Source: Candidatus Undinarchaeota archaeon (GTDB taxonomy: Archaea; SpSt-1190; JASMDC01). Taken from it: a stretch of 64,000 bases of DNA. The translations under genes and the position numbers were made by a program. The stretch's first letter is position 1, and each line of letters starts with the position of its first letter. This document shows, piece after piece, positions 1-64,000 of the stretch. The stretch is from the NCBI GenBank assembly GCA_964519305.1, contig CAZFHY010000009.1, forward strand, positions 22,229 to 86,228. The letters run 5' to 3'. A model generated the notes under the pieces. It saw only the letters and a program-made list of their open reading frames with translations, was not told the DNA's origin and did no database searches.

Positions 1-1
1 T

Positions 2-259
2 CTCGGACCCATCGTGAAGGTAGGAGTGGACCGCGATGGTAAGTACACCACACCCCAGCTCAATCCTGGACGGTACATCGTCCTCGCCGTTCCTTCCGAG
101 GACGATCTCGGTCGCCCACAGTACAAGGTCTCGGCCAAGGTCCTCATTATCGATGTCGAGACATCCACTACACTTGACATCGAGATGAACCCGCTCCTCA
201 TCGAGAAGGTCGGCGGTAAGATAGAGCACGTCAGCGCCCGCTCTGAGTGCACGGGATGA
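2..259 (+). CDS. C-terminal fragment of a secreted/surface protein (5' end outside window)
   Basis: The frame is open from the window edge to TGA at 257-259. The beta-rich segment 'GRYIVLAVPSEDD' resembles carboxypeptidase-regulatory/Ig-like folds. The stop overlaps the next start (ATGA). Confidence 0.4.
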   Translation, partial: LGPIVKVGVDRDGKYTTPQLNPGRYIVLAVPSEDDLGRPQYKVSAKVLIIDVETSTTLDIEMNPLLIEKVGGKIEHVSARSECTG

Positions 260-1239
260 TGCCCATGGGTCGGTACGCGGCGTGGCGTACGCTGGGCATC
301 CTCGCAATCATCCTTTCTCTGGTAGTCATCGCCGGGGCCGGCCTGCCCCCCTCGCTCGATTATCGCTCCTATGAGCTTTCGCTCTATGTGCGAGCTGACG
401 GGACCTGCCAGGAGCAGATCGATGCCACCTTCATTAACAACGGCACCGAACCGCTGGAGAAGGTGTCGTTCACCGTGGGCAAGGATATCGCGAACCTCAC
501 CGTGACCGCCTCCCGGCCAGTTAGCGTCACCGAGCGCGATGCGAGCTGGGCGCGGATCATCATCATCGCGTTCGACGATCCCGTATCGCCGGGAGAACAG
601 GCCTCGTACACGATCAGGTTCGACACCTCCCAGTTCACACGGATCGTTGGCGACGAGCTGGAGGTGCGCACCACCTACAAGGCCGCATGGCCCATCGCGG
701 ACTTCAGAGCACGGGTCGATCTCCCTCCCGGGTACGTCCTTCCCATAGCAGAGAACGTCACTCAGGTGGCATCGGTGGTCGTACCGGCCGCACGGCTCGA
801 GACCGATGGCAAGCATCTCATCCTCCACTGGGACCAGGGTCCCCTCGACAAGGAAGAGACCATGGACCTCTTCGTGCGTGCCAAACGACCCCCTGCACCG
901 GTCAGCGGGAACACCGCTGATGGTGTATCCATCCTCGTTGCCGGTATCATCGCGGGCGCCTTCGGTTATGCTCTGCTCGTCCACCTTCAAGCAAGACCAT
1001 CGGTCCTCTCCGGGTTCTCCCTTGACGAGCGTATCGTCGTCTGTGAGCTGGCCAAGCACGAGGCCCCCATGAACCAGAACGATCTGTGCAGGGCTCTCGG
1101 GTTCTCCAAGTCCAAGCTCTCGCGGCTCCTGAGCGACCTCGAGGATAAGGACGCGCTCACCAAGGAGCGAGTGGGGGCGGTCAATCGGGTGACCCTCGAC
1201 CGGACGCTCAAGGGGGCGTGCCGGAGGGAATCGGGATGA
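256..1239 (+). CDS. membrane-tethered winged-helix (MarR/TrmB-like) DNA-binding protein with an extracytoplasmic domain
   Basis: ATG 256 overlaps the upstream stop. Layout: N-terminal TM (LGILAIILSLVVIAGAG), a ~190-aa beta-rich ectodomain, a second TM (ILVAGIIAGAFGYALLV), then a C-terminal wHTH 'NQNDLCRALGFSKSKLSRLLSDLEDKDALTKERVG'. Same architecture as 47243-48130. Confidence 0.65.
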   Translation: MMPMGRYAAWRTLGILAIILSLVVIAGAGLPPSLDYRSYELSLYVRADGTCQEQIDATFINNGTEPLEKVSFTVGKDIANLTVTASRPVSVTERDASWARIIIIAFDDPVSPGEQASYTIRFDTSQFTRIVGDELEVRTTYKAAWPIADFRARVDLPPGYVLPIAENVTQVASVVVPAARLETDGKHLILHWDQGPLDKEETMDLFVRAKRPPAPVSGNTADGVSILVAGIIAGAFGYALLVHLQARPSVLSGFSLDERIVVCELAKHEAPMNQNDLCRALGFSKSKLSRLLSDLEDKDALTKERVGAVNRVTLDRTLKGACRRESG

Positions 1240-3959
1240 GCTACCGGACGACAGTCCTCCTCCTGTGCATTCTGTTGTCTCTGGGTACCGCGGTCAACGA
1301 TATCGTCGAGGAGGTGGACGCGACCTCCCTGGGCCTGCTGACGACCACGGTGCGGTACTCGCTATCCCCCGACCAGGTCCGAGGGCTCACCGAGGCCGAT
1401 CTCCGGACACGCTGCGCGACCCTATCTGGTGCTCTTGAGTGCACGGCCTCTTTGGAGAGCACCGCTGTCGTGTTCTCCGTCCTGTCGTACCCACAGCTGG
1501 AAGTGCGCTCTCTGGACATCGGTGAGAACGAGGTGACGGCCGACCTCCTGTTGGATTACACTCCTCTACAGTTCGTCCTTTGCGATGGCCTGCGCGCGGG
1601 GCCGCGTTCGCTCTCGATCCGATATCCGAGCCATAGAACAACGTTCAGCAGCGTGCGGGGTATCGCCTATCGTACATCATTCGCCACCCGCCTCGAGCGT
1701 CGACCTCTCGGGGTCGGCCTGCATAAGACCGAGTACACCCTCGGCGAGCCCATCCCTCTCCCCCGACTTGGAGGAAGGCTCTGTGCGGCCCACGTGGACA
1801 TGGTAGAGGGCGAGGGGGCCCTGACCACATACAGGTGTTCGAACCACACGCTGACCCTCCCTCCAGAGCTCCAGCCCGGCACACACACACTGACGATCAC
1901 GCGCCTGGAATCCAATACCGCCTACGTCGCCAAGTTCTCCACTCGGTTCCGCGCGGCCGAGCTCGACCTTGCCCTGAGGCTCAAGGATGACCGTGCTGCC
2001 CTGGGTGAGCCGATCAACCTGACCGTGACGTCCTCCGAGGAGCTCACAGGGTGCTCTGTCCACATCCTCGACCGGCATGGTGTGTCGGTCGATGCCGTGA
2101 CCTACGCGGCATGCGACACCGTGATGCTCGGCACGCAACCCTCCTGGGAGCCTGGTGAGTACGTGGTCCGGCTCCGCGGGTTCGCCGGACGCGTCTCCGG
2201 TGTGGCCTCGATACGTGTCGTGCTCGAGGACACCGGGCTCAAGGATGCCGAGCTCGCTCTGGAGAAGCAGACATACGAGCCTGGTGAGGACATCAAGCCC
2301 GCGATCGATGTCCCGGGCGCGACGGGCAAGGAGCGCACCGTCACGGACCTTGTGGACACCTCGGGCGAGAGCATCGACAGCCAGGAAGTGGACGGTCTCG
2401 ATGGAACGGTCATCCCCATCACACCGGACACTCCGCCAGGTGATTACGTTATCAGGACCAAGGTGTACGATGATGAGGGTGTGGTCGCCGTGGCCTCCCG
2501 GGCGATCCACGTGACAGAATGGCAACCCGCATCACGCAGGTCAGCGCTCTGCCCGCGGGGCAGCCTCTCCGTGGATGACGCCTCCATCGCATGCATCGCT
2601 GAGGGCAACGTGTGCGTACCGACATCGAGCGATGTCCCCGTATGCCTCTGCTTCAACGAGGAGGGGGATCCCGCACACGTATGCTCGTTCGGCCAGCGGT
2701 GCGCTGCGGACGGGTGTGCGGGCGGACCCGAATCACCCTACACCATCGTGTTCGAGCAGTCCAGGTGTCGTGCCAGACGAGGCATAACTACGCTCCCCTG
2801 CATCGGCCAGGGCGAGGTATGCTTCGGCAACTGTGTTTGCCTTGATGAGAACAACGTCCCGCTCTCGCCATGCAACACCGGAGACGTATGCACTCCCTCG
2901 GGCTGCGAGGACGCCGGTATCGTGCTCCGGCTCGACGCCATGACACCAGGCTATACTGGAGTTGACGAACTCGAGGACGGTATCAAGGTCACCTGGACCG
3001 GTTTCCTGAAGCGTGGTGACCGGTTCCTGGGAAGTATGGCCACACGCGACATCAATATCACGGCCAAGCTCGGCTCCCTCAAGGCCGAAGAGACCGGTTT
3101 CGAACACGTGTCTCTTGACAAGGGCTGGCTGTTCTGGGCAAGGTTCGCCGGCTCGATCCCTCCCGGTCACTCCACCCTTTTCCTCATCATAAGATACGAG
3201 AACGACACGGTCCACGTGGTCCGTCGGCCTTTCGCACTGCACTTCCCGGCCGACGAGCGCGGTCTGAACGTGTCAATTGACGTGCTCACGCCCCAGATGG
3301 TCAGCCTGGAGAGCTTGCGCATCGGTACCGCGGTCCGGGTGACCGCTGAAGTGCGGGATGACATGGGAGAGCCCGTCATGGACCTCGCCACCGAGGAGTT
3401 CACCCTCACTCTGGGAGCAGTCAAGGCGCGCTCCCTCTCTGCCCAGTTCGAGCCCGCGAGCAAACGTTGGCGCGTTGTGGGCACTCTTGAAGGCAAGGTC
3501 GCCGCGGATAAGCTCAGCCTCGAGATCGACTCGCTCGGCCGCAAGGCTTCAGCGTCGAGCCCACTCTCGGTCGTCGAGCATCTGCCGCTGACGTTGGAGA
3601 TGAGCCGCATCAGGCCGGGCACTGGTGATAATCCGCTTTATTCCATCCTCCTGGGCATCGGGTTCAACATGGACATCCATCTCGACCTAGAGGGGGCCGA
3701 TCTGGTGAGGGAGGAGGACTTCAAGGTGAGCATCGGCGAGCGGGACGTGACGTCGTCGCTGGCGTACATCATGTCGACACCCTCCGGTGTTCGGCTCCAC
3801 CTGTCCCGTGTGAAGCTCTGTCCTGACGCACCAAGACCTGGTGATCCTGTACCGGTCGAAGTGTCAGTGACGTCAGATGGCGTAACGGTCAGGGACCGTA
3901 TCTACATCACCGTCCAGGGGAATCCCGGCGCGTGGTCTGATACCGCCAGCGTGTGCTAG
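1236..3959 (+). CDS. large secreted multi-domain (Ig-like/beta-sandwich) protein with a Cys-rich module
   Basis: ATG 1236 overlaps the upstream stop (ATGA). Signal-like N-terminus TTVLLLCILLSLGTAVN, long uninterrupted ORF, and a Cys-dense stretch encoded around nt 2550-2915. Confidence 0.7.
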   Translation: MSYRTTVLLLCILLSLGTAVNDIVEEVDATSLGLLTTTVRYSLSPDQVRGLTEADLRTRCATLSGALECTASLESTAVVFSVLSYPQLEVRSLDIGENEVTADLLLDYTPLQFVLCDGLRAGPRSLSIRYPSHRTTFSSVRGIAYRTSFATRLERRPLGVGLHKTEYTLGEPIPLPRLGGRLCAAHVDMVEGEGALTTYRCSNHTLTLPPELQPGTHTLTITRLESNTAYVAKFSTRFRAAELDLALRLKDDRAALGEPINLTVTSSEELTGCSVHILDRHGVSVDAVTYAACDTVMLGTQPSWEPGEYVVRLRGFAGRVSGVASIRVVLEDTGLKDAELALEKQTYEPGEDIKPAIDVPGATGKERTVTDLVDTSGESIDSQEVDGLDGTVIPITPDTPPGDYVIRTKVYDDEGVVAVASRAIHVTEWQPASRRSALCPRGSLSVDDASIACIAEGNVCVPTSSDVPVCLCFNEEGDPAHVCSFGQRCAADGCAGGPESPYTIVFEQSRCRARRGITTLPCIGQGEVCFGNCVCLDENNVPLSPCNTGDVCTPSGCEDAGIVLRLDAMTPGYTGVDELEDGIKVTWTGFLKRGDRFLGSMATRDINITAKLGSLKAEETGFEHVSLDKGWLFWARFAGSIPPGHSTLFLIIRYENDTVHVVRRPFALHFPADERGLNVSIDVLTPQMVSLESLRIGTAVRVTAEVRDDMGEPVMDLATEEFTLTLGAVKARSLSAQFEPASKRWRVVGTLEGKVAADKLSLEIDSLGRKASASSPLSVVEHLPLTLEMSRIRPGTGDNPLYSILLGIGFNMDIHLDLEGADLVREEDFKVSIGERDVTSSLAYIMSTPSGVRLHLSRVKLCPDAPRPGDPVPVEVSVTSDGVTVRDRIYITVQGNPGAWSDTASVC

Positions 3960-3998
3960 TTGGACTACCGGGCGTCAATGCCCTTGATAAGGAAGTGC

Positions 3999-4023
3999 GG
4001 GGCGGCCGCGAGGACCGCCCCGG
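3999..4023. terminator. GC-rich hairpin between convergent genes
   Basis: Perfect 8-bp stem cggggcgg / ccgccccg with a 9-nt loop, lying between the 3' ends of 1236-3959(+) and 4039-4803(-). Confidence 0.4.
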
Positions 4024-4038
4024 TAATCTGTCGTTCGC

Positions 4039-4803
4039 TCACTCGTCACGGGGGCCGAATATGGCTTCCATGACGTTGATCTGCTGCTCCTTGTGCGAGC
4101 GCATATCTTCGAGCTTGGCCTCCTGACGGCCCTTGTACCACTTGCCGAACAGGGGGACCTTGCCGAAGAAGTCATTATCGATCTTCTCCTGGCGCGAGCT
4201 CACGTCCGATTCGAGCTTCCCTCGCATCTCACCGTACAGCTCGCCGCTGTCTAGGCCGAAGACCTCCGCGGTGTTCCCATGGCGGTCGACATAGCCGTCG
4301 AAGGAGTCGATCAGTTCGTAGGCAACGGCGGCAGCGCCGGCGCTGTCCACGGCGACCTTCACGCCGCTCAGGTCCTCGATACCGTCGATGTTCTCAGTGA
4401 GCTTATCCCGAGGGCTGCCGTACTCGGCATCGATGGAGTACTTCTCAGTCAACCGGGTCCAGTAGGGGCCGGTGTTCTCGCTCTCCAGCGTCTCGGTCTT
4501 CACGAGATCATAGGCTACGTGGCGGTAGCCGATGATCATTTGCGAGTCGAACTTGGCATGGATACCCTCTTCCTTGCAGGTCCTCTTGATCCCCATGGCC
4601 TTCCCATCGAACTCCTCCTTCATGGGGCCCTTCACAGGGAATGTGAAACCCCTCGCGGTGTCGTAGGTCCCGACACCCTCGTAGTGGTTCTCCAGGCCAG
4701 CCTCGCTGGCCACGGCCTCGCCGACAGCGCCCAACACGTTATACGTGCCACCGCTTACATCGAACTCGTAGGGCATTAGAATATCTTCAGCTTCACCGAT
4801 CAT
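4039..4803 (-). CDS. hypothetical cytoplasmic protein
   Basis: 254-aa ORF with coding-like composition and no TM segment. An AT-rich promoter island (ttaatatagg, about 4836-4846) lies upstream. No family recognised. Confidence 0.55.
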   Translation of the reverse strand: MIGEAEDILMPYEFDVSGGTYNVLGAVGEAVASEAGLENHYEGVGTYDTARGFTFPVKGPMKEEFDGKAMGIKRTCKEEGIHAKFDSQMIIGYRHVAYDLVKTETLESENTGPYWTRLTEKYSIDAEYGSPRDKLTENIDGIEDLSGVKVAVDSAGAAAVAYELIDSFDGYVDRHGNTAEVFGLDSGELYGEMRGKLESDVSSRQEKIDNDFFGKVPLFGKWYKGRQEAKLEDMRSHKEQQINVMEAIFGPRDE

Positions 4804-4941
4804 ACATCGTCACCTAGTTCCCGAGGGCCTATTAAGGGTTAATATAGGTACCCTTTGGGTCCGAACGTGCGACAGTATGGCATCACGCCGTACCCGTTAT
4901 CCACTGCTACCTCACTGGAGAGTGACACCCCCATAGAAAGG

Positions 4942-4949
4942 TTTATAAT
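4942..4949 (+). promoter_or_regulatory. TATA box (tttataat) with purine-rich BRE (agaaagg) for the RecJ-like gene
   Basis: An AT island in a GC-rich background, centred about 28 nt upstream of ATG 4974. This implies a leaderless or near-leaderless mRNA. Confidence 0.55.
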
Positions 4950-4973
4950 CCGGGGACCTCGCTGCGGACACTC

Positions 4974-7295
4974 ATGGTCCTAGGTGCCGATGGGGTGGAT
5001 CGCCATAAATTACGCGAATACACCCAGAACGAGAAAGCTCAAGCCTTCCTTGCAGAGGCCGAGGAGCTGGGGAGGGACATCGTGTCCCAGGCCCGGACCT
5101 CAGAGCGTCTTCTCGTCGTGCACCACTCGTCGGACGTGGACGGTCGGACATCCGGTGTCATCGCTGAGGAGATCGGCAACATGCTGGGCCTCGAGGTGGA
5201 GACGCTGGGCGTTCCGCAGCTCAGCAACACCGAGATCTCCAAGCTGAGCGAGACCATCGACGAGTACCATCCCGACATGATCCTCTTCACTGACATCGGT
5301 TCAGGATACAAGCGGCTCTTGGACGAGGCCGAGGTCGACAACTGCGGCGCGGACGTGTACATCTTCGATCACCACCCGCCCATGGGACCCGACAGCACCT
5401 TCAAGGAGCTGAACCCTGCCAACTTCGGTATGGACGGCGGCGAGTCCTGCAGCGGGGCGACAATCGCATACTCCGTTGCTGAGTCGGTGTACGACGCGCT
5501 CCCCGCCCGCAAGCAGAGCGCGTACAAGAAGGACCTTGAGGAACGCAACATCAAGGTCGGCGACCCGAACGAGCCGGTGATGAGCGTGCTGGGACCGGCG
5601 GCCATGATCGGAGCGCGCGTGGACGGCACCAGTCCCAACGGCGAGGTGAACGCCGCTGTGTTCCAGAAGGCCACCGAGGAGCAACTCGTGACGCCCATAT
5701 CCTGGCCATTCTATGGATTCCACCGTCGCAATATCGTCACATCCCTGGCTGGCAGCGACCGGCCCGTCCTCGAAGGTATCTCCGGGGACGATAAGGGCGC
5801 ACGCGCGTTCGCCAAGGAGCTGGGGCTACACACCACCTACACACCCGCGCGTATGAGCAAGGGTGAGCGGGACCTTGTGCTCGGCTCCATCTCCGAACTC
5901 ATCGAGCAGTCCGGCGCTTCCAAGGCGTTCCAGAAGTACCAGCAGTCACAGCTCTTCGATCGCTCGTACGTGCTCGGCGAGTTCGAGGGTACAGAGATCG
6001 GCACGCTGGGCGAGTTCGGTTCCATGCTCACTGCCTGCACCAAGTTCGGCGCCACGCCCGAGGAGAAGGAGGCCAACCGCGAGCTGGCCAAGAAGGTGCT
6101 CCTGGGCGAGCGCGGCGAGACCTTGGAGAAGGCCGACGAGGTCTGGCACAGCTACCGCAGGATCCTTCGGGACGGTCTGGTGAAGACCTTCGGCAAGATC
6201 AAATTCGACGCATTCCACAAGGACGAGGTCGAGCTCAAGGACGGCGAGAACCACTTCGTATCCTCGACCTTCTATTACAAGGGCGCCGACCCGTCCACCA
6301 TGGGCGTCATGGCCTCCATGGCCCTGGGGACCGCGAACTTCAAGGAGGACGCTTTCCGCAAGCTCCCCATTATCGCCTATACCTATGTCAAGGGCGCCAC
6401 CGACGAGGAGTCGTTCTTCAAGTTCTCCGGACGCTCGTTCGACTACCTCACGGGCGCGGGGCTCGACATCGGCGAGGCCATGAACAAGGCGGCCGAATCC
6501 GTGGGCGGTATCGGTGGAGGCCACGCTGTCGCTGCGGGTGCCAGCATACCTCGTGCGGGATGGAAGGACTTCCTGACCGAGCTGAACCAGACCATCGGCG
6601 AGCAGCTGGAGGATTACATCCTCAACGGCTACAAGCTCCTGCCCAAGCACGAGGAGGCTCTCCTCAAGGACACGGAGTTCGATCGGAGGATGCCCAGCTT
6701 CTTCCAGACGTCCGGTGCCTGGAGCCAGACCCTGACCAAGGGCAACGTCGCTTACGCTCTCGAGACATCCAACGGTACGCAGCTTGGGGCCAAGAAGGGC
6801 ATGTACCAGCTCCTTGCCACCAGGGACGAGGGCCATGTGGAGCACCACTTCACCGCCTACAACACGTTCCGAGATCCGGTCATGGTGAGCGCCAAGGGCC
6901 AGTTCGATGCCAAGGCCGACTATACCGGCTGGGCCGAGAACATCGGAGAGGACGGCAGATCAGGCGTGGAGGCCACTATCGAGCAGAGCGTCTACAACTC
7001 TCTCGAAACGAAGGGGTACAAGATCGAGCGTGACGGCACCTCGACGAAGCTCGTGTCCCCCGGCCAGAACAAGTACGTCCTGGACACCCAGCTCTCCGAA
7101 GGCTACTGTCGCGTCAACCTCGACCAGCTGCAGACCGATGAGAAGCAGCTCACTCAGGACGTCGCCGTCATGATGCGGGAGGTTCGCGACTCGTACCGGT
7201 CGGCCGTGAAGGACGCCTACAACGGTCCGCTCTTCGCTTCCTACCAGCTGGAAGCGCTGGACACGCCCGGTGACGCGCCCCAGGTAGAGGCATAG
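4974..7295 (+). CDS. DHH/DHHA1 phosphoesterase, archaeal RecJ/Cdc45-like, with a long C-terminal extension
   Basis: DHH-type motifs 'VVHHSSDVDG', 'DIGSG', 'IFDHHPP' and the DHHA1 motif 'GGIGGGHAVAAGASIP'. About 220 extra C-terminal residues have no recognised motif. Confidence 0.7.
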   Translation: MVLGADGVDRHKLREYTQNEKAQAFLAEAEELGRDIVSQARTSERLLVVHHSSDVDGRTSGVIAEEIGNMLGLEVETLGVPQLSNTEISKLSETIDEYHPDMILFTDIGSGYKRLLDEAEVDNCGADVYIFDHHPPMGPDSTFKELNPANFGMDGGESCSGATIAYSVAESVYDALPARKQSAYKKDLEERNIKVGDPNEPVMSVLGPAAMIGARVDGTSPNGEVNAAVFQKATEEQLVTPISWPFYGFHRRNIVTSLAGSDRPVLEGISGDDKGARAFAKELGLHTTYTPARMSKGERDLVLGSISELIEQSGASKAFQKYQQSQLFDRSYVLGEFEGTEIGTLGEFGSMLTACTKFGATPEEKEANRELAKKVLLGERGETLEKADEVWHSYRRILRDGLVKTFGKIKFDAFHKDEVELKDGENHFVSSTFYYKGADPSTMGVMASMALGTANFKEDAFRKLPIIAYTYVKGATDEESFFKFSGRSFDYLTGAGLDIGEAMNKAAESVGGIGGGHAVAAGASIPRAGWKDFLTELNQTIGEQLEDYILNGYKLLPKHEEALLKDTEFDRRMPSFFQTSGAWSQTLTKGNVAYALETSNGTQLGAKKGMYQLLATRDEGHVEHHFTAYNTFRDPVMVSAKGQFDAKADYTGWAENIGEDGRSGVEATIEQSVYNSLETKGYKIERDGTSTKLVSPGQNKYVLDTQLSEGYCRVNLDQLQTDEKQLTQDVAVMMREVRDSYRSAVKDAYNGPLFASYQLEALDTPGDAPQVEA

Positions 7296-7308
7296 ACGAG
7301 CTTTCGTC

Positions 7309-8505
7309 CTATCCCAGCGGGCAGCCGCCGGTCCGTCCGTGGGGCCGACACAAACGTAGCATGCACATAGCCATCACTGCCGCTCCGCGGGCCAGGCCGT
7401 CGTCCACGATAGTTATGTCCGGGACACGCTCACGCAGGAGCTCTGGTTTGGCACCGGTCGTGGCCCCGCGGCCCGTGATCCCGATACCATCGGGCACGGT
7501 CATACCCGACTCTTTCACAGCGGTGAGCAATCCGTCGAACAACCGCACAGATAGTCCGTCGAGCACGCACGAGAGATGGCCAGGAGCAACATCTCGGCAA
7601 GCGGCCGTTATCGCGTCAAGGTCGGCATCGCATCCGATGACCGTCACCCCTGCACGCGAGGCGGCAGCAGGATCGACGGGGACGGTCCCAACGCGGTCTC
7701 CTGTGCGCACGGGGCCGATATCCACCAGTTCCATGATGCCTTCCGAGTGTCTGTCCGTCCGTCCCGGACGCACCGGGACGTCCATCGCTGAAGTGAACCC
7801 GCACCCCAGAGCCACGGCGTCGAGGATGCCGCCCGCAAGGCCTGCAAAGGTGGCCACGGTCCTGCGTTCATCATCGATAAGACGACCGGCCAGGGTCGTA
7901 CCGAAGTCCAGGGCAAGGTAGGGATTGCGGAACGGGCCTCCGTTCGCCCGGGCATGGTCTTTAAGCCCCGCGGTCACAAGCTCTCCCTCCATCTCGTTGG
8001 CGGCCACGGGCTCTCCCGGTGGGAGCGTGCCAGCGACCGTTCCTGTGAAGGTCGAGCTGTCGATGATGGAGTGAGAGCGGAGCCGGGGTGCGAGGTTCTC
8101 GGCAGAGAGCGGCGCGATCATCTGACGCGGTTCGACACCTGCGGCAAGGCATGCATCGGCCATGGCCTTGATCAGGGTTCCCACCTCATCGGGCGAGGAG
8201 AATCCTGCGGTAACGCCCGTCGACCTCACGACGAAGTCCAGGTCACGTGCTGAGAGCCGGGCCTGGAGCAGCGATGTGTTGATCGAGCGGCGAATAATGT
8301 CCTTCACTCCGTCCTCGGTGATAGCGTACCCCCATACGGTACGGGCGAAGCCTTCCTTGGCCGCGATTGACCGGGTCCGGTCCACGTGCCGGGCCGCCAC
8401 GCGGGAGGTACCGTTATCAAGGTCCGTCTCCACGAGGATACATTTGGTCGTCGTGTTCCCCAGCTCCACCGAGAGCACACGCAGGGGCTTGGAGGAGAGG
8501 GCCAT
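7309..8505 (-). CDS. actin-fold (ASKHA-like) ATPase-type protein, third gene of the MtrA/MtrH-like operon
   Basis: 'VELGNTTTKCILVE' and 'ALDFGTTLAG' resemble ASKHA phosphate-binding motifs. There is a C-terminal CX4CX8C. The ATG lies 4 nt after the mtrH-like stop. The family assignment is tentative. Confidence 0.45.
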   Translation of the reverse strand: MALSSKPLRVLSVELGNTTTKCILVETDLDNGTSRVAARHVDRTRSIAAKEGFARTVWGYAITEDGVKDIIRRSINTSLLQARLSARDLDFVVRSTGVTAGFSSPDEVGTLIKAMADACLAAGVEPRQMIAPLSAENLAPRLRSHSIIDSSTFTGTVAGTLPPGEPVAANEMEGELVTAGLKDHARANGGPFRNPYLALDFGTTLAGRLIDDERRTVATFAGLAGGILDAVALGCGFTSAMDVPVRPGRTDRHSEGIMELVDIGPVRTGDRVGTVPVDPAAASRAGVTVIGCDADLDAITAACRDVAPGHLSCVLDGLSVRLFDGLLTAVKESGMTVPDGIGITGRGATTGAKPELLRERVPDITIVDDGLARGAAVMAMCMLRLCRPHGRTGGCPLG

Positions 8506-8509
8506 GAAG

Positions 8510-9436
8510 CTATCCGACCAGTTCCGTGAAGGTCCGGTTCTTGGAGATGTCCGTACCGAGCTCCTGGGCCGCGTCGGCCACTATGGCATCCGCCACGGCA
8601 ACGGCCGGGAACACGTGCGGCGCGTGCTCGATCGGACCGTAGAGCAGGTAATCGGCGCACATGGCGACCTGGAGCACGTTGGTAGCGACATCTACGCAGT
8701 CCTTTACCTTCCGGTCCTTATCGCTGAGCCAGGGGAGCGAGGCAGGAGCGTTGTGGATGCCCGAGCCCACAGGGTGTCCCCACTTTGCCTTGGCGGCCAG
8801 AGCAGTGCGCACCGCCACACCGGCGCCATTGCCGATAGGCGTCACTGCCGGGTCCACGAGCACTTTTGTGATGCCCGCGGCCGACGCCAGGTCCAGTAGT
8901 CCGGTATCCGTGACATCACCCCCGTCCTCAAGCAGCTTGAGCCGCCCGTTCAGACCGGAATCCTTGGGATTGAAGGCGAGCACGATGGCGCAGCTCACAC
9001 CGGACGAACGCAGCGCCTCGATCTCTTCATCCGTGACGGTCAGGTTGAGCGAATTATAGACTATGCGGTCGATAGCGCCCGCCTCGACCGCCCAGCGCAC
9101 GCCAGCTAGCCGTACGTCGAGCGACGGGCTGTCCACCAGCAGCGGACCCGTGGTGGCGTCGGCAGCGAAGTTGAGGTAGTTCTCCATTGCCTCGGAGTGG
9201 GCTGCGAAAACATGGAGGAGGGCCGGATTGCCCGTTTCCTCCGCAGCGGCCTCGTGTGCAGCTACCAGCTTCTTGGCACGCTTCTTATCGAAGTCGCCCT
9301 GCTTCATGTCATGGACGATATCGTGACCCTCGTAGAAGATGGTCGCGGCAAGTGCCGTGGGGTGTTCCCCCGGCTGACCGCCGATGGTCGCACCGGCCAC
9401 CTCGATCGTCCGCTGTTCAGTCTGGAACCTTAACAT
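8510..9436 (-). CDS. mtrH-like: MtrH/MtxH-like methyltransferase (tetrahydromethanopterin S-methyltransferase subunit H family)
   Basis: Full-length resemblance to MtrH (pterin-binding TIM-barrel-like; 'GGQPGEHP', 'VDPAVTPIG', 'GIHNAP'). I prefer the ATG at 9436, which overlaps the upstream stop as ATGTTAA, over the longer track ORF. Confidence 0.75.
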   Translation of the reverse strand: MLRFQTEQRTIEVAGATIGGQPGEHPTALAATIFYEGHDIVHDMKQGDFDKKRAKKLVAAHEAAAEETGNPALLHVFAAHSEAMENYLNFAADATTGPLLVDSPSLDVRLAGVRWAVEAGAIDRIVYNSLNLTVTDEEIEALRSSGVSCAIVLAFNPKDSGLNGRLKLLEDGGDVTDTGLLDLASAAGITKVLVDPAVTPIGNGAGVAVRTALAAKAKWGHPVGSGIHNAPASLPWLSDKDRKVKDCVDVATNVLQVAMCADYLLYGPIEHAPHVFPAVAVADAIVADAAQELGTDISKNRTFTELVG

Positions 9437-10077
9437 GATACTAACCCCCGTACTGCGTCGATGCGCACCTGTCCTCCGACATGGACCGGATGGGTGAGGT
9501 AGACGCACCCGGTGAAGGGGTCCACCTCGATGGCCGGGTCCGCTGACAGCCACACGTCGCCGTGAGGCGTTCCGGTGGGCGGTAGAGTCGTGATCCGTCT
9601 CCGGACCTCGACCTCCATAGGCCCTCCCGGGTAGTCCTCGCTCACCTGGTCGTCGAGTTCGCGGACCGTCCGCGCGATCAGGTCTGGATCATCGATGCCC
9701 ACCATATCGACCAGCTCAACCTGACGGCGGAAGCGCTCCACGGCCTCAGGTCCTATGTTCTCGATCCGTGGGACAGCACCGGTGGCGTCCTTGATCACGC
9801 CTTCATCATCGATGCCTTCCCTATGAAGGCAGACCATGGCGTTGCCCGAACGATGGCCCACGACCTCGCTCCCGGCCACCACCATGAAACGGATGGCGGT
9901 ATTGGCGATTACATTGACGATGATGCGCTCCAGCCCGAGGTTCTCGGTCTTGCATGAGCCCACGAGGAGAGCCTCGATGTCCGAGAAGCGCTCTTTGTTG
10001 GAACCTACCGTGACGACCACTACCCTGCTGTCCTTCCTGACCTGGATAAAGTCGCCTTTCACGCGCGGCCACGCCAC
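9430..10077 (-). CDS. mtrA-like: MtrA/MtxA-like corrinoid-binding protein, soluble (no C-terminal TM helix)
   Basis: 'WPRVKGDF', 'CKTENLGLERIIVNVIANTAIRFMVVAGSEVVGHRSG' matches the MtrA core, including the cobalt-ligand His context. A TATA-like ttttaaaa lies 21-28 nt upstream on the minus strand (10098-10105). Confidence 0.7.
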   Translation of the reverse strand: MAWPRVKGDFIQVRKDSRVVVVTVGSNKERFSDIEALLVGSCKTENLGLERIIVNVIANTAIRFMVVAGSEVVGHRSGNAMVCLHREGIDDEGVIKDATGAVPRIENIGPEAVERFRRQVELVDMVGIDDPDLIARTVRELDDQVSEDYPGGPMEVEVRRRITTLPPTGTPHGDVWLSADPAIEVDPFTGCVYLTHPVHVGGQVRIDAVRGLVSC

Positions 10078-10114
10078 AAACGTGAAAAACCTTTCGTATT
10101 TTAAAAGCCTTTAC

Positions 10115-10903
10115 ATGGCACGAAGACGACGACGGCTCGGTGCATGGGATAGGGTCAAACGTGTCATCAGATCCTCATATGTTGTGCTCGAAGTGCTCGA
10201 TGCCCGTTCCCCTGACACGACACGATGCCACAAGCTCGAGGGATTCGCCCGCCGACTGCACAAGAGCATCGTTCTCGTCGTGAACAAGACCGACCTCGTG
10301 GATGAAGCTGATGCCAAGGCGACCCAGCGCCGTCTGGCGACCGATCTTCCTTGCGTTCTTGTGTCCGCGAAGTCCGGAAAGGGCAGGAACCGTCTAAAGG
10401 CCCATCTGCGGCCCAAGGCAGGGTCCGATATCCGCGTAGCGGTGTTCGGCTATCCCAATGTCGGTAAGTCGAGCATCATCAACATGCTCACGCGCCGGGG
10501 CAAGGCACGGACGTCACCAGAACCCGGATTCACCAAGGGCGAACAGTGGATCAGGATGGACGAGAACATCCTCCTCCTGGACACTCCAGGAGTGATCCCG
10601 AGGGACGAGGCGGCCGTCGATCTCGCCCTACTAGGTGCTTGGGACATCGACAAGCTCCGCGATCCGGTCCCTGTTGCCTGGAAGCTCATCGAACACCTCA
10701 CCGCCAAGCATCCTGCGGTCATAGTGCACTACGGCGGTGATCCATCCCTTTCCACTCACGAAGTGCTCGAAGCGATCGCGCGTTCCCGTGGACGGCTGCT
10801 CCAAGGCGGGGAGCCGGACGTGGACGAGATGGCCAAGATCCTCGTCCGCGACTGGTACCGTGGCCGCATCGCCAAGATCATCACCGACGAGGACGGGGAT
10901 TGA
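10115..10903 (+). CDS. circularly permuted ribosome-biogenesis GTPase (YlqF/RbgA/YawG family)
   Basis: Permuted G-motif order: NKTD (G4), SAK (G5), GYPNVGKSS (G1), DTPG (G3). I chose ATG 10115 because the upstream part of the track ORF overlaps mtrA antisense. Confidence 0.75.
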   Translation: MARRRRRLGAWDRVKRVIRSSYVVLEVLDARSPDTTRCHKLEGFARRLHKSIVLVVNKTDLVDEADAKATQRRLATDLPCVLVSAKSGKGRNRLKAHLRPKAGSDIRVAVFGYPNVGKSSIINMLTRRGKARTSPEPGFTKGEQWIRMDENILLLDTPGVIPRDEAAVDLALLGAWDIDKLRDPVPVAWKLIEHLTAKHPAVIVHYGGDPSLSTHEVLEAIARSRGRLLQGGEPDVDEMAKILVRDWYRGRIAKIITDEDGD

Positions 10904-10942
10904 ACCCGGGTCTTGCCTCTGGTTTTATATAGGTTCGGTGCC

Positions 10943-11545
10943 ATGTCTAGGATGATGCGTCGTACGCTCGGTAGTTGTCTGGTCGCTCTCGCCCTATTAT
11001 CCGTGCTCGTCACGGCCGGTCCCTGCGACGATGCTGGCGACAAGAACACATGCTGGGTCAACCAGGCGAAGCTCATGGCCAAGACCGATCCACGGGGGGC
11101 CGTGGCCGTGTGCACCGACGAGCTCACCGACATCGACTGGACCGACTGGTGCCTTGCCACCGTGGGACCCGAGATAGCTACGGTGGACCCGGCCCGCGGG
11201 TCCTCTGTTTGCGACATGGTCGAGGACGGCTCGTGGAAGAGCAAATGCCGCTCCAAGGTGGGCGAAGTGCCCGAGCCCGTTGGCCCGCCACCCGATACGA
11301 CAGGGGCGACCTCATATCCCATGCTCGTAGGAGGTCTGTTCGCCCTTGCCCTGCTGGCCGTTGTCAAGTTCAAGCTCATGGCCCACGAGCCTGAGCATCT
11401 AGCCGTTGATGAGGGTGACGAGATGAGCCGTGTGAAGCGGTACGTTGCCGAACAACGCACCCATGGTCACGACGATAATGATATCAGGGCGATGCTCAAG
11501 CGTCACGACTACCCTTCCGATGTGATCGAGAAGGTCCTGAAGTAA
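10943..11545 (+). CDS. single-pass membrane protein with a Cys-containing ectodomain
   Basis: Signal/TM LGSCLVALALLSVLVTAG, several Cys in the ectodomain, TM MLVGGLFALALLAVV, and a charged tail. TATA ttttatata at 10923-10931. The start could instead be ATG 10952/10955 if the mRNA is leaderless. Confidence 0.55.
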   Translation: MSRMMRRTLGSCLVALALLSVLVTAGPCDDAGDKNTCWVNQAKLMAKTDPRGAVAVCTDELTDIDWTDWCLATVGPEIATVDPARGSSVCDMVEDGSWKSKCRSKVGEVPEPVGPPPDTTGATSYPMLVGGLFALALLAVVKFKLMAHEPEHLAVDEGDEMSRVKRYVAEQRTHGHDDNDIRAMLKRHDYPSDVIEKVLK

Positions 11546-11677
11546 GGCCGACGGCCACCATTGAAGGTTTTTTAAAGCTGTGTCAGGATTCGTTCTTGTA
11601 CGGATGCCCGTGCGCTAGTAATACTGCAGGCCATCCATCGACGGTATACCGAACTGAACGTAAAAGGAGCGATTAGA

Positions 11678-12244
11678 ATGGACGTAGAACAAGCCATCCG
11701 GAAGCGACGGTCGTACCGTGCACTGGAGGAGACCGAGATCACGCAACGCCTTATCGATCATCTTGCTGGCGCAGCGCAGCTCGCGCCCTCTTGCTTCAAC
11801 AAGCAGCCGTGGAGGTACGTGTTCGTTCATGAAACGGATACGCTGTTCAGACTGCAGGAATGCCTCTCGCCCGGGAACCATTGGGCTAACGCGGCGAACC
11901 TCATCATCGCCGTGGTGAGCAAGAAAGAACTTGACTGCTCGGTGGAGGGACGGGACTACTACCTATTCGACACGGGCATGGCCACCGGCATCCTCATGCT
12001 GCGCGCGACCGAGCTCGGTCTTGTCGCACATCCGATCGCCGGTTATGACGAGATCAAGGCCAAGAAGGTCCTGGACATCCCCGACGAACTCCAGCTCATC
12101 ACCCTGCTCATCGTAGGCAAGCAATCTAAACGGAACATAGATGCGCTCCCCGACCATCAGCAGGAGTCCGAGCGGACACGACCCGATCGTCTCCCCCTCG
12201 ACAAGATCGCTTTCAAGGACCGGTATCCGGACACTGAGGAATAG
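11678..12244 (+). CDS. nitroreductase-family oxidoreductase
   Basis: 'IRKRRSYRAL', 'APSCFNKQPWRYVFV' and 'DTGMATGILMLRATELGL' are typical of the FMN nitroreductase fold. SD aaggag upstream. The TATA lies about 100 nt upstream, suggesting a long 5' UTR. Confidence 0.75.
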   Translation: MDVEQAIRKRRSYRALEETEITQRLIDHLAGAAQLAPSCFNKQPWRYVFVHETDTLFRLQECLSPGNHWANAANLIIAVVSKKELDCSVEGRDYYLFDTGMATGILMLRATELGLVAHPIAGYDEIKAKKVLDIPDELQLITLLIVGKQSKRNIDALPDHQQESERTRPDRLPLDKIAFKDRYPDTEE

Positions 12245-12324
12245 GACGCCCGTGTAGCCTGTCAGGGCACGGCCTGTGAACGACCCGTAACCGATGCTGG
12301 TCCGTTGCAGGAGCTACTTGATGC

Positions 12325-15300
12325 TCAGTCCCGCCGACGGCCCAAGTAAGCTCCTGCTAGCGCGAGAAGTGTCAGCGACTCAACTACACCCACACCAGGC
12401 GCGGTAACCAGATCGGAACCACCCGTGGAGCCTGACAGGACCACGAGGTTGACGGTGAGAGGTTCTGCGCGTATCTCTTGCGGAACGGTGGCCATCGCCT
12501 CGATAACGAGGCTCGTGGTCCCGACCTTGCCCGCGATTATCGGGATCTGGATGACGCGCTGTTCGCCCTTGGCCAGCTTGTACGTGCACGTCTTGACCCC
12601 TACGTTCTCACCACAGTCAAGGACGACGTTGGTGGTGGCCGAGCCTGAGACGGTGAGCGTCACCGCTATCTCGCCCTCGTAGGGGTTCTGGATGTACACA
12701 GGGTAGAGGTGCATCGCACCCACGGTGAGCGCGAGCGACTTGGGCTGGCCCTCCGGATCGAAGAACGGCAGGTCGTCGACGCACATGGCCCTTAGCGGTG
12801 ACCAGAACCATCCTGACCGGCAGCAACGGCCGACGGCAGTGATGCAGTTGCCTGTGACGCACTCCCAGTTGTACCGACAGGTGCCGATCCGGTATCCGCC
12901 CACCTTCAGGTTCACCTTGAAGGGTATGTTCTGGACCACATCGCGACACTCTGCACCGCTCTCCAGGTCGGGATCGCCCTTACACACGGTCGATGTGATC
13001 TTCACGGTGAAGTCAGTGGGACCCGATACAGGCAGGACCACGTACTTAGAGGCACGGGGTTGGAGTGTCAGGTTGTAGTACACACCGTCCGAGATAGTCA
13101 GCGGCTTGCCTGCCGCGTTGATGACCTGTATAGACACGGGCATCTTGAAGTCCGTGGGGTTCTTGATGAACACCGGCACATCGATGATCTCGCCGGGACC
13201 AGTGGTTATCACGTTGGCCTTCACGTCCTTGGACCGGTCGCACTCGGCCTTGGACTGCTTGCACGCTTCAGAGCTCTCGTCCTCGAAGCAGGCATCGGAG
13301 AAGCACGCGTCCGAGATGGTCGCTTCGAACCCGCCGACGGTGATCGGGATCTTGTTGACCACCTTGTTGGCGAACGTACCATCGCCCACCTGGTTCTTGC
13401 TCTCCACGATGAGCTCGCCCTTCACGGGTCCGCTCACCGGGATGCGCACGATCTTGGTGGTCCGCGCCTCCACGTGGCAGCCGCCGATGGAGGACATGTC
13501 GAGGTCGTTGGAGATCTTCGTGCCATCGTCCTTCTCGTACGCGAACGAGATGGCGCACTCCATCTCCGAGTCGGCGGTGTTGGACACCACGGCCTCGATG
13601 TAGTCCTTGCCGATAGCGGCCTGCTGGATCATCTGGGTGTTCTGGAAGAACACGCCCTGGCTCTCGCCTTCTTGCACGCCCACAGTCTCGCCTGTGGCGA
13701 GCTTGGCGGTGACGAACACCGTCACCTCGCCAACGTTCTCCAGCGCGGCCTCGAGGTCGGCAGGTGCCGTCGGGCACTCACCGGCAACGCAGTGCGCGAT
13801 GCGCACCTTGATGTAGTAGGTCGCGATGCCCTCGCTGGTCACGTTGAACACGTACTGGTTGTCCGTCTCGGCACCAAGGTCCTTGGGCGGATCGGGTAGG
13901 GTCTTGATCGGTGCGTGGTCTGCGTCAAAGATCTCGACCTTAAGGCCGAGCGGATAGGACAGGCGGTTGTCGATACCGTAGTACCGGTTAAGCGTGGTCT
14001 GGGCGTCCTCGAGCGTGTACGTCAGTTCGTCAACGTTCAGCGCGCAAGCATCGTTCTCGCACGTAACGATGAACGCGAGGTTCGCCACGAGCTGTGCCTT
14101 GGCCTCGTCATCTGTCAGGTCATCTTCCGTGACCTCACCTATCTCGATGTCCGTTTCAACGGACGTGGTGATCCACGAGTCGTAGTAGATTAGCTGTGCG
14201 CCAGCGAACACGGCGTACTTGATCTGTAGGTCGGTGATCGAGGTCACTGTGAACTCGACGATCCTCGACTCTCCGGGAGCTATGCCGGAGAGCATTATGG
14301 ATGCCAGCGTCTTGACACCGGTGGAAACGTTGACCTCTACTGAGACCGTGCTGCCGAGCTGGTTGGTGACCTTCAGGTACTTCTTTTTGACCTGGTCGAT
14401 GTTGGTACGCATGCTCAGCACGGGCGGTGGTGAGATACCATCGAGCACGAACTCAGCGTCCGGGACGATACCTTCCACATCGGTGACGTCGGTGAGGCTT
14501 GTCTGTGCCTCGGGAACGGGCGGTAGTGGTGTGTAGCAGTCCGCGGGGCACTTGTTGGGACCGGTCTTCTCGTCCTCCTGACATACACCATCGGGGCAGG
14601 AGGCATCGAGGCAGTCGGCACAGTCGGGGCCCTCGCCCTTCGCGGGCTCGCACTCCCCGTCATTATCGCACGACTCGCACACTCCACAGTCGGACGGGCA
14701 GTTCTCGCAGCTCTCGCCCTGGATCATGTCGCAGACAAGGGTGCCCGTGATCGGGTCGGGGACACCGCACATGTCCGGCAACTGACAATCGTCAGGTGCG
14801 TTCTGCCAGCTCTCCCAATAGTCACAGAAGCCGTCAGCGCACACCGTCTGATCACCGGCCTGCTCGCCGGTCAGACCGCAGCAGTCGGCGGGGCACGTGT
14901 CCGTGGTCTCGCCGCGCTCGGATTGGCAGTTGTGGTCGCCGCAGACGTAGATCGGCGCAAGGCAGTCGCGCGGTAGCGGATCTAGACCCAGCTCGATTAT
15001 ATCGCACACATCGTTGTCCTGACACTCCTGAGGACAGTCCCCGTCGGTCAATGGATCGCACGCACCGTTGTCGCACGTGACCGGGCATGGGCCGCAGTCG
15101 TTGTCGTGGTCGGTGCAGTCCTCGCCCACCTCGCATCCGTTGGCGTCGGGGATGTGGCGTACGACCTCGCACTCCTCGCAGATACCGCAGTTGGCCGCGC
15201 CCCCGCTGACGGTGCAGCACTCGTTGTAGAGGCACTCCGAGATGGGACCGCAATGGCCGGGGAAGCACGGTGATGGACCGCTGGCCAGCGGTTCCATGCA

Positions 15301-18300
15301 CAGCCCGCCATCGTCGGGCGAACAGTAGCCTTCTATGGAGGAATCGTCCTTGAAGAGCCGGCAGTCCGAGCCCGCGCCCAGCCAGCTGATGGTGATCTCC
15401 TTTGTCTCGAATGATCCCTGGGCGTCACGGTCCACCTGCTTGCAGTAGCGTTTTTCGGTGTCACCGGGCAGGGTCCGCGTGTGCGTGTCATCGTCGTAGC
15501 TCGAGCAATCGCACAGGTCCACGTACTTGAACTTCAGGGTGAAGCCGCGGTTGAACGAAGATTGCATGAACTGCCAGGTGTTGCACTCGACCTGGTACAC
15601 GAGGATGCGGTTCTGTCCGGGCCGCAGGGTGTTGGAGACCAGCGGTTCGGCCGAGAGCGTGCAGAAGTTGGACTTCCAGCTGGGATCGGGCTCGTCGTTC
15701 CCGAGATATAGCTGGTTCTCCCGCGGGTCGTAGTTTAGGATGTAGTCGTAGAGGTCGAAGCCGTTCTTGAGGTAGGCGATACCGTCCCCCACGTTGGTGA
15801 GCACTACCCTGATCTTCTGCACAGGCGAGCAGTGGGGCCATTCGTCATACCCGTCCGGTATGGCCGTGGTCACCGTGGCGCTGGACACGACGACGTCGGC
15901 GGAGCGCCATATACCTGTTTGTCGGGTACCCTTGTGCTCGTCGAGCGCGTTGAAGAGCCGCAGTTCGTACTTGGGCCGGGTCATCTGGTCGGGGCCGAAC
16001 GACTCCGTGGGCGTGAAGCTGCAGTCACCCTCGCACGAGGTGGCACCCTCGCCACAGGTACCTGTGGTGATCTGGCATTCCGGTGATGCGCCATCGTACT
16101 CGAACACCTTGTCATCATGATCATCGCCATGACGCAGGGATATCTTGCGCAGCTCGGTGGTGCACTGGCTCGTGAACCTGAAATAGAGCGGATCGCCCTT
16201 GGCGGGGCAGATGTTCAGGTCGAGGTCCACGGGCGGATCGTAGATGGCGATCTGGGGTTTCTGGATCTTGATGTAGAACTCCCCGCACTCGCACCGCTCC
16301 TCGTCGAACGCACAGGTAGTTGGATCGCACGTGATGCTCCCGTCCTCGTCAACGTCCCGGGCTATGAGTATCTTGTGCTGGCCGAAGGGCGTCGATTCGG
16401 GAATCCGGATGGAACAGGTAGCGTCCTTCCTGTACTCCTTTCCCGTGCCAGCGTTACAGGTGCCAAGCTTGCGATCGTCGGCGATGCGGTCCAGGTACAC
16501 GACAGCCTCGGGGCTCGAGCAGGTCACGGTGTAGGAGAAGGTGATGGTCGCTCCCGGGCACAGCTCGGTGATGGGGGGTGCTTCGGTTAGCGTGATCTGG
16601 GGGTCCGCCACTTCGAACCCGAGGTCGGCCTGGCCCATCCGCCAGCCGTCGGCGCCCTTTGCAGAGTTGCACGAACCGAACTTGCAGATGCTGCTCAGAC
16701 CGCTGTCGGAGTACTGGTTGCACCCCCAGGCCCTGTCGCCCTCGCCACCGCAGTCGGGGCACACGAAGTTGCCCTGCGTGTCACAGACACGGGTGGCGGT
16801 GTCCACGTAGATGGTGTAGACACCGGGTGCTCTGGGCCCGAGGTATGTCTTCCCGGTATTGGCCCGGTAGTCGATGTCGTTCCCGGGCGCGTGACCGTAG
16901 CGTCGCCAGACATCGCATGTCTGTCCGTCCGATGCACGCAGGTAGGCGATGGCACCGGGGCTCGAGAGGACCGAGTTGCACGAACTGTCCTTGCACAGCA
17001 TGCACTTACTCGTGGAGAGGTAGTTCTCGGACTTACCGCCCATGTCGATGATAGGCGACTTGTGCGGATCGCACACGGGATTGGACCCGGCGTAATTGAT
17101 ATCACCACACCTCGAGATGCGACCATAGGAGTTGAACGAACCGGTGTTGCGTGCACCGTTCGAGCACACGAGGTTGTACTGGCTCACGGTGACGTAGAAC
17201 TGTAGCGCGTCACCCGGACAGATCTGGTTGCCTGTCCGGTCCGGGTCGATATCCACGTTTATAGCACCGGAGTAGGAGATACCTGTGCTCTGAGTGGCCC
17301 CGACGCTGTGGGTGCAATGTGAACCGGCACAGGTGGCGCCGAGGTTCACCTTGCAGTTACCGTTCTTGCACGTGAACGTCTCATCGGCGTTCTGTCCGGC
17401 GAGCCTGAGCTTCACGGCCTGTGAGCCCGTGGTGGTCTTGGGATTGATGGCAAGACGACACCAGGGGTCCGGGTCCTGTTGTATCGTGGAACCCCCGTTC
17501 TCGAGCGACGTGGGTCCCGGACACGTACCTTGGAGCTTGTCCCCCAAGATCACGTCGAAGTAGGTGCCGGGCGGGTAGCACCGGCTCGCGATATGGAGGT
17601 AGAGCGATGCCGACAGACAGGTGCTGTCAGGGAACACGTACAAATCGATTCCCTTCTGGGCGATATCGAGGGTGACGCTGTCCGAGTCCTCGTAGTACAT
17701 CCCGGACTGGGGCGCTTTTGCGACGATGTTGACCGATGTCTTGCTGAAGTCCGAGGGGAGCTTGAGCTCGACGTACCCGAAGGCGTCCGGGGTCTGGGTC
17801 GCACCTATCTGCAGGTCACCGTCGAACATCTTGACGGCCACATGATTGCTACGGACGACGCCCTGACCCCATTCATCGATGACGCGGACCTTGAACCTCA
17901 CACCTGTGCATCCGCTCGGTGGAAGCTCGGTGACGGTCAACTTGCTGACAAGCTTCAGATCGGTGATGGCCGTGGAGTAACCGTTCTTGAAGGCCACGAT
18001 CTCAAGGTCGCCCACGAAGTAGGCCATGTCGATGATCGCTTCTGCGGCGGAGTCCCAGGTGAACCTGCCTGTAGCGTCCGTGGTCCCTTGGGTCATGATC
18101 GTCTTGGTCTCGGCGTCACGCACCTCGATGTTCGCTTCCGGGACCGGGTCGTTGGAACTGGTCACAACGAAACTGACTGTGCTCTCCGGGTGGATGCTGT
18201 TCACCTCCTGGTCGGAAACGTCAAGGATCTTGACGTCGATGATAGGGATGTCGATGGGGATGAACTGCTCCATCTCCTGGAACGCGCCGAGCTCGTCCTT

Positions 18301-19206
18301 GGCGAAGGCGACAAGGCGGTAGTTGCCGTAGTCGACGTTGTGCAGTTCGCACTCCATGGCGTCACCGTCAACAGAGCACTGATCGATTTTCCCTCCTTCC
18401 GGGTTGTAGAGCGCCAACGTCTTTTCCACGATCTCGTCATCCTCGGGATCGTTCCAAGTGATCGCTATGTCGAACTTCGTTATGGTGTCACCGCCCGAAG
18501 GGATGGTGTGGACCTCGATGCTCGCATCAGCGGCACGGGGGTGGAAGTTGGTGATGGCCAGGCGAGCACCTGTGCTGTCCCACTCATCCTCGCCCGAGTC
18601 GATGAAGATACCGCAGCCCAGGATAGGTGTTCCCAACGGATCGAACCGGAAGTAGAGGAAGTCGTTGTCGATCCGGTCGATGGTCGCCTCGATCCGGTGA
18701 TCGGCCATGGTCATCTCGCATGTATTGGTTATGGCCTCTGACCCGCGGAACTCGAACCATTCGTCACCGTTCTCCGGATCACAGTCCAATGTAGGGTAGT
18801 ATGTATCGCTCGAGCAGAGGGCTACTCGGTACTCGGGAGGTGCCTCACAGTTGGTGGAAGCATAGTACCACAGCTCTGCTTTGTGATTACTGTAAGCCGT
18901 CGTGTTGAACAGCACTCGGACGTACTTGGGGTTCTGGGAAGGATCGTGATGCTGTGGTTCGTTTGTGATGCATGCCTCGTTGCGTGTGAACCGCTTCCAG
19001 AGACAGGGATCATCCTCCTCACCTGAAGCGACAGCGCAGGCCGCGTCGATGATTGCATTGGTCACATTGTCGTCCTCACCGCTCTCGATGAGGACTATGA
19101 GCGTATCCTTTGAGCGGGCCTCACCTCCTTCCCCTACTGCCGGCAGCAGCACGAGAGCCAGGAACACGCATGTAATGAACAGGGCATCTTTTCGATCTAT
19201 CGACAT
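12325..19206 (-). CDS. giant (2293 aa) cell-surface protein with many beta-sandwich domains, an acidic Cys-rich module, and a PGF-CTERM-like anchor
   Basis: Uninterrupted 6.9-kb ORF. Signal peptide ALFITCVFLALVLLPAVGEG. SD ggggaggtag and a TATA upstream. C-terminus 'APGVGVVESLTLLALAGAYLGRRRD'. Confidence 0.85.
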   Translation of the reverse strand: MSIDRKDALFITCVFLALVLLPAVGEGGEARSKDTLIVLIESGEDDNVTNAIIDAACAVASGEEDDPCLWKRFTRNEACITNEPQHHDPSQNPKYVRVLFNTTAYSNHKAELWYYASTNCEAPPEYRVALCSSDTYYPTLDCDPENGDEWFEFRGSEAITNTCEMTMADHRIEATIDRIDNDFLYFRFDPLGTPILGCGIFIDSGEDEWDSTGARLAITNFHPRAADASIEVHTIPSGGDTITKFDIAITWNDPEDDEIVEKTLALYNPEGGKIDQCSVDGDAMECELHNVDYGNYRLVAFAKDELGAFQEMEQFIPIDIPIIDVKILDVSDQEVNSIHPESTVSFVVTSSNDPVPEANIEVRDAETKTIMTQGTTDATGRFTWDSAAEAIIDMAYFVGDLEIVAFKNGYSTAITDLKLVSKLTVTELPPSGCTGVRFKVRVIDEWGQGVVRSNHVAVKMFDGDLQIGATQTPDAFGYVELKLPSDFSKTSVNIVAKAPQSGMYYEDSDSVTLDIAQKGIDLYVFPDSTCLSASLYLHIASRCYPPGTYFDVILGDKLQGTCPGPTSLENGGSTIQQDPDPWCRLAINPKTTTGSQAVKLRLAGQNADETFTCKNGNCKVNLGATCAGSHCTHSVGATQSTGISYSGAINVDIDPDRTGNQICPGDALQFYVTVSQYNLVCSNGARNTGSFNSYGRISRCGDINYAGSNPVCDPHKSPIIDMGGKSENYLSTSKCMLCKDSSCNSVLSSPGAIAYLRASDGQTCDVWRRYGHAPGNDIDYRANTGKTYLGPRAPGVYTIYVDTATRVCDTQGNFVCPDCGGEGDRAWGCNQYSDSGLSSICKFGSCNSAKGADGWRMGQADLGFEVADPQITLTEAPPITELCPGATITFSYTVTCSSPEAVVYLDRIADDRKLGTCNAGTGKEYRKDATCSIRIPESTPFGQHKILIARDVDEDGSITCDPTTCAFDEERCECGEFYIKIQKPQIAIYDPPVDLDLNICPAKGDPLYFRFTSQCTTELRKISLRHGDDHDDKVFEYDGASPECQITTGTCGEGATSCEGDCSFTPTESFGPDQMTRPKYELRLFNALDEHKGTRQTGIWRSADVVVSSATVTTAIPDGYDEWPHCSPVQKIRVVLTNVGDGIAYLKNGFDLYDYILNYDPRENQLYLGNDEPDPSWKSNFCTLSAEPLVSNTLRPGQNRILVYQVECNTWQFMQSSFNRGFTLKFKYVDLCDCSSYDDDTHTRTLPGDTEKRYCKQVDRDAQGSFETKEITISWLGAGSDCRLFKDDSSIEGYCSPDDGGLCMEPLASGPSPCFPGHCGPISECLYNECCTVSGGAANCGICEECEVVRHIPDANGCEVGEDCTDHDNDCGPCPVTCDNGACDPLTDGDCPQECQDNDVCDIIELGLDPLPRDCLAPIYVCGDHNCQSERGETTDTCPADCCGLTGEQAGDQTVCADGFCDYWESWQNAPDDCQLPDMCGVPDPITGTLVCDMIQGESCENCPSDCGVCESCDNDGECEPAKGEGPDCADCLDASCPDGVCQEDEKTGPNKCPADCYTPLPPVPEAQTSLTDVTDVEGIVPDAEFVLDGISPPPVLSMRTNIDQVKKKYLKVTNQLGSTVSVEVNVSTGVKTLASIMLSGIAPGESRIVEFTVTSITDLQIKYAVFAGAQLIYYDSWITTSVETDIEIGEVTEDDLTDDEAKAQLVANLAFIVTCENDACALNVDELTYTLEDAQTTLNRYYGIDNRLSYPLGLKVEIFDADHAPIKTLPDPPKDLGAETDNQYVFNVTSEGIATYYIKVRIAHCVAGECPTAPADLEAALENVGEVTVFVTAKLATGETVGVQEGESQGVFFQNTQMIQQAAIGKDYIEAVVSNTADSEMECAISFAYEKDDGTKISNDLDMSSIGGCHVEARTTKIVRIPVSGPVKGELIVESKNQVGDGTFANKVVNKIPITVGGFEATISDACFSDACFEDESSEACKQSKAECDRSKDVKANVITTGPGEIIDVPVFIKNPTDFKMPVSIQVINAAGKPLTISDGVYYNLTLQPRASKYVVLPVSGPTDFTVKITSTVCKGDPDLESGAECRDVVQNIPFKVNLKVGGYRIGTCRYNWECVTGNCITAVGRCCRSGWFWSPLRAMCVDDLPFFDPEGQPKSLALTVGAMHLYPVYIQNPYEGEIAVTLTVSGSATTNVVLDCGENVGVKTCTYKLAKGEQRVIQIPIIAGKVGTTSLVIEAMATVPQEIRAEPLTVNLVVLSGSTGGSDLVTAPGVGVVESLTLLALAGAYLGRRRD

Positions 19207-19243
19207 AGTTCTACCTCCCCTGCATAATCAGTACGCCGTGTCC

Positions 19244-19252
19244 TTTTTATAG
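19244..19252 (-). promoter_or_regulatory. TATA box (ctataaaaa on the minus strand) for the giant surface-protein gene
   Basis: AT island about 40 nt upstream of ATG 19206, followed by the SD GGGGAGG (19211-19220). Confidence 0.5.
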
Positions 19253-19301
19253 CTTGGGAAAGGTGTACGGGATTGCCAAACCGATCATGGCATGCTCGGA
19301 T

Positions 19302-19811
19302 CTAATCCCCATGATCGACAGTTTCTAGCACTTCGAGAAGTCCGCCAATATCACCGCCCATGAGAAGGCATCCAGCCCCCATGTCGGATACATCATTGAT
19401 GTTGAACGAACTGTCATCTACGAACAGGCATTCCTCGGGTCGCAGCTCGATGCCGTCCTTAGCGAGATCGCGCAGCATTTCCTTCACGGAACCACCCTTG
19501 GGCCGCCAGCATATGCTCAGACGTACGAAGGAATCACGCAGGTCCCAGCCATCCAGCGCTGCAAGGACCGGGGGTTCATCGTTGTGGGTGACAAGAGCAA
19601 GGAGCACATCACGCTCCTGCAGACCTTTCAGAAGCTCGCGAGCACCCGGGCGGAGGGCGATGGTGGCACCGCGGGTATCCTCCAGGGTATCAGCATCAAG
19701 TCGTCGGAGGGGAGGTCGGAGCAACGAAGCGTAGTCCGCACCCCGGCAGGTCCAAAGTGTCTCGTCACCGTCAAGGAGCACGAGCCGGTATGCCACGAAT
19801 CCCACAACCAC
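19302..19811 (-). CDS. HAD-superfamily phosphatase (MDP-1-like)
   Basis: HAD motif I 'LLDGDETLW', motif II 'LVTHN', Lys 'RPKGG', motif IV 'FVDDSSFN'. GTG start. Confidence 0.6.
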   Translation of the reverse strand: MVVGFVAYRLVLLDGDETLWTCRGADYASLLRPPLRRLDADTLEDTRGATIALRPGARELLKGLQERDVLLALVTHNDEPPVLAALDGWDLRDSFVRLSICWRPKGGSVKEMLRDLAKDGIELRPEECLFVDDSSFNINDVSDMGAGCLLMGGDIGGLLEVLETVDHGD

Positions 19812-19853
19812 TTGAAAGGTTTTTTAATCCTAGCCTGTCTAATATATTTGCTG

Positions 19854-20426
19854 GTGGTATTCATAGGGGAGAAGGAGCGGGATACCGAGGGAATCGAATT
19901 CTACCGCCGCATGTCCCAGAAGCGGCCCGACTACGCTCACACTTGGTACCGTCAGGGCAACATGCACGCGCTCAACGAGGAGTACCAGAAGGCCATAGAC
20001 TGCTACATGAAGGTCTTGGAGACACGCCCCGACCACGTCAATGCCCTCAACAACATCGGTAATGCCTACATGGCCAAGAAGATGTACAAGCAGGCCATCG
20101 ACCACTACCGCAAGGCGCTCGAGCTCAATCCAATGGACGAGCTTGCCTGGGGGAACCGGGGCATCGCCCATGGTTTCCTCGGTGAGTACAAAGAGGCAAT
20201 CCACTGCTTCGAACAGGCCCTGAAGTTCAATGATGAGAACGTCAAGGTCCTGAGCAACATGGGCATCACGTATTTCAACAAGGGTGAGCACATCGAGGCG
20301 CGGAAGTGTTTCAGCAAGGTGCTCGAAATCAGTCCCGATGACGAACTGGCTCTCTCGTGCCTGTCACGCATGAAGGATGATGAAGAGGAGTCCAAGCGAG
20401 GCCTCCTCAGCAGGTTCTTCTCATAG
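19854..20426 (+). CDS. TPR-repeat protein
   Basis: Four to five 34-aa TPR units (e.g. 'AHTWYRQGNMHALNEEYQKAIDCYMKVLETRPDH'). The start is uncertain: TTG 19848 or GTG 19854 if leaderless from the TATA at 19820-19827, otherwise ATG 19911. Confidence 0.65.
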   Translation: MVFIGEKERDTEGIEFYRRMSQKRPDYAHTWYRQGNMHALNEEYQKAIDCYMKVLETRPDHVNALNNIGNAYMAKKMYKQAIDHYRKALELNPMDELAWGNRGIAHGFLGEYKEAIHCFEQALKFNDENVKVLSNMGITYFNKGEHIEARKCFSKVLEISPDDELALSCLSRMKDDEEESKRGLLSRFFS

Positions 20427-20590
20427 AACGTCAATATCCCTTCCTAATTCGTAATAGACTCTTGTTTACCCGTTAATATCGACCAATAGAAACAGCACTA
20501 GAGGTAGCATCTGTTTTTAATATGGATTTATTCACTACTCTTGAATAGTAACATATATAAACCTCTGCTGACTAGATAGTATCGGATCCA

Positions 20591-22177
20591 ATGACATATT
20601 CTCTCGAGGTAGCCCACGATGCTTCCTATGGCGCCCTTACTGAGGGTTCCTCTGTGACCATCGTCGGCGGCGGCCCTGGCGGGGTGGCCGCTGCTCTATA
20701 CCTCCAGAAAGAGCGGCCTGACCTGGACATCAATGTCCTCGAATACCGGGACGAACGGAAGTCGCTCATGCCGGCCTGTGGCTCCTGCAAGGGTGGCGGT
20801 GGTGTCATGCCCGGTCAGGTGCTCAGCACCCTGGAAGAGGACCTTGGGATATCCGTACCCGACCGCCTCATCATGAACCGCTACGCTGGCTACGATTTCC
20901 ATCGCCTCGGTGCGGACAAGTCCTACTCGATGTCCATGCCGACGGCCGAGGTCATGCCTGGGGCCGACAAGGAGTACGGCACCGTATCAGTGTACCGTGG
21001 TAACGGACCTGCCCGCTTTAGCGGGGAGGAGCCCATCGGCTTCGATGCCTACCTCAGGAAGGAGGCGAACGACAGGGGCATCAAGTTCACGTACGGGAGC
21101 GTGAACGACATCATCGTCCCCGAGTCACTGGACGGCAAGGTCATGGTGAACTACAAGCCCACGGGCAAGGGCGATGACCTCACGTTCGCCACCGACCTCC
21201 TCATCAACGCCGCCGGTGTCAAGGGCTCACAGCTCACCCGCATGGGCTACATGGACGATTCAGGCGCCCTGCAGTACCGTGACCGCGGTATCTCGCCCCG
21301 CTCCAGGACCTTCGGGCAGTTCGAGATCAAGCTCCCAAAGGCGGACGTGGAGTCCTACTTCGGTGATACCATCTCGGTGTATACCGGGATCCCCAACTCC
21401 GAGTTCGTCGCCGTTACCCCCAAGTTCCCCGGACCGCAGAAGGTGAAGGGGAAGGACGGGTCCACGAAGGAAGTGGACTACGGTTACCTCTCGATCACCC
21501 TCGCGCTCGATCCCAGAAAGGAGAAAGAGCTCGATAATCTAGGCTCCGAGAAGGAAGTGCGAAGTGCCTACACCCAGCAGCTCATGGGGCTGGAGAAGGC
21601 TCTGCTGGAGCACCCCGGATTCTCGTACAAGGTCGAAAACCGCATCGAGGACCGACCGTTCCACTGCCTCTGCCAGCCCTCTGCGCCCGTCTCCGCTTCG
21701 GAGAAACCCTTCGAGGACAGGTACGTGGAGATCGGCGACGCCGGTGGCGCCATCCGCTACGGTAAGAACGGCATTGGCCACTCCATCCTCTCCGCCAGGT
21801 CGGCCGTGGAGAGCATCCTTGAGCGGGGTGTGTCAGAAAAGGCATTCCGCGACGGCTACTACACCGACTTCATCAAGCCGCTCGAACGCGACAACGCCGT
21901 GGGCAAGGCGATGTTCGGCGCCAACAGGGTCGTGGCGGGCAACGACGTCCTCTCAGGCCTGTTCTACAGCACGGCCAACAGTCCCGTGGGCAAGCCGATC
22001 AAGAAGATGGCCTACCGCATGGCCCGGGGTCACTACGGCGAGGACAGCTACAAGAGCATCGTTGGTAATGCCGTCGTCGACGCTGTCAAGCTGCCCTACG
22101 AGCTCGCCGGGCGCGCCATCAACTCCGCCGTGGACAAGTACCATGACTGGCGGGAACGACGCAACAGTGACGAGTAG
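20591..22177 (+). CDS. FAD/NAD(P)-binding oxidoreductase (geranylgeranyl-reductase-like fold)
   Basis: N-terminal dinucleotide-binding motif 'VTIVGGGPGGVAAALYL'. 528-aa ORF preceded by a 160-bp AT-rich region. Confidence 0.55.
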   Translation: MTYSLEVAHDASYGALTEGSSVTIVGGGPGGVAAALYLQKERPDLDINVLEYRDERKSLMPACGSCKGGGGVMPGQVLSTLEEDLGISVPDRLIMNRYAGYDFHRLGADKSYSMSMPTAEVMPGADKEYGTVSVYRGNGPARFSGEEPIGFDAYLRKEANDRGIKFTYGSVNDIIVPESLDGKVMVNYKPTGKGDDLTFATDLLINAAGVKGSQLTRMGYMDDSGALQYRDRGISPRSRTFGQFEIKLPKADVESYFGDTISVYTGIPNSEFVAVTPKFPGPQKVKGKDGSTKEVDYGYLSITLALDPRKEKELDNLGSEKEVRSAYTQQLMGLEKALLEHPGFSYKVENRIEDRPFHCLCQPSAPVSASEKPFEDRYVEIGDAGGAIRYGKNGIGHSILSARSAVESILERGVSEKAFRDGYYTDFIKPLERDNAVGKAMFGANRVVAGNDVLSGLFYSTANSPVGKPIKKMAYRMARGHYGEDSYKSIVGNAVVDAVKLPYELAGRAINSAVDKYHDWRERRNSDE

Positions 22178-22233
22178 CCCGAAGCGTGAACACGCCCCGG
22201 GCAGTCCCCGTCAATTGTCCTTTCTATCCGTTC

Positions 22234-23835
22234 TCACGCATTCTCGTGCTCGCTGAAGGCCATGGCCTTCCAGTCCTTGCCCTTGAGCACGCGGCCCAGG
22301 ATCTCCATTGCCTCCGACTTCGGTCGGGGGTAGGTGAACCCGATCTCCTTGATCTTGTTATCATAGTCCGCGGCGATCTCGTCCAGCGAGTAACCAGCGG
22401 CAGCGGCCTCGGCGGCCAAGCGCGCGGCCCAGGCGCCGTCCAGAGTACCGTAGCCGTGGATGCCTCCGCCCATGGTGGTGACTGTGTCGGTGCCGAACAT
22501 CTTGGCCAGCTCGATCAGGTGCTTGGGGTAGAGACCTCCCGAGTTGACGGGCATCACGGGGCGCATGCCGTACCACTTCTGCGGGAAGAACCAGTTGTAC
22601 TCGCCCTCCTCGACCTCGGGCACGTAGTCCTCCTGGCTGATGCAGTGGGCGTAGTTGAGGATCTCGGACTTGTCACCCTCCATCTTGCCCACAACGGTGC
22701 CGATGTGCAGCTCGTCGATACCCGCCAGGCGGCAGCACTTGGCGATCACCATCATGTCCACCCCGTGCATGGGGGTGCGAGCGAAGCTGGCGTGCATGGC
22801 GCGGTGGCCGTGGATGAGGAGCGGCGGACCGTGCTCGCGCAGGGTCTGGACCGCAGTGAACCCGCCGGTGATTATGTCGATCATGCACCCGATGGCCCCC
22901 ATCTCCTTGACGAAGTAGGCCTTCTCCAGCATGTCCATGGCGCTACCGGAGGTGACGTTTGCCACGTAAAGCTTGCGCTGGTCGATGCCCTTGGCCTTGT
23001 GCTCGGCCTCGACCTCCTCGATACGCTTGAAGGACAGGTAGGCCCTAAGGTAATAGGGATCGAACTCCTGGTCGGTGAGGTTCTCGTCATCCTTGACCAC
23101 GGAGCAGTACTTGAAGGTCTTGTACAGCACCTCGGCCTGCTCGTCGGCGAAGAGCCCGGTCTTGGGCTTGGGGATGGTCCCCACCAGGGTGTGGCCATGG
23201 GTCTTGGTGACCTCACGGATCCCGGGGATACCGAAACGGGGTCCGGGGAACGTGGCGATGTACTCGGGGGGCATGTGGAAGTCCATCACCTTGATGTACT
23301 CCACGGCCTTCATGGCCAGGATGTTACCGGTGATGCAGCTGAAGAGCTGGGGAATGCTCCCCGGCTCGAAAAGGGCCAGCGGGTAGGCCACCTTGACGTG
23401 ACCGGCCTTGCCGTCGACCTCGGGGATGCACTCGTACACGGTGCCCGCGAGGCTCAGGGTGTAGGAGGTCTCGGTCTGGACGTCGGTCCAGGTGCCCGTC
23501 GACGACTCTAGCGTGACGTGGTTGGCGGCCTCTTCCAGGGTCTCCCCCTTGGGGGGCGTGACCTTGAACGATGCCAAGAGGTATTTCTCCGGCTGCTTGC
23601 TGGGCTCGAACCCGATGTCTAGGAACCGGACGAGAGTGTCCTTCTCCTGGAGCCGGGCGGCCTTCTTGACCTGTGACTCGGTGAGTGTGGGGCGCTTCCA
23701 GGTGAAGGGTTTTGCGCGCTCGTCCTGCATCTTGCGAAGGGTCGCGAACATCGTGTCCCTTGCACGAGCCCGGGCCTCGTCGATATCCTTGCCGATGGCG
23801 CTGTTGAGCACTCCGTTCGCGTCGGTGATTTCCAT
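22234..23835 (-). CDS. rbcL: ribulose-1,5-bisphosphate carboxylase/oxygenase large subunit (form III or II/III-like) with an N-terminal extension
   Basis: Catalytic motifs are present: 'ESSTGTWT', 'GNI', 'PKPKTGL', 'VVKDDENL', 'HGHRAMHA', 'LHIGTVVGKMEG', 'PVNSGG', 'MGGGIHG'. SD GAGGAG lies before ATG 23835. Confidence 0.85.
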   Translation of the reverse strand: MEITDANGVLNSAIGKDIDEARARARDTMFATLRKMQDERAKPFTWKRPTLTESQVKKAARLQEKDTLVRFLDIGFEPSKQPEKYLLASFKVTPPKGETLEEAANHVTLESSTGTWTDVQTETSYTLSLAGTVYECIPEVDGKAGHVKVAYPLALFEPGSIPQLFSCITGNILAMKAVEYIKVMDFHMPPEYIATFPGPRFGIPGIREVTKTHGHTLVGTIPKPKTGLFADEQAEVLYKTFKYCSVVKDDENLTDQEFDPYYLRAYLSFKRIEEVEAEHKAKGIDQRKLYVANVTSGSAMDMLEKAYFVKEMGAIGCMIDIITGGFTAVQTLREHGPPLLIHGHRAMHASFARTPMHGVDMMVIAKCCRLAGIDELHIGTVVGKMEGDKSEILNYAHCISQEDYVPEVEEGEYNWFFPQKWYGMRPVMPVNSGGLYPKHLIELAKMFGTDTVTTMGGGIHGYGTLDGAWAARLAAEAAAAGYSLDEIAADYDNKIKEIGFTYPRPKSEAMEILGRVLKGKDWKAMAFSEHENA

Positions 23836-24012
23836 GATGATTCTCCTCGTTGGAAGGGGTGGACACGTCCAGTGTCTTTTAAAGGGTCCCTAGGGGGTGG
23901 CCCGTGGTCACCTAGAGCACGGCCGAGAAATATGCGAAAATAGAAGGATTCCGGGGCCTGGAGGCGAAAGATTTAAGAACCGCCTGACATACTCTGTCAC
24001 ACTAGGGGCAAC

Positions 24013-25833
24013 ATGGGGAAAGAATCACCCTCCGAGAAGAAGCATCAGCAACCCGATCGGCCGCCGATATACATCGCTTTCGAGTGGCACATGCACCAGC
24101 CCATCTACCGCCCCTACGAGACCGTAACCGAGACAATGAACGGCGGCAAGAAGGTCAACTCGATCAAGGGCACGATGCCTGACGGGAAGGGCACGCCCGA
24201 CCTTAAGGAGATCTTCTACTCTCGGTGGGGCCCCTACACCACATGGGTGGCCGATGCCATCGAGTCAGGCAAGGACGCAGGGCTCGCCGACCTTGGAGCC
24301 AGCATGAGCTTCTCCGGCTCGCTCATCGAGAACCTCAATGCGCTGGAGGAGGCCGATCCCAACGGCCCGTTCAAGGACTGGGCGGACCGCTTCATCGAGG
24401 CCCGACACTGGGAGACATCGGAGGGCAATCCACGGCTAGACATCGTCGGGTTCGGGTACCACCACCCCCTCATGGGGCTCATCGAGTACGACGACATCCG
24501 TCGGTCTGTGCAGGACCACAAGCAGATCGTCGCCGAGACCTTCGGTGACGACGTGGCGTACTCCAAGGGCATCTTCCCGCCCGAGAACGCCTTCTCCGAA
24601 CGCATGATCCCCGCTCTCGTTGATGAGGGCTTCGAATGGGCGCTCATCGACAACGTCCACCTGGAGCGGGCGTGCGAGAACTACCCCTACACCACCGGCT
24701 CCAACCTCAAGCCACCGAACCCGGCCGACCAGCAGAACCCCGATCCAGACGATTGGGTCCAGCTCAACGGCCTCTGGTCACCCGGGAAGGTGTCCGGCGG
24801 GTTCGCCCACCGGCCCCACTGGGTCGAGTACACCGACGCCAACGGTAAGACCTCGAAGATGATCGGTGTGTTCGCGGACCGGTACCTTGGCACCGAGGAC
24901 GCCCGGGGCGGTTTCGGAGCGTTGAACTATGAACACGTTATGAGCCAGCTAGAGAAGTTCAACACAGATCCCGATCATCCTATTCTCATCGTGCTCCCCC
25001 ACGACGGGGACAACTACGGCGGCGGTTCCGACTCATACTACCACCACAACTTCCAGCGGTTCGTCCAGTGGCTGCAGGCCAATCCGGACCGCTTCCAGTG
25101 CACGACCGTCCAGGACTATCTGGACAAGTTCCCCGTGGCCGACAACGATGTGGTCCATGTGGAACCGGGCTCCTGGAGCGGTGCGGACAACGGCGATCCC
25201 GAGTTCAAGAAATGGAACGGGGACCCGGTCAACGGCTACTCGCCCGACCGCAACTCCTGGGCCGTCATCGTCGCTGCAAAGAACCGCGTTAAGACGGCGG
25301 AGGCCATCGATCCAAAGGCTCCCGAGACGAAGGAGGCCTGGCGGTTCCTGGACGTGGGGCAGACCTCATGCTACTGGTACTGGGACGGCAACACCGAGTG
25401 GGACTCGAACCCCACGCTGGCCGCTAATCAGGCGGTCGAGCAGGCGGACAAGGTCATCGGACAGGGCCCCGACACCGTCGGACCCTCCCTCTACCTCCCC
25501 CAGCGCGATCCCTACAACCCGGGCGGTCTCGGGTGGGGCAACCAGCCCGAACCTGAGGACGTGCGCATCTGGACGCTCGGGTACGATGTGTCTGGGATTG
25601 AGCGGGTCGACCTGAAGTACCGCGAGATTGGCGCACAGGACTGGCAGAGCGCGTCGATGGCAGCGAGCCCGATGCCGGCCCCCAAGACGGATCCGCAACC
25701 GGTCTACCGCGGCGAGGAGTACGGCGCGGAGCTCACAGGGCTCCACGACGTGACCATCGAGTACTATGTCGAGGCCGAGGACGCGCTCGGGAACGTCTCC
25801 CAGACGGACGTCCAGCAGGTCTACATCGAGTGA
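24013..25833 (+). CDS. glycoside hydrolase family 57 (alpha-glucan-active enzyme)
   Basis: GH57 regions: 'WHMHQPIY', 'FPPENAFSE' (nucleophile Glu), 'LPHDGDNYGG' (acid/base Asp), 'QTSCYWYW'. No signal peptide. Confidence 0.75.
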   Translation: MGKESPSEKKHQQPDRPPIYIAFEWHMHQPIYRPYETVTETMNGGKKVNSIKGTMPDGKGTPDLKEIFYSRWGPYTTWVADAIESGKDAGLADLGASMSFSGSLIENLNALEEADPNGPFKDWADRFIEARHWETSEGNPRLDIVGFGYHHPLMGLIEYDDIRRSVQDHKQIVAETFGDDVAYSKGIFPPENAFSERMIPALVDEGFEWALIDNVHLERACENYPYTTGSNLKPPNPADQQNPDPDDWVQLNGLWSPGKVSGGFAHRPHWVEYTDANGKTSKMIGVFADRYLGTEDARGGFGALNYEHVMSQLEKFNTDPDHPILIVLPHDGDNYGGGSDSYYHHNFQRFVQWLQANPDRFQCTTVQDYLDKFPVADNDVVHVEPGSWSGADNGDPEFKKWNGDPVNGYSPDRNSWAVIVAAKNRVKTAEAIDPKAPETKEAWRFLDVGQTSCYWYWDGNTEWDSNPTLAANQAVEQADKVIGQGPDTVGPSLYLPQRDPYNPGGLGWGNQPEPEDVRIWTLGYDVSGIERVDLKYREIGAQDWQSASMAASPMPAPKTDPQPVYRGEEYGAELTGLHDVTIEYYVEAEDALGNVSQTDVQQVYIE

Positions 25834-25843
25834 GGGATAAGAG

Positions 25844-25942
25844 ATGAAGCTGCGCGACATGTTCTTCACAGCGGCCCTTTGCCTCAACTTCTACGTGCTC
25901 TGGGGACCTGTTGGCGTGCTGGACTTGTACGACCTCCTTTGA
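25844..25942 (+). CDS. candidate 32-aa hydrophobic micro-protein
   Basis: ATG 25844 is preceded by gagggataagag. It encodes MKLRDMFFTAALCLNFYVLWGPVGVLDLYDLL, immediately after the GH57 stop. Below the ORF-track length cutoff. Confidence 0.2.
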   Translation: MKLRDMFFTAALCLNFYVLWGPVGVLDLYDLL

Positions 25943-26100
25943 GGGCAGACCTCTCCCGCAGGGGGATTCCCGACATTACCAATCCCGCGTATGGTCAGCA
26001 CCGCATTGACGCCCAAATGTGACCGTGAAAGGACGGACCGCGGACAGTGTATGATCTGCCCCGTTCTTGCTCAGACCGCCCAAAAGATAACTATTTAAGT

Positions 26101-26120
26101 GCCCCTAAATACTTAGGGGC
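26101..26120. promoter_or_regulatory. perfect palindrome GCCCCTAA-atac-TTAGGGGC between TATA and start (candidate operator)
   Basis: An 8-bp inverted repeat directly downstream of TATA ctatttaa (26091-26098), 19 nt upstream of ATG 26139. Confidence 0.5.
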
Positions 26121-26138
26121 TCCTAAAGGTGCATTATT

Positions 26139-26492
26139 ATGTACGACATCAGCGAACTTGAATCGATCGGGTACGACTCAACCTGCGTGACCGATGAGGT
26201 CACGTACACTGACGACCTCTCCGGTGAGATGCTCGTCGGTAGTGCCATCGGTGGGGCGATATTGGGCTACGCGGTCGGTAACGGTGTTGGTCGCCTGGGT
26301 GCATGGTGGGCCGAGAAGACCGAAGCAGGGATCCAGAAAGCGGGACTTATCTCAGGTCTCAAGGGCGCCGGTATCGGGGCCCTAGCGGCCGGTGGGACCT
26401 ACGTTGTTGCCGATGCCCTGCACGGGAGTAGCAATGGTGGCGGGGAAGAAGAATCCGCCAATGACTGGACGCACTACATGCGCGACGAATGA
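26139..26492 (+). CDS. small protein with an acidic N-terminus and Gly-zipper TM segments (paralog family member 1)
   Basis: 'MYDISELESIGY...TYTDDLSG' followed by GxxxG-rich hydrophobic segments. SD aaaggtg 8 nt upstream. Paralogous to 40762-41154 and 41273-41608. Confidence 0.65.
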   Translation: MYDISELESIGYDSTCVTDEVTYTDDLSGEMLVGSAIGGAILGYAVGNGVGRLGAWWAEKTEAGIQKAGLISGLKGAGIGALAAGGTYVVADALHGSSNGGGEEESANDWTHYMRDE

Positions 26493-26549
26493 TGATATGG
26501 GAGGCTGCGAGCGAACAGCATAAAAGTTTCGCCCCCACCCTCATCATCC

Positions 26550-27122
26550 ATGGAGGAAATCCTTCAGGACCATCAGTCACGCATCAACAAGAGCCGCCGC
26601 ACGGTGGTAGTGTGCCACGGCGACTCTCTTACCTGGGGCTTCATGGTCAACCGGGAGGATTGCTATCCTGCACGCCTTGAGCGCCACCTGGGCGGTGACT
26701 GGCAGGTCATCAACACGGGCCAGAACGGTGACACCGCAGAAGGCGGGCTCACCCGGCTCACTCGCGAAGCGCTCCCCAATAACCCGCGTCTCGTCATAAT
26801 AGGGTTCGGCACCAACGACTTCTACGACGGCGTCCCATCCAAGCGAGTGTTCGCAGCGATGGACGAGATGGTCGGACGCGTACTAGCTGATGGCTCAGAG
26901 GTCATCCTATGGGGATTCCCGCACTCCCAGGCGTACGGTCAGGGGTACGAGTTCATCGCGCGCAAGCATAAGGTCCCGCTCCTCGACTATCTGCACGATG
27001 ATATCTATGGCCAGCAGGGGAACGTGTTCCCCGACGGAGTACACCTCACGGCCAGCGGGTATGCTGCAGTAGAGGCACGGGTCCTGCCGGTGGTCAGACG
27101 GGTGCTGGGGCTCGACGCCTGA
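26550..27122 (+). CDS. SGNH/GDSL-family hydrolase
   Basis: Block I 'VCHGDSLTWG', block III 'GFGTNDF', block V 'DGVHLTASGY'. Confidence 0.8.
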   Translation: MEEILQDHQSRINKSRRTVVVCHGDSLTWGFMVNREDCYPARLERHLGGDWQVINTGQNGDTAEGGLTRLTREALPNNPRLVIIGFGTNDFYDGVPSKRVFAAMDEMVGRVLADGSEVILWGFPHSQAYGQGYEFIARKHKVPLLDYLHDDIYGQQGNVFPDGVHLTASGYAAVEARVLPVVRRVLGLDA

Positions 27123-27123
27123 G

Positions 27124-28401
27124 CTACTCGATGTTGGCGTGACGCTTCTTCATTTTCTCAGAAGTCTCGCTGAGCGCCTGCTGGAGGTTGAACACGACGC
27201 CCTCAAGGAATATGAGCGAGAGGATCTCGAACAATGAGCCCATGGGCGTCAGCTCCTCGATCTGCGAGGTTAGCTGGCGGGCGATGTACGACACCTCCTT
27301 GGACTCGCGCACCCTGCCGTGTATGAGGAACACAATCTCGGCCAGCTTGCTTAGCGTGCCCTCGGGATTGGAGGTGATGGCGACGACCGTGGCACCGTTG
27401 CCGTGGGCTGCCTGGATGGGGGCGATAGTGAGGCTGGTCTCTCCCGAGCCGGAGATACCGACGATGACGTCGTCAGCTTCCACGGCGGGCATTGTCACTT
27501 CGCCGATCACATGGACACGAAGCCCCATGTGCATGAGCCGCATCCCGAAGGCGGCCCCCACCAGCCGTGAGCGTCCGGTCCCGCATACGTACACCTTGCG
27601 GTCTTTCTCGCGTGCGTCCTTGATCAGCTCGACGAACCGGTCGATCGCCTTTCCATCTAGCTCCTCGGCCAGCTTGCTCGCCTGGCTGGCATAGAAGCGC
27701 ATGGTCATCCCCACGGGGACGCTGAAGGCGACGTGGCGCATCCTCGAGATTATGGTGCGTGCGGTTGTCTGGGGGTCTTTGGACTCGCGTAGCGCCCGGC
27801 CGATGACGAGTCGCTGGGCCCCGTTCATCAGCACCCGTTCAACGTGCTCCTCGTCCAGAGCACCCGCGGCGATGACGGGGATGGTCAGCTCCCGTGATAC
27901 CTGCTCGATCTCCTGGAAGGGATCGACGGTGCGCTTGGTATGGAAGCTCGTATGGACCACGACCGCGTCCACGCCGAGCTGCTCGGCCTCTTTCGCCTTC
28001 TCAACGACGCTGCGCTCCTTGTCCACGTGCGAGAGGTCCATGTAGACCTTCACGCCCTCGTTCTTTGCGTACTGGAGAATCGTCTTGACGATGTGTGGGG
28101 CATGGTGAGCTGTGATGATTATCGCATGAGCGCCGAACTCCCTGATTGCGCGGATCGTCTTGAACTCCTCGATGTGCTTCAGGTCGGCCACGACCTCGAA
28201 GGGTTCCCCACGTTCTGCAAAGGTCCCATGAAGACGGCCGAGCACGTACCGCGTCCCGAGGGTCTGAAGGGTGTGGTGGTCCACCTCGAAGATACGGGCA
28301 CCACCAGCCCACAGCTCGTCAGCGAGCGCGATCAGCGCGTCGATGTCGTAGCTGTCGTCCACCTTCAGATAGACCTGGAGTTCCGGCTTCGTAGTCTCCA
28401 T
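27124..28401 (-). CDS. hps-phi: fused 3-hexulose-6-phosphate synthase / 6-phospho-3-hexuloisomerase (HPS-PHI, RuMP pathway)
   Basis: The N-terminal half is OMPDC/HPS-like ('LQVYLKVDD', 'VVHTSF'). The C-terminal half is a SIS domain ('VCGTGRSRLVGAAFGMRLMHMG', 'GISGSGETS'). This fusion architecture is known in Thermococcales. Confidence 0.75.
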   Translation of the reverse strand: METTKPELQVYLKVDDSYDIDALIALADELWAGGARIFEVDHHTLQTLGTRYVLGRLHGTFAERGEPFEVVADLKHIEEFKTIRAIREFGAHAIIITAHHAPHIVKTILQYAKNEGVKVYMDLSHVDKERSVVEKAKEAEQLGVDAVVVHTSFHTKRTVDPFQEIEQVSRELTIPVIAAGALDEEHVERVLMNGAQRLVIGRALRESKDPQTTARTIISRMRHVAFSVPVGMTMRFYASQASKLAEELDGKAIDRFVELIKDAREKDRKVYVCGTGRSRLVGAAFGMRLMHMGLRVHVIGEVTMPAVEADDVIVGISGSGETSLTIAPIQAAHGNGATVVAITSNPEGTLSKLAEIVFLIHGRVRESKEVSYIARQLTSQIEELTPMGSLFEILSLIFLEGVVFNLQQALSETSEKMKKRHANIE

Positions 28402-28432
28402 GCTCCTCGCTTTTTGGAAGCTAGGGGAAGGG

Positions 28433-28440
28433 TTAAAAGA
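28433..28440 (+). promoter_or_regulatory. TATA box (ttaaaaga) for pan
   Basis: AT island centred about 28 nt upstream of ATG 28465. Confidence 0.5.
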
Positions 28441-28464
28441 CTAAGCCTCCCCCTCTGCCCTGCC

Positions 28465-29562
28465 ATGGAGATGGAATCACCGGACCAGTCCCGACGCACG
28501 AGGTTGCTGGAGAACCGGGTCCACGAGCTAGAGGCGGCCATACAACGGTTCCTGGCCCCGCCAAACCTCGTGGCGACCATCTCCGAACGTCATCCCAACG
28601 GCATGGTCGTGGCACGCCTCTCGAACGGTCAGGAGGTGTTCACAACCGTGCGCCAGGGCCTTGAGGAGAAGGTGCTCCCCGGGGACCGCGTCCGTGTCGA
28701 TCAGAAGAACTTCACGATCATCGACGTGCTCGGTGGCACCAGGGACTTCGATGTAGAGCGCTTCGTCGTCATGGAGAAACCCGTGATATCCTGGGAGGAC
28801 GTAGGTGGGCTTTCCGAAGAGATGCGGGAGCTAAAAGAGGTCGTGGAACTGCCGCTCACCAGTCCCGAACTGTTCCGCGAGGTGGGCATCACACCACCAA
28901 AGGGCGTGCTCCTTCACGGACCGCCCGGGACCGGTAAGACGCTGATGGCCAAGGCCGTTGCGAACGCTACCAACGCCACGTTCATCGAAGTAGTGGGCTC
29001 GGAGCTCGCTCAGAAGTTCATCGGTGAGGGTGCAAAGCTCGTCAGGGACATATTCTCCCTGGCCCGCGACCGCTCTCCCACGCTCCTGTTCATCGACGAG
29101 GTGGACGCCATCGCTGCAAAGCGTATCGAGGTGGGCACATCCGGCGAGCGCGAGGTGCAGCGCACCTTCATGCAGCTGCTGGCAGAGATCGACGGTTTCC
29201 GCCCCTTGGGGGCCGTCAAGGTCGTCGCCGCGACCAACCGACCGGACATCCTCGATCCGGCCCTTGTGCGCCACGGACGTCTCGACCGGCTCATCAAGGT
29301 ACCGCTCCCCGACGAGAAGGGCAGGAAGGACATCGTCCAAATACACACACGTCCCATGAACACCGACGAGCTCGATGTCAAGAAGCTGGTCAAGTTCACC
29401 GACGAGATGTCGGGTGCCGACATCCACAACGTATGCACCGAGGCCGGCTACATGGCCATACGTGATAAACGTACGAAAGTGACACAGAAGGACTTCGACG
29501 ACGCCATCAAGAAGGTGCGTAAAGAGGACAAGGAAGCTGTCGTCTATTCGATGTTCAAGTAG
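28465..29562 (+). CDS. pan: proteasome-activating nucleotidase (AAA+ ATPase PAN)
   Basis: Short coiled coil, OB segment, Walker A 'GPPGTGKT', Walker B 'LLFIDEVD', second region of homology, and a C-terminal '...YSMFK' (HbYX-like with Phe). The start follows TATA spacing; the longer track ORF is antisense to hps-phi. Confidence 0.85.
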   Translation: MEMESPDQSRRTRLLENRVHELEAAIQRFLAPPNLVATISERHPNGMVVARLSNGQEVFTTVRQGLEEKVLPGDRVRVDQKNFTIIDVLGGTRDFDVERFVVMEKPVISWEDVGGLSEEMRELKEVVELPLTSPELFREVGITPPKGVLLHGPPGTGKTLMAKAVANATNATFIEVVGSELAQKFIGEGAKLVRDIFSLARDRSPTLLFIDEVDAIAAKRIEVGTSGEREVQRTFMQLLAEIDGFRPLGAVKVVAATNRPDILDPALVRHGRLDRLIKVPLPDEKGRKDIVQIHTRPMNTDELDVKKLVKFTDEMSGADIHNVCTEAGYMAIRDKRTKVTQKDFDDAIKKVRKEDKEAVVYSMFK

Positions 29563-29579
29563 AGCGGACGTGTCCGGGT

Positions 29580-30134
29580 TCAATCCCCTGACAGTGCATC
29601 GACTATCCCTGACGGTGAGCTCAATACACTGATGCCCATCATCGTATCCAGCTGCCGGGCGTTCGCTACGTCCACGGGGCGCATGGTGAGCGTTCCTGTC
29701 CGTCCCCCTGGCAGTGCCGTTATGACCTTACCTTCCTCGATGTCCGTGGGGAGCATGGTGATCGTTGCACCGCACTTGATGGCCTGTGCAACAAGATTGG
29801 GGACAAGGGTGTCCGCGATACCGCAGACGACCTTCGCCACGGTGTTCGCTGAGGCGGGAGCGACCAGAAAGGCCGCGTACACGCCCTTGTACAGATCACT
29901 GAGGAGCTTTGCCTGATTGGGCCCGTTCTCGATGACAGGTGCGGAGAACGCACCCTCGTCCAGACGATCCGTGAGCCCGTACATCCGAACCACCCGGGCG
30001 CCCTCGGCCGATAATACGGGCTGGACAATGGTCCCTTCGACGCTCACGTCCTCCATGGCCTCGAACGTAGCTTCGAGATGATGACCGGCGCCGGTGATCG
30101 CCCAGAGGATCCGTCGTGGATTGACAGGTGACAT
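29580..30134 (-). CDS. flavoprotein of the PF02441 type (archaeoflavoprotein AfpA/UbiX-like)
   Basis: 'RILWAITGAGHHL' and 'LVAPASANTVAKVVCGIADTL' are typical of the homo-oligomeric flavoprotein fold. The start abuts the upstream stop (TGAATG). Confidence 0.55.
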   Translation of the reverse strand: MSPVNPRRILWAITGAGHHLEATFEAMEDVSVEGTIVQPVLSAEGARVVRMYGLTDRLDEGAFSAPVIENGPNQAKLLSDLYKGVYAAFLVAPASANTVAKVVCGIADTLVPNLVAQAIKCGATITMLPTDIEEGKVITALPGGRTGTLTMRPVDVANARQLDTMMGISVLSSPSGIVDALSGD

Positions 30135-30425
30135 TCAGATCATCCAGTCCTCGAGCACTTCGAGCACGAGGGCCTTCAGTTCACGAGGATCGTGCTCCCC
30201 TGGCTTCAATTCGTCCAAGGTTTCGGCCAGCGTGTGATCACCGATCACTTCCCGTACCCAGCTGGCCACGTCATTGCAGTCGGGCCTGATGTGGAAAAGC
30301 AGCCCCTCTGGAGCCATTCCCAAGATGATCCAGTGCAGGTCCATGATGTCGCGGGCGACACCCTCTACACGATCCTCGGACGACTTGACGATGAACTCGG
30401 ATCCGTCGGGTGCGGAGGGCATCAT
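30135..30425 (-). CDS. hypothetical acidic 96-aa protein co-transcribed with the flavoprotein
   Basis: The ORF abuts the downstream gene. A TATA-like ataaatag on the minus strand lies about 35 nt upstream (30456-30466). Confidence 0.5.
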   Translation of the reverse strand: MMPSAPDGSEFIVKSSEDRVEGVARDIMDLHWIILGMAPEGLLFHIRPDCNDVASWVREVIGDHTLAETLDELKPGEHDPRELKALVLEVLEDWMI

Positions 30426-30532
30426 CGGGGTTCCCTGCCACGTTTTCCGAGGTAAAGCTATTTATGTGGACTGGTCGGGCCGGGCCCTGTGTCTCCATAA
30501 CCGTTATAATGCTCTGTGACGATAGGTAGTAT

Positions 30533-30679
30533 GTGGGCATCACCATCGACCCTGACGATCCACGATTCAAGAAGAAGCGTACACTTCGCCCCGAGGACGT
30601 AGAGGACATCGCCCTGGAGCGTCGCGAGGTCGACCTTCCTTCAACACAGCGTCCCCGTCGCAGGAAGGATGAGCGCTAG
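30533..30679 (+). CDS. candidate 48-aa basic micro-protein (GTG start)
   Basis: TATA gttataat (30503-30510) is centred about 27 nt upstream of GTG 30533. It encodes VGITIDPDDPRFKKKRTLRPEDVEDIALERREVDLPSTQRPRRRKDER and ends at TAG 30677-30679. Not in the ORF track (too short). Confidence 0.3.
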   Translation: MGITIDPDDPRFKKKRTLRPEDVEDIALERREVDLPSTQRPRRRKDER

Positions 30680-30748
30680 CATCATCGCGCAGAGGGCGGG
30701 CGGGCGTCGCCGATTGATTTAAAACGCTCACCACTCATCCCGCTCCCG

Positions 30749-31234
30749 ATGGTCGCCGTACCACCCGCAGCAGGCCCCCTCATCGCCGCTGTAGGCTGCC
30801 TTGCCCTCGCTCCACGCGCTGCCAGGGGAGAGCGTGTCGAGGCAGGTGATGTGGCCTTCGGCGTGGTCGCGGGCCTGCTCCTGGCCGGCCTTACCGGGAA
30901 TCTGACCACCGCTCTTGCGATGGCTATGTTCGGGGCATTGGCCTGGCCCGTGCTCCTTCTCCTGCTCGAGATGGAGGACGCACGCATCATGCCTGCCCTT
31001 GGAGCGCTCCTGTTCGCCCCGATACCGGTTGACGGCCGTTCACTCCCGGCGTTCACTCTTGTAGCACCCTATGCCCTGCTCGCCGCAATGACGCTGGACA
31101 TGCTGGCCCAGCACGAGGTCTACGTCCCCGGCATCACCGTGGAGGTCGATGGCGGTCCCGACTTCCCGAACTTCGTCAACCTGCCTGCCGTGATCGCCAT
31201 CGCGTGCCTGGCCTGCGCCCTTCTCGTCCGCTGA
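30749..31234 (+). CDS. polytopic membrane protein, function unknown
   Basis: Four to five hydrophobic segments. TATA tttaaaa (30718-30724) is centred 28 nt upstream of the ATG. Confidence 0.6.
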   Translation: MVAVPPAAGPLIAAVGCLALAPRAARGERVEAGDVAFGVVAGLLLAGLTGNLTTALAMAMFGALAWPVLLLLLEMEDARIMPALGALLFAPIPVDGRSLPAFTLVAPYALLAAMTLDMLAQHEVYVPGITVEVDGGPDFPNFVNLPAVIAIACLACALLVR

Positions 31235-31320
31235 TCCCTGCCCCGACCGGCTGCCTTCCCCAAGGATAGGTAGAAAAAGGCCCGCGATGCGCATCGCCTC
31301 TACTGGACGGGTGACCGAGC

Positions 31321-32127
31321 ATGCTCTATGAGAGGATTGTTGATACAGAAAGGCTCGAAGCGGACCTCTACGGCCTGTGCGCTGTGGAGTCCCTCACGAC
31401 CGGCCGTGGCGAGTACATGGCCGACGGCTTCGAGGACATCGGGTTCTCCGTGGAGCGACAGCAGATGATCAACTATCCCCACGAAAATAAGATGATGCAG
31501 GACCTGTGGAACGACGAGAACGTCATCGCTGAGTACAAGGGCGATCCGGGCTCGGACAGGTACCTGTTGGTGATGGGCCACCACGACAAGGTCCCCGAGG
31601 GCAAAGGGGCCAACGACAATGGATCGGGATCGGTCATGCTCCTGGAGCTGGCACGTCAGCTGAGCGAGCGTGGCGAGAAGGTGAACGTGCGGTTCGCGTC
31701 CTACGGTCTGGAGGAGATTGGTCTCGACGGGGCCTCTGTGTACGTCAAATCTCTATCGGACACCGAGCGCGACAACATCATCGCGGCAGTCAATCTGGAC
31801 TGTATCGGTGCCGGCTCGGAGCTCACCCTCACCATGAAGGACCGTCGGAGCGCGACCACCGACTGGGTGAACGACGCCATCAAGCAGAAGGCGGACAGCA
31901 TGGGCATCTCCTACTACGAGCGTGCGTCAATGCGCGGTTCGAGCGACCATGCGGTGACCGCCAACGCCGGCATCCCCACTGCATCGCTCTGCCGACAGGA
32001 GGACGGAAAGATCCCCAACCTCCACTCGAAGGACGACGTGGTCGAGAACATCGACCTCGGACTGCTGACCGAGACCGGTGACCTAGTCTACCACGCGATG
32101 GTCGACATCTATCGGGATAAGAGGTAG
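31321..32127 (+). CDS. M28-family Zn aminopeptidase
   Basis: 'VMGHHDKV', 'GANDNGSGSVMLLELAR', 'YGLEEIGLDGA' and 'GSSDH' match the M28 metal-ligand blocks. Confidence 0.7.
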   Translation: MLYERIVDTERLEADLYGLCAVESLTTGRGEYMADGFEDIGFSVERQQMINYPHENKMMQDLWNDENVIAEYKGDPGSDRYLLVMGHHDKVPEGKGANDNGSGSVMLLELARQLSERGEKVNVRFASYGLEEIGLDGASVYVKSLSDTERDNIIAAVNLDCIGAGSELTLTMKDRRSATTDWVNDAIKQKADSMGISYYERASMRGSSDHAVTANAGIPTASLCRQEDGKIPNLHSKDDVVENIDLGLLTETGDLVYHAMVDIYRDKR

Positions 32128-32132
32128 ATCGA

Positions 32133-32453
32133 CTACTCGCCCTTTGCCTTCTTTACGAGCTCAGCGAGGTTATCCTGCAGGCGCGCAGCCTCTGCCTCGG
32201 CCTTCGCCCTGACCTCTGCGGGAAGTTCTATCTGGGCCTCGAGGACGTCAGCGTACATCCGCGCGACCTTCGCCTTCTGCTCCCTTACGTCGACCTCGAG
32301 GACCACCTCGTGGTCACCGATGGACTTCTTGAGCAGGGTCGTTCCCTTGACCTTGGACGATACGGCCCAGCCGAGGTCCTTGAGCTTACCAAGGAGCGTG
32401 ACCTCCTTAACCTCGCCTGAGACGAGTCCCCCCAACGAAAACGCGTACTTCAT
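32133..32453 (-). CDS. hypothetical 106-aa protein with a C-terminal coiled coil
   Basis: ORF downstream of pnp on the same strand. No family recognised. Confidence 0.45.
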   Translation of the reverse strand: MKYAFSLGGLVSGEVKEVTLLGKLKDLGWAVSSKVKGTTLLKKSIGDHEVVLEVDVREQKAKVARMYADVLEAQIELPAEVRAKAEAEAARLQDNLAELVKKAKGE

Positions 32454-32511
32454 GTGATCACTTGGAGAGTAAGGAGCGGCTCAGACTTTTGTTCCTTTCG
32501 ATTAGGGGACC

Positions 32512-32537
32512 CGCCCCGCGGGAATGCCCGCGGGGCG
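32512..32537 (-). terminator. strong GC hairpin 14 nt downstream of the pnp stop
   Basis: Perfect 11-bp stem cgccccgcggg / cccgcggggcg with a 4-nt loop. No clear oligo-T tract, so the function (terminator or processing/stability element) is uncertain. Confidence 0.4.
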
Positions 32538-32550
32538 ATAGCTGTCTTCC

Positions 32551-34824
32551 CTAGTCTCTGCGGTCGCGGGACCTGCGGTCGCGGTCCCTGCCGCCTCGGC
32601 GGTCACGGCCGCCACCACGGCGGTCGCGGTCACGGCCTCCACTGCGCCGGGGGCGTTCGGGCTCCACCCACCCGGGCGGCGGGGGGTGCAGGGCCTTCAT
32701 GGAGACGTCGACCTTTCCGAAGGCTACCTTGGTCACGACGACCTTCACCGTGTCGCCGAGCTTGACCCGGTCCTCGATCTTGTCCACATGGCCGTACTCC
32801 AGCTCCGAGATGTGGAGCATCCCGTCCTTGCCGGGGATTAGGTTGACGAAGGCGCCGAAGGGCTTGATCGTGACGACCTTGGCCTCCTCGAATATCTCGC
32901 CCACCTGCACCTCGCGAACGATGTCCCTGACGGCCTTCTCGGCCTTTGCGGCCATCTCGGCGTCGTTGGTGGTGATCATCACTGTACCGTCGTCCTCGAT
33001 ATCCATCTGGACGCCGGTCTCATCGGTGATGCTCCGGATCATCTTCCCGCCAGGGCCGATGACCGCGCCGATCTTTTCCGGATCGATCTTTAAGGCAATG
33101 ATACGCGGCGCGTACGCGGACAGCTCCTGCCTCGGCTCGGCGATCGCGCCCTGGATGACGTTAAGGATGAAGTTGTTCGCCATCCTTCCCTGGGTGATCG
33201 CTTCTCGGATGATGGGCATGGAGATACCACGGGTCTTTGTGTCCATCTGGACGGCTGTGACACCGTCACGGGTGGCGGTGATCTTGAAGTCCATACCGCC
33301 GTTCCCATCCTCCATGTCCTGGATGTCCGTGATGACCTTCCAGCGCTCACCGTCGGAAGCAAGCCCGATAGCTATCCCGGCCACGGGCTTCTTGATCGGG
33401 ACACCCGCGTCCAGGAGGGCCAGCGTCGATGCGCATGTGGAGCCCATGGACGAGGAGCCGTTGGAGCTCATGACCTCGGAGACCATCCTGATCGTGTAGG
33501 GGAACTCCTCCAGCGTGGGGAGCACCGGGCGAAGGGCTTTCTCCGCCAGCATGCCATGGCCCTGCTCTCGTCGACCGGCGCCGCGGAGCTTCTTTACCTC
33601 GCCCACGCTGAACGGTGGGAAGTTGTAGTGATGGAAGTACCGCTTCTTGATGTCGTCCTCCATCGACTCCACGATGAGAGTGTCACCGGGGGCACCCAGG
33701 GTGACCACCGATAGAATGTGGGTCTCTCCTCGCTGGAAGAATCCCGTGCCATGGAGGCGAGGGAGCACGGCCACGTCGGCCGCGAGGTGCCGGATATCGG
33801 TAATATTGCGGCCGTCGACGCGCTGTTCGCGGTCCAGGAGAGCCCGGGTGACCTGATCGTCGATGAACTCCTGGAAGCACTTCTTGAGGATGCCCTTGAG
33901 GTAGTCCTTGGCGGCCTCCTCGTCACGCTCCTGGTTGACGTACTCCCTGGCCATCTCGTTGACAACCAGTTCTTTCATCTCTCTCATGATCTCCTTGCGC
34001 TCGCCCTTTGAGCCGCGGGGCTGGTTGAAGACGTAGGTCTGGAGATGCGGGATCATGCGCTCCTTGAGCCGGTCAGCAACGACCTTCTCCTCGGGAGAGA
34101 GCTCGCCCGTGAACTTCAGGTCCTCCTTCTTCGCCTTGGGCTTACCGATCTGCTGGCGGACTTCCTCGATGAAGGCGCACAGCGGCCCGAGGGCACGCAT
34201 GGCCTCTTCGAAGGCGCCGGCCATGACGTCGTCCGGGGCCTCGTTGCAGTCGCACTCCACCATGGTGATGCGGGAGCCGTCACCGGTGACCAGAAGGTCT
34301 ACAATGGACTCCTCGAGCTCCTCCACGGTGGGGTTCACGATGTACCGACCGTCGATGTAACCGATGCGGACACCGGCCACAGGTCCGTCGAATGGGATGC
34401 TGGAGAGGTGGAGGGCCATGCAGCCGCCGATGATGGCAGGGACGTCGGGCTTGTTCGCCTCGTCGAAGGTGAGGGGCATGCAGATGACTTGGACCTCGTT
34501 GCGCATGTTCTGGTCGAAGAGCGGGCGGATACCGCGGTCGATGGAGCGTCCGGTCAGCACAGCGTCGAGGGAAGGTCTGCCTTCCCGCTTGGTGAACCGG
34601 GAGCCTTTGATGCGCCCGCACGCGTAGTATCGCTCTTCGTATTCGACCATGAGAGGGAAGAAGTCCATCCCTTCGCGAGCGGAGGGGGACATGTTCGCTG
34701 AGCAGAGCACTACGGTCTCGCCTAGTTTTATGGTGAGTGCGGCATCGGATTGAGGTCCGTACCTACCTGTCTCGATCGTGAGCGTCTTTCCTGCTACATC
34801 GCAGGTGAATTGTCGAATGTTCAT
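32551..34824 (-). CDS. pnp: polyribonucleotide nucleotidyltransferase (PNPase) with an Arg/Asp/Gly-rich C-terminal tail
   Basis: Two RNase PH domains, KH ('GPGGKMIRSITDETG'), S1 ('VGEIFEEAKVVTIKPFGAFVNL...MLHISEL'), then 'RRSGGRDRDRRGGGRDRRGGRDRDRRSRDRRD'. An archaeal-type TATA (ttttaaat region 34846-34858) lies upstream. Confidence 0.9.
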   Translation of the reverse strand: MNIRQFTCDVAGKTLTIETGRYGPQSDAALTIKLGETVVLCSANMSPSAREGMDFFPLMVEYEERYYACGRIKGSRFTKREGRPSLDAVLTGRSIDRGIRPLFDQNMRNEVQVICMPLTFDEANKPDVPAIIGGCMALHLSSIPFDGPVAGVRIGYIDGRYIVNPTVEELEESIVDLLVTGDGSRITMVECDCNEAPDDVMAGAFEEAMRALGPLCAFIEEVRQQIGKPKAKKEDLKFTGELSPEEKVVADRLKERMIPHLQTYVFNQPRGSKGERKEIMREMKELVVNEMAREYVNQERDEEAAKDYLKGILKKCFQEFIDDQVTRALLDREQRVDGRNITDIRHLAADVAVLPRLHGTGFFQRGETHILSVVTLGAPGDTLIVESMEDDIKKRYFHHYNFPPFSVGEVKKLRGAGRREQGHGMLAEKALRPVLPTLEEFPYTIRMVSEVMSSNGSSSMGSTCASTLALLDAGVPIKKPVAGIAIGLASDGERWKVITDIQDMEDGNGGMDFKITATRDGVTAVQMDTKTRGISMPIIREAITQGRMANNFILNVIQGAIAEPRQELSAYAPRIIALKIDPEKIGAVIGPGGKMIRSITDETGVQMDIEDDGTVMITTNDAEMAAKAEKAVRDIVREVQVGEIFEEAKVVTIKPFGAFVNLIPGKDGMLHISELEYGHVDKIEDRVKLGDTVKVVVTKVAFGKVDVSMKALHPPPPGWVEPERPRRSGGRDRDRRGGGRDRRGGRDRDRRSRDRRD

Positions 34825-34946
34825 GTGGCATTCACTAAAGGGGTATCCTTTTAAATGAGCCGGTCAGGCCTCCGCAGTGGGCCGCGGTATCACGGTTCTT
34901 GCCATGGGAAAGGTATATATAGCGGTCGTGGGGCCGCGCCGACAAG

Positions 34947-35492
34947 GTGACGCTGATGGACATATCCATTGACTATCTGGAGCGCGAGCAGATGAAGGTC
35001 GGACCGAGCGTCGGTATGGGTTTCGGGCCCACATATGGCATCCCACCATCAGGCCCCTTCCACACCAGCGATGTCGTGTTCGACAACAACTACGTCGCAA
35101 GGCAGACCGAGGAGTTCGAGCCCGCCATCGAAGCGTTGGCCGAGCAGTACGCTGCCAAGGACGGTTGTGAGGTCATGGCCTACCACGACCACAGCCATAC
35201 GACGTGGTACAATACCATCGATAAAGAGATGGAACACGTCCACTTCAAGGGCGAGATGGACGACTTCAAGGGCTTCATCGAGGACGCGAAGGCGGCCGGG
35301 TACGGCACGCCCGAGAACGTCCGGGTGAACGCCTCAGTGGTCGACTGGCTCACCCACCCGGTCCAGACCTGGCGCACGAAGCAGGCTGTATCCTCCTACA
35401 TGGAGGAGGTCGGCTCCGAGCTCAAGGTCACAGAGACCGAAGAGGACGTAGGCAACCGACACATCTACAAGCGCGAGATTACGTTCGAATGA
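34947..35492 (+). CDS. hypothetical cytoplasmic protein
   Basis: 181-aa ORF. TATA gtatatata at about 34908-34917. Start is GTG 34947 or ATG 34956. No family recognised. Confidence 0.5.
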   Translation: MTLMDISIDYLEREQMKVGPSVGMGFGPTYGIPPSGPFHTSDVVFDNNYVARQTEEFEPAIEALAEQYAAKDGCEVMAYHDHSHTTWYNTIDKEMEHVHFKGEMDDFKGFIEDAKAAGYGTPENVRVNASVVDWLTHPVQTWRTKQAVSSYMEEVGSELKVTETEEDVGNRHIYKREITFE

Positions 35493-35506
35493 ACTGACCT
35501 CAATCC

Positions 35507-35538
35507 ACGGGGGCGGTCGTTACCGCGGCCGTCCCCGT
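35507..35538 (+). terminator. hairpin followed by a T-rich tract
   Basis: Stem acgggg...ccccgt with an inner gcgg/ccgc helix, followed by tttccttttat, 15 nt after the stop of 34947-35492. Confidence 0.45.
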
Positions 35539-35627
35539 TTCCTTTTATCATGCACTGCGGGAAAAGGCTGTGTATGAATCTCACACTACCGGTGAGGTTG
35601 CTCGTTCCAGATAGGGTGGTCCGCTCG

Positions 35628-36035
35628 TTACCGGACAATACGTGAGTTCTCGGGAGCCATGACGAGCCAGTCCTCGTCGATGCCCGCCATATCGGACCCG
35701 CTGGTGGAGCAGTGCGTCTTGAGGCGGTTGATCGAGCGCTTGAGCTCGGACATGTCCTTCTCGCGCAGTTGCTTGATCTTGACGAGCATGATGGTGTTGC
35801 CCTTCCGGAAGTGCGTGAGGATGGTCTCTGTATCTGCGAAGTCCTCGAGCTGGGACGTACGGATCTGGAGAGCCGAGTCGCCCGAGTCCACGTTCTTGAA
35901 CTTGATCTCGGGGATATCCGAGGTCTTTGAAGCATGAGCATTATGGATATGATGGTACTCGTCGAGGTGTGTGGGTCGTTTGTGCTTGAAGCGCTCCAAC
36001 AGCTTCTCGCCCATTCTGTAGAACCGTTCGACCAT
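35628..36035 (-). CDS. sepF: cell-division protein SepF homolog
   Basis: The C-terminal domain 'LEDFADTETILTHFRKGNTIMLVKIKQLREKDMSELKRSINRLKTHCSTSGSDMAGIDEDWLVMAPEN' fits the SepF/DUF552 pattern. Confidence 0.6.
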   Translation of the reverse strand: MVERFYRMGEKLLERFKHKRPTHLDEYHHIHNAHASKTSDIPEIKFKNVDSGDSALQIRTSQLEDFADTETILTHFRKGNTIMLVKIKQLREKDMSELKRSINRLKTHCSTSGSDMAGIDEDWLVMAPENSRIVR

Positions 36036-36086
36036 AATCTATCCCAAGATGCTGGAGCGGTCTTCCTTTAAATTCCTTCCGCCGAG

Positions 36087-36353
36087 CTATCTTTGGAGCG
36101 TCTCCAGAGTACTGGCGATGTTCCAGATATCGGTCCTTGTGTGCTCTGGCAGGTTCGGATCATTGGAGATATCGTCCAACCGGTTGATTGCCTCGTTCAC
36201 GCGAACGGCCATTGCTCTGTCCTTGCCTACAAGGATGCTCTTTACGTCCTCGGCAGTCTTGCGTATGTTCCGCGGCACCGATCGATCATCGAGTATCTCT
36301 TCGAGTATCTCGCAAACCTGAGAAAGGATGTTTTCAGCGTCCATGTCCCTCAT
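36087..36353 (-). CDS. UPF0147-family small archaeal protein
   Basis: 'SVPRNIRKTAEDV' and 'DISNDPNLPEHTRTDIWNI' match the conserved UPF0147 signature as I recall it. Confidence 0.55.
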   Translation of the reverse strand: MRDMDAENILSQVCEILEEILDDRSVPRNIRKTAEDVKSILVGKDRAMAVRVNEAINRLDDISNDPNLPEHTRTDIWNIASTLETLQR

Positions 36354-37332
36354 CTCCTAGCCTTTCCCTCAGGACCCTCAGGAGGCCCTTGATACCCTCG
36401 TCCATTTCCACCACGCCATTGACGCTGGCAGCGGCATCGTGACCACCACCACTCCCTTGGATGATGGCCTCAATGTTCGCGAGAAGGTCCTTGTAGACGT
36501 GAATCCCAGTGCTTTTTATAAAGGTTTTTCTCGCCCGCGCTGTTATCCGGAACCCCTTCTTCTTCTTGGCACCGACGAAGGCTATGTCGGCACCGAACCT
36601 GATGAGAGCATTGGCCACATCGGCCTCGAAGGAGTTCACCCTCGAGACGGCCACTATCCACGGACCGGTCAAAGTGAGCTCGGCCCGTTGGGCTCCCTTG
36701 AGGATCGCGATCCTCGAGGAGCGATCAGGTTCCAGGTGGATGGCATCGAGCACCTCCTGGTAATCCACGTCGGTCGTGGCCAGGAGCTTGGCCATGTCTC
36801 GGAAGGTGCTGGCCTGTGCCCGTCTGAATGACATTGTGTCCGCGACCATGCCTGCGATCATCGCTGCGGCCGCACGCTTCGTGGGTTCTACGTCCGCTGC
36901 CTCGAAGAGGCGGAACACGAGCTCGCATGCAGACGGAGAGGTGGCGTCCGTCAGGGAAGCATGATAATCGCATGGTCCCGAATAGGGATGATGGTCCACA
37001 ACGACAGGCCGCTTCCATGGGACCAGGGGCGCGAACTGGTCGGGGTTCTGGACGTCCACGAGAACGGGAAGCCCTCCCGGGTTCGGAGGCCTGACCTCGA
37101 ACTCGGCGTCCAGGTAGTCGATGAGCTTACGCGCGGCAACGCTCGCATGCGAACCCGATCCGATCCTCGACGGGATATCGAGCTTTTTCAACAGTTCCTG
37201 GAGCGCTATGCAGGCTCCTGCGGCATCGAGGTCGGCGTTCTGATGAGTGATGAGGAAAGCGCCCTCCCTCGCAGCGGTGAGGGCCTCAAGGACGTTTTGA
37301 ACGTCCTCCCCGGTACCTTTTTTCTCAGGCAA
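36334..37332 (-). CDS. DHH/DHHA1 phosphoesterase (NrnA-like nanoRNase/pAp phosphatase)
   Basis: 'ITHQNADLDAAGA', 'VVVDHHPY' and 'GGGHDAAAS'. Confidence 0.7.
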   Translation of the reverse strand: MPEKKGTGEDVQNVLEALTAAREGAFLITHQNADLDAAGACIALQELLKKLDIPSRIGSGSHASVAARKLIDYLDAEFEVRPPNPGGLPVLVDVQNPDQFAPLVPWKRPVVVDHHPYSGPCDYHASLTDATSPSACELVFRLFEAADVEPTKRAAAAMIAGMVADTMSFRRAQASTFRDMAKLLATTDVDYQEVLDAIHLEPDRSSRIAILKGAQRAELTLTGPWIVAVSRVNSFEADVANALIRFGADIAFVGAKKKKGFRITARARKTFIKSTGIHVYKDLLANIEAIIQGSGGGHDAAASVNGVVEMDEGIKGLLRVLRERLGDEGHGR

Positions 37333-37678
37333 TGGGGCCGGCCGGTCCCTGGAGGAGCTTGGTCACCTTGTCAGAGAGGTCGGTCACCTTCTCGTTGACC
37401 TTCTCCTCCTGACGGGTGAGAGTCTTGATTCGAAGCTCCAGGGTCTCACGCCGGTCGTCCAGTTCCTTTGTCACGTCCTTGGCCTTCATCTTGGCAAGGA
37501 TGGGGCCCACTGCCTTGTACACGTCCTCGTCCTTGACCCCTTCCAGGGATTCAAGGGCGGACATGACATCGGTCAGCTGGGTCTCGATCTGCTGTTTCTG
37601 GATGAGAATTGTCTGTGCCTGCTGCTGATACTGTTGCAGCTGGAGCACCATGTGCTGTGCTTGTGGGGATATGTCCAT
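37325..37678 (-). CDS. pfdB: prefoldin subunit beta
   Basis: Coiled coil-beta hairpin-coiled coil layout. 'QQLQQYQQQAQ', 'VYKAVGPILAKM'. SD AGGTGA 7 nt upstream. Confidence 0.85.
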   Translation of the reverse strand: MDISPQAQHMVLQLQQYQQQAQTILIQKQQIETQLTDVMSALESLEGVKDEDVYKAVGPILAKMKAKDVTKELDDRRETLELRIKTLTRQEEKVNEKVTDLSDKVTKLLQGPAGPIA

Positions 37679-37679
37679 G

Positions 37680-37907
37680 TCAACTCACCTCGTCAACGCT
37701 GAGGATTATCTTAAGCCACCTGCAGGTGGCGTTCATTGCGGCACGAAGTGCAGTCAGATCGTCGGCCTCGATCAATATGTCGTCACCATCGAACCGAGTT
37801 CGTGCTCGCCGCTGCTCGTTAGTTCCTAGAGGCTGCGTCAGCACCGTGCGGACGAGCTCCGGTCGTTCCGTGGTCAGGCGGGCTGTGAAGGGGATAACAG
37901 GAGCCCC
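37680..37907 (-). CDS. pcc1: KEOPS subunit Pcc1-like ORF with an unresolved start
   Basis: The minus-strand frame is open from directly after the rpoP TAG to TGA 37682-37680. It encodes '...PFTARLTTERPELVRTVLTQPLG...DILIEADDLTALRAAMNATCRWLKIILSVDEVS', a Pcc1-like 'A.D..ALRA..N...RW' signature. There is no ATG/GTG/TTG before GTG 37844. Not in the ORF track. Confidence 0.5.
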   Translation of the reverse strand, partial: GAPVIPFTARLTTERPELVRTVLTQPLGTNEQRRARTRFDGDDILIEADDLTALRAAMNATCRWLKIILSVDEVS

Positions 37908-38045
37908 CTACTGGCACAGCACCGACTTGATGACCCGAGGTCGAGCCTTGGCCAGGATCTTATAGCCGCAGAACGGGCATCTGATCCGGCGCATCTCCGA
38001 GGTCGAAGGGTCGATCGTACGCTTGCACTTGAGACAGACGAACAC
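37908..38045 (-). CDS. rpoP: DNA-directed RNA polymerase subunit P (Rpo12)
   Basis: 45-aa zinc ribbon 'VFVCLKCKRT...RCPFCGYKILAKARP'. GTG 38045 lies 9 nt downstream of GGAGG. The longer track ORF overlaps rpl37ae. Confidence 0.75.
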   Translation of the reverse strand: MFVCLKCKRTIDPSTSEMRRIRCPFCGYKILAKARPRVIKSVLCQ

Positions 38046-38050
38046 CCGGT

Positions 38051-38275
38051 TCACCTCCGCCTCGTGGATGGAGCGTAAGCGCCTCCAGCGATCTTGACGC
38101 CACACTTGGTACAGGACCAGAGTCCTGCGTTGGCGCGCTTCAGCTTCGGAGCCTTGCACTGGGGGCAGACATGGAACGCGCGGGAACTGTTCTCTACCTT
38201 CGCCACCATCCTGCGGACCCTCTTACCGTAGCGGCAGCCGAAACGGCCGGCGCTTCCTACTTTCTTTGTTGCCAT
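38051..38275 (-). CDS. rpl37ae: ribosomal protein L37Ae (eL43)
   Basis: 'GSAGRFGCRYGKRVR' and the zinc ribbon 'CPQC...CTKCG'. Confidence 0.9.
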   Translation of the reverse strand: MATKKVGSAGRFGCRYGKRVRRMVAKVENSSRAFHVCPQCKAPKLKRANAGLWSCTKCGVKIAGGAYAPSTRRR

Positions 38276-38302
38276 GATGATCGCCTGTTGTCGTGATGTG
38301 AA

Positions 38303-38380
38303 TGGTGGGGCCGCCGAGATTTGAACTCAGGTCACTACCACCCCAAGGTAGGAGGATAGACCAAGCTACCCTACGGCCCC
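38303..38380 (-). tRNA. tRNA-Pro (anticodon GGG), CCA encoded
   Basis: The hand-folded cloverleaf has acceptor GGGGCCG/CGGCCCC, anticodon arm CTACC-TTGGGGT-GGTAG and T arm CTGAG-TTCAAAT-CTCGG. It ends with discriminator A plus CCA. Confidence 0.85.
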
Positions 38381-38414
38381 TTGATCACGTCTTGTGTGTA
38401 CCCTCCACCTCCTA

Positions 38415-38612
38415 TTAGGCCCTCTTGTACCGCGCGATCTCGCTCACGAGATCGATCTGCGAGAGGAGCATGCGCCTACAGCAGTATCGCATGACGTTCA
38501 GGTCGTTGAGCACCGTTTCGGGGTGCTCACCCGCGGCTATGCGGCTCTGGTACGTATCGAAGTGCTCAGAGACGGGTGCACCACAGGTAAAGCATCGTAC
38601 GGGGATAATCAT
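38415..38612 (-). CDS. rpoN: DNA-directed RNA polymerase subunit N (Rpo10)
   Basis: 'MIIPVRCFTCGAPV...MRYCCRRMLLS' is the canonical RpoN zinc-bundle sequence. The longer track ORF is discounted. Confidence 0.9.
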   Translation of the reverse strand: MIIPVRCFTCGAPVSEHFDTYQSRIAAGEHPETVLNDLNVMRYCCRRMLLSQIDLVSEIARYKRA

Positions 38613-38619
38613 TGTTCGC

Positions 38620-39021
38620 TCACCGGTATGACTTCTGTCGCCTCGACCGGGGCTTGGACCGGTTGGGCTTGGACTTCTCGGTGCGCCGGGGATCGGCCAC
38701 CAGGAGATGGCGGTCGTAGGTGAGGAAGAGGCGCTTGAGCTTCTCGTCCTCGGTGAACTCCACCAATCCCTTCGCGATGGCGAGCCGCACGGCCTCTGAC
38801 TGTGCGATCCGGCCGCCGCCGCTGACGTTAACACGGATGTTGACGCTCTTTACGGCCTTTCCCGCCAGGAGCAGGGGCTCACGGATGCGTTCCCGGGCAA
38901 AGGCGGGCGTGAACAGTTCCAGGGGGACGCTGTTGATCTTGATGACGCCCTTTCCCTTGGAGAGGGTGGCCCTCGCCGTGGATCTCTTCCGCTTGCCGCT
39001 CGTATGGATGATCTTGCTCAT
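38620..39021 (-). CDS. rps9: ribosomal protein S9 (uS9)
   Basis: 'TSGKRKRSTARATL' and the C-terminal '...SRRQKSYR'. ATG 39021 overlaps the rpl13 stop (ATGA). Confidence 0.9.
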   Translation of the reverse strand: MSKIIHTSGKRKRSTARATLSKGKGVIKINSVPLELFTPAFARERIREPLLLAGKAVKSVNIRVNVSGGGRIAQSEAVRLAIAKGLVEFTEDEKLKRLFLTYDRHLLVADPRRTEKSKPNRSKPRSRRQKSYR

Positions 39022-39449
39022 GACTCCCACCTGTCACGTGATATACCGAGCTCCCGGGAGATGTCCCCCAGGCGCATGTACTTTCCGGTGTTTGAGGAGG
39101 CGATATTGATATCAGAGATGGTCTGGCTCTCAATGTCCTTGAGGGCCTGGGGCTTGCCGATGAACACCTTGAGGCGGTGGAAAGCATCGCGTCCGCGCTT
39201 GCGCTTGTAGGGCAGCATGCCGCGGACCGCCCTACGAAGGATGCGGTCAGGCATACGGGGGAAGTGGGGTCCGTGATAGGGATGACCCCTTGACCGGCGC
39301 TGGCGGTAGCGACTGAGTATGTGATCGCGGCTGCCTGTGATGATGGCCGACTCAGCGTTTATGATGCTGATCTTCTCGCCCTCCAGGAGCTTTTTTGCGA
39401 CTTGGGCGGCCAACCGCCCCATGATGAGGTCCTTGGCATCGATGATCAT
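39018..39449 (-). CDS. rpl13: ribosomal protein L13 (uL13)
   Basis: 'IIDAKDLIMGRLAAQVAKKLLEG' and 'MLPYKRKRG'. Confidence 0.9.
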   Translation of the reverse strand: MIIDAKDLIMGRLAAQVAKKLLEGEKISIINAESAIITGSRDHILSRYRQRRSRGHPYHGPHFPRMPDRILRRAVRGMLPYKRKRGRDAFHRLKVFIGKPQALKDIESQTISDINIASSNTGKYMRLGDISRELGISRDRWES

Positions 39450-39452
39450 AGT

Positions 39453-39806
39453 CTACACCATCACCCGCACGTCGGTGCCCTTGGGGTGCTTCTTGACCAT
39501 CTCCTCGATGGAGAGGGTCTTGCCCCCGGCCTTTGTGATCTTGTCCCGGGCCTTCTCGGAGAAGGTGAGAGCAGCGATGGTGAGCTTGTGGTTGAGCTCG
39601 CCGGTACTGAGCACCTTTCCCGGAACAACGATGGTCTCGCCCTTGTTGGTATGGCGGTTGAGCCGGGAGAGGTTGATGACCGGTCTTCCCCGGGTCGGCT
39701 TAGTAAGCCGCTCGGAGAGGTCCTGCCAGATAGGGGCGTCTCCCTTGGTCCCAGCCCGCTTAAGGGCGATTATGAGCCTTCTGAGGTTATCGTCCGTCTT
39801 TTTCAT
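39453..39806 (-). CDS. rpl18e: ribosomal protein L18e (eL18)
   Basis: 'LRRLIIALKRA' and 'VVPGKVLSTGEL'. First gene of the L18e-L13-S9-RpoN cluster. The TATA cctataaaa on the minus strand is at 39889-39897. Confidence 0.9.
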   Translation of the reverse strand: MKKTDDNLRRLIIALKRAGTKGDAPIWQDLSERLTKPTRGRPVINLSRLNRHTNKGETIVVPGKVLSTGELNHKLTIAALTFSEKARDKITKAGGKTLSIEEMVKKHPKGTDVRVMV

Positions 39807-40004
39807 GGTCTCGACCCGTGAACTTGTGAAATCGCCGGTCCGAGGCGAGCATTGCCTCCCGGCTTGCCTTGCGGATTCAAAGACTAATGGTTTTATAGGT
39901 TGCGGTTAAGCGAGCCCAGTCTCCCGGGGGACGGAAGGCCAGTCCGGTCGTCGGAAGACTTCGTTCGCCATAACCTTTTTATCGCTCCCTAGCTGAACAA
40001 TGAT

Positions 40005-40089
40005 CACCCGGATGATGAGCTCGCGTTCCCGATGCCCCGGACCCGGCGGGTCCGGTCGCTGTGACGAGGATTTTGAGTTCTGACGGGCG
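40005..40089 (+). ncRNA. candidate C/D-box sRNA (atypically long, with an internal hairpin)
   Basis: C box GATGATGA at 40011-40018. C'-like GTGACGA at 40061-40067, an exactly 12-nt spacer, then D box CTGA at 40080-40083. Terminal stem CCCG (40007-10) / CGGG (40084-87). Its own TATA ctttttatc (39974-39982) lies about 25 nt upstream. Internal hairpin GGACCC-GGC-GGGTCC. Confidence 0.4.
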
Positions 40090-40133
40090 CTCCTCCGCTG
40101 CCTTTTTAAATGATATACCGGCGAGTCATTTGT

Positions 40134-40757
40134 ATGATCATCGCCACCGACCTCGAGGGGATCCTCATGCCCGAGATCTGGGAGCATATCGCCATAGAGA
40201 CCGGTATCGAAGCATTGAAGGTCACAACGCGGGACGAGCCCGACTTCGTGAAGCTCATGGAGCATCGCGTCAGCGTTCTTCGGGAGCATGATATCAAGCT
40301 ACCTGACCTCGTCGCCATGGCGCATCAGGTGGAGCCGTTCCTCGCCACCAGAGCGTTCCTCAAATGGGCCCGGACCAAGGGCCAGATCATGATCATCTCC
40401 GATACGTTCCAGGAGTTCGCCGACCATTTCATCGACGTGGTCGGAGCATACAACCTCTTTGCCAACAGGTTCCAGTTCGCTCCCGATGGCACCATCCTCG
40501 GATGCAACCTCCGGATCCGTGGCAAGAAGGAGCGCGTTACTCAGTCACTGAAGGATATCGGTTTCTTCGTAGTGGGCATCGGGGACTCGTTCAACGACAT
40601 CTCGCTGCTCAAGAGCTGCTCGTTCCCCATCCTGTACCGGACCCCCAGCGAGGTGACCAAGCAGTTCCCTAACGCGCCGCGGGTCACGAATCTCGATGAC
40701 CTCAAGAGCACCATCGAGGCCCTTCCGGACGAACCGAACGGGAACGGTTCCGCCTGA
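40134..40757 (+). CDS. thrH-like: HAD phosphatase of the ThrH type (phosphoserine phosphatase/homoserine phosphotransferase-like)
   Basis: 'IIATDLEGILMPEIWEHIAIETGIEALKVTTRD', 'ISDTFQEF' and 'GDSFNDISLL' align closely with my recollection of Pseudomonas ThrH. TATA tttttaaa (40103-40110) is centred about 27 nt upstream of the ATG. Confidence 0.7.
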   Translation: MIIATDLEGILMPEIWEHIAIETGIEALKVTTRDEPDFVKLMEHRVSVLREHDIKLPDLVAMAHQVEPFLATRAFLKWARTKGQIMIISDTFQEFADHFIDVVGAYNLFANRFQFAPDGTILGCNLRIRGKKERVTQSLKDIGFFVVGIGDSFNDISLLKSCSFPILYRTPSEVTKQFPNAPRVTNLDDLKSTIEALPDEPNGNGSA

Positions 40758-40761
40758 ATCT

Positions 40762-41154
40762 TCATAGGGAAAAAGGATACTCATCGGAATCACACTCGGA
40801 GTCCTCGCTCTCGACCGGTTCGTCAGGCGTGGTCGTGTACGCACCGATGAACCCTCCGACGAGATACCCAGTCAAGGAGAACGTAGGGCCAAGGACCGCA
40901 AGACCTGCGGCTGTCCCCGTGATGTCCATGCCCAGATGGACGATGGGACCCGCATCGTCGAGGTACTCGTGGTTGAGGTAATCAGTCCAAGCGTACCCGG
41001 TGAACGCGGCCAGACCAAGGCCGATATAGCCACCGATGCGAGCGCCGCCGAACCAGCCCACGCCGCCCAGGTCGTCGCTCACTTCATAACCATCAGCAGA
41101 CCGAGTAGTATCATGACCATCGGTCTCCAGATCCATGTCGAACATCATCATCAC
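40762..41154 (-). CDS. small acidic-N-terminus / Gly-zipper TM protein (paralog family member 2)
   Basis: 'M(MMM)FDMDLETDGH...YEVSDDLGG' followed by Gly-rich hydrophobic segments. GGTGA lies before the ATG run. The exact Met (41154-41145) is uncertain. Confidence 0.6.
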   Translation of the reverse strand: MMMMFDMDLETDGHDTTRSADGYEVSDDLGGVGWFGGARIGGYIGLGLAAFTGYAWTDYLNHEYLDDAGPIVHLGMDITGTAAGLAVLGPTFSLTGYLVGGFIGAYTTTPDEPVESEDSECDSDEYPFSL

Positions 41155-41272
41155 CGATTTTAGAGAGCCCTAACTATTCGGGACGCCTAATATACCTTGA
41201 CTTTGGGGGTGATAAGTAATGTCACACTGCGTGAAGTGACGATCGATACCTCTAACGCATGTTGTTATCGCA

Positions 41273-41608
41273 CTATTCCTCGGTAGCGATGAGGTATCCG
41301 GCGGTAGCACCGGCGGCAGTGCAGCCTACATAGAGCGCGATGTCAGCAGCGTCCATCGGGGGAGGCGCATAGCGCTCCTGGATCGCAGGGATCTCTCGCA
41401 GGAGCTGGGGGATTATGCCATCGCCGGGAGGGCCCGTGGGGCCCCGGGGTTCGAACGTATTGTGTACGAGCTCGGCCAGTCCGAGACCTAACAGCCCACC
41501 GGCGAGAGTACCGGTCACGGAACCTGCGTCCAGGTCATCGGTAATACCATACGTGGGAGATGCGTCGCTCTCACTGTATCCTTCTGTCATGAGGTCCATG
41601 TCGTACAT
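41273..41608 (-). CDS. small acidic-N-terminus / Gly-zipper TM protein (paralog family member 3)
   Basis: 'MYDMDLMTEGY...YGITDDLDAG' then 'TLAGGLLGLGLAEL'. I prefer ATG 41608 (SD GAGGTGG 6 nt upstream) over GTG 41617. Confidence 0.6.
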   Translation of the reverse strand: MYDMDLMTEGYSESDASPTYGITDDLDAGSVTGTLAGGLLGLGLAELVHNTFEPRGPTGPPGDGIIPQLLREIPAIQERYAPPPMDAADIALYVGCTAAGATAGYLIATEE

Positions 41609-41763
41609 CGCGTCCACCTCTAGCTTCCTACAGGCGTTCGGGCATGCAGTCCCTTCTTATACCTGCTCTTGGGAGCCGTCCGTCACACCGCTTCGCACGG
41701 TCCGGGCCCGCCACGGGGCAACCCTTTTAACCCTTGCCTCCCCAGTCCCGGACAGGGATCACC

Positions 41764-42147
41764 ATGATGCCGATGAACTCTCGCAACAGGCGCCAGATGC
41801 AAAAGATGATGAAGGGAATGGGGATGCAGGACCTCGATGTCAAGCGCGTGATCTTTGAATTCGGGGACAAGAAACAGGTAATCCTCAATCCTAAGGTCGT
41901 TAAGATGAGCATGCAGGGCGTTGACACATTCCAGGTGGTGGGCCAGGCCCAACTACTCAAGGAAGAGCCTGTCGTGGCCCCTACCGCAGCACCTGTCGCC
42001 GAGACCGAGCGCCCCGAGAAGCCCACTGTGTCCGAGGACGATGTCAAGCTCATCGCGCAGCAGACCGGTTCCAGTCTGGCCGATGCCCGGGCCGCTCTCG
42101 AAGAGTCAGGCGACCTCGCTGCCGCCATCCTCAAGCTGTCTAGCTAG
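41764..42147 (+). CDS. nac: nascent polypeptide-associated complex protein (archaeal NAC, NAC+UBA domains)
   Basis: 'NSRNRRQMQKMMKGMGM', a NAC beta-barrel segment, and a C-terminal UBA 'DVKLIAQQTGSSLADARAALEESGDLAAAI'. Confidence 0.85.
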   Translation: MMPMNSRNRRQMQKMMKGMGMQDLDVKRVIFEFGDKKQVILNPKVVKMSMQGVDTFQVVGQAQLLKEEPVVAPTAAPVAETERPEKPTVSEDDVKLIAQQTGSSLADARAALEESGDLAAAILKLSS

Positions 42148-42200
42148 TGCCCGCACCCGCCAGGGGAGAGCTTAAAACGATTTGCCCATGAAGTGGTCAC

Positions 42201-42674
42201 GTGCGCGAGCGTAGGATGCTGTTCGCAGAAGTACTCCTTATCCTATGCATAGTGCTCATCTACGACCAGCTCACCGGGATCGATCCCATGAACGTGACCT
42301 TGGAGAGCGGTGAGTCGATAGCGGTCGCCGGGAGCACGTTCGATTACATGGACGCGATCATCTTCATCATCACGTCCTTTGTCGCTGGTGCGAGCTTCGC
42401 ATTCCTCTTCCTCAGCGGAGATGAGAAGGAGGACACATCGACACCACAGACCGAGAGCGCACCGCCCGACATCGCTCTTCTGCTCACGCCTGACGAGCGG
42501 AAGGTCTACAAGAAGATACAGGAGAACGAGGGCCAGATGCTCCAGAAGGACCTGGTCGCAGAGATGCCGTTCGGCGGAGTTAAGGTCAGCCGCATCATCA
42601 CCCGACTGGAGAAGAAGGGCGTGGCCGTTCGCTACAAGCATGGCCTTACCAACCGGATCGCCCTCAAGACCTAG
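42201..42674 (+). CDS. two-TM membrane protein with a C-terminal winged-helix domain
   Basis: TMs 'VLLILCIVLIY' and 'IIFIITSFVAGASFAFLFL', then the wHTH 'ERKVYKKIQENEGQMLQKDLVAEMPFGGVKVSRIITRLEKKGVAVRYKHG'. Start is GTG 42201 or ATG 42216. Confidence 0.65.
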   Translation: MRERRMLFAEVLLILCIVLIYDQLTGIDPMNVTLESGESIAVAGSTFDYMDAIIFIITSFVAGASFAFLFLSGDEKEDTSTPQTESAPPDIALLLTPDERKVYKKIQENEGQMLQKDLVAEMPFGGVKVSRIITRLEKKGVAVRYKHGLTNRIALKT

Positions 42675-42781
42675 AAGACTTGTGTTCTTTCAGGTGTTTT
42701 CATCCAGGTGAAAGCAGCTTCACATCATTACCGGGAACCTTCTTTAACCATTTCAGCGCTCATTGTTCCCGGTTGATCACA

Positions 42782-43438
42782 ATGGGCGTATACCAGCGAA
42801 TATCTGACATGGGCAAGTGGAAGCGGATCGCTCTGATCGTCGTGTGCATCTTCGGCCTCTTTCTAATAGGGGCGGTCCACAAGCATCGCGGATCGATCTC
42901 GGACCTCTCGGACACACAGAAGGCAAGTATCCTTGCCATCGCCGAGGCCGAGATGGGCACGGAGGGTACTCTGACAGCGCTCGAAAAGGCGCAGACGCTC
43001 AGGACCTGGGATGGCGAGTACACGATCACTAATGTCTACTATAATGGCACTGACGGGGACGCCCTGCTCACCATCGATCTCGATTCGGAACAGGTCATCC
43101 AGCGTATCGAACGTCGTGGCTGGATGGCACATGACAAGTACCGTGCGTACGACCGATCCCGCAAAGTCAAACAGGGAAGCCCGGGTCAACCTCCGATCCC
43201 CGCGCTCTTGCTGGATAGACGTCACCGGGGTTCGGGAGGCCCAATCATCCCCCTCGTGGTCCTCGTCGTGCTCGCATACGGCATCGACTGGCTCTTCTTC
43301 TCGCGGAAGGTAGAAGAAGAGTTTGACCGTGATGAAGAATCCGATAATGTTATAATCTCCGAAGAAAAAGAGGCGCTCTCAGAGGACGAAGAGCCCGAAG
43401 AAGAACCTGTCAAGAAGAAGAAGAAGAAGAAGAAGTGA
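42782..43438 (+). CDS. bitopic membrane protein with a PepSY-like ectodomain and a poly-Lys C-terminus
   Basis: TM 'IALIVVCIFGLFLIGAV'. 'ASILAIAEAEMG...YTITNVYYNG...LTIDLDSEQVI' resembles PepSY. Second TM, an acidic tail, then 'KKKKKKKK'. Confidence 0.55.
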   Translation: MGVYQRISDMGKWKRIALIVVCIFGLFLIGAVHKHRGSISDLSDTQKASILAIAEAEMGTEGTLTALEKAQTLRTWDGEYTITNVYYNGTDGDALLTIDLDSEQVIQRIERRGWMAHDKYRAYDRSRKVKQGSPGQPPIPALLLDRRHRGSGGPIIPLVVLVVLAYGIDWLFFSRKVEEEFDRDEESDNVIISEEKEALSEDEEPEEEPVKKKKKKKK

Positions 43439-43484
43439 GCTGCGAGATATCGAATTCATGTGAGAGCCTGAGAGGAAATGTGCC

Positions 43485-44312
43485 ATGGCGGATAGAGAAC
43501 TGGAGAATAAAAAGACGGTGATCATCACCAAGCACATAACGAAAGAGTACCATCTGGGCAAGGTCATCGTCCATGCCCTCCGTGACCTATCTCTCGAGGT
43601 GGAGGAAGGCTCGTTCGTTGCCATCATGGGGCCCTCTGGTTCGGGCAAGAGCACGCTCTTGCACATGATCTCGGCCCTGGACCGGCCGACGAGCGGTCAG
43701 GTCATCCTGGAGGACGAGGATATCACTGCTGCCTCGGACCGACGTCTCGCCCGCATCCGGAACAAGCAGGTGGGCTTCGTGTTCCAGTTCTTCAATCTCT
43801 TCCCCACGATGTCCGCCCAGGACAACGTGGAGTTCCCCATGATGATCGCGAACATGTCCGGGAGCAAGCGAAGGAAGCGCGCAAAAGAGCTCCTGGAGCT
43901 GGTCGGCCTCGGCGAACGACGCCACCATACACCGGGTGAGCTCTCAGGCGGACAGCGGCAACGCGTCGCCATCGCCCGGGCGCTCGCTAACGATCCACCC
44001 GTGGTCTTCTGTGACGAACCGACAGGCAATCTGGACTCGACGGCCTCAAAAGAGATCATGGAGCTCCTGCACCGGTTGTGCAAGGAGCAGGGAAAGACCA
44101 TCGTCATTGTCACGCATGATCCTGCCGTGGGCGCGGTCACGGATCGAATGATCGAGCTGTGCGACGGACAGATCAGCAAGGATCAAAAGAACGGCAAAGG
44201 TGAGAAACATGACAAGGAAGAGAAGCCTGCAAAGAAACGATCGAAGCGGAAGCGTTCCGCTGTCAAGAAACGTCCGAAGAAGGCAAAAGGAGGAGTGAAG
44301 AATGCAGAATGA
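43485..44312 (+). CDS. ABC transporter ATP-binding protein (MacB/LolD class) with a Lys-rich tail
   Basis: Walker A 'GPSGSGKST', Q-loop, signature '[16 protein letters not shown]', Walker B '[11 protein letters not shown]', H-loop 'VTHD', and a ~50-aa K-rich C-terminus. Confidence 0.9.
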
Positions 44313-45996
44313 TAACACCATCTACAACCTCGGGCTCGTGCTCGTGCTAGCGCTCGTTATGCTCACGACACCTGCGACCGCGGCTTCGTCATCGGTCAAG
44401 ATCCCCACGCTGGCCAACGTCCAGGTGTCCGTGCTGAATACCGATCCAGATACTGTTGAACCTGGTCGCGATCTCCTGCTCACACTCAAAGTGGAGAACT
44501 ACGGGAGCGAAGCGGCCGATAACGTTACTGTAACGTTCAAGCCACGATACCCCTTCGAGCTCAAACCCGGCGAGGATGCCATGACCGATGTGGGTCGTCT
44601 CGGCCCCCTTCGTGAGGCCTATGTCGAGTACGACCTTCTCGTACGCGAGGACGCTGTCGAGGGTGCGTACACGTTCGTCATCGACTCGTGCATGGATAGC
44701 TGCGAGAAGGACCGGTCATCCACCGAGCTCGACATCCGGGTGAACGCCGCACCAAGCGTCTTGCTTACCGCCACAAAGGTGCCCGAGCTCATCGGCTCCG
44801 ACATGGAGGTACCGGTCAGGATCACTGTTGAGAACGTAGGGGCCGGGCAGGCCCGCAAGGTGCAGGTCGAGTTCAGCACGGTACCATCGGGCTCAACGGA
44901 CGCGTCCCTGTTCACACTGGTGGACTCGGCACAGGTCGCGTTCCTCGGAGACATGGCACCCCGCTCGCTGCGTCACATCGACCTCATCTACCGTACCGGC
45001 GAGAAAGCCAGCGGCATCTACAAGCTTCCGGTCACGATCACCTACTCAGACGATGATGATGTGGAGAAGGATTTCACCGTCACCATTGACGTGAACGCTC
45101 AGCCCGACATCACCATCGGCCAGATCTCGGTCGATCCGCCCCGCATCCTTCCCGGCTCTGTGGTCAGCGCTACCATCCCCTTCACGAACACTGGCGACTG
45201 GAAGGCAGAGGACCTCAAGATCGTGCTTTCCACCATCCCCGTTGGCGCCACTGGCCAGACCACGCCCTTCGGGCTGGTGGACGGTACCGCCCAGCGCACC
45301 TATGACATCATCGCCGCGAACGGCTCCGACATGGCCACGTTCTCCCTGCTCGTGGACCCTGACGCCAGTGGTGTCTACACGCTCAAGGCCTATCTCACCT
45401 ACAAGGGGCTCGCTGCGCCCATGGAGGGCGTCATCTCCGTCCCCGTGTTCGGCGAACCCAGGCTCGAGGCCGCCGTGCGCGGTGTGAGCCAGGAGAACGG
45501 GAACCTCCAGCTCTCGGTGGACGTCATGAACTCCGGCAGCGGCACGGCCAACGCCATCGTGGTGGAGCTTGCGCCCTCGGACGAGGACGTGAAGCTCGTA
45601 TCATCACCACGCTCGCTCCTGGGATCGCTCGCGCCCAACGAGATCCAGACCGTGGACTTCACGCTAAAAGTGCCACAACCCGAGCCCGCGTTCACACGGC
45701 CCGGGGGACATGGCGAAGAACCCGAGGGAACACCGATGCCCACACCGGAGCCGGTGAAGCGCACCTTCTCCGCTGATGTGAGCCTCCACTACAAGAACGC
45801 CATGAACCAGGACCTTTCAGAGCCCACAGAGCTCTCATTCTCCGAGCCCCAGCGACAGTCATCTGGTATGGCCTCGGCCCATGGGGCGGGGGGCATGAGC
45901 AGGAACATCCAGTACGGGATGTATGCCTTGACGCTCATCGGTGCCCTGACCATCGTGCGCTGGCTCTTCGGCAAGCTGTTCGGAGGCGGGGACTAG
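44302..45996 (+). CDS. secreted CARDB/S-layer-domain-like multi-beta-sandwich protein with a C-terminal TM anchor
   Basis: Signal peptide. Repeated 'V.N.G...A.nv.V.f' units (VENYGSEAADNVTVTF, VENVGAGQARKVQVEF, VMNSGSGTANAIVVEL). C-terminal TM 'MYALTLIGALTIVRWLF'. Confidence 0.75.
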   Translation: MQNDNTIYNLGLVLVLALVMLTTPATAASSSVKIPTLANVQVSVLNTDPDTVEPGRDLLLTLKVENYGSEAADNVTVTFKPRYPFELKPGEDAMTDVGRLGPLREAYVEYDLLVREDAVEGAYTFVIDSCMDSCEKDRSSTELDIRVNAAPSVLLTATKVPELIGSDMEVPVRITVENVGAGQARKVQVEFSTVPSGSTDASLFTLVDSAQVAFLGDMAPRSLRHIDLIYRTGEKASGIYKLPVTITYSDDDDVEKDFTVTIDVNAQPDITIGQISVDPPRILPGSVVSATIPFTNTGDWKAEDLKIVLSTIPVGATGQTTPFGLVDGTAQRTYDIIAANGSDMATFSLLVDPDASGVYTLKAYLTYKGLAAPMEGVISVPVFGEPRLEAAVRGVSQENGNLQLSVDVMNSGSGTANAIVVELAPSDEDVKLVSSPRSLLGSLAPNEIQTVDFTLKVPQPEPAFTRPGGHGEEPEGTPMPTPEPVKRTFSADVSLHYKNAMNQDLSEPTELSFSEPQRQSSGMASAHGAGGMSRNIQYGMYALTLIGALTIVRWLFGKLFGGGD

Positions 45997-46000
45997 ACAT

Positions 46001-47236
46001 ATGGACCTGCTCTCCCTGTCGCTCGCCAACATCGGACGTCGCCTGTTCCGTAACGGGTTCACCGTGGTGAGTATCGCCATTGGCATCGCTGCCATAGTCG
46101 CGCTCCTGGCCCTTGGTGACGGGATGAAGGCATCGCTGGGCGACCAGCTCGGGCCCATGGCCGCCGACATAATCGTCATGCCCAAGTCCAAGGGCGTCCA
46201 GCGGGCCCGGGGCGGGCGCATGGGTCACGGTCCTCCCGGCCGGATGCGGTCGTTCGGCGGCGTCTACCCCATGGATGAGTCCATCCTCTCAGATCTTCGA
46301 CGTGTGAACGGCATCAAGTTCGTGGTCCCTCGTTACTCCACCCGCGGTCAGCTCAAGGTGGCGTCGGACGACTTCTCTGTATCGGTCATGGGCATCGATC
46401 CCGACGCCGAGAAGGACTATGATCAGATACCTGACTTCGCGGAAGGGAAGATGTTCCTCTCTCGTGACCGGAACATGGTGGTGCTGGGTGACCGTGTGGT
46501 GAGCGACTTCTTCCAGTTCCGCCGCCCCCAGGTCCGCTCCACGGTGGTCATCGAGGGACGCAAGTTCCAGGTTGCGGGCATCCTTGAGAAGGGCGGACAG
46601 GGGGGACCGGGAGGCTCCTATGACAACGCGATTCTCATGAGCCTCGAGGACGCGCGGGAGATCGGGGATCCCGAGGTGAAGGACCAACTCAGCAACCTCA
46701 TCGTGCGCGCAACATCCCCTGAGATCGCCGAGGACGTGGCCGAGGACATAGTCAAAGTGGTCGACACGGTCCAGACCATGGCCCTCTCCACCATGCTGGA
46801 GACCATCCAGGAGATCATGGGCACCTTCACGGCCTTCCTTGCAGGCATCGCGGGCATCTCACTGTTCGTGGCCGCAATCACTATCCTCAACAACATGTAC
46901 ACCGCAGTCATGGAGCGCCGGCGCGAGATCGGCACCATGAAGGCCCTTGGTATGGACAGCAGTCAGGTGCTCATCACTTTCTCCATCGAGGCGGGCATCC
47001 TCGGTCTCCTGGGCGGCGCCTTGGGCATCGCCATCGGCCTGGGCATCGGCCGGTTCGTGGAGTACATGCGACTGGGCGCCCCAGGGCCTGGTGACGCCTA
47101 CCTCATCCCGGTCTACCTCCCCGAGTACATGGTGGCCAGCGTGGTGTTCGGCGTCATGGTGGCGTTGCTGTCAGGCCTCTACCCCGCCTGGCGAGCATCG
47201 CAGCTCTCTCCTGTAGAGGCTCTGCGATTCGAGTGA
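46001..47236 (+). CDS. ABC transporter permease, FtsX/MacB type (4 TM plus a large extracytoplasmic domain)
   Basis: N-terminal TM, a ~230-aa loop domain, and a C-terminal FtsX-like 3-TM bundle ('LNNMYTAVMERRREIGTMKALG'). Confidence 0.85.
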   Translation: MDLLSLSLANIGRRLFRNGFTVVSIAIGIAAIVALLALGDGMKASLGDQLGPMAADIIVMPKSKGVQRARGGRMGHGPPGRMRSFGGVYPMDESILSDLRRVNGIKFVVPRYSTRGQLKVASDDFSVSVMGIDPDAEKDYDQIPDFAEGKMFLSRDRNMVVLGDRVVSDFFQFRRPQVRSTVVIEGRKFQVAGILEKGGQGGPGGSYDNAILMSLEDAREIGDPEVKDQLSNLIVRATSPEIAEDVAEDIVKVVDTVQTMALSTMLETIQEIMGTFTAFLAGIAGISLFVAAITILNNMYTAVMERRREIGTMKALGMDSSQVLITFSIEAGILGLLGGALGIAIGLGIGRFVEYMRLGAPGPGDAYLIPVYLPEYMVASVVFGVMVALLSGLYPAWRASQLSPVEALRFE

Positions 47237-47242
47237 GGCGGC

Positions 47243-48130
47243 ATGAGTATGGCCCCAAACGCACAATGGAAAGGTTTGGTGTTATCCTTCCTGCTTCTCG
47301 CCCTGGTCTGTGCCCAGGACGCTGCGCTCGACTCCTACCACCTCTCAGTTGATGTGCTGGAGAGCGGGGAGGCCCACTGTACCCTCTCGCTCACGTACCG
47401 GCAGGAGGGTGACGAGCTCTCTGGAGGCTATCTGGTGTTGCCCGGGAAGGCAAGCTATGTCTCCGTCACAGATAAAGAGGGTGCGCTCAAGTTCGGCTCG
47501 GCCGAGGTCGAGAACCTCACAGAAGTGAAGTTCTTGTTCCGCGACATCTTTCTCGATGGTGAGAGGTACACCGTCTCCGTGGAGTTCTGGACCTTCGACC
47601 TTACACGGAAGATGCTGGACGAGTGGGTGCTGGAGGTGGCGTATACCGACCCACCAGAGGTCGATAGCTATTCGCTATCGGTCACCCTTCCCGAGGGTGC
47701 CAAGTACATTCCCGGCGACGAGGTATGGTCTGCGGTGCAGGCCGAAGGGGGCCGTGTCATCCTCTCTACAGAGGGTGCAATGAGCGATACCATGGTCGCC
47801 TACTCCCTCACTTCCGACCGAAATACTGCTCTTCCCGACCTGTTCATGGGCCTGCTTGTATTCCTCGTGGGTGCGTTCGCAGGCTATCGCATGTTCCGGC
47901 AAGAGCCCCCTGCTGAACAGGAGCATGACATCACGCGCCTCTTGGATGACACCGAGAGGAAGGTCTACCAGCTTCTTTCCACTGACGGCCCGAGCCTGAG
48001 ACAGTCCGACATCGTCGAGCGCACAGGATTACCAAAATCAACGGTATCTAGAACGCTGGATCGGCTCGAACGGAAGAAGATAGTGAAGAAGGAGCGCCAT
48101 GGACGAGAATACAGGATAATACTTGCTTGA
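47243..48130 (+). CDS. membrane-tethered winged-helix DNA-binding protein with an extracytoplasmic domain
   Basis: Signal/TM 'LVLSFLLLALVCAQ', a ~190-aa ectodomain, TM 'LFMGLLVFLVGAFAGY', and the wHTH 'ERKVYQLLSTDGPSLRQSDIVERTGLPKSTVSRTLDRLERKKIVKKERHG'. Confidence 0.7.
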   Translation: MSMAPNAQWKGLVLSFLLLALVCAQDAALDSYHLSVDVLESGEAHCTLSLTYRQEGDELSGGYLVLPGKASYVSVTDKEGALKFGSAEVENLTEVKFLFRDIFLDGERYTVSVEFWTFDLTRKMLDEWVLEVAYTDPPEVDSYSLSVTLPEGAKYIPGDEVWSAVQAEGGRVILSTEGAMSDTMVAYSLTSDRNTALPDLFMGLLVFLVGAFAGYRMFRQEPPAEQEHDITRLLDDTERKVYQLLSTDGPSLRQSDIVERTGLPKSTVSRTLDRLERKKIVKKERHGREYRIILA

Positions 48131-48139
48131 TTCACCCCA

Positions 48140-48200
48140 GTTCCGCAGTTCCGCACGATATACGCCTTCGTTCCGCAGAAATTATTTATTTCGTTCCAGA
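48140..48200 (+). promoter_or_regulatory. four direct GTTCC(G/A)(C/G)A repeats embracing a TATA box (candidate operator)
   Basis: GTTCCGCA at 48140, 48148 and 48170, and GTTCCAGA at 48193. TATA aaattatttattt (48178-48191) lies between copies 3 and 4. ATG 48214 is about 29 nt from the TATA centre. Confidence 0.5.
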
Positions 48201-48213
48201 TATAGATGTAGTC

Positions 48214-48843
48214 ATGGTCAGTTCTGGAGAAAAGAAAGTAAGGGTCATCGGGGCGGTCCTCGTCGTCCTCATCCTATCCCTTATCACCGTCGAGGCCTTC
48301 AGGGGTCGTGGCAAGCACAGCTTCATCAGACAGAAACCCGCGTGGAAGCACCGACCCGGCGACATGCTCGTGGCCTTCGACATCACCGCGGCCGATGATG
48401 GCTCGATCGGTGCGCTCAAGGTGAAGCTTGATGAAGAAGGGTTCGAGAGCATCGCGAAGAAGACCTTCGACAAGGGCGAGGGTCCCCGGGACTACCTGAT
48501 CGTAAAGGGCCCCGTCGATAGCAGGGCGCTGCTCCCTGCCATCTCCGAGGCCACGGGATTCAAGGCAATCGGGCTCGGTTCGAAGAAGGATATCGGTTTC
48601 GCCCGTAAGGGGAAACGCGAGCGCTACGTCAAGCTCATGGTACCAAAAGAGAACATGGACGCCTTCGTTGAGGGCGCAACGGCCGCCAACGCGACCGCTA
48701 CGGTCGAGGACGGGTACGTCCTCGTCGTCGTGAAGATGGGTGAAGGAGCGGACGGCGGTAAGCTCCGCGAGCTCATCGGAAGCCAGAACGGAATACCGCT
48801 CACTTCGGGCGAGCGATGCGCATCGAGGGCGCGGAAGAGGTGA
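48214..48843 (+). CDS. bitopic membrane protein, function unknown
   Basis: N-terminal TM 'VIGAVLVVLILSLITV' and a ~170-aa extracytoplasmic domain. It occupies the position equivalent to 42782-43438 in the first cassette. Confidence 0.55.
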   Translation: MVSSGEKKVRVIGAVLVVLILSLITVEAFRGRGKHSFIRQKPAWKHRPGDMLVAFDITAADDGSIGALKVKLDEEGFESIAKKTFDKGEGPRDYLIVKGPVDSRALLPAISEATGFKAIGLGSKKDIGFARKGKRERYVKLMVPKENMDAFVEGATAANATATVEDGYVLVVVKMGEGADGGKLRELIGSQNGIPLTSGERCASRARKR

Positions 48844-48848
48844 TTACC

Positions 48849-51041
48849 ATGGTAGAAAGGCAGCGTTTGGTCAATCAATTGATAGTAGCGCTCTTGGCGC
48901 TCTGTACAATTCTCACCATGGTCACCGCCCCCGCCCTGTCCGACACGGTGACGCGATACCAGATCCTCGCCTCCGACATCGAGGTGGGTGATCCGGTGTT
49001 CAGCACCTATCCCACGGCCGGTACATGCTTCCTGATGAAGGTGCCCGCCACAAACAACGGCAACACCGAGGCCGATGAGATCGTTTTCAACCTGACCGTT
49101 GAAGAACCGTTCAGCTTCGACGGTGATAGTGGCGTCAAGACCATCAGCCGCCTTGGGTCCGGTGTGTGGGGATGGGTGGATTACAACCTCTGCGTCGACT
49201 CGGTAGCGCCTGAGGGCGAGTACGCTCTGGACATAACCCACACCTATGAGGAGCTTGGATCGGACTCCTACGTGCTCGGGAACATCACGCTCCCCGTGGG
49301 TGGGGTCCCACGCTTCGATCTCACGGTGGAGCCCACCACCGCTGACCTCAAGCTCGAGACCATGACATTCACCCTGGAGAACATCGGGACGGGTATAGCA
49401 AAGGACATCGAGCTCTTACTGGCCACCGATGGGACACCGCTGGTGCTAGAGGGGATGAACATCATCAACATCAAGTCCATCGAGGCGGGGGCGTCCCAGG
49501 CCTTCGAGTTCAAGGTACAGGTCACCGAGCTCACCCCCTTCAACCTACCGGTCACCATCACCTACTCCTCCAGCCTCGGCGAGACCACGACCCAGTCCAT
49601 CAAGGTGGGCATCTCGGCCCGTCAGAAGATCAGCACCGAGGGCCTGGAGATCGCGGAGGTCGCCATCGAGCCGGAGTTCGTGTTCCCGGGCCAGCGCTTC
49701 ACGGTCAAGTTCAGCGTGGAGAACGTGGGGCTATACGACGCCCGGCTGGTCAAGGTGGTCATGGGCAAGGTGGAGACCAATGACATCGTCACCGAAGTGT
49801 TCGTCCCTTCGGGGCAGGGGAACACCGTCCACCTGGGCACCATCCCTCCCGAGGGCTCGAAGAACGTTACCTTCACCATGCTCACCAGCGGTAACGCCAA
49901 CTCGGGCTCCTACTCGGTCCCGATAACGCTGCTGTTCGTTGACTTCGAGGACAACGACCGGGAGATCGACCGGAACATCGGTGTGGCGGTGCGCTCCAAG
50001 TCCACCCTTACGCCGACCGAGGTGACCACCGTGCCTGCCACCGTGACCGCGGGCTCCAGCTTCACACTCACCCTGGGAGTGTCCAACGGCGGCCCGGCCA
50101 AGGCCACATCGCTCAAGGTGCGGTTCCGCAAGAATGACAACTTCCAGCCAGTGGGGAAGGATACGGTGTTCATCGGTACGCTGGACGTGGACCTTGCAGA
50201 CTCTGCGGAGTTCGCAGTTATGGTCAGCCCGAAGGCCTCCGGTTCTGTCAGGCTTCCCGTCTTCTTCGAGTACGTTGACGACTACGGTAACACCATCCGG
50301 GAGATCGTGGAAGCTTCCATCACGGTCCAGGGTATCTCCCCCGAGGACCTTGCGGCGATGGGTGACAAGGGCGCAGGAAAGCGCACTACGATCAACAACG
50401 GGGCCGCGGCGGGCATCAGCATCATCTCGCCGGAGAAGAACGCTCTTGTGACAACGAAGCCGGTGAACATGGCCCTGGGGGCAGTAGGTCTCCTCGTCGT
50501 TGTTTACATACTTGGGAAGCTCATCGAGCCCAAGCGCTCCGAGAAGCACAGTGCGCTCATGCGCACCTTCAGCACTCTGGTGGCCAACCGTATGGCGCTC
50601 GCAGTGGTTGTGCTCATCGCTGGCGGTATCTGGCTTTATGGTGAGCGCGCCACGCTCCAAGAAGAGGTCACTATCTCCCAGCTGATTTCCGCCAACGCCG
50701 AGGTGAAAAAGCAGCTCTCCAAGGTCCCCGACATCACTTCCTGGCGCATCATGGCCATGGAGAAGGGGAGCCTCGACCAGAAGGTGGATGCGGGCAAGCT
50801 GCAGTTCATCACGACCTACGTGGTGACCCTCGAACCGGACATGGCGTCGGACAAGCGCGTGAAGGCCGAGGTCGACACCCGCATGGGCTCAGTGACCTCA
50901 ATGGACCTGTGCACGGTCGCAGGTGGCAAGGAGGACTGCAAGATCCTCTACGAGGCCAAGGACGAGGAGACCGACATGATGAAGAAGCTAGCCCAGGCCT
51001 ACGGCAAGGGTGGCGGCAGGATGAGAGTTCCCCGAAAGTGA
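48849..51041 (+). CDS. secreted CARDB/S-layer-domain-like multi-beta-sandwich protein with two TM segments and a C-terminal domain
   Basis: Signal peptide 'LIVALLALCTILTMVTAPALS'. Units ATNNGNTEADEIVFNL, LENIGTGIAKDIELLL, VENVGLYDARLVKVVM, VSNGGPAKATSLKVRF. TMs near residues 560-620. Confidence 0.75.
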   Translation: MVERQRLVNQLIVALLALCTILTMVTAPALSDTVTRYQILASDIEVGDPVFSTYPTAGTCFLMKVPATNNGNTEADEIVFNLTVEEPFSFDGDSGVKTISRLGSGVWGWVDYNLCVDSVAPEGEYALDITHTYEELGSDSYVLGNITLPVGGVPRFDLTVEPTTADLKLETMTFTLENIGTGIAKDIELLLATDGTPLVLEGMNIINIKSIEAGASQAFEFKVQVTELTPFNLPVTITYSSSLGETTTQSIKVGISARQKISTEGLEIAEVAIEPEFVFPGQRFTVKFSVENVGLYDARLVKVVMGKVETNDIVTEVFVPSGQGNTVHLGTIPPEGSKNVTFTMLTSGNANSGSYSVPITLLFVDFEDNDREIDRNIGVAVRSKSTLTPTEVTTVPATVTAGSSFTLTLGVSNGGPAKATSLKVRFRKNDNFQPVGKDTVFIGTLDVDLADSAEFAVMVSPKASGSVRLPVFFEYVDDYGNTIREIVEASITVQGISPEDLAAMGDKGAGKRTTINNGAAAGISIISPEKNALVTTKPVNMALGAVGLLVVVYILGKLIEPKRSEKHSALMRTFSTLVANRMALAVVVLIAGGIWLYGERATLQEEVTISQLISANAEVKKQLSKVPDITSWRIMAMEKGSLDQKVDAGKLQFITTYVVTLEPDMASDKRVKAEVDTRMGSVTSMDLCTVAGGKEDCKILYEAKDEETDMMKKLAQAYGKGGGRMRVPRK

Positions 51042-51051
51042 GGGTGCCGCC

Positions 51052-52308
51052 GTGCTATACGCTGCCTACTACGCTGTCCGGTACATCTGGAGCCGCAAGC
51101 TCCGCAGCCTCCTGACCGTGCTTGGTATCGCTGTAGGCGTTGCTGCTATCGTGTCGCTCCTAGGCATCTCCGCAGGGATGGAGGCCCAGGTGCTATCCTG
51201 GGTGGACACTCTTGGCATCAACAACATGGGTGTCTATCCCGCCGGTGGTGAGGACGACTATCCTGACGAGGACGACCTCGAGTACATCCTCCAGATGGAG
51301 CACGTGGACACCGCAGCCCTGTTCTACACCACAAACGGCCAGGTGCCTCCCCACGTGCGCAAGCGGGCCGAGCGCCTGTCGAAGGAAGTCCGAGGCATCG
51401 AGCCTACGGGGTCCGTGACCTTGGTGGGGACGGACCTTGCAGCCCTCCAGCGTATCCTGTCCATAGACATGCAGGACGGTGACTTTCCCACGACGCGGCA
51501 AGGCACCGCCATCGGGGCACGGGTCGCCCGGGGCCTGGTCTCGTCCGCCAACGAGCTCGAAGGAGTGGGCGGAAGGCTCCAACTCTTCCGCCTCGGCGCA
51601 GGCCAGGGCTCCAAGGGGAAGGCCGCCACCCTGGTCATCGATGGCGTCCTCACGGAGATGGGGAGGAGCTTCGTAGAGGTCGACTCCTCGGCCATCGTGT
51701 CGGTGGAGACATTCAAGAAGGTCACAGGGAACCTCAATCCCACGGCAGGCTACCTTGTGGTCCGGGTGGACAGCTATGAGAACGTAGACCTGGTGGAGTC
51801 GTCCCTGCAGTCCTACTTCACCTCGCGGGACAAGCAGGTGGACGTCAAGAGCTCCAAATCCGTCGTTGACTCCCAGCAGCAGGAGATGTACACCATGCAG
51901 ATCTTCTTCGGCAGCATCGGGGCCATCGCCCTGGTGGCCGGGTGCATCGGCGCTATCAACACCGTGCTCACCTCGGTCCTTGAGCGCACCCGGGAGATCG
52001 GGATGATGAAGGCCGTTGGGGCGTCATACAATTACGTGCTCATGCTCTTCATTTTAGAGTCGGCGGTGCTGGGTGTTCTCGGAGGCATCGTCGGCAATAT
52101 CATCGCCATCGGGATCTCCAGCGCCCTTTCAGGCGTCCTGGGGGGCGGCTCCAGCGGTATGCTCCGGCGTCTTGGCTCCGGTGCCGTGCTCTCCAATGAG
52201 CTCATGGTGTTCGGATTCCTCGTGGGGCTGGGCGCCTCCCTGCTCGCCGGATACTACCCTGCCAAGCAGGCTGCCAAGATGGACCCCATAACGGCACTGA
52301 GGTACTGA
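51052..52308 (+). CDS. ABC transporter permease, FtsX/MacB type
   Basis: GTG start. Same architecture as 46001-47236 ('LTSVLERTREIGMMKAVG'). Confidence 0.85.
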   Translation: MLYAAYYAVRYIWSRKLRSLLTVLGIAVGVAAIVSLLGISAGMEAQVLSWVDTLGINNMGVYPAGGEDDYPDEDDLEYILQMEHVDTAALFYTTNGQVPPHVRKRAERLSKEVRGIEPTGSVTLVGTDLAALQRILSIDMQDGDFPTTRQGTAIGARVARGLVSSANELEGVGGRLQLFRLGAGQGSKGKAATLVIDGVLTEMGRSFVEVDSSAIVSVETFKKVTGNLNPTAGYLVVRVDSYENVDLVESSLQSYFTSRDKQVDVKSSKSVVDSQQQEMYTMQIFFGSIGAIALVAGCIGAINTVLTSVLERTREIGMMKAVGASYNYVLMLFILESAVLGVLGGIVGNIIAIGISSALSGVLGGGSSGMLRRLGSGAVLSNELMVFGFLVGLGASLLAGYYPAKQAAKMDPITALRY

Positions 52309-52310
52309 CC

Positions 52311-53126
52311 ATGACCCTCATCGAGACCCATGCGCTGAAGAAGGAGTACCTCATGGGCAAGGTCATCGTCAACGCTCTGCGGGGAGTGGACGTAAAGATC
52401 GGTAAGGGGGAGTTCGTGGCCCTCGTCGGTCCGTCCGGCTCGGGGAAGAGCACCCTCATGCACCTCATCGGCGGCCTCGACTACCCCACAGAGGGCACGG
52501 TATCCGTTGAGGGTGAGGACCTCTACAAGATGACCGAGGGGGAGCTCGCTCACTTCCGGGGCATGAAAGTGGGATTCGTGTTCCAGTCCTTCAACCTCTT
52601 CAACCTCCTCTCGGCCAGGGAGAACGTGTATTTCCCCATGCAGTTCTCCGACATACCGTTCAACCAGTGGGGAGTGCGTGCCGACGAGCTGCTGGAGCTG
52701 GTGAAGCTCGGTGACTGGAAGCACCACAAGCCCACAGAGATGTCCGGCGGCCAGCAGCAGCGGGTGGCCATCGCCCGGGCGCTCGCTAACCACCCGGACA
52801 TCCTGCTCGCCGACGAGCCCACAGGGGAGCTGGATACCACGACGTCGCTTGAGATAATGGCGCTATTCGACCGCATCCGGAAGGAACAGGGCACGACCGT
52901 CATCATAGTGACCCACGACACGGAGATGGCCGCCCTTGCTGACCGGCAGATCAAGCTCATTGATGGCCATGTCGTGTCGGACATACGGAACCACAAGCCT
53001 GAAGTGAAAGCAAAAGGCAAGCAGTCGAAGAAGATCCCTAAGAAGAAGAAGAAGAAGACCGCTCCCAAGAAGAAAGTGACTGGAAAGAAAGGGACCGGTA
53101 AGAAGAAGACCAAGAAACCTGCTTGA
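52311..53126 (+). CDS. ABC transporter ATP-binding protein (MacB/LolD class) with a Lys-rich tail
   Basis: 'GPSGSGKST', '[16 protein letters not shown]', 'LLADEPTGELD' and 'VTHD'. C-terminus 'KGKQSKKIPKKKKKKTAPKKKVTGKKGTGKKKTKKPA'. Confidence 0.9.
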   Translation: MTLIETHALKKEYLMGKVIVNALRGVDVKIGKGEFVALVGPSGSGKSTLMHLIGGLDYPTEGTVSVEGEDLYKMTEGELAHFRGMKVGFVFQSFNLFNLLSARENVYFPMQFSDIPFNQWGVRADELLELVKLGDWKHHKPTEMSGGQQQRVAIARALANHPDILLADEPTGELDTTTSLEIMALFDRIRKEQGTTVIIVTHDTEMAALADRQIKLIDGHVVSDIRNHKPEVKAKGKQSKKIPKKKKKKTAPKKKVTGKKGTGKKKTKKPA

Positions 53127-53135
53127 ATAACGGGC

Positions 53136-53552
53136 TCACGACTGCATGAGCGCCCGCTCCACACTGTCCCGCAGTTCCCACTCGGTATCGTACTCCCATA
53201 CCTTGAGATTGGGGTGAGCGTTCCCTGCCACCAGTGCCGAGAGCCGGGTGCCCTTCTGGCAGAAGCAGTGGACTGGCTTCCCCCACTCCAGGGCCAGCCC
53301 GATCTCCATCCCAACGCCCAGGCTCGGACGTGACACCTCGGCGATGAGCATCTCGCTCGTCCTCAGCCACTTCATGTCCCGGTCGAATATCTCCCGTTGC
53401 GTGAGGGCGGCCTCCCGCTCCATCACATCAGGTGCTACGACATGCTCGGTGAGCACCGTGTGCCCGAGGTCCCTGATGGCATCGGCCATGGCGCGGGCGT
53501 TCCCGATAGCAGCGCGGTCACCGGCGATGGGGGCGGCGAGATAGACGTCCAT
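53136..53552 (-). CDS. nucleoside 2-deoxyribosyltransferase-fold protein (DNPH1/Rcl-like 2'-deoxynucleoside 5'-phosphate N-hydrolase)
   Basis: 'VYLAAPIAG', 'HTVLTEHV', 'DMKWLRTSEMLIAEVSRPSLGVGMEIG' and 'LSALVAG' parallel the Rcl/DNPH1 sequence as I recall it. I prefer ATG 53552 over the longer track ORF. Confidence 0.6.
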   Translation of the reverse strand: MDVYLAAPIAGDRAAIGNARAMADAIRDLGHTVLTEHVVAPDVMEREAALTQREIFDRDMKWLRTSEMLIAEVSRPSLGVGMEIGLALEWGKPVHCFCQKGTRLSALVAGNAHPNLKVWEYDTEWELRDSVERALMQS

Positions 53553-53603
53553 GGGAGGCGATAATGGGACGCAGCCTTTTATTTCTTGGTCGGGAGGTGA
53601 ACA

Positions 53604-54383
53604 ATGGTGGACATGGTGCCCCTGCCCCGTCGCATCCTTCTTGCCTGTGACCTGGACGACACGGTCGCAGGCGATACAGAGGGTGAGCGCCGGTTCACAA
53701 CTGCCGTGAAGCTGGCACGTGACGCAGGCGTGCTTGTCCTTGCTTACGTCACCGGAAGATACCTTGCATCGGGCCAGCGACTGGTCGCCCAGCTCGGTCT
53801 TCCGGAACCGGACTGGTGGGGATGCGACTCGGGAGCTTCGTTGTATCAGGTAGTGGATGGGGAAGCTATTGAACTGACCGGAGAGCTTTCTCAGGGACAA
53901 TGGGACGCTGAACAAGTACGCTCACGTCTGTCCGGGCACCCCGCGCTCGTCCCGCAGGACTTCGACAACGTCCGTCGTGTGAGCTATATCGTGACGAACG
54001 TGGAGCCACAATCTGTTGTCCAGGAAGTGAGAGGAGCGCTGGTAGGACTAGATGTCAGCGTCGCGCTCATCAAGGGCAACGGTCTGGACGTGCTCCCCGT
54101 AGGATGTGACAAGGGCGTGGCCGTAGCGTTCATAGCAGAGCACGAGGGTATCCCTGCAGGTAACGTCCTGGTGGTGGGTGACAGCGAGAACGATGTCCCC
54201 ATGCTCACGGGAGGATTCGGCCGGGCCGTTATAGTGGGGAACGCGGAGCCACATGTTAAAGAGGCGTTAAAGAATGAGGGCGTCATTGTAGAATCGGCCA
54301 CCCATGGGACTGCCGTGGCCGATGCTCTCGAATCGTTCATCTCAGAACGTGGATTTGCCCCTTCACCTACGAAAAGTTATTAA
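53604..54383 (+). CDS. HAD-IIB phosphatase (sucrose-phosphate phosphatase / mannosyl-3-phosphoglycerate phosphatase-like)
   Basis: Motif I 'LACDLDDTV', 'TGR', and 'VVGDSENDVPML'. SD GGGAGGTGA upstream. Confidence 0.65.
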   Translation: MVDMVPLPRRILLACDLDDTVAGDTEGERRFTTAVKLARDAGVLVLAYVTGRYLASGQRLVAQLGLPEPDWWGCDSGASLYQVVDGEAIELTGELSQGQWDAEQVRSRLSGHPALVPQDFDNVRRVSYIVTNVEPQSVVQEVRGALVGLDVSVALIKGNGLDVLPVGCDKGVAVAFIAEHEGIPAGNVLVVGDSENDVPMLTGGFGRAVIVGNAEPHVKEALKNEGVIVESATHGTAVADALESFISERGFAPSPTKSY

Positions 54384-54420
54384 GCGACGACCCTCGCCCA
54401 TTCTTACCTGACGGGGTAAC

Positions 54421-55449
54421 TTGGACGTGTTGTCCGAACATCTTACTTTAGATGGGGAGAAGGATTCCCCCTCGCCCCAGGGCTGGGCACCCGAGGACAA
54501 GTACCTCTGGGACTTCTGGACCGTCGAGAAGGATGGCCAGCACCACATGTTCTACCTCCAGGCACCCCGTGACATCTCCGATCCCGAGATGCGCCACGGG
54601 ATGGCGACTGTGGGGCATGCCGTCTCCGACGACCTCGTCAACTGGGAGGAGATCGGTACTGCTTTGGGACCGGGACCGAAGGGCTCGTGGGACGACACCA
54701 GTATCTGGACCGGCTCCGTCATCGAGAAGGACGGGCGCTACTTCATGTTCTACACGTCCCGCTCCTCCGAGGATGACGGCCTGATCCAGCGCGTGGGTCT
54801 GGCGACCTCGGACGACCTCGTCAACTGGGAGAAGCAGCCCGGACCCGTCATGGAGGCCGACGCCAGGTGGTACGAGAAGCTCGGCGATCCCGGTGCGACA
54901 ACCGAGTCATGGCGCGATCCGCAAGTGGTGTACGACCCGTCAGATGGTTTCTACCACGCCTACGTGTGCGCCCGTACCAACGAGGGACCGCTCGATAGCA
55001 GAGGATGCATCGCCCATGCCCGCTCCAAGGACCTCTATGACTGGGAGGTGATGGCGCCCATCAGCGCCCCCGGGCACTTCTCGCAGATGGAGGTGCCCGT
55101 AATGCACAAGCACGGGGACAAGTACCACCTATTCTTCGCCACAGACGAACGGTCGTACTCTTCGACGCACGAGAACGAGATAGAGGGCGCTCCGCAGACA
55201 GGAGTGTTCATGTACGTGTCCGACCGGCCAGACGGCGGGTTCCGACCTGCTGGCAACGAGGTGGTCATGGGCAGCGATACCAACGCCTACACATGTCGGA
55301 TCGTGCAGGGTGAGGACGGTCGCGACCGGCTGCTCACCTGGCTCTTCGAGGCCGAGGGCAGGGACGGGTTCGCGGGCGTCATCGACACGCCGTACATCGT
55401 CAGCTACAACGACGATGGTTCCATCGAACTGGAGCGCGAGGTCTACTAG
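54421..55449 (+). CDS. clan GH-J glycoside hydrolase (GH32/GH68-like beta-fructosidase/fructosyltransferase)
   Basis: 'LWDFWTV' (nucleophile Asp), 'IWTGSV', 'WRDPQVV' (RDP) and 'QMEVPVM' (acid/base Glu). Start is TTG 54421 or GTG 54427. Confidence 0.6.
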   Translation: MDVLSEHLTLDGEKDSPSPQGWAPEDKYLWDFWTVEKDGQHHMFYLQAPRDISDPEMRHGMATVGHAVSDDLVNWEEIGTALGPGPKGSWDDTSIWTGSVIEKDGRYFMFYTSRSSEDDGLIQRVGLATSDDLVNWEKQPGPVMEADARWYEKLGDPGATTESWRDPQVVYDPSDGFYHAYVCARTNEGPLDSRGCIAHARSKDLYDWEVMAPISAPGHFSQMEVPVMHKHGDKYHLFFATDERSYSSTHENEIEGAPQTGVFMYVSDRPDGGFRPAGNEVVMGSDTNAYTCRIVQGEDGRDRLLTWLFEAEGRDGFAGVIDTPYIVSYNDDGSIELEREVY

Positions 55450-55506
55450 CCCGCTCGTCCAAAAGGTAGTTAAATCGATATACCTCCTAGTCTGAGGAGG
55501 ATCATC

Positions 55507-56214
55507 ATGGAGAGAGCGTCACATGCAAAGAGGACGGGACCCATCATCGCCGTCCTTGCGACCATAATCCTTCTGTCCTTCATCCCGCTTGCGTTCGATA
55601 CCTACTCCGTAACGAGGGAGAAGGGAGAGGTCGGTGCTTTCAAGGAGGGTGTCCAGTTCGGGTACGAGATGGCCACCGAGATGCTGGCTCGCGAAGTGGG
55701 TTCTTGCCAGCCTATAGAGCTGTCGCTGGGAGACAAGATCGTGAACGTGACCGCCGTCGACTGTATCCGTGAGCGGGATGTCCAGGCGGGAGCACGCGTA
55801 GGGCATGACCAGGCGCTCATTCAGCTCATAAACCAGGCCGCGTCGTGCGAACCGGTCGCCGTCCATATGCAGGACCAGACCATCAACCTCACCATGGTCG
55901 AGTGCGTCCAGAACCGTGAGCTGCAGTTGGGTGCTCAGTACGGGTACGAGCGCGCCCTCACGCAGGTCGTCGCGCAGGCAGTTACGTGCGAGCCCGTCCC
56001 TATCCAGCTACAGAACCAGACGGTCAATGTGACGGCGTCAGGTTGCGTGCAGCAGAAGGACGTCCAGGCCGGCGTCCAGTACGGCTACGAGATGGCGGTG
56101 ACACAGCTGATGACCGAAGCACAGAAGTGCCAGCCGGTCACAGCAAAGGTGCACAATAGGACGATCGACCTGATAGCCGTTGAATGCCTACAACCAATGA
56201 ACGTGACCACCTGA
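55507..56214 (+). CDS. membrane-anchored protein built from four ~46-aa Cys-pair repeats
   Basis: An N-terminal TM followed by 4 repeats of 'G.Q(Y/F)GYE.A..Q....A..C.PV......Q..N.T...C.Q....Q'. SD GAGGAGG upstream. Confidence 0.7.
   Translation: MERASHAKRTGPIIAVLATIILLSFIPLAFDTYSVTREKGEVGAFKEGVQFGYEMATEMLAREVGSCQPIELSLGDKIVNVTAVDCIRERDVQAGARVGHDQALIQLINQAASCEPVAVHMQDQTINLTMVECVQNRELQLGAQYGYERALTQVVAQAVTCEPVPIQLQNQTVNVTASGCVQQKDVQAGVQYGYEMAVTQLMTEAQKCQPVTAKVHNRTIDLIAVECLQPMNVTT
55648..56200 (+). repeat. four tandem ~138-bp coding repeats inside 55507-56214
   Basis: The protein-level periodicity of 46-47 aa starts at residues ~48, 94, 141 and 188. Each unit has two Cys and one N-x-T sequon. 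Confidence 0.65.
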
Positions 56215-56300
56215 TACGTGATCAGTGATCCACACAAGTACTCCTTTCAGTAGTCACGAAAACATATCATCACCGGGGACCATCATTACTGATGGCCCCC

Positions 56301-56367
56301 TGGCGATGATGAGAGCCTTATGATGGTAGGGGAGCTATCTCCGATGACCGACCAGGGTACTGAGCCT
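56301..56367 (+). ncRNA. candidate C/D-box sRNA
   Basis: C box GATGATGA at 56305-56312. C'-like CCGATGA at 56341-56347, an exactly 12-nt spacer, then D box CTGA at 56360-56363. Flanking GGC/GCC pairing. About 67 nt. It is intergenic between convergent genes. D' is degenerate. Confidence 0.35.
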
Positions 56368-56405
56368 GTGGGGCCACCAACCTTTTCAACCTTTCCCCGC
56401 GCGCC

Positions 56406-57485
56406 CTACTCCAGGTCACCGCGCAAGAGCTCCTTGATCTCGTTGCGCTCATGCCGTGCCTGCTGTAGCGATTCGGGAACCCTGAGAAGGTGGTCCATGG
56501 ACATACCCTTGTAGAAGTATCCGCCCACATCCTCGTCAGGAGCGAGCTTCTCCTTGTGGGAGACAGCATACGAGAGGTTGTGGAGGTAGTCCTTCCCGAG
56601 ACAGACCGCATACTTCGGGACGTTGAACAGTAGGCGCCATCGCATGCCACCCTTCACGTCGTTGTCCGTCAGCTTCCGCTTCGCGGCCAGTTGGGCAAGG
56701 TTGAAGAACCTCGTCGAGGCGATGCGGCCCAGGGAGTGCAGGACAGGTGAATCATACCACGAACCGCCCCGCTCTCCTGTGTACTCGTAGATCGGGTTCT
56801 CACCGCCCCATACGTGCTTTATCCGCCCCTCTTCCTCGAGACGGTCGAAGGCGGACTGGTAGGAGCTCTTGATCTGCTGGAACATCTCACCGTACGTACC
56901 GGCCACCTCCATGCGCTCGATGCGTTCGGCCATCTCTGGCAGTGCCAGCACCTTCTTCACGATGGCGGTCTCGACGATGTCGTTGCGGGTCAGGTAGATG
57001 GGGACGTCCTCGTCGAGCCCCTTGGCCAGGTAAGCAACGTCGTCTAGCGCTTTTGTAGCGATCTCATACTTGTTCTCCACGTCAAGGGATTCAACGTACT
57101 CTCCGCCCACGGGCGCCTCGTAGTTGAACATAGTGGTCCCCACGTGCTCCAGGGACAGGCCACGCGCATCGGTGATGCCCCGCTCGAAACCGTCACGAGT
57201 GAGGGCGATCGCATGCACCTCCACGTCGTCGATGTAGAAGGATTCGAACCCGGCCTTGTCCTCGTACCCGTCCTCGAGAACAACGAAACAGTCGACGTCG
57301 GATGCGGGCTTTGCGTATCCGTTGACCCGGGAGCCGTACACAAGGACCGCCTTGGCAGCGTCGCCGTAAAGCTCACCGATACCGTCAACTGCGCCCTCGA
57401 TGAGGTCCGCGTTCTCCTCAGGTGTGGCCAGCATGGTCATCCGCAGGTCCTCCGTCCTACTAGACTGCATTTGGAGGCAGATCAC
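56406..57485 (-). CDS. Pol-beta-superfamily nucleotidyltransferase-domain protein with a large C-terminal domain
   Basis: 'AVLVYGSRVNGYAKPASDVDCFVVL' (the G-S and D-x-D motifs). The start may be a downstream Met (57470/57440), because a TATA-like taaatagg lies at about 57497-57504. Confidence 0.6.
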   Translation of the reverse strand: MICLQMQSSRTEDLRMTMLATPEENADLIEGAVDGIGELYGDAAKAVLVYGSRVNGYAKPASDVDCFVVLEDGYEDKAGFESFYIDDVEVHAIALTRDGFERGITDARGLSLEHVGTTMFNYEAPVGGEYVESLDVENKYEIATKALDDVAYLAKGLDEDVPIYLTRNDIVETAIVKKVLALPEMAERIERMEVAGTYGEMFQQIKSSYQSAFDRLEEEGRIKHVWGGENPIYEYTGERGGSWYDSPVLHSLGRIASTRFFNLAQLAAKRKLTDNDVKGGMRWRLLFNVPKYAVCLGKDYLHNLSYAVSHKEKLAPDEDVGGYFYKGMSMDHLLRVPESLQQARHERNEIKELLRGDLE

Positions 57486-57647
57486 CCCTATTTAAGTCGT
57501 ATCTTGGGGCGCAGGTGTGCTGTTTTGTGTCACGTTCCGCTGCGGCTCTTCCATGTGCCGCAAGGGGTCCAGAATTAGGTCCGGCCACTGGCCGGTTCGG
57601 TCCCATCATTACCGAGGGCGGGAGGCCGTCCACCTTCAGGTGGAGCC

Positions 57648-57863
57648 TCACTCCCGCCGCTCGCGTGCCCTACGGTTTATCGTCGTGTTGTGGATACGGG
57701 TGAGGTATCCGGCAACCTTATTGCGCAGCTTGGATGTCGGGAAGGTAAGAAGTTCTTCCGCCATCTGCTTGTTCTTGTAGAAGTCACTTGAGAACACTTC
57801 AGGGTGGTCCTCATAGAGCTTACCTGCTACGCGCTTTACGAGCGTTGTGCGAATTCGTCCCAG
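57648..57863 (-). CDS. rps17e: ribosomal protein S17e (eS17), apparent CTG start
   Basis: The minus frame encodes '(L)GRIRTTLVKRVAGKLYEDHPEVFSSDFYKNKQMAEELLTFPTSKLRNKVAGYLTRIHN...'. The codon at the Met position is CTG, preceded in frame by TGA. GGAGG lies 8 nt upstream. Absent from the ORF track. Confidence 0.7.
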   Translation of the reverse strand: MGRIRTTLVKRVAGKLYEDHPEVFSSDFYKNKQMAEELLTFPTSKLRNKVAGYLTRIHNTTINRRARERRE

Positions 57864-57882
57864 TCATTTCACCTCCTTTTCA

Positions 57883-58383
57883 TCATATCGTGTCCAGCTC
57901 GATGAGCTGAGGCTCCATGGAGCCAAGGTCGACTATCATTACCGTAGGGACACCCGTGAGGTACGGGCAGGTCTCTCCGGGATTGACCAGCAGGGTGTCG
58001 TCCCGCTGGATGATCTCATGCTTGTGGGTGTGGCCGCGCACGACCAGGTCGTAGTTACCGGATGAGAGCACGGCGGATACAAGCTTGGGGCTCTCGCCGT
58101 GGAGCATGGCGACCCGGCGGTTGGCCAGCTCTAGGTCGGCGAACCTCCCGTGGAAGGTGGCGATCCCATCGAACTTCTTGGTGAGGAAGGGTATGTCGCC
58201 GTCGTTGTTCCCGAACACCGCGGCCATGGGCGGTTTGAGCTCCCTGAAGGCGCGTGCGGTGAACGGGGAGACGAGGTCACCGGCGTGGAGCACGTACTCC
58301 ACGTCCTCCCGGTTGAAGGTGGCCACAGCGGACTCGATGAAGTCGATGTTATCATGCGAGTCGGACATCACTCCGATCCTCAT
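57883..58383 (-). CDS. YfcE/MJ0936-family metallophosphoesterase
   Basis: 'MRIGVMSDSHDN', 'HAGD', 'GNNDGD' and 'RGHTH'. Confidence 0.8.
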   Translation of the reverse strand: MRIGVMSDSHDNIDFIESAVATFNREDVEYVLHAGDLVSPFTARAFRELKPPMAAVFGNNDGDIPFLTKKFDGIATFHGRFADLELANRRVAMLHGESPKLVSAVLSSGNYDLVVRGHTHKHEIIQRDDTLLVNPGETCPYLTGVPTVMIVDLGSMEPQLIELDTI

Positions 58384-58412
58384 GCAATACACCTCCTGTC
58401 ATGTACCATGGT

Positions 58413-59660
58413 CTACACCGAGTTCTCCAGGATGCGGATGAAGGCGGGGCGAGATACGAGCACGCTGACGAGCACCCCGAGGATGGTCGTGATGGCGAAG
58501 CCCTTCACAGCGCCCAGACCGACGAAGGTCAATGGCACCATCGCGCAGATGGTAGTGGAGGCGGCGGCGAAGATGATGAAGAACGCACGCTTGATGCGCG
58601 CCCGCCAGCCGTACACACGCTTCGTGTCCACGTCGCCCCGAATCATGGTGTCAGCGATGATGACCTGGTGGTCCACACCGGTCCCCACCGCGGCGATGAT
58701 GCCAGCGATGGCGGCCAGGTCGATCTGCCAGTGGATGAGCGAGGCCATCCCGAGGATGAGGATTATCTCCGAGGTGGAGGTGAAGAGGATGGAACCGACC
58801 ATGTAGGGCTCCCGGTACTTGACGATGAGGACGCACGCCACTCCGAGCAGTGCGACGAGGCCCGAGACCACGGATTGCTGCTTGAAGTCGGAACCGAGCT
58901 TGGGCGACACGTCGTTGATGGTCACGATGGATAGCTTGGTCGGTAACGCACCGGTAGACAGCACTGCCTGGAGGTAACGCATCTCGGAGAGCGCCTCCTC
59001 GCGGCTGGACGACGAGCCCTCGATACGGGCCTCGGTCGCTGGCTTGCACGCCATGCCCGACGCGATGCGGAGGTCTGACTTGACCACATCGTCCACCCTC
59101 AGGACCAGGTTGCACGCGGGCTCCAGGTACTCGCCTGTGGGATCGCGGGTGCAGTTGCACGTGGCGTCGGCGAACTTCCGCGCCTCATCGAAGTGCATCT
59201 CCACAGAGAACCAGAAGCGGAATACGTTCTCGCTCACCTGCGAGGTCCCGCTGCGCTGGGCATCGGTGAAAACGCGCTTGGTCTTTGTGAAGATTGTCTT
59301 GTTGCGGATCTGGCCCTCGAACTTGCCCTCTGCTTCGAGGTACCGTTCCGCCTCGGTGCGGTTCACACCGGCGAAGTCGATTATGATATACGAATTGCCC
59401 GAGAGCACATCGCTGACCACGCGGGTCGTCACGTCCTTAAGGGCGATGCGGTTGATACGCTGGTTGATGACGTTCCGTGCCGTCTCCAGGACGTCGGGGC
59501 CCACGGTGGCGTTGGGGGCCATGACGACGCGGACACCGCCCGAGATGTCGAGCCCGGTGTCGATACCACGGAACACGACGAGCGTGATGGACGCGATGAG
59601 GATGATCACGAGCAGGAGCACTTGAGGCTCCTTCAGGATCTTCTCGAAGTCCGGTTTCAT
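58413..59660 (-). CDS. secD: protein-export membrane protein SecD
   Basis: N-terminal TM, a large extracytoplasmic domain, and a C-terminal 5-TM bundle with 'IAGIIAAVGTGVDHQVIIAD'. Overlaps secF by 4 nt. Confidence 0.75.
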   Translation of the reverse strand: MKPDFEKILKEPQVLLLVIILIASITLVVFRGIDTGLDISGGVRVVMAPNATVGPDVLETARNVINQRINRIALKDVTTRVVSDVLSGNSYIIIDFAGVNRTEAERYLEAEGKFEGQIRNKTIFTKTKRVFTDAQRSGTSQVSENVFRFWFSVEMHFDEARKFADATCNCTRDPTGEYLEPACNLVLRVDDVVKSDLRIASGMACKPATEARIEGSSSSREEALSEMRYLQAVLSTGALPTKLSIVTINDVSPKLGSDFKQQSVVSGLVALLGVACVLIVKYREPYMVGSILFTSTSEIILILGMASLIHWQIDLAAIAGIIAAVGTGVDHQVIIADTMIRGDVDTKRVYGWRARIKRAFFIIFAAASTTICAMVPLTFVGLGAVKGFAITTILGVLVSVLVSRPAFIRILENSV

Positions 59661-60658
59661 TCGTCCACCCCCTCAAGTCGCCACTTGATGATGCCAGCGT
59701 TCTGGATCCAAGTGTTGATGACGTCGACGCTGATACCCAGAAGGAGCACTGTGGCGATCTCCTGTAGTACAGCGGCGTTGGATAGCAGGAGGATGGCGGT
59801 CACTGCGGCGATGGTAGTGGCCTCCATGGTGAGTCCTGTCATCATGGCGTCGAATATCCGATCGACGATACGACCCTCGCGACGCTTGAGTATGCGGGTA
59901 GTAAGGAGGATGTCCGAGTCAACGGAATAACCGATGAGCATCAGAAGCGCGGCGATGGTGGGCATCGAAAGCTTGATGCCCAATAGAGACATGAGCGCGT
60001 AGCTCTCCACTATATCGGAGAAGGCCGCGAGCATCACTGCCCCGGAGATGACGGGCTCACGGAAGAGTAGCGCGATAACAGCCCCCATGAGGACGAATGC
60101 AATCAATACTGCACGCTGTGCACCGGCGAAGGTGGACGCACTGATGGACGGATTGACCTGGTGGATGCTGTAGCTCCCGGTATCAATGTCTATGTTCAGC
60201 TGCTTCCCCAGTTCGGCCAGTATGGCATCCTTGTCGGGATCGCCCCCGACCTCGACCGCCACCTGGGTCTCGCCAGTGAGCGCGTTCTTGAGGACACGCA
60301 GCCGGATGTCCGAGCCGAAGCGACTTTGGAGCGCGCTCTCCAGCGTATTGGCGTTGACAGCAATATCGGTCTGGATGACTATCGAAAGTCCACCCTTGAG
60401 ATCTATGTCCTGCTCGGGCGGCATGGTGAATGCTATGACGAGAGCAATTGCGAGCATGGCGAAGGGGAGGATCATGAGCGTCTTGTAGTTCTTGTCGTAG
60501 TATTCTCTGAATTCGGCGATCTTAGGATGGAGCTCCTCCTTGGTCGTCTCTTCCTCGACCTTCTTTTTTTGGACCTTCTTAGGGACTTTGTCCTTCTTCC
60601 GGCCCTTGCTCTTCTTCTTGTCCGCCATGCGCTCGCCGCCTTCCAAAATGCTTTTCAA
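59657..60658 (-). CDS. secF: protein-export membrane protein SecF with a Lys-rich N-terminal extension
   Basis: 'ADKKKSKGRKKDKVPKKVQKKK', a TM, a small extracytoplasmic domain, and a TM bundle with 'LIGYSVDSDILLTTRILKRRE'. The start may be ATG 60628. Confidence 0.75.
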   Translation of the reverse strand: MKSILEGGERMADKKKSKGRKKDKVPKKVQKKKVEEETTKEELHPKIAEFREYYDKNYKTLMILPFAMLAIALVIAFTMPPEQDIDLKGGLSIVIQTDIAVNANTLESALQSRFGSDIRLRVLKNALTGETQVAVEVGGDPDKDAILAELGKQLNIDIDTGSYSIHQVNPSISASTFAGAQRAVLIAFVLMGAVIALLFREPVISGAVMLAAFSDIVESYALMSLLGIKLSMPTIAALLMLIGYSVDSDILLTTRILKRREGRIVDRIFDAMMTGLTMEATTIAAVTAILLLSNAAVLQEIATVLLLGISVDVINTWIQNAGIIKWRLEGVDE

Positions 60659-60724
60659 TCTGGCCCCCTAAGAGGGGACTAGGTGGGATGGCCGATGCCT
60701 GATATTTATAAAGCTAACCGAAAC

Positions 60725-61291
60725 GTGTTCGCGCTCTCAAGAAGGTTCCGTCGGTCGGGTAATGTGGCCTCACCGATGGACTTCGGGATTATTGTCGCCG
60801 TCACAGGAGTCGGGCGCGGCTGGCGCGTGCTCGAGGCGGGATGCGGTTCCGGATTCCTGACCTCCTTCCTCTCGGACTATGTCGGTCCGGAAGGGTCCAT
60901 TTTGACCTATGAGGTACGCGAGGAGGCCGTGCGCATCGCCCGATCCAACCTCGCGATAGCCGGCGCTGATAACGTGGAGCTCGTGGAGGGGCCCCTGAGC
61001 GTAGAAGGGCACGAGCAGCCCTTCGACCTTGTCTGCCTCGACATGCGTGACGCGGACGCGGTCCTCCCGGAAGTCACGGGAGTGGTGAAGAAAGGGGGCT
61101 GGGTGTTCGTGTACTCGCCCTTCATGGAACAGGTCGCTGCCGTTCATCGGGCGGCTGGTGACCTCCCCCTCAAGAACATCGTCACTTATGAGCCGCTCGT
61201 ACGCGAGATGCATGTTGACGACAGGGGTACTCGCGGTCGGACCCAGTTCCTCGGACAGGCCAGGTTCCTGACCTTCGCCCAAAAGGCATAG
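60725..61291 (+). CDS. trmI: SAM-dependent methyltransferase, TrmI/Gcd14-like tRNA (adenine-N1)-methyltransferase (short form)
   Basis: 'RVLEAGCGSGFLTSFLSDYVGPEGSILTYE', 'DLVCLDM' and the C-terminal 'GRTQFLGQARFLTFAQK'. The start is uncertain (60683-60776), because an AT-rich TATA element (60703-60716) lies inside the longest ORF. Confidence 0.55.
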   Translation: MFALSRRFRRSGNVASPMDFGIIVAVTGVGRGWRVLEAGCGSGFLTSFLSDYVGPEGSILTYEVREEAVRIARSNLAIAGADNVELVEGPLSVEGHEQPFDLVCLDMRDADAVLPEVTGVVKKGGWVFVYSPFMEQVAAVHRAAGDLPLKNIVTYEPLVREMHVDDRGTRGRTQFLGQARFLTFAQKA

Positions 61292-61323
61292 GTTTTTTCA
61301 AGTTTGACGACATAGTTGCTAAC

Positions 61324-61734
61324 ATGCCGGGCAAAGGGAGCAAGAAGAAGAGTACTAAGGAGAAGGAGGAGAAGTCCGTGCGAAAGGAGAAGCTCGTCGA
61401 GAAAAAGGAAGAGACGGAGGCCGCTCCCGCCAAGAAAGAGGTCGAGGTAAAGGAAGCTGAGGTCGAGCTTCCGCCCGTCCCTCACCCAAAGAAGCGCAGG
61501 CCGATATCCACCTGGCAGAAGCCGGAGATCCTGGGTCTAGGATTCGGATTGTGCGCGCTTGGACTCGCTATCGTGATCGTGTACTATTCCTATATTATCG
61601 AGAAGGGCGTGGACTGGAGCATTGCCCACTTCGGTACCGAGTTCTACCACTTCTCCGTGCTGGGGATCTTCCTCATGGTCACAGGATCCATGTTCTTAGG
61701 AATGTACTTCGCGACGCCCAAGGAGTTCATGTAG
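61324..61734 (+). CDS. two-TM membrane protein with a Lys/Glu-rich N-terminal region
   Basis: 'GKGSKKKSTKEKEEKSVRKEKLVEKKEE' followed by two hydrophobic helices. Confidence 0.5.
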   Translation: MPGKGSKKKSTKEKEEKSVRKEKLVEKKEETEAAPAKKEVEVKEAEVELPPVPHPKKRRPISTWQKPEILGLGFGLCALGLAIVIVYYSYIIEKGVDWSIAHFGTEFYHFSVLGIFLMVTGSMFLGMYFATPKEFM

Positions 61735-61852
61735 ACAGATCCTCACAATTATGAGACATATCTCTCGTCAGCGTGAGCTGCATTTCTATCCGATCAATAA
61801 GTGACGATCGATAGAAGGCAGGTTATTGCGGGGGAGCGTAAGCCCCCCCGCA

Positions 61853-61984
61853 TGGGCCCGACGGGATTTGAACCCGCGACAAACAGGTGTCTCCATCTCA
61901 TTGCCAAGTGGCTCGAAACACCCGATTTCGGGATGCCGCAGTGGCTTAAGAGCCTGCCGCTCTGCCAGACTGAGCTACGGGCCC
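61853..61984 (-). tRNA. tRNA-Lys (anticodon CUU) with a 58-nt intron at the canonical 37/38 position
   Basis: Exons fold by hand with acceptor GGGCCCG/CGGGCCC, D arm GCTC-AGTCTGGCA-GAGC and anticodon arm GCAGG-CTCTTAA-[intron ~61889-61946]-CCTGT. The T arm is GCGGG-TTCAAAT-CCCGT. No CCA is encoded. Confidence 0.8.
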
Positions 61985-62011
61985 GCTGGATTACCTATGC
62001 GGGACCTGGCC

Positions 62012-62197
62012 CTACCAGAGCCGGATCCGGTTGAATTGCTTTCTTTGCCAGTTGTACCTTCGGATTCGCGAGGTGGCGCCATACCCGCAGGCCGAGCAGC
62101 GTTTCTTCACTCGATGGTACGAGTGCCTGCCGCAGCGCCTGCACGGGAGGTGCATCGCCTTCTGGTGCTTACCGAAGGATGGTGTACCTTTGCTCAT
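62012..62197 (-). CDS. rpl37e: ribosomal protein L37e (eL37)
   Basis: 'GTPSFGKHQK..H..CRRCGRHSYH....CSACGY' zinc-ribbon signature. Confidence 0.9.
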   Translation of the reverse strand: MSKGTPSFGKHQKAMHLPCRRCGRHSYHRVKKRCSACGYGATSRIRRYNWQRKQFNRIRLW

Positions 62198-62427
62198 GCT
62201 CCCACCTCAGGTGATACGATGAGGACATTATCCCCACGGATGAGGACCCGCCCCAGACGTCGTATCTTTTTTCCTTCGTTCTGTTCCTCGGTGTTATCGA
62301 GGACAAGGTTGATGTGAATATCGAACGCCTGCAACTCACCGACGTACGAGGTGCCATTCTTCAGCTCCACGAACACCCGTTTTCCCTTCGCGGCATTGAG
62401 TGCGTCCAAGGGTCGCTGTACGTTCAT
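62194..62427 (-). CDS. Sm-like archaeal protein (LSm/SmAP)
   Basis: Sm1 'VFVELKNGTSYVGELQAFDIHINLVL' and Sm2 'LGRVLIRGDNVLIV'. Overlaps rpl37e by 4 nt (the conserved LSm-L37e pair). Confidence 0.9.
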   Translation of the reverse strand: MNVQRPLDALNAAKGKRVFVELKNGTSYVGELQAFDIHINLVLDNTEEQNEGKKIRRLGRVLIRGDNVLIVSPEVGA

Positions 62428-62479
62428 AAATTCACCCTCTATTTCGTCCTCGACACGACCTGCTTTTTTTAAACCTATC

Positions 62480-62860
62480 CTATTGGACGAGCACGGCGTT
62501 CAGGATGCCGTGCTGGCCAGGTCGGCTGGTGACACGCGCCTTACCGGCCTCGGTCTCGATGATGGCGCCCTTCGTGATTATACCGCGTCGCACGTAGTGC
62601 GGGTTCGCGGTGTTCTCTACCACGCTGGTGACCTTGACATGCTTCTGGACCTTCTTCTTGGGATCGAACAGGTTCACGAGCTCGTCAGAGAGGAGCCGGA
62701 ACTTCTGGTTTCCCCCGAGACATTGGATCTTCTTAACGCGGCGGGATCCTATCTTGGTCTCGAGGTGTGCCCGCCCTAGGTCGAATTTGCGATGTTTGCG
62801 GGCTCGCACGATGCGTTTCCCCGTAATTTTCCTTCTTGAGAATCCCTGCCAGACAGCCAT
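62480..62860 (-). CDS. rps8e: ribosomal protein S8e (eS8)
   Basis: 'WQGFSRRKITG', 'KIQCLGGNQKFRLL' and 'VENTANPHYVRRGIITKGAIIET'. I chose ATG 62860; the longer track ORF extends through promoter-like AT-rich sequence. Confidence 0.85.
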   Translation of the reverse strand: MAVWQGFSRRKITGKRIVRARKHRKFDLGRAHLETKIGSRRVKKIQCLGGNQKFRLLSDELVNLFDPKKKVQKHVKVTSVVENTANPHYVRRGIITKGAIIETEAGKARVTSRPGQHGILNAVLVQ

Positions 62861-62947
62861 TTGTGATGCCTCTGTTCTGCTACTCCAATAGAAGATGCTA
62901 AAAACCTTTCGACTTCCGGGCCGGCTTATTAAATATTTTGCGAACGA

Positions 62948-62955
62948 TTTATAAA
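62948..62955 (+). promoter_or_regulatory. TATA box (tttataaa) for tfb
   Basis: AT island centred about 32 nt upstream of ATG 62984. A second AT-rich block at 62926-62940 may serve the divergent rps8e. Confidence 0.5.
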
Positions 62956-62983
62956 CCATGAAAGCACCGTTCCCCCTAAGAAC

Positions 62984-63943
62984 ATGGCCGAAGAGGGCAA
63001 ACTCCGGAAGCAGGAGATAACCGAGTGCCCCGAGTGCGGGAGCAGGGACCTCTACCGCGACGAGGACCGTGGCGAAGTCGTCTGCGCCGGTTGCGGGCTG
63101 GTCATCGAGGAGTCCATGGTGGACACCTCACAAGAATGGCGCGAGTTCGACCATGAGCAAGCCTCCAAGCGCCGACGTACTGGAGCTCCACTATCGGCCG
63201 CACGACACGACCGCGGGCTCACGACAGACATCGGTAAAGGCATCAGCGAGATCTACTCCGCTCTCCCAGCCGGCAAGCGTGCCCAGTACATGCGTCTGCG
63301 CAAGTGGCAGAGCCGCATGGTCAGCGCCACGGAGCGCAACCTCCGCTTCGCTTTATCGGAACTGAAGCGTTACTCTTCCTATCTCAATCTCCCGACGAAC
63401 ATCGAGGAGACCACCGCTATCCTCTACCGTAAGGCCGTGAGCAAGGGTCTGGTGCGGGGAAGGTCCATGGAGAGCGTCATTGCTGGCGCCCTCTATGCCG
63501 CGTGCCGCCGCCATAACACTCCGCGCACTCTCGAAGAGATCGCTGAGGTCTCCAAGGTGAGCAAGCGTGACATCGGCCGTGCCTACAGGTACCTGGCCAG
63601 GGAGCTGGGCCTGCGTATCCTTCCTACCAAACCCGAGGACTATATCCCCCGGTTCGCTTCCGAGCTGGGCCTCTCGGGCGAGGTGCAGGCGACCGCCATA
63701 GAGATCATCAAGCAGGCGGAGGCAAACGAGCTAATCTCGGGCAAGGGTCCCACGGGCATCGCCGCCGCCACCCTCTATCTGGCATCCCAGATCGTCGGGG
63801 AGCGACGCACCCAGCGTCAGGTCGCAGAGGTCGCAGGTGTCACCGAGGTAACGATCCGGAACCGGTGCAAGGACCTTATCGAGCGCCTCACACTCGAGGT
63901 ACCCTCCGGCCGCCGAGGTCGACGGCGACGGAAGCGCGAGTAG
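62984..63943 (+). CDS. tfb: transcription initiation factor IIB (TFB) with an Arg-rich C-terminal tail
   Basis: Zn ribbon 'CPECGS...VCAGCG', B-reader/linker, two cyclin folds, and an HTH ('QRQVAEVAGVTEVTIRNR'). Ends in 'SGRRGRRRRKRE'. Confidence 0.9.
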   Translation: MAEEGKLRKQEITECPECGSRDLYRDEDRGEVVCAGCGLVIEESMVDTSQEWREFDHEQASKRRRTGAPLSAARHDRGLTTDIGKGISEIYSALPAGKRAQYMRLRKWQSRMVSATERNLRFALSELKRYSSYLNLPTNIEETTAILYRKAVSKGLVRGRSMESVIAGALYAACRRHNTPRTLEEIAEVSKVSKRDIGRAYRYLARELGLRILPTKPEDYIPRFASELGLSGEVQATAIEIIKQAEANELISGKGPTGIAAATLYLASQIVGERRTQRQVAEVAGVTEVTIRNRCKDLIERLTLEVPSGRRGRRRRKRE

Positions 63944-64000
63944 CCCGTCACGGACAATCGAGAATCCCTTCTTCATGACCGATTTCTGTAGACGTGGTGA

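Follow-up and report, generated by a model that had tools for sequence, protein, structure and literature searches.

A membrane-free MtrA-MtrH pair encoded with methanogenesis marker 14 in a non-methanogenic archaeon: a putative methyltransferase module with a possible link to methionine synthesis

Introduction

The Mtr complex catalyzes the energy-conserving step of methanogenesis, and the locus described here raises the question of what two of its components, MtrA and MtrH, may be doing together with a third, tightly coupled gene in an archaeon without the rest of that pathway. We analyzed the locus in a window of 64,000 nucleotides, which is the whole stretch of DNA under study. An earlier note, made from the sequence alone, had described a stand-alone pair of soluble MtrA- and MtrH-like proteins similar to the MtxXAH paralogs of Methanosarcina, with an ASKHA-type ATPase in place of MtxX as a potential activase of the corrinoid protein.

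Results

Gene arrangement of the locus

Reading of the open frames confirmed three tightly packed genes on the minus strand (Table 1) at the positions given in the earlier note, and its MtrA- and MtrH-like assignments agree with the profile matches reported below. The overlap of the mtrA stop with the mtrH start codon in ATGTTAA, which had also been described, is read directly in the sequence, and 4 bases lie between the TAG stop codon of mtrH and the start ATG of the third gene. A gap of 43 bp separates mtrA from a divergent ylqF-like GTPase gene and contains a TATA-like box 20–29 bases upstream of the GTG start, so a near-leaderless transcript would be predicted from this spacing. The three genes probably form one transcription unit. 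Comparison with a 90%-identical sister species yielded dN/dS values of 0.146 for mtrA, 0.051 for mtrH and 0.093 for the third gene, and these low values indicate purifying selection on all three genes.

Table 1. Features of the locus (positions counted from the first letter of the window).
Feature	Position	Strand	Description
mtrA-type	9430..10077	-	215 aa, GTG start; soluble (anchorless) MtrA-type corrinoid protein
mtrH-type	8510..9436	-	308 aa from ATG; methyl-H4MPT:cob(I)amide methyltransferase
methanogenesis marker 14 (DUF2114, 'm26')	7309..8505	-	398 aa; ASKHA fold, putative ATPase
TATA-like box TTTTAAAATA	10097..10106	-	read directly; candidate promoter element, judged by spacing only

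The MtrH- and MtrA-type proteins

The MtrH protein matches the Pfam profile PF02007 with 342 bits and the equivalog model TIGR01114 with 348.2 bits, above the cut-off of 271.4. In the MtrH tree it falls inside the canonical, marker-14-linked clade (split support 100), where the MtrH of locus L137 is its sister (support 95). The MtrA protein matches PF04208 with 163 bits and stays below the cut-off of the equivalog model TIGR01111 (152 vs. 249 bits). The NCBIfam model that it fits best, NF010654, describes soluble MtrA-like proteins of 197 aa annotated as 'methyltransferase'; the model is covered from position 7 to 194 of 197 with 168 bits against a cut-off of 279. An alignment of 27 MtrA sequences confirmed that the protein ends in a short soluble extension instead of the hydrophobic C-terminal membrane helix and that it keeps the motif 'GSEVVGH', as previously noted from the sequence. 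The histidine of this motif, His75, represents the only invariant His column of the alignment, and its presumed role as cobalt ligand is adopted from that given for His85 of M. mazei in the accessible part of PMC12774963. In the MtrA tree, the protein groups on long branches with other soluble MtrAs, i.e., those of L137 and of a MetE-linked clade (SH-aLRT 96).

Identity and fold of the third protein

The third protein matches PF09887 (DUF2114) with 340 bits over residues 10–394 (cut-off 25) and TIGR03285 with 336.5 bits (cut-off 274), which identifies it as methanogenesis marker 14. This name goes back to an occurrence restricted to methanogens, and we found no assigned function for the protein in the literature covered, which was mostly that outside subscription journals. 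The restriction to methanogens does not hold here, as the gene is present in a 99.83%-complete genome without McrA; exceptions in Thorarchaeia and Bathyarchaeia are already mentioned in the accessible part of PMC9635834.

This assignment also bears on the proposed similarity to the MtxXAH system. In both systems, a single operon codes for soluble proteins of the A and H types, and the match of MtrA to NF010654 extends over its whole length, but its score remains below the cut-off; moreover, the MtrH is the canonical equivalog rather than a paralogue, and the third gene codes for a DUF2114 protein instead of MtxX, for which a phosphotransacetylase-like fold is given in the available part of PMC12978539. 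The third gene is not a new element taking the place of MtxX, while the predicted ASKHA-like nature of the protein was upheld by the profile and structure searches. An AlphaFold model (pLDDT 89, pTM 0.89) matched 154 solved chains at Z scores of at least 8, the best of which all belong to the ASKHA superfamily and span residues 5–396. They include CoaX (Z 17.7), the ATPase subunit of benzoyl-CoA reductase (9gai_C; Z 17.6), an HgdC-type activator (4eht_A; Z 15.6), the diol dehydratase-reactivating factor (2d0o) and EutJ (each Z 15.0), as well as anhydro-sugar kinases and MK0840, and RACo (3zyy) was matched by Foldseek with an E value of 4e-8. Within the ASKHA superfamily, the structural similarity of marker 14 to RACo does not exceed that to kinases, Kae1 or FtsA. 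The phosphate-1, phosphate-2 and adenosine motifs typical of this fold of two RNase-H-like domains are intact, with E14-G-N-x-T-x-K21, D200-x-G-x-T204 and G342-x-T-G-R346 kept in 198/198 distinct homologues.

Searches by sequence did not reveal any additional domain. The marker-14 profile retrieved nothing meaningful from the PDB (best E value 0.29), and 15 family members compared with Pfam at E values up to 10 yielded only DUF2114 and noise. No match to the RACo_C_ter domain (PF14574) was obtained even at this threshold, no ferredoxin-type domain was found among the Pfam families including Fer2 and Fer4, and PF01869 (BcrAD_BadFG) matched just one of the 15 members (E value 0.051). Electron-activating ATPases of the BcrAD/HgdC type carry a two-Cys helix-cluster-helix site at their dimer interface. 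In marker 14, three cysteines are nearly invariant, namely C381 (198/198), C395 (197/198) and C119 (195/198). The C-terminal CX4CX8C motif pointed out in the earlier note is indeed present (C381-x4-C386-x8-C395), but it is not the conserved motif of the family, as C386 is a cysteine in only 4/198 sequences. All residues invariant in the 198 sequences are retained in the protein, including the stretch NEMEGEL and the Cys triad, even though it is the shortest of them (398 aa vs. a median of 479) and the most divergent one examined, its stem in the tree having a length of 2.46 changes per site. The branches leading to this protein and to MtrA are very long, so the placement of both in the trees is not safe.

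From its fold and its genetic association, we expect marker 14 to be an ATP-binding accessory protein which probably acts on MtrA or its cobamide. The activity we would favor is an ATP-dependent reduction of the inactive Co(II) state to Co(I), for which the three conserved cysteines may provide a metal or Fe-S site. Such a reductive function is plausible, although we propose it only tentatively. As an alternative, ATP may serve to open MtrA and to insert or exchange its cobamide without driving an electron, which would make marker 14 a chaperone for cofactor loading or exchange, comparable to the ASKHA-type reactivases of diol dehydratase and ethanolamine ammonia-lyase. This is consistent with the reactivating factors among the structural matches and with the lack of a recognizable redox domain in the Pfam searches, yet other ASKHA families score equally or higher and a pure chaperone would not need three near-invariant cysteines. 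A weak hint of a connection to cobamide assembly comes from 28 of 80 loci in which a TIGR00454/CobY-like nucleotidyltransferase gene follows marker 14, but these neighbors are limited to a single over-sampled order, in the Methanobacteria, and score below both relevant cut-offs (TIGR00454, 174.5 vs. 174.7 bits; CobY model NF045495, 149 vs. 250 bits). We consider a chaperone function rather unlikely.

Genomic context in the host

The host is a marine archaeon that is unable to make methane. Its genus, with a genome of 3.6 Mb, belongs to a DPANN phylum in which the other 15 sampled genomes range from 0.6 to 1.2 Mb. Profile searches of the nearly complete host genome returned no match to McrA or to MtrE (PF04206), which was used as sole proxy for the membrane subunits of Mtr, nor to RACo_C_ter (PF14574; RamA/RACo), MttB, MtaB or ComA. 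These results are in line with the earlier view of a stand-alone A/H module, with neither mcr nor a full mtr operon elsewhere in the genome. The absence of other mtr genes stood up, as judged from MtrE. However, a second MtrA/MtrH pair is encoded on another contig (C26) in an MtrA-MtrH-MetE operon without marker 14, which itself occurs as a single copy in the genome. The presence of Mch and CdhC indicates that a Wood-Ljungdahl route of the H4MPT type exists in the host. For its methylene-H4MPT reductase step, a search of the two genomes of the genus with the Mer model (TIGR03555) gave no match.

Feeding of methyl groups into the H4MPT pool is the usual guess for MtrAH proteins of non-methanogens. 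Applied to this locus, methyl groups from a methylated substrate would be transferred to H4MPT and enter the Wood-Ljungdahl route, with marker 14 as a maintenance factor, and CdhC and Mch would fit this direction. However, the search for substrate-specific methyltransferases which had been suggested earlier returned neither MttB nor MtaB, and the only match to an MtaA-type URO-D domain was weak and located inside the MetE protein encoded on C26. In addition, all 26 matches to the B12-binding domain are located in open frames of 420–660 aa and do not represent small corrinoid proteins, and the gene clusters of the nearest relatives are of an anabolic type (MetE, ThyA-like, Mch; see below). A transfer in the reverse direction therefore appears quite unlikely to us.

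Marker 14 loci in other archaea

The association of marker 14 with MtrAH genes is known already: a tie of the protein (as 'm26') to Mtr has been published, including Thorarchaeia which contain only MtrAH (Adam et al. 2022, Sci Adv, PMC9635834, as far as its supplement covers it). In our set, 39 of 80 marker-14 loci contain mtr genes within 7 kb. In methanogens, marker 14 follows or flanks the mtr operon, and in seven of the 39 loci the mtr genes consist solely of those for soluble MtrA/MtrH, located directly upstream. The remaining 41/80 loci have no mtr genes adjacent to marker 14. This last figure could be taken to mean that marker 14 is a kinase or another small-molecule enzyme of the ASKHA type, acting, for example, on a pterin or a cofactor precursor and placed beside mtrH by inherited operon order without ever touching MtrA, and small-molecule kinases are indeed among the best structural matches of the model (CoaX, anhydro-sugar kinases, MK0840). 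Against this, the distribution of marker 14 tracks that of Mtr/MtrA across the archaea covered in the supplement of PMC9635834, the protein stays with MtrA-MtrH in at least three labelled lineages despite the loss of the membrane subunits and Mcr, and it is missing in 15/15 small-genome relatives of the phylum. We regard an activity unrelated to MtrA as very unlikely.

Of the 21 marker-14 genomes examined, 14 contain RACo_C_ter. Both RACo_C_ter and marker 14 are absent from 18/18 other genomes, taken irrespective of completeness, with the clade-A type of MtrA-MtrH-MetE operon. With these counts we rejected the idea that marker 14 replaces RamA/RACo in its distribution. The clade-A operons also indicate that an MtrA-type corrinoid protein apparently works without either protein.

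That the trio is a decaying, functionless remnant of lost methanogenesis is hardly conceivable, since the short length and long stem of marker 14 are set against intact, overlapping or abutting frames, dN/dS values of only 0.05–0.15 and the retention of every family-invariant residue.

Link to MesA-type methionine synthase

In four of the 80 marker-14 loci, a core MetE gene lies next to or near marker 14, either directly after it (L012, L015) or within about 0.55 kb downstream (L014, L021). A 215-aa frame between marker 14 and MetE in L021/L014 was discarded as an apparently spurious Arg/Ser/Pro-rich frame. Locus L137 shows the order MtrA-MtrH-two unknown ORFs-marker 14-core MetE-ThyA-like-Mch; the only relative of its 345-aa ORF in the host genome is weak and not linked to the trio (29% identity, contig C4). 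No McrA was found in the genomes containing L012, L015 and L137.

In the host genome, the corresponding enzyme is encoded on contig C28, unlinked to the trio. It matches NF002119 with 313 bits (cut-off 258), has retained both zinc motifs, HxC and DPDCG, and belongs to a clade with a support of 99 which contains the methanogen MesA proteins and all five marker-14-linked MetE proteins. MesA has been stated to occur in methanogens only, and MtrA has been predicted as its methyl source from the distribution of the genes (Price et al. 2021, PMC7857596, in the part accessible). The related gene clusters suggest that the trio may supply methyl groups for methionine synthesis. This does not extend to all soluble MtrAH pairs with marker 14, as NF002119 is absent or far below the cut-off in four marker-14 genomes labelled as Thorarchaeota and in three others (that of L079, one labelled as Promethearchaeota and one as Archaeoglobales), and we rejected MesA as a universal outlet.

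The new observations of this study are the position of marker 14 next to a MesA-type core methionine synthase gene in several non-methanogens, a host genome containing a MesA-type enzyme together with a second MtrA-MtrH-MetE operon lacking marker 14, and the host itself, a large-genome genus of a DPANN phylum with the shortest and most divergent marker 14 examined.

Discussion

We propose that the three genes code for a membrane-free survivor of the Mtr complex of methanogens. From their family membership, MtrH would very probably transfer the methyl group of methyl-tetrahydromethanopterin to the cob(I)amide cofactor of the anchorless MtrA, with marker 14 serving the cofactor as outlined above. 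Because MtrCDE (judged by MtrE), ComA and Mcr are not found in the organism, the resulting methyl-Co(III)-MtrA would most likely be consumed by the unlinked MesA-type enzyme encoded on C28, converting homocysteine to methionine; this step is deduced from the gene clusters of relatives and the congruent trees. For this lineage, we consider methionine synthase a good candidate for the outlet, if somewhat short of a probable one, and the same holds for the explanation as a whole, comprising the soluble Mtr survivor, an action of marker 14 on its cofactor and the MesA outlet.

Among the closest published counterparts are the 'canonical MtrAH' loci with m26 of Thorarchaeia (PMC9635834, in its accessible part), which share with our locus the non-methanogenic host, a cluster of anchorless MtrA, MtrH and marker 14, the absence of MtrB-G (judged by MtrE in our host) and Mcr, and a soluble C-terminal extension of MtrA with an 'HP...V.V' stretch. 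In contrast to the single MtrH found here, the Thorarchaeota loci contain two different MtrH genes in the order MtrH'-MtrA-MtrH-M14. The host described here belongs to another phylum and has a much more divergent marker 14, with a length reduced by about 70 aa. It also contains a MesA-type methionine synthase, which is absent or far below the cut-off in the Thorarchaeota genomes tested. Compared to the mtrEDCBAFGH operons of methanogens with marker 14 (e.g., locus L002 of Methanosphaera and the Methanobacterium loci), the MtrH subfamily, the marker-14 family with all its invariant residues and the gene order mtrA...mtrH-marker 14 are the same, whereas MtrA is anchorless here, and the membrane subunits (with MtrE as proxy), the CoM-methylating site and the sodium pumping are missing.

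RACo, RamA and the activating enzymes of O-demethylases share with marker 14 the ASKHA ATPase core and a gene position beside those of a corrinoid protein and a methyltransferase. Marker 14 differs from them in lacking PF14574 and a ferredoxin-type Fe-S domain, instead of which it has only the three conserved cysteines, and the distributions of the two types overlap rather than complement each other. With respect to the MesA system (PMC7857596; Schroder and Thauer as cited in PMC7005905; both as far as accessible), the C28 enzyme falls into the clade of the methanogen proteins and relatives cluster marker 14, MtrA and MtrH with a MesA-type gene. However, the MesA-type genes of the host and of L012, L015 and L137 are found in genomes without McrA, and the role of MtrA as methyl donor is a prediction.

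The accessible part of PMC12774963 still treats the return of the Mtr cobalt cofactor from its oxidized state as an unanswered question. A fully soluble three-gene version from a non-methanogen offers a small system for direct tests of marker 14, and the link to methionine synthase would give a concrete reason for the persistence of such 'remnants' and would put the MesA-MtrA prediction of Price et al. 2021 to the test. The host is also of interest as a 3.6-Mb genus with a Wood-Ljungdahl route among small-genome relatives. In its furthest form, our proposal would make marker 14 the ATP-dependent activator of the MtrA cobamide in general, methanogens included, and MtrA, MtrH, marker 14 and MesA together a four-protein, methanopterin-dependent methionine synthase, which we regard as speculative and somewhat unlikely. 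If it were true, the MtrA, MtrH and marker 14 genes taken as methanogenesis remnants would survive in non-methanogens as parts of a methionine synthase, an analogue of MetH in which the binding of the pterin, of B12 and of homocysteine as well as the reactivation are each carried out by a protein of its own.

Gene arrangement and the MtrA-like protein

The three genes analyzed here are co-directional on the minus strand and tightly packed, since the mtrA stop codon overlaps the mtrH start codon in the string ATGTTAA and the marker 14 ATG follows the mtrH stop after 4 bases. A TTTTAAAATA box is located 20–29 bases upstream of the mtrA start, within the 43 bp that separate mtrA from a divergently oriented YlqF-type GTPase gene. 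From the positions of the reading frames, their profile matches and the overlap as read, the coordinates and sequence-level statements of the earlier note on these genes are therefore correct. On the other side, a gene for a RecJ/DHH-DHHA1 protein whose C terminus carries a long extension is convergent with the marker 14 gene, and this neighbour is also kept in the sister species (loci L001/L011).

Coordinates and properties of the genes and clusters described (positions without prefix refer to the window; C26 is another contig of the same genome, and L-numbers are compared loci)
Feature	Location	Strand	Product	Profile matches and remarks
MtrA-like gene	9430-10077	minus	215 aa, GTG start	Pfam MtrA 163 bits
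mtrH	8510-9436	minus	308 aa from ATG	Pfam MtrH 342 bits; TIGR01114 equivalog (mtrH, NCBI) 348 bits, cut-off 271, passed
marker 14 gene	7309-8505	minus	398 aa	PF09887 (DUF2114) 340 bits; TIGR03285 ('methanogenesis marker 14') 336 bits, cut-off 274, passed
RecJ/DHH-DHHA1 gene	4974-7295	plus	773 aa	archaeal type
Cysteine-rich protein gene	1218-3959	plus	913 aa	no Pfam match
Cysteine-rich protein gene	12325-19206	minus	2293 aa	
RuBisCO large-subunit homologue	22234-23835	minus	533 aa	
RNase PH-type protein gene	32551-34824	minus	757 aa	two RNase PH domains, KH, S1
Duplicated cassette	42201-53126	plus		
Second MtrA-MtrH pair with Meth_synt_2 gene	C26:2207-4778	minus		outside the window
Marker 14 and core MetE cluster	L137:1546-8478			
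Marker 14 and core MetE cluster	L012:6938-9847			
Marker 14 and core MetE cluster	L015:387-2706			
Methanobacteria-type marker 14 locus with nucleotidyltransferase gene	L019:8398-9257			

In an alignment of 27 MtrA proteins (window, sister species, Thorarchaeota, methanogens, ANME-1, an Archaeoglobales MAG and the second copy of the genome), the sole invariant histidine column corresponds to His75 in the 'GSEVVGH' of the window protein, and the C-terminal hydrophobic helix of the membrane forms is missing from it, confirming what the earlier note had stated on both points. The soluble tails of the window and Thorarchaeota proteins share an 'HP..V.V' stretch. The window MtrA stays below the cut-off of the mtrA equivalog (152 bits vs. 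249), and NF010654, a 197-aa 'methyltransferase' model, matches it end to end below its cut-off (168 vs. 279). Its best database relatives outside its own lineage are annotated MtrA proteins of Methanomicrobiales (45–46% identity over 73% of the query) and of Thorarchaeota (40% over 95%).

Fold, conserved residues and divergence of marker 14

The AlphaFold model of marker 14, built from a 71-sequence alignment, reached a pLDDT of 89 and a pTM of 0.89, with only residues 1–4 and 389–398 poorly predicted. All Foldseek matches in the PDB were proteins of the ASKHA (actin-fold) superfamily, including MK0840 (E 4e-9), TsaD/Kae1, type III pantothenate kinase, the ATPase subunits of 3-methylbenzoyl-CoA reductase and, at rank 11, RACo (3zyy; E 4e-8). 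A second, independent structural search matched CoaX (Z 17.7), the benzoyl-CoA reductase ATPase subunit 9gai_C (17.6), FtsA (16.9), the HgdC-type activator 4eht (15.6), and diol dehydratase-reactivating factor and EutJ (15.0 each). By both searches the fold is thus of the ASKHA type, as the earlier note had suggested, and no one ASKHA family stands out. Searching PDB sequences with a marker 14 profile found nothing, and 15 members searched against Pfam at a permissive threshold gave a single BcrAD_BadFG match (E 0.051).

Over 198 distinct marker 14 sequences, the nucleotide-binding motifs E-x-G-N-x-T-x-K (14–21), D-x-G-x-T (200–204) and G-x-T-G-R (342–346) are invariant, and C119, C381 and C395 are conserved in 195, 198 and 197 sequences, respectively. 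The C-terminal CX4CX8C pointed out in the earlier note does not hold as a motif of the family, because the position of its middle cysteine (C386) is occupied by glycine in 194 of these sequences. The mechanism of marker 14 is one that we infer, and the protein carries no recognizable electron-entry domain, which counts against our own reading.

Compared with the sister species (locus L011; 84–95% protein identity), dN/dS values were 0.146 for MtrA, 0.051 for MtrH and 0.093 for marker 14. The marker 14 proteins of the window and the sister species are the shortest of the 198 (398 aa, median 479). In an 82-sequence tree, the stem leading to them is 2.46 changes per site long, and their join to ANME-1 is weak (support 82) and may reflect long-branch attraction. 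Low dN/dS, short length and long stem together point to a highly derived protein that is still under constraint.

Association of marker 14 with mtr genes

The accessible part of Adam et al. 2022 (PMC9635834) reports MtrAH in many lineages and says of family m26, on the basis of its distribution, phylogeny and synteny, that it 'is associated with Mtr', Thorarchaeia included; its m26 tree legend calls the sequences 'methanogenesis marker 14 protein'. The gene link is therefore already in print, and our synteny count agrees with it, finding mtr genes within 7 kb of marker 14 at 39 of 80 loci; the 41 without them are mostly short contigs or come from Methanosarcinales, Methanotrichales and Methanococcales. 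In Methanobacteria and Methanocellaceae, mtrEDCBA(FG)H precedes marker 14, whereas in ANME-1-type records the two are divergent. Only soluble MtrA/MtrH genes occur directly upstream at seven loci (the sister species, one Promethearchaeota-labelled, four Thorarchaeota-labelled and one further), the Thorarchaeota core order being MtrH-MtrA-MtrH-marker 14. No paper assigning a function to marker 14 was found in the literature searched. Of the self-contained soluble methyltransferase with an ASKHA partner envisaged in the earlier note, the stand-alone arrangement and the fold stand, so the interpretation is right in part; it overlooks that the third gene belongs to a known family, marker 14, with its published tie to Mtr.

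Downstream of marker 14, 28 of the 80 loci, of Methanobacteria type, carry a gene for a 197-aa TIGR00454/CobY-like nucleotidyltransferase and 25, from Methanobacteria, one for a PRC-barrel protein; seven loci labelled ANME-2, Methanoperedens or Methanocella have DUF1890 and/or DUF1894 genes instead.

Two sets of methyltransferase and methionine synthase genes

The genome contains a second, divergent MtrA-MtrH pair on contig C26 (loci L005, L007 and L100), followed by a Meth_synt_2-only (core MetE) gene whose product passes NF002119, the NCBI methionine synthase model (268 bits, cut-off 258). When the 80 marker 14 loci were searched with this protein, core MetE turned up as the gene immediately following marker 14 in L012 and L015, and at most about 0.55 kb downstream of it in L014 and L021. 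L137, a locus from the MetE alignment scan described below, shows the order soluble MtrA, MtrH, two unknown ORFs (345 and 72 aa), marker 14, core MetE, ThyA-like and Mch; in L137, L012 and L015, the genes clustered with marker 14 are ones of one-carbon anabolism. McrA was absent from all five genomes tested, whose completeness is not given (L137, L012, one Thorarchaeota, one Altiarchaeales and one Methanomassiliicoccales-labelled). A scan with a MetE alignment returned 79 new core MetE loci, and 19 of them, from non-methanogens, contain an MtrA-MtrH-MetE operon without marker 14, under the labels Thermoplasmata, Methanomassiliicoccales, Altiarchaeales and others, together with the sister species.

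Phylogenies of MtrA and MtrH, as the earlier note had proposed, were computed. The MtrH tree (64 rows) splits into two clades with support 100 each, one of 19 MetE-linked sequences and the C26 copy, the other, canonical one of 42 marker-14-set sequences, the window MtrH and L137; the window protein is sister to that of L137 (support 95). In the MtrA tree, the window protein clusters with that of L137 and with the soluble MtrAs linked to MetE (support 96, long branches). The core MetE tree (85 rows) places the C26 enzyme in the MetE-linked set (support 80), and a second, unlinked core MetE on contig C28 (NF002119 313 bits, zinc motifs intact) falls into a 99-supported clade with methanogen MesA, the core methionine synthase type, and all five marker-14-linked enzymes. 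In its accessible part, Price et al. 2021 (PMC7857596) predicts MtrA as the methyl donor of MesA from distribution and states that MesA occurs in methanogens only; a corrinoid-protein donor had been proposed earlier by Schroder and Thauer, as cited in the accessible part of PMC7005905. We read the genome as holding two sets side by side: one is a canonical-type MtrA-MtrH pair with marker 14 plus a MesA-type synthase, the other a second-type MtrA-MtrH-MetE operon, which has the look of a methanopterin-dependent MetH analogue made of three proteins.

A methionine outlet cannot, therefore, cover all soluble MtrAH-marker 14 modules, because NF002119 matches were absent or far below cut-off in the marker 14 genomes of four Thorarchaeota-labelled records, L079, Promethearchaeota and Archaeoglobales. 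A pattern in which marker 14 and RACo/RamA complement each other was dropped as well: RACo_C_ter, a domain of these reductive activases, is present in 14 of 21 marker 14 genomes examined, and neither it nor marker 14 was found in any of the 18 genomes with the second-type operon (completeness not given). Evidently, MtrA-type proteins can work without marker 14 or RACo, unless these assemblies are incomplete. These results, too, count against our own reading.

Host genome

The assembly comprises 3.63 Mb in 42 contigs (completeness 99.83%, contamination 4.29%). Genome searches along the lines of the earlier note recovered Mch, CdhC and the second MtrA/MtrH pair, giving one marker 14, two MtrA and two MtrH copies; McrA, MtrE, RACo_C_ter, MttB, MtaB, Mer (TIGR03555) and ComA were not found in this nearly complete assembly, so that neither mcr nor a full mtr operon occurs elsewhere in it. 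B12-binding domains gave 26 matches, every one in a long open frame.

Elsewhere in the window, the RNase PH-type protein has the domain architecture of a bacterial-type polynucleotide phosphorylase, unusual for an archaeon. The RuBisCO homologue adjoins a GH57 glycoside hydrolase gene, and the two giant cysteine-rich proteins are secreted or surface proteins. The cassette is duplicated in tandem with varied order between the copies, and contains a DUF7343/MarR-type regulator, an unknown ORF, an ABC ATPase, a CARDB/DUF11 surface protein and a MacB/FtsX permease.

Among the genomes examined of this GTDB phylum, marker 14 occurs only in the two of the window's genus (G000 and G006; 3.6–3.8 Mb), and the 15 others (0.6–1.2 Mb) lack it. 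This genus carries CdhC and Mch, with contamination of 4.3–6%, and the close public relative is labelled Candidatus Undinarchaeales (DPANN). Either the genus is a large-genome, free-living-type branch of the phylum, or its placement needs checking.

New in this case are the host lineage, an unexpected one for soluble MtrAH with marker 14, and a minimal, very divergent marker 14 in which every invariant residue is kept. Added to these is evidence from gene clusters and trees that connects marker 14, together with soluble MtrAH of the canonical type, with a MesA-type methionine synthase.

Follow-up and report, generated by a model that had tools for sequence, protein, structure and literature searches.

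In archaea, 3′–5′ phosphorolytic RNA decay and tailing are normally the work of the Rrp41/Rrp42/Rrp4 exosome. This complex, an RNase PH ring topped by an S1/KH cap, degrades RNA phosphorolytically in the 3′–5′ direction and also makes heteropolymeric tails. Reviews of 2017 and 2025 state that polyribonucleotide nucleotidyltransferase (PNPase) is absent from Archaea. A pnp gene on a 64-kb stretch of DNA from an uncultured marine archaeon (the window, by which we mean the whole stretch analysed) raises the question of whether an archaeon has taken a bacterial-type PNPase into service, where the gene came from, and whether it stands beside the exosome or in its place. The features of the locus, in window coordinates, are the following.

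34848..34865 (−), predicted archaeal promoter core GACCGGCTCATTTAAAAG, BRE-like element and TATA box (spacing; identity in a relative; comparison with native genes)
32551..34824 (−), pnp coding sequence, PNPase of 757 aa (TIGR03591, Pfam, catalytic motifs, dN/dS)
34120..34824 (−), RNase PH-like domain 1, residues ~1–235, with channel loop FTKREGRP (Pfam RNase_PH and RNase_PH_C; aligns with E. coli residues 75–86; AlphaFold2)
33835..34119 (−), all-alpha linker domain, residues ~236–330 (weak PF03726 match; helices 244–332 in the AlphaFold2 model; indel analysis)
33145..33834 (−), RNase PH-like domain 2, the catalytic domain, residues ~331–560, with GRREQGHG, SNGSSSM and EDGNGGMDFK (Pfam RNase_PH 344–476; motifs)
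32917..33105 (−), KH domain, residues ~574–636, with a GPGG (GXXG) loop (Pfam KH_1)
32692..32910 (−), S1 domain, residues ~639–711, with a conserved FGAFV...HIS patch (Pfam S1)
32554..32691 (−), disordered Arg-rich C-terminal tail, residues 712–757, 46 aa (sequence; pLDDT; homolog comparison; TRF)
32512..32537 (−), GC hairpin, perfect 11-bp stem and 4-nt loop, CGCCCCGCGGG-CATT-CCCGCGGGGCG, 14 nt after the stop codon
32133..32453 (−), coiled-coil ORF of 106 aa, 97 nt downstream of pnp and called on all identical contigs

The pnp product matches the TIGR03591 equivalog model (NCBIfam) at 817.1 bits against a cutoff of 525, with residues 10–711 covering model positions 2–688 of 689, and also matches NF008805 (813 bits, cutoff 471). 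Pfam identifies two RNase_PH, two RNase_PH_C, one KH_1 and one S1 domain and, together with an AlphaFold2 (AF2) monomer model (pLDDT 90.7), places them in a single chain in the order PH1, alpha-helical, PH2, KH and S1. The score against TIGR02696, the actinobacterial GpsI (pppGpp synthetase I/PNPase), is 591 bits and below the cutoff of 1107. The archaeal exosome (Rrp41/Rrp42 ring, Rrp4/Csl4/DnaG cap) belongs to the same fold family as PNPase; Rrp41 itself is a separate protein of ~240 aa with a single RNase PH domain. In contrast to the exosome and its separate subunits, the window protein is one polypeptide and phylogenetically bacterial, and the Rrp41 model TIGR02065 matches only the PH2 domain of the 757-aa chain, at 83 bits (cutoff 318.7).

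Bacterial PNPases (TIGR03591/PRK11824; Staphylococcus 5YJJ, E. coli 7OGK and 3GCM, Caulobacter 4AIM) are collinear with the window protein over their full length and share its five domains, with 37–42% identity and Foldseek TM-scores of 0.79–0.94 (0.79–0.81 for full-length E. coli PNPase). The bacterial motifs FxxREGRP, RRExGHG, SNGSSSM, EDxxGxMDFK, KH GXXG and S1 FGAF..H.S are kept as well. Counterparts of E. coli R398/R399, S437–S439, D486/D492/K494, the KH GXXG and the S1 aromatic patch are all present, and the same catalytic and RNA-binding residues are retained by ≥90% of the members of the archaeal PNPase clade described below. The window protein differs from bacterial PNPase by a 1-aa deletion in S1 and four short insertions in the alpha-helical domain, two of which (297–300 and 307–310) are found in archaea only. 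The dN/dS of pnp is 0.094 when compared with a 95% relative, indicating strong purifying selection. By homology, a homotrimeric PNPase ring would thread the 3′ ends of single-stranded RNA through a KH/S1 portal and degrade the RNA phosphorolytically to NDPs, and its reverse reaction would add heteropolymeric tails.

No Shine-Dalgarno sequence is found upstream of the pnp ATG. A TTTAAAA box at 34849–34855 is centred ~28 nt upstream of the ATG, and this spacing implies a leaderless or near-leaderless mRNA. The promoter 18-mer is identical, at the same spacing, in a relative with 69% protein identity (L090), and the same box and spacing also occur at native genes within the window. These observations fit a predicted BRE/TATA promoter of host type for pnp, unlike bacterial pnp with its rpsO-pnp operon and 5′ leader. 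Four metatranscriptomes (of six RNA runs from the same studies) contained no reads of the pnp locus; these libraries are small.

The surrounding genome carries archaeal markers (TFB, L37ae, RpoN, Pcc1, prefoldin beta, PAN, Lsm and an intron-containing tRNA), and the neighbours SepF, UPF0147, prefoldin beta, L37ae, RpoN, S9, L13, L18e, NAC, TFB and PAN were confirmed as archaeal. A neighbouring DHH protein, considered as a co-transferred NrnA nanoRNase, gave weak matches only, well below threshold (22 bits, cutoff 350).

Archaeal PNPases form a monophyletic clade (bootstrap 100) in a neighbour-joining tree built on simple distances. At least 120 clusters (90% identity) belong to this clade, most of them with a Thermoplasmatota label, and more than 100 homologs with 54–62% identity to the window PNPase are labelled Thermoplasmata or Thermoplasmatota. 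We judged this distribution from homolog searches, since the single-protein contig scan is biased by 8-mer patterns (3 archaeal loci only). Three closed chromosomes of 3.6–5.2 Mb (CP070672.1, CP070751.1, CP070629.1) hold members of the clade, in contexts that include Topo VI, Nop56, NMD3 and PolD. No conserved synteny was found around pnp across the clade, so that synteny is unusable as an argument for vertical descent. Members of the clade are already annotated as PNPase by NCBI; our literature search found no paper describing the clade. On the sequence evidence, the large, monophyletic and evidently functional archaeal clade, closed genomes included, shows that the statement that archaea lack PNPase does not hold. 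A preliminary description of this DNA had proposed a PNPase phylogeny, which gives the archaeal monophyly and reveals a gene that is not a rarity. The same description would have considered the gene unremarkable if PNPase were common and vertically inherited in the host clade; this applies in part, PNPase being common in a large archaeal clade.

The closest non-archaeal relatives are PNPases of Uhrbacteria-type Patescibacteria, with 45–51% identity; Uhrbacteria and Patescibacteria were the top non-archaeal matches in an exhaustive search. In the tree, the sister group of the archaeal clade is Uhrbacteria-like Patescibacteria (bootstrap 59), and deeper nodes are without resolution; entries labelled 'Gammaproteobacteria' in this group are really Uhrbacteria-like. 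The sister group shares with the archaeal clade, the window PNPase included, the insertions at 234–238 and 269–270 in the alpha-helical domain. In most bacterial relatives, Patescibacteria among them, the gene immediately upstream of pnp encodes S15 (rpsO), while a bacterial-type S15 was near pnp in none of the archaeal loci compared. The archaeal genes apparently stem from a single acquisition from Patescibacteria-like bacteria. The gene, tail included, would have passed once from such a bacterium into an archaeon, followed by vertical inheritance across much of Thermoplasmatota. To reach the marine DPANN-labelled lineage, it would also have moved from one archaeal phylum to another at least once, or have been present in the ancestor of both.

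Some RNA decay machines carry basic, disordered extensions that bind RNA, such as RGG/RG motifs and the Arg-rich segments in the C-terminal half of RNase E. The window PNPase ends in a disordered, Arg-rich tail of 46 aa with no counterpart in E. coli PNPase, made of a PPPPGWVE linker followed by RGG/RD repeats, with the protein end reading ...PRRSGGRDRDRRGGGRDRRGGRDRDRRSRDRRD*. It includes RRGGGRDRRGGRD; 17 Arg and 8 Gly are found among 45 aa, and RGG/RG repeats cluster in a predicted disordered segment (pLDDT <50 for residues 725–757); counted from residue 709, the net charge is +9 over 49 aa. Its DNA carries imperfect 15- and 21-nt repeats (TRF). Like the RGG and RNase E extensions, it is a low-complexity, Arg/Gly-rich and predicted disordered segment on an RNA-degrading enzyme; this likeness is at the sequence level, and the alternating RD repeats give the tail a weaker basic character than a pure RGG box has.

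Arg-rich tails are present in 107 of the 121 archaeal homologs. The preliminary description had suggested the tail as a possible addition, and an addition within archaea is not borne out by the comparison: of 45 sequences in the Patescibacteria sister group, 41 have an R/G-rich disordered tail at the C-terminus, as do about half of the remaining bacterial relatives, which points to a tail that arrived with the gene. The Patescibacteria tails are likewise long and R/G/P-rich, and differ in having more Pro and less Arg (14% vs 25%); some Patescibacteria also share the PEGY(V)E motif after S1. With three disordered Arg-rich tails on each trimer, the most likely role would be that of arms that capture RNA non-specifically; a part in condensates or in the binding of partners is a possible alternative.

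The hairpin downstream of pnp is the sole perfect hairpin with a stem of at least 9 bp in the 64-kb window, which rules out a repeated genomic element. The 71-nt region that contains it folds at −36.1 kcal/mol (z = −4.1). A 9-bp core is kept in one relative (L007), and the hairpin is not kept in L090. The sequence that follows, GGGTCCCCTAATCGAAAGG, has no T-run, ruling out a bacterial intrinsic (Rho-independent) terminator. Instead, the hairpin would most likely be a 3′-end or intercistronic stability barrier against 3′–5′ exonucleases. The 106-aa ORF beyond it has no significant family match and, in the promoter census, no TATA-like box of its own; it is possibly co-transcribed with pnp.

Taken together, these results argue for a PNPase gene that is functional and fully domesticated in an archaeon, a reading that includes the origin, tail and hairpin roles given above and to which we assign a probability of about 0.8. 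The preliminary description had anticipated much of this from the letters: a bacterial-type enzyme with a complete PH-PH-KH-S1 order amid core archaeal genes (sepF, prefoldin beta, r-proteins), an AT-rich BRE/TATA island at leaderless spacing, and a tail and an 11-bp GC hairpin that read exactly as claimed. Its view of an old, domesticated horizontal acquisition also agrees with the low dN/dS, the lost rpsO linkage and a fully ameliorated composition, the codon usage and GC3 of pnp (0.83) matching those of its neighbours as typical for the window.

Whether the enzyme has functionally displaced the Rrp41/Rrp42/Rrp4 exosome, here and in PNPase-bearing Thermoplasmatota, is addressed by a remnant of the classical exosome superoperon that lies ~3 kb from pnp.

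37325..38275 (−), L37ae, an RpoP-like ORF, a Pcc1-like ORF and prefoldin beta; corresponds to the downstream half of the classical exosome superoperon (profile matches)

The Pcc1-like ORF matches PF09341 at 24.7 bits (cutoff 20.9). Upstream of L37ae, tRNA-Pro and rpoN take the place of rrp4-rrp41-rrp42, and no rrp gene was found in the ~84 kb formed by the window and its 10-kb extensions, this canonical site included. A second RNase PH gene was likewise found neither by tblastn in the window and in ~130 kb of flanks from related archaea nor in the 10-kb extensions. Haloarchaea, which have no exosome and depend on RNase R, provide a precedent for a bacterial-type 3′–5′ exoribonuclease as the archaeal RNA decay enzyme. 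Their enzyme differs in being hydrolytic, of the RNR family and in other lineages, and exosome absence is established in haloarchaea, whereas the search here covered ~84 kb. Against displacement, published Undinarchaeota encode Rrp4/41/42, and gene order varies among archaea. A homology search with L37ae gave 4 matches only, which did not lead to the superoperon region of the closed genomes with PNPase, and the part of the Undinarchaeota paper's supplementary tables available to us has no entry for PNPase, K00962, COG1185 or Rrp41. We regard displacement as a tentative proposal, somewhat more likely to be wrong than right.

The host appears to be DPANN-like. The closest MAG, for both PNPase and L37ae, bears the submitter label Undinarchaeales, and all but one of the labelled TFB relatives are DPANN lineages, although TFB is a weakly discriminating marker with 58–68% identity to many phyla. 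If this label were wrong and the host were affiliated with Thermoplasmatota, PNPase would be vertical in Thermoplasmatota and no transfer between phyla would be needed. All labelled PNPase relatives are indeed Thermoplasmatota, to whose sequences the window lineage is sister rather than nested inside them; the GC content of ~60% is unlike the 40–42% of described Undinarchaeales, and marine Undinarchaeales fosmids were formerly confused with MG-II/III. Set against the TFB and closest-MAG labels, a Thermoplasmatota host seems to us rather unlikely.

In a reverse direction, PNPase would have been present in the ancestor of Archaea, or of a deep archaeal group, and passed from archaea to Patescibacteria; this is consistent with a monophyletic archaeal clade that is sister to one Patescibacteria subgroup only. 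However, rpsO-linked pnp genes occur across bacterial phyla, the archaeal clade lies inside successive shells of Patescibacteria sequences when the tree is rooted on E. coli, and the reviews report no PNPase in cultured archaea, which makes this direction very improbable. An assembly or binning artefact joining a bacterial pnp to archaeal DNA, which the bacterial identity of the nearest non-archaeal relatives and the unreliable MAG labels in this area might suggest, is refuted by identical pnp and identical archaeal flanks on at least 24 independent contigs (ENA and JGI assemblies), by four independent single-run assemblies that cover 30000–38500 and span the same junctions with no differences or joints, and by native composition and codon usage, the predicted archaeal promoter and homologs in closed archaeal chromosomes.

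The archaeal PNPase clade offers a natural experiment on whether PNPase and exosome are interchangeable, on the way in which an RNase from bacteria comes under archaeal transcription signals, and on the role of the Arg-rich PNPase tails, which are widespread. It also points to a gene of informational type that probably moved from Patescibacteria to archaea and afterwards from one archaeal phylum to another. In a broader and, to our minds, doubtful scenario, PNPase came from episymbiotic Patescibacteria (CPR) to Thermoplasmatota and a marine DPANN-like lineage, where it replaced or is redundant with the Rrp41/Rrp42 exosome. If this were true, a whole archaeal radiation would degrade RNA 3′–5′ and tail it in the bacterial manner, and the Arg-rich tail of the enzyme, a self-contained device for RNA capture, would stand in for degradosome or exosome-cap partners.

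The pnp product carries two RNase_PH, two RNase_PH_C, one KH_1 and one S1 domain (Pfam) and matches the NCBIfam PNPase equivalog TIGR03591 end to end (817 bits, cutoff 525). The actinobacterial GpsI (591 bits, cutoff 1107) and archaeal Rrp41 (83 bits, cutoff 319) models score below their cutoffs, and both identities were rejected. The nearest solved structures are bacterial PNPases (top 5YJJ, 623 bits), and an AlphaFold2 model built from 121 homologs (pLDDT 90.7, pTM 0.85) aligns with bacterial PNPases at TM 0.79-0.94. Alignment with E. coli PNPase reveals the full signature set, namely the channel loop (FTKREGRP), RRExGHG, SNGSSSM and EDxxGxMDFK, together with the KH GPGG loop and the S1 FGAFV...HIS patch of the RNA-binding domains. 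The signature residues are at least 90% conserved across archaeal relatives.

Features in the window
32512-32537: hairpin, perfect 11-bp GC stem with a 4-nt loop, 14 nt past the pnp stop
32551-34824, minus strand: pnp reading frame, 757 aa
34849-34855: TTTAAAA box, centred ~28 nt upstream of the pnp ATG
37680-37844, minus strand: Pcc1-like ORF, PF09341 at 24.7 bits, above cutoff
~37908-38050, minus strand: RpoP-like zinc ribbon, PF03604 at 16.6 bits, below cutoff
62984-63943: TFB, an archaeal marker

We checked the contig for chimerism and compared pnp codon usage and GC3 with those of its neighbours. Independent marine metagenome assemblies from ENA and JGI contain the identical protein on at least 24 contigs (28 index blocks), with unchanged neighbours every time, and window positions 30000-38500 form one piece in all four independent single-run assemblies, with zero differences and zero joints; a chimeric assembly is thus excluded. 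The gene has a GC content of 0.623 and a GC3 of 0.83, the distance between its codon usage and that of the remaining window is typical of a gene this long, and its dN/dS against L007, a relative with a 95% identical PNPase, is 0.094, which excludes a recent acquisition. Besides TFB, the window encodes the archaeal markers L18e, L13, S9, RpoN, L37ae, S8e, prefoldin beta, NAC, UPF0147, SepF, PAN, archaeal RecJ, DUF2114, Lsm, the Pcc1-like ORF and a presumably intron-containing tRNA. This tRNA (61853-61984, minus strand), a further archaeal hallmark, is a 132-nt Rfam match missed by ARAGORN. MtrH (8510-9436) and MtrA (9430-10077) homologs adjoin DUF2114 (7309-8505) on the minus strand in a window otherwise free of signs of methanogenesis. 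Giant ORFs of 2293 and 3676 aa with no Pfam domain on record (window 12325-19206, minus strand; locus L094, 1-335) are possibly surface proteins. A 344-359 aa protein with an NTP_transf_2 nucleotidyltransferase domain (56406-57485, minus strand) has no specific family match, and a typical archaeal CCA-adding enzyme would be longer.

The preliminary description had placed an AT-rich BRE/TATA island at leaderless spacing ahead of pnp and an 11-bp GC hairpin behind it, and both stand. There is no Shine-Dalgarno sequence upstream of the ATG. L090, a relative whose PNPase is 69% identical, has the putative promoter 18-mer GACCGGCTCATTTAAAAG without a single change and at an equal distance from the ATG, and ATTTAAAA-type boxes centred at -26.5 to -28.5 precede native window genes (a 161-aa gene, HAD, PAN, RecJ and GDSL). 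Because the box is shared with native genes and the 18-mer is kept in L090, pnp is predicted to have a promoter of the host's ordinary kind, spaced as for a leaderless mRNA. Four small metatranscriptomes contained no sequence from the pnp locus. The hairpin is the sole perfect one with a stem of at least 9 bp in the 64-kb window, and the 71 nt around it fold at -36.1 kcal/mol (z = -4.1), with no T-run 3' of it. Its 9-bp core is kept in the 95% relative despite differing adjacent intergenic bases; the hairpin was not found in the 69% relative. As the 106-aa gene 97 nt downstream of pnp is without its own TATA-like box, the hairpin may be intercistronic; on the simplest reading it would act as a barrier to 3' exonucleases.

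Presented earlier as an archaeal rarity, pnp proves to be nothing of the kind. Searching 5.8 billion proteins gave more than 100 clusters at 54-62% identity, of which all named ones are annotated as PNPase and come from Thermoplasmata, Thermoplasmatota or Proteinoplasmatales MAGs. Three archaeal homologs lie on closed chromosomes (3.6-5.2 Mb) with Topo VI-A, Nop56 and NMD3 as neighbours, and on an SG8-5-type contig pnp adjoins PolD DP2. Given these clusters and closed chromosomes, pnp is a widespread archaeal gene, already named PNPase by the NCBI pipeline, rather than a singleton oddity. We find no conserved local synteny at pnp between archaeal lineages. Locus L091 (protein P0051), labelled '[Eubacterium] cellulosolvens', has archaeal gene content (a KaiC-like ATPase with archaeal DUFs, a DUF35/thiolase pair and an ADP-forming acetyl-CoA synthetase) and is probably a contaminant contig inside a bacterial assembly.

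To place the archaeal sequences, we built a neighbour-joining tree of 250 PNPases, including archaeal MAG homologs (core of 674 columns, 100 bootstraps, rooted on E. coli). The 46 archaeal PNPases form one clade (bootstrap 100) with no bacterial sequence inside; its sister group comprises 45 sequences of Uhrbacteria type (bootstrap 59), and the next shells are further Patescibacteria. The best non-archaeal matches in an exhaustive search of 1.84 billion representatives (45-51% identity) are, where named, Uhrbacteria or Patescibacteria, in agreement with a pattern scan of species-representative genomes. The sister group includes loci from third-party-annotation MAGs labelled 'uncultured Gammaproteobacteria bacterium' (L008, L009, L012, L029-L033, L037-L044, L051, L052). 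These labels look wrong, as 123 of the 124 flank genes with a match fit named Patescibacteria flanks better, mostly those of Uhrbacteria. Independent support for a Patescibacteria-type origin comes from two insertions, one at residues 234-238, which every archaeal sequence and 62% of the sister group carry (rare elsewhere), the other at 269-270, which is universal in the archaeal clade and the sister group alike. Archaea-specific indels comprise the loss of one residue in S1 and insertions at 297-300 and 307-310, and S15, usually directly upstream of pnp in the bacterial relatives, is so placed in no archaeal locus. A Patescibacteria origin of archaeal pnp is the best-supported reading of these sequences, graded below proof on account of the simple tree method and weak deep nodes. 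The old horizontal acquisition proposed earlier is supported, with Patescibacteria as the nearest non-archaeal relatives.

The C-terminus reads ...PRRSGGRDRDRRGGGRDRRGGRDRDRRSRDRRD, as previously described and as confirmed by the translated ORF and its DNA, and residues 725-757 are predicted to be disordered (AlphaFold2 pLDDT <50). In 107 of 121 archaeal homologs the tail is 25 aa or longer and contains 20% Arg or more, and 80 of the 121 have RGG or GGR. Long R/G/P-rich tails are also carried by 41 of the 45 sister-group sequences and about half of the other bacterial relatives (a Chloroflexota example ends ...SGGSRGGGRSRDGGDRRRRD), which argues that the tail arrived together with the gene and was not, as had been suggested, a later addition. 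The archaeal tails are the most Arg-rich (25%, versus 14-18% in the others), and 26 of the 46 archaeal sequences, along with a few Patescibacteria, have a PEGY(V)E motif at the S1-tail junction. Tail evolution proceeds by in-frame repeat changes: the tail DNA contains imperfect 15- and 21-nt repeats, and the 95% relative differs from the window tail by one indel and an earlier stop codon. Some Thermoplasmatota PNPases have a duplicated, second S1 domain C-terminal to the Arg-rich segment (P0003-P0007, P0010; locus L086, 12239-12463), where the 'tail' is an internal linker. Among bacterial loci L010-L085 (e.g. L063, L068), long disordered R/G/P-rich tails are widespread in Patescibacteria and Chloroflexota PNPases; we know of no study on them. 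Most simply, the Arg-rich tails would serve as extra RNA-capture arms.

The window retains a superoperon remnant of L37ae, the RpoP-like and Pcc1-like ORFs and prefoldin beta, a set reportedly forming the exosome superoperon's downstream half in archaea. Neither the Pcc1-like nor the RpoP-like ORF (37680-38050, minus strand, between L37ae and prefoldin beta) is called on the public contigs. In the superoperon the exosome genes are ordered rrp4-rrp41-rrp42; upstream of L37ae in the window, tRNA-Pro and rpoN stand in place of rrp genes. We found no second RNase PH gene in the window, its 10-kb extensions or related archaeal flanks totalling ~130 kb. The missing rrp4-rrp41-rrp42 near L37ae is only suggestive of exosome loss.

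The closest species-representative genome, ETNP3_MAG_31, is labelled Candidatus Undinarchaeales (PNPase 95%, L37ae 99% identical). Labelled relatives of the window TFB (58-62% identity) are almost all DPANN (Aenigmatarchaeota, Altiarchaeota, Undinarchaeales, Woesearchaeota, Micrarchaeota, Nanoarchaeia), with one from Thermoplasmatota. Marine Undinarchaeales as described have genomes of ~0.62 Mb with 40-42% GC, whereas the window has ~60%, so that the host is at best a divergent member. The window may represent a high-GC marine lineage, as yet undescribed, found in metagenomes of oxygen-minimum zones. Its lineage comprises three sequences in the PNPase tree (bootstrap 100), sister to the 43 other archaeal ones (bootstrap 64). 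Marine Undinarchaeales and MG-III Thermoplasmatota may have exchanged genes, and Undinarchaeota have Rrp4/41/42 without Csl4, according to a study that leaves PNPase unmentioned (Dombrowski et al. 2020).

By homology, the window PNPase would assemble into a trimeric ring that carries out phosphate-dependent 3'-5' breakdown of single-stranded RNA and, in the reverse reaction, adds heteropolymeric tails. In archaea, phosphorolytic 3'-5' decay and tailing have been assigned to the exosome, and haloarchaea without an exosome use bacterial-type RNase R for decay. According to reviews from 2017 and 2025, Archaea lack PNPase, and our literature searches turned up no account of an archaeal PNPase. The enzyme family and the database annotations of its archaeal members are already known; the novelty lies in recognising that the archaeal PNPases make up a large clade, that this clade probably originated from Patescibacteria, and that a marine lineage labelled DPANN has a member of it.

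Follow-up and report, generated by a model that had tools for sequence, protein, structure and literature searches.

Closest described systems

Several bacterial type VII ABC systems and two sets of comparative-genomic observations offer points of comparison for the archaeal locus described here, which lies in a stretch of 64,000 nucleotides of DNA that was analysed as a whole (the window). The locus resembles MacAB-TolC and the MacAB-like pump Spr0693-0694-0695 of the Gram-positive S. pneumoniae (PDB 5xu1) in its separate ATPase, its 4-TM permease with a MacB_PCD domain and a third, membrane-anchored extracytoplasmic protein encoded in the operon, and MacB and Spr0694/0695 are the best sequence matches of its ABC proteins among solved structures. 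Unlike those systems, it has no membrane-fusion (HlyD/MacA) protein or outer-membrane duct and belongs to an archaeal envelope, and its third component, a CARDB-like chain of beta-sandwich domains, is held by a helix at its C-terminus. With LolCDE it shares an ATPase whose best NCBIfam model is LolD, two paralogous permease genes, as in LolC/LolE, in most DPANN versions and in two close relatives, and a lipobox protein in set B of the relatives; however, the scores lie far beneath the LolC/E/D cut-offs, each set in the window has a single permease, and neither LolA nor LolB is found among the ten genes. As in the signalling type VII ABC systems FtsEX-EnvC/PcsB and BceAB-BceRS, genes for an extracytoplasmic partner and a transcription regulator accompany those of the ABC module. 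It differs from the former in FtsX and FtsE scores below cut-off and in the lack of a coiled-coil hydrolase activator in the window sets, and from the latter in lacking a histidine kinase as well as a 10-TM permease of the BceB type, its regulator being a one-component wHTH protein.

For archaea, Makarova et al. (PMC4158269, 2014; PMC5898192, 2015) mentioned in passing the linkage of SalXY-family ABC transporters with S-layer proteins; the predicted S-layer/Ig-like proteins accompany the transporter in Archaeoglobi, Methanococci and Thermococci, in larger loci around COG1300 and Yip1-like membrane proteins, and the authors proposed membrane-associated complexes or defence systems. The ABC transporter is of the same kind as here, and their S-layer proteins are putative counterparts of the CARDB-like family; their account does not extend to the trio of ATPase, CARDB-like protein and permease as one unit, to how widely DPANN archaea carry it, or to the wHTH link and the membrane-tethered regulators. 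The HAAS-PadR dyads fused to FtsX/MacB_PCD domains (PMC11237479) likewise tie a wHTH regulator to a MacB/FtsX-type membrane module, and PadR is also the regulator most often found with the archaeal trio, but no HAAS domain was detected with Pfam in the ten genes and the wHTH proteins of the window themselves bear TM segments. No experimental work on the ATPase-CARDB-permease operon was found in the literature.

Organization of the ten-gene locus

A preliminary description of the window had placed ten co-directional genes between positions 42201 and 53126, and an ORF check recovered all of them on the + strand, with gaps of -11 to 107 nt between neighbours. Of the internal ATGs chosen as starts, those at 42782 and 48214 agree with the gene calls in close relatives, whereas the relatives' calls for the B4 protein begin further in than 48849. 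The wHTH, ABC, CARDB and MacB/FtsX domains recognized in that description all exceed the Pfam gathering score (DUF7343, ABC_tran, CARDB, and MacB_PCD with FtsX). The same arrangement of all ten genes is found again in close relatives, which are labelled Undinarchaeales.

Set A begins with A1 (42201..42674, +), a membrane-tethered wHTH regulator with two predicted TM helices (residues 6-24 and 53-71 in a TM scan), a short outside loop and a cytoplasmic C-terminal DUF7343 wHTH (Pfam, 41.3 bits, residues 97-155). A2 (42782..43438, +) is a small membrane protein composed of a TM segment (16-34), an ectodomain of about 120 aa, a second TM segment (155-173) and an acidic tail ending in K8; it had been labelled PepSY-like, yet no significant match was found in Pfam or PDB. 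The protein is conserved in close relatives, and a weak match (21% over 96 aa, E 4e-5) likewise precedes the ATPase in a lineage of 37% GC. A3 (43485..44312, +), an ABC ATPase (ABC_tran 132 bits), belongs to the MacB/LolD/FtsE branch, has 5xu1_A and MJ0796 as its best PDB matches and ends in a tail rich in Lys and Arg; its gene overlaps that of A4 by 11 nt. The CARDB-like protein A4 (44302..45996, +) has a predicted signal peptide, four beta-sandwich domains and a C-terminal TM anchor; it matches CARDB (49.1 bits), DUF11 and NPCBM_assoc in Pfam, and the HMM of a DPANN family of about 420 aa at E 2e-61. Its AF2 model (pLDDT 72) contains four all-beta domains and a helix at 535-559. Generic proteins with tandem Ig/ASH/MG domains are all that this model matches (TM-score at most 0.36), so its fold offers no hint of function. 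A5 (46001..47236, +) is a type VII ABC permease (MacB_PCD 94 bits, FtsX 72 bits in Pfam) with four TM segments and an extracytoplasmic domain of about 240 aa between TM1 and TM2, best matched in PDB by MacB (5gko) and Spr0695 (5xu1_M).

Set B starts 6 nt downstream of A5 with B1 (47243..48130, +), also a membrane-tethered wHTH regulator, in which a signal/TM segment (11-29), an all-beta ectodomain of about 165 aa and a second TM segment (196-214) are followed by a cytoplasmic DUF7343/MarR-like wHTH (DUF7343 51.2 bits, and also MarR_2, in Pfam); its AF2 model is confident in the wHTH only, and a full-length paralogue is encoded at window positions 247-1239. B2 (48214..48843, +) is a small protein with a single TM segment (11-29) and no Pfam or PDB match. 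It is a remote homologue of a lipobox family of 261-263 aa (hhalign probability 91%, E 1e-6), the gene of which directly follows B2 in relatives and is absent from the window. The CARDB-like protein B4 (48849..51041, +; CARDB 54.4 bits in Pfam; E 1e-35 against the DPANN family HMM) has a predicted signal peptide, several beta-sandwich domains, a TM anchor (534-552), an extra TM segment (576-594) and a C-terminal domain of about 130 aa. It is followed by the type VII ABC permease B5 (51052..52308, +; MacB_PCD 59.7 and FtsX 58.3 bits; best PDB match MacB) and the ABC ATPase B3 (52311..53126, +; ABC_tran 125.8 bits).

As had been noticed, the position of the ATPase is permuted, A3 preceding the CARDB gene and permease and B3 standing last, and both ATPases carry Lys-rich tails (12 and 18 Lys per 30 residues, the higher count in B3); at least 10 are found in only 4 of 58 long window ORFs, and homologous DPANN ATPases, of 225-235 aa, are without such tails. 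The MacB_PCD, FtsX and ABC_tran domains and the four TM segments with a loop of about 240 aa identify type VII ABC proteins, in agreement with the earlier MacB-like assignment, and the nearest solved relatives are MacB, Spr0694/0695, YtrF and LolC/E/F.

Relationship between the two sets

Identity between the sets amounts to 54% for the ATPases (A3/B3), 27% for the permeases (A5/B5) and 22-27% for the CARDB proteins (A4/B4). The homology of A1 and B1 is confined to the last 72 or so residues (36% identity, hhalign 97.8%), their membrane and outer parts being differently built (two TM segments and a short loop versus signal/TM, ectodomain and TM), and A2 and B2 have no similarity by BLASTP or hhalign profile comparison (probability 0.3%). 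The view of the locus as two paralogous sets of five thus holds for ATPases, permeases and CARDB proteins, extends to the wHTH pair at the C-terminus only and fails for the small TM proteins. Non-ABC pairs without similarity were named in the preliminary description as evidence that would refute it, and A2/B2 is one such pair.

Among each other's homologues, A5 and B5 rank 267th of 273 and 271st of 272, and because each permease is near last among some 270 homologues of the other, sets A and B are, judged by their sequences, ancient, diverged paralogues of one operon type and not a recent duplication. The preliminary description had read the locus as a five-gene cassette duplicated in tandem and rearranged in the source genome, which would explain why the sets are adjacent and co-directional, why they share four domain types and why their ATPases are similar. 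As a recent event this is very improbable: besides the permease ranking, the unrelated A2/B2 pair and the wHTH-only homology of A1/B1, each ATPase is about equally close (50-55%) to DPANN ATPases of other phyla, and sets A and B are already separate in relatives at 60-90% identity.

The trio and its regulators across archaea

The trio is, as gene neighbourhoods indicate, a very widespread archaeal operon that is not special to this locus, and is among the commonest conserved operons of DPANN archaea. A search with the CARDB family returned 2173 clusters (50% identity) at E<=1e-3 and matched at least 480 genome loci. The order ATPase-CARDB-permease-permease was present in 61 of 78 inspected DPANN loci, the other 17 being mostly cut by contig ends; median gaps in trio loci are 1, 12 and -4 nt, sizes that are approximate because genes in the retrieved loci were called by longest ORF. 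Other orders occur in Methanoregula and Archaeoglobus. A search seeded with the permease yielded five archaeal loci with flanking sequence on either side (L002-L006); in all five the ABC genes have a CARDB-like neighbour, the gene order taking three forms, and the ABC genes of the bacterial control locus L008 have none. The CARDB gene is single per transporter and lies between ATPase and permease, which, together with its overlap with A3, fits a stoichiometric subunit. The CARDB protein can also persist without a transporter of its own, since the CARDB gene of set B is retained in one close relative (L091) that lacks the permease and ATPase of this set, and is present in two copies in another (L090).

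The linkage of exporter, CARDB-like protein and wHTH regulator is genuine and syntenic across archaea, as the preliminary description had supposed, and the lack of synteny in related genomes by which it would have been refuted is not observed. The constant link to a DNA-binding protein anchored in the membrane, which it also suggested, is limited to some lineages, because soluble PadR or MarR proteins are the usual regulators. In 19 of 46 loci a PadR gene stands immediately upstream in the same orientation; most of the remaining loci have MarR or a different wHTH protein there, and in L003 PadR lies 3' of the permease. Most DPANN trio loci use soluble PadR or MarR, and the wHTH of the source lineage is membrane-tethered. 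A 2-TM wHTH of the A1 type adjoins the trio in L004 and in 8 of 8 informative metagenome loci (nine were found), and A1 homologues of like build stand beside ATPase-CARDB-permease in L004 and L092-L100. Regulation by PadR/MarR is compatible with efflux and not specific to it.

Proposed function

It is proposed, at roughly even odds (about 0.5), that the locus encodes two neighbouring, anciently diverged, self-regulated type VII ABC machines in which the CARDB-like protein serves as a dedicated partner outside the cytoplasm, the evidence for that partnership being gene order. An ATPase dimer in the cytoplasm would power the 4-TM permease with its large extracytoplasmic domain. The CARDB-like protein, exported by its signal peptide and then retained in the membrane by its C-terminal helix, may complex with them as a stalk or adaptor spanning the gap from membrane to surface layer, in a role akin to that of bacterial MacA, Spr0693 or EnvC. 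ATP binding and hydrolysis would be relayed mechanically through the permease to the outer domain, which, with or on the stalk, may expel or extract a substrate from the membrane's outer face, the likeliest candidate being a toxic amphipathic compound or peptide. The wHTH protein, in most DPANN archaea of the soluble PadR/MarR type and encoded first, would control the operon, putatively as a repressor; when fixed in the membrane, as with DUF7343 here, it could sense the state of the membrane or transporter directly and could bind conserved GTTCC-containing repeats over TATA-like boxes before A2 and B2.

The module may instead move no substrate, like FtsEX or BceAB, with ATP switching the CARDB-like protein between conformations (for instance, in attachment to a host cell or surface layer) or with the module reporting membrane stress to the tethered wHTH by intramembrane contact. 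This is unlikely, although published accounts count pure mechanotransducers such as FtsEX-EnvC among type VII ABC systems, and bacterial FtsX/MacB_PCD membrane domains coupled to PadR wHTH proteins via HAAS domains form a signalling pair (PMC11237479). The wHTH is here membrane-embedded and always adjacent, a B1-type regulator is also paired with a large surface protein without ABC genes (window positions 247-3959), and the name borne by the close relatives is that of host-attached DPANN archaea. However, free-living Methanoregula and Archaeoglobus have the trio without an adjacent membrane wHTH, soluble PadR/MarR proteins prevail in DPANN loci, the FtsX and FtsE models fall short, and a 4-TM permease with no histidine kinase nearby is unlike BceAB-BceS.

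Alternatively, the CARDB-like protein may be the substrate, its C-terminal anchor being extracted by the ABC machine, as LolCDE does with lipoproteins, for delivery to the surface layer or cell surface; the locus would then be a dedicated system for surface-protein assembly. The annotation of COG1361-type proteins as 'S-layer domain' (PMC10354927; PMC5898192), a domain number that varies from 2 to 6 across lineages as in surface-exposed proteins, the extra or transporter-less CARDB genes of L090 and L091, the lipobox protein of set B in relatives and the LolD match all agree with such a cargo. It is nonetheless quite improbable, as the C-terminal helix with its basic tail resembles a permanent anchor, strict one-per-transporter pairing, tight spacing and a position between ATPase and permease would be unusual for a substrate, and the LolC/LolE/LolD scores are far under cut-off (81.8 vs 362; 244.7 vs 307.75).

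Candidate operators

For the proposed self-regulated machines, two upstream elements are candidate operators with a putative function. The candidate operator/promoter before A2 (42730..42773, no strand assigned) is an inverted repeat, ACCGGGAAC-N26-GTTCCCGGT, around a TATA-like TTTAAC; its 9-nt arms are 100% complementary (repeat search), its core CGGGAAC...TCCCGG is invariant in three relatives, and the intergenic region has a mean column identity of 90%. Before B2 (48140..48197, no strand assigned), three exact copies of the 8-mer GTTCCGCA within 38 nt and a fourth GTTCC bracket a TATA-like AAATTATTTATTT, and the 8-mer occurs 7 times in the whole window against 2.5 expected. In three relatives GTTCC sites 1, 3 and 4 do not vary, and site 2 is GTCCC in one of them.

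Two Gene Sets of One Operon Type

ORF calls on the window recovered all ten + strand genes that the preliminary description had listed, and these fall into two sets. Set A comprises genes for a winged helix-turn-helix (wHTH) protein (A1, 42201-42674), a small transmembrane (TM) protein (A2, 42782-43438), an ATPase (A3, 43485-44312), a CARDB-like protein (A4, 44302-45996) and a MacB/FtsX-type permease (A5, 46001-47236); set B encodes a wHTH protein (B1, 47243-48130), a small TM protein (B2, 48214-48843), a CARDB-like protein (B4, 48849-51041), a permease (B5, 51052-52308) and an ATPase (B3, 52311-53126). The genes are tightly packed, with intergenic gaps of -11 to 107 nt, the widest (107 and 83 nt) preceding the small membrane-protein genes A2 and B2, and the Pfam models DUF7343, ABC_tran, CARDB, and MacB_PCD with FtsX all matched in the genes where they were expected. 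The flanking genes include those for an archaeal ribosomal protein, an RNA polymerase subunit and NAC, and several window proteins have close relatives labelled by NCBI as Candidatus Undinarchaeales, a DPANN order.

The two sets had been described as a tandem, rearranged duplication of a five-gene cassette, a view that holds for three of the gene pairs: BLASTP identity is 54% between the ATPases, 27% between the permeases and 22-27% between the CARDB-like proteins. It does not extend to the small TM proteins, since A2 and B2 gave no BLASTP match and a profile-profile probability of 0.3% (with orthologues from three close relatives in the profiles) and are unrelated, and it applies to the regulators only in part, as the 36% identity of A1 and B1 is confined to the last 73 residues and their profile-profile alignment, built with orthologues from the same three close relatives, covers the wHTH only (probability 97.8%). 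Permease homologues (~270), taken from other archaea and from bacteria, were ranked by their similarity to A5 and to B5. B5 came 267th of 273 in the first ranking, and A5 271st of 272 in the second. The two ATPases are both 50-55% identical to ATPases of other DPANN phyla, as close as to their neighbour in the window. These low permease ranks, together with the ATPase similarities, make a recent tandem duplication very unlikely. Moreover, the sets are already distinct, and in unchanged order, in relatives of 60-95% protein identity. Judged by these sequence comparisons, sets A and B represent one operon type that either split into paralogues long ago or was acquired on separate occasions.

Type VII ABC Genes and a Proposed CARDB-like Partner

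Both permeases contain the FtsX domain (PF02687; 72.4 bits in A5 and 58.3 bits in B5, cut-off 25.5) and MacB_PCD (94.4 and 59.7 bits, respectively, cut-off 27), and a hydropathy scan of each gave a first TM segment, a loop of ~240 residues and three further TM regions, four in all. Their nearest relatives of solved structure are MacB, Spr0695, YtrF and LolF/C/E. The ATPases match ABC_tran at 132 bits (A3) and 126 bits (B3); Walker A, signature and Walker B motifs are visible in both translations (13 residues, not spelled out here, followed by (R/Q)QRVAIARA, and DEPTG), and the nearest solved relatives are Spr0694 of S. pneumoniae (5xu1) and MJ0796 of Methanocaldococcus jannaschii, followed by MacB and LolD. 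The Lys-rich ATPase tails of the preliminary description are present, with 12 and 18 Lys in 30 residues; such a density (at least 10 Lys in 30 residues) occurs in 4 of the 58 long ORFs of the window, and the ATPase homologues at other DPANN loci are proteins of 225-235 residues that lack the tail. The other two Lys-rich ORFs, at 59657-60658 (-) and 61324-61734 (+), carry 13 and 11 Lys in 30 residues in N-terminal stretches.

The ABC genes can be assigned to the type VII superfamily, outside all of its named families, as the NCBIfam equivalog scores for LolCE, LolD, FtsX, FtsE and MacB are all well under cut-off. With respect to LolCDE, the lolCE model scored 81.8 and 52.4 bits here against a cut-off of 362.45, and LolD 244.7 and 225.7 bits for the two ATPases against 307.75; with respect to FtsEX, the FtsX models reached 39-48 bits against cut-offs of 225-255, and FtsE 208.9 and 204 bits for the ATPases against 264.85. 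Differently from MacAB-TolC, no membrane-fusion adaptor of the HlyD/MacA type was found by Pfam or NCBIfam among the ten proteins, and, whereas BceAB-type permeases have 10 TM segments and a partner histidine kinase and response regulator, the window permeases have four and the ten genes encode no kinase or receiver domain. A hydrolase activator was likewise not found by Pfam among the ten proteins. The PADLOC anti-phage screen returned only generic matches to ABC-ATPase, FtsX-TM and wHTH domains, the CARDB-like and small TM proteins being unmatched.

The CARDB-like proteins A4 and B4 match CARDB at 49.1 and 54.4 bits (cut-off 22.7), with overlapping matches to DUF11 and NPCBM_assoc. In the hydropathy scan both have a signal-peptide-like hydrophobic start and a C-terminal TM helix, to which B4 adds one further TM segment and then a tail domain of ~130 residues; profile comparison of this C-terminal domain with A2 and with B2 gave no homology. 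The AlphaFold model of A4 (pLDDT 72) consists of four beta-sandwich domains and a C-terminal helix. With this model Foldseek retrieved tandem Ig-like proteins of a generic kind only (among them alpha-2-macroglobulin, integrins and ciliary ASH-domain proteins), which gave no functional lead, and the family profile found no relative among solved structures. Word-index searches with A4 or B1 retrieved only 3-4 close relatives. An exhaustive profile search for the CARDB-like protein, counted in clusters at 50% identity, yielded 2173 with E<=1e-3, of which 829 have E<=1e-10; most members are of ~400-430 residues. An HMM of the ~420-aa DPANN family matches A4 at E 2e-61 and B4 at E 1e-35, and the number of domains varies by lineage, with two in locus L004, three in the typical member, four in A4 and six in the protein P0003.

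Conservation of the Trio across Archaea

Linkage of the wHTH and CARDB-like genes with the ABC genes, on which the preliminary description depended, was found in other archaea. A permease-seeded survey covered contigs of homologues with 29-67% identity. In one of them (L003, a 33% relative) an ATPase, a 415-aa CARDB protein, a permease and a PadR regulator follow one another, and L004 presents a divergent 2-TM DUF7343 wHTH gene, a 55-aa TM protein, an ATPase, a 321-aa CARDB homologue and a permease. The order is CARDB, ATPase, permease in Methanoregula and Archaeoglobus (L005 and L006), and in a Nitrospirae bacterium (L008) permease and ATPase are present and the CARDB gene is absent. In a second, CARDB-seeded scan, in which each species was represented by one genome, at least 480 loci matched. 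Of these, 80, mostly from Woesearchaeota and Nanoarchaeota as biased by the narrow query alignment, were retained, and their genes were annotated by HMMs of the window proteins together with homologues of these. The order ATPase-CARDB-permease-permease on one strand occurs in 61 of 78 loci, most of the others being cut by contig ends, with median gaps of 1, 12 and -4 nt (approximate, from longest-ORF calls). The linkage of ATPase, CARDB-like protein and permease (the trio) from both seeds and in three gene orders argues for function over inherited synteny. The archaeal trio is very common, occurring in hundreds of genomes and being retained in reduced DPANN genomes.

Makarova et al. noted in passing that some loci in Archaeoglobi, Methanococci and Thermococci combine SalXY-family ABC transporters with proteins predicted to belong to the S-layer, and suggested membrane complexes or defence functions for them (PMC4158269, PMC5898192). 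The literature searched held no paper on the trio as a unit, on its spread in DPANN archaea or on the linked membrane-tethered wHTH, and no experimental work on the trio was found there. What appears to be new is that a type VII ABC system is combined with a putative partner of another class and with a one-component regulator predicted to sit in the membrane.

Predicted Membrane-Tethered Regulators and Candidate Control Sites

A1 and B1 carry the DUF7343 wHTH at the C-terminus (41.3 and 51.2 bits, cut-off 27.6). According to the hydropathy scan, A1 has two hydrophobic segments around a short loop, and B1 an N-terminal hydrophobic segment, an ectodomain of ~165 residues, a second TM segment and the wHTH; these builds would leave the wHTH in the cytoplasm, where it is predicted to bind DNA. 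In the AlphaFold model of B1 the wHTH is confident (pLDDT 80-90) and the ectodomain poor (pLDDT ~55), and profile comparison gave no homology between B1 and B2. In the DPANN loci the same-strand gene directly upstream of the trio encodes a wHTH protein of ~165 residues, which is a PadR in 19 of 46 loci; most of the remaining loci have a MarR-type or another wHTH. Metagenomes scanned with aligned A1-type proteins gave nine loci (GC 31-41%), and in all eight with enough sequence a divergent gene for a 2-TM wHTH protein of 178-208 residues adjoins ATPase-CARDB(-permease). The predicted membrane-tethered form of the regulator is lineage-specific yet consistent.

B1 has a full-length paralogue at 247-1239 (+), a third putatively membrane-tethered DUF7343 wHTH protein, of 330 aa and built like B1, with 22% identity over 323 residues (E 6e-9), whose end overlaps the start of a gene at 1218-3959 (+) for a 913-aa secreted, Cys-rich, multi-domain protein with a weak A2M_BRD match. 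Since ABC genes are absent near 247-3959, B1-type regulators also appear to pair with large surface proteins alone; by their similarity they form a small paralogous family within this genome. A wHTH protein near a B5-like permease in another locus (L033) was considered as a B1 homologue and rejected, being soluble, 318 aa long and similar in the wHTH only. B1 starts 6 nt past the set-A permease (47237-47243), where the relatives have a gap of 53-91 nt. This short gap, and the PadR gene after the permease in L003, indicate that the set boundaries of the preliminary description may differ from the transcription units; B1 may be transcribed by read-through from set A.

Both wide spacers contain repeated motifs. 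The B1-B2 spacer (48140-48197) has three copies of GTTCCGCA in a span of 38 nt, with a fourth GTTCC, flanking an AT-rich TATA-like stretch; this 8-mer is found seven times in the window against 2.5 expected. Three relatives share GTTCC sites 1, 3 and 4 without change, and one of them has GTCCC at site 2. The A1-A2 spacer (42730-42773) holds a perfect 9-nt inverted repeat, ACCGGGAAC-N26-GTTCCCGGT, around TTTAAC, whose core is conserved in the same three relatives. Column identity of both spacers is 87-90%, at or above the conservation of the neighbouring proteins, and we infer that these motifs may be operators over archaeal promoters. The 42730-42773 repeat, too, has GTTCC at its inner end.

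Possible Mechanism and Significance

Type VII ABC systems (MacB, LolCDE, FtsEX, BceAB, YbbAP) have become a model for work done outside the membrane at the expense of ATP inside. To our knowledge, the characterised examples are all bacterial, and what defines each of them is the partner on the extracytoplasmic side. The window ATPases are closely related to MJ0796, a classic model ABC ATPase, whose gene presumably sits in such a trio operon. The most economical reading, to which we give about an even chance (0.5), is a self-regulated type VII ABC machine with the CARDB-like protein as a fixed extracytoplasmic subunit. ATP-driven motion of the ATPase dimer would be transmitted through the permease to its outer domain, which together with the Ig-like stalk would drive a substrate out, or pull it from the membrane, on the outer face; PadR/MarR regulators would be consistent with a response to noxious compounds, and a wHTH tethered to the membrane could respond directly to the state of the membrane or of the transporter.

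Alternatively, the machine would be a Lol-like extractor with the CARDB-like protein as its cargo, as might be read from that protein's annotation as 'S-layer' (annotation only), from its varying number of domains and from the relative L091, where the CARDB gene of set B persists and the ABC genes are missing; we consider this distinctly improbable. That the module transduces a signal or force and transports nothing has precedents in FtsEX and in HAAS-PadR, and would suit the host-attached life of DPANN archaea, but seems unlikely. The reading as a machine with a fixed CARDB-like subunit may be carried further, as a speculation held with low confidence: the trio would be an archaea-specific tripartite type VII machine in which the Ig-like chain replaces the membrane-fusion protein as a conduit under the surface layer, kept in tiny DPANN genomes for an essential surface task, such as extracting lipids or hydrophobic compounds or passing them on at host contact, and the tethered wHTH would be a one-protein sensor-regulator of the state of the machine. 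The putative partner is of a different kind, a membrane-anchored beta-sandwich chain, and the window offers regulators predicted to be membrane proteins themselves as well as two diverged, adjacent copies with conserved candidate operators, a compact system in which to study the construction and control of an archaeal envelope machine.

Small Membrane Proteins and Variation of the Locus

A2 and B2 gave no significant Pfam match, and the label "PepSY-like" formerly attached to 42782-43438 is not supported, no Pfam PepSY match being obtained at E<=0.01; an A2 profile of five homologues retrieved nothing relevant from the PDB at E<=10. In four of four relatives a lipobox protein of 261-263 aa (lipobox-like signal …ALSGC…) is encoded between B2 and the set-B CARDB gene (12889-13674 in L090, 14157-14948 in L002 and 15902-16693 in L089, equivalent to window ~48845), of which B2 is a remote homologue (hhalign 91%, E 1e-6). 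The window lacks this gene, the 5-nt gap between B2 and B4 leaving no room for it.

The relatives differ in gene content. In L002 (9001-12502) and L089 (11743-14247) set A has two permease genes, with identities to A5 of 67% and 93-95%, and in L002 a VTT/DedA-like membrane protein gene lies between them; the window, L090 and L091 have one each, and the DPANN loci are typically permease-permease. L090 carries, 3' of the ATPase at 18243-20381, one more CARDB gene of set B, for a protein of 712 aa with 89% identity to the neighbouring copy. L091 (GCA_030753015.1, 13681-16438) lacks the permease and ATPase of set B, its CARDB gene lying directly against a Nuc_deoxyrib_tr gene, a loss of the set-B transporter that looks like recombination between two CARDB copies. 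In its gene content this envelope locus is evidently variable.

Divergent from the cassette in most of the 80 mostly DPANN loci is a paralogous pair of single-TM proteins of ~195 and ~270 aa (85 members in the 80 loci; for example, 4444-5106 (-) of L063), a family with no Pfam match and no similarity to A2 or B2. Upstream of set A, the window has two adjacent small ORFs, 40762-41154 (-) and 41273-41617 (-), with similar acidic N-termini (…FDMDLETDGHD… and …YDMDLMTEGYS…) and Gly-rich hydrophobic stretches; genes for proteins of 111-127 aa, without Pfam match, occupy the same place in the relatives, and the two ORFs may encode small membrane proteins that are paralogues of each other.
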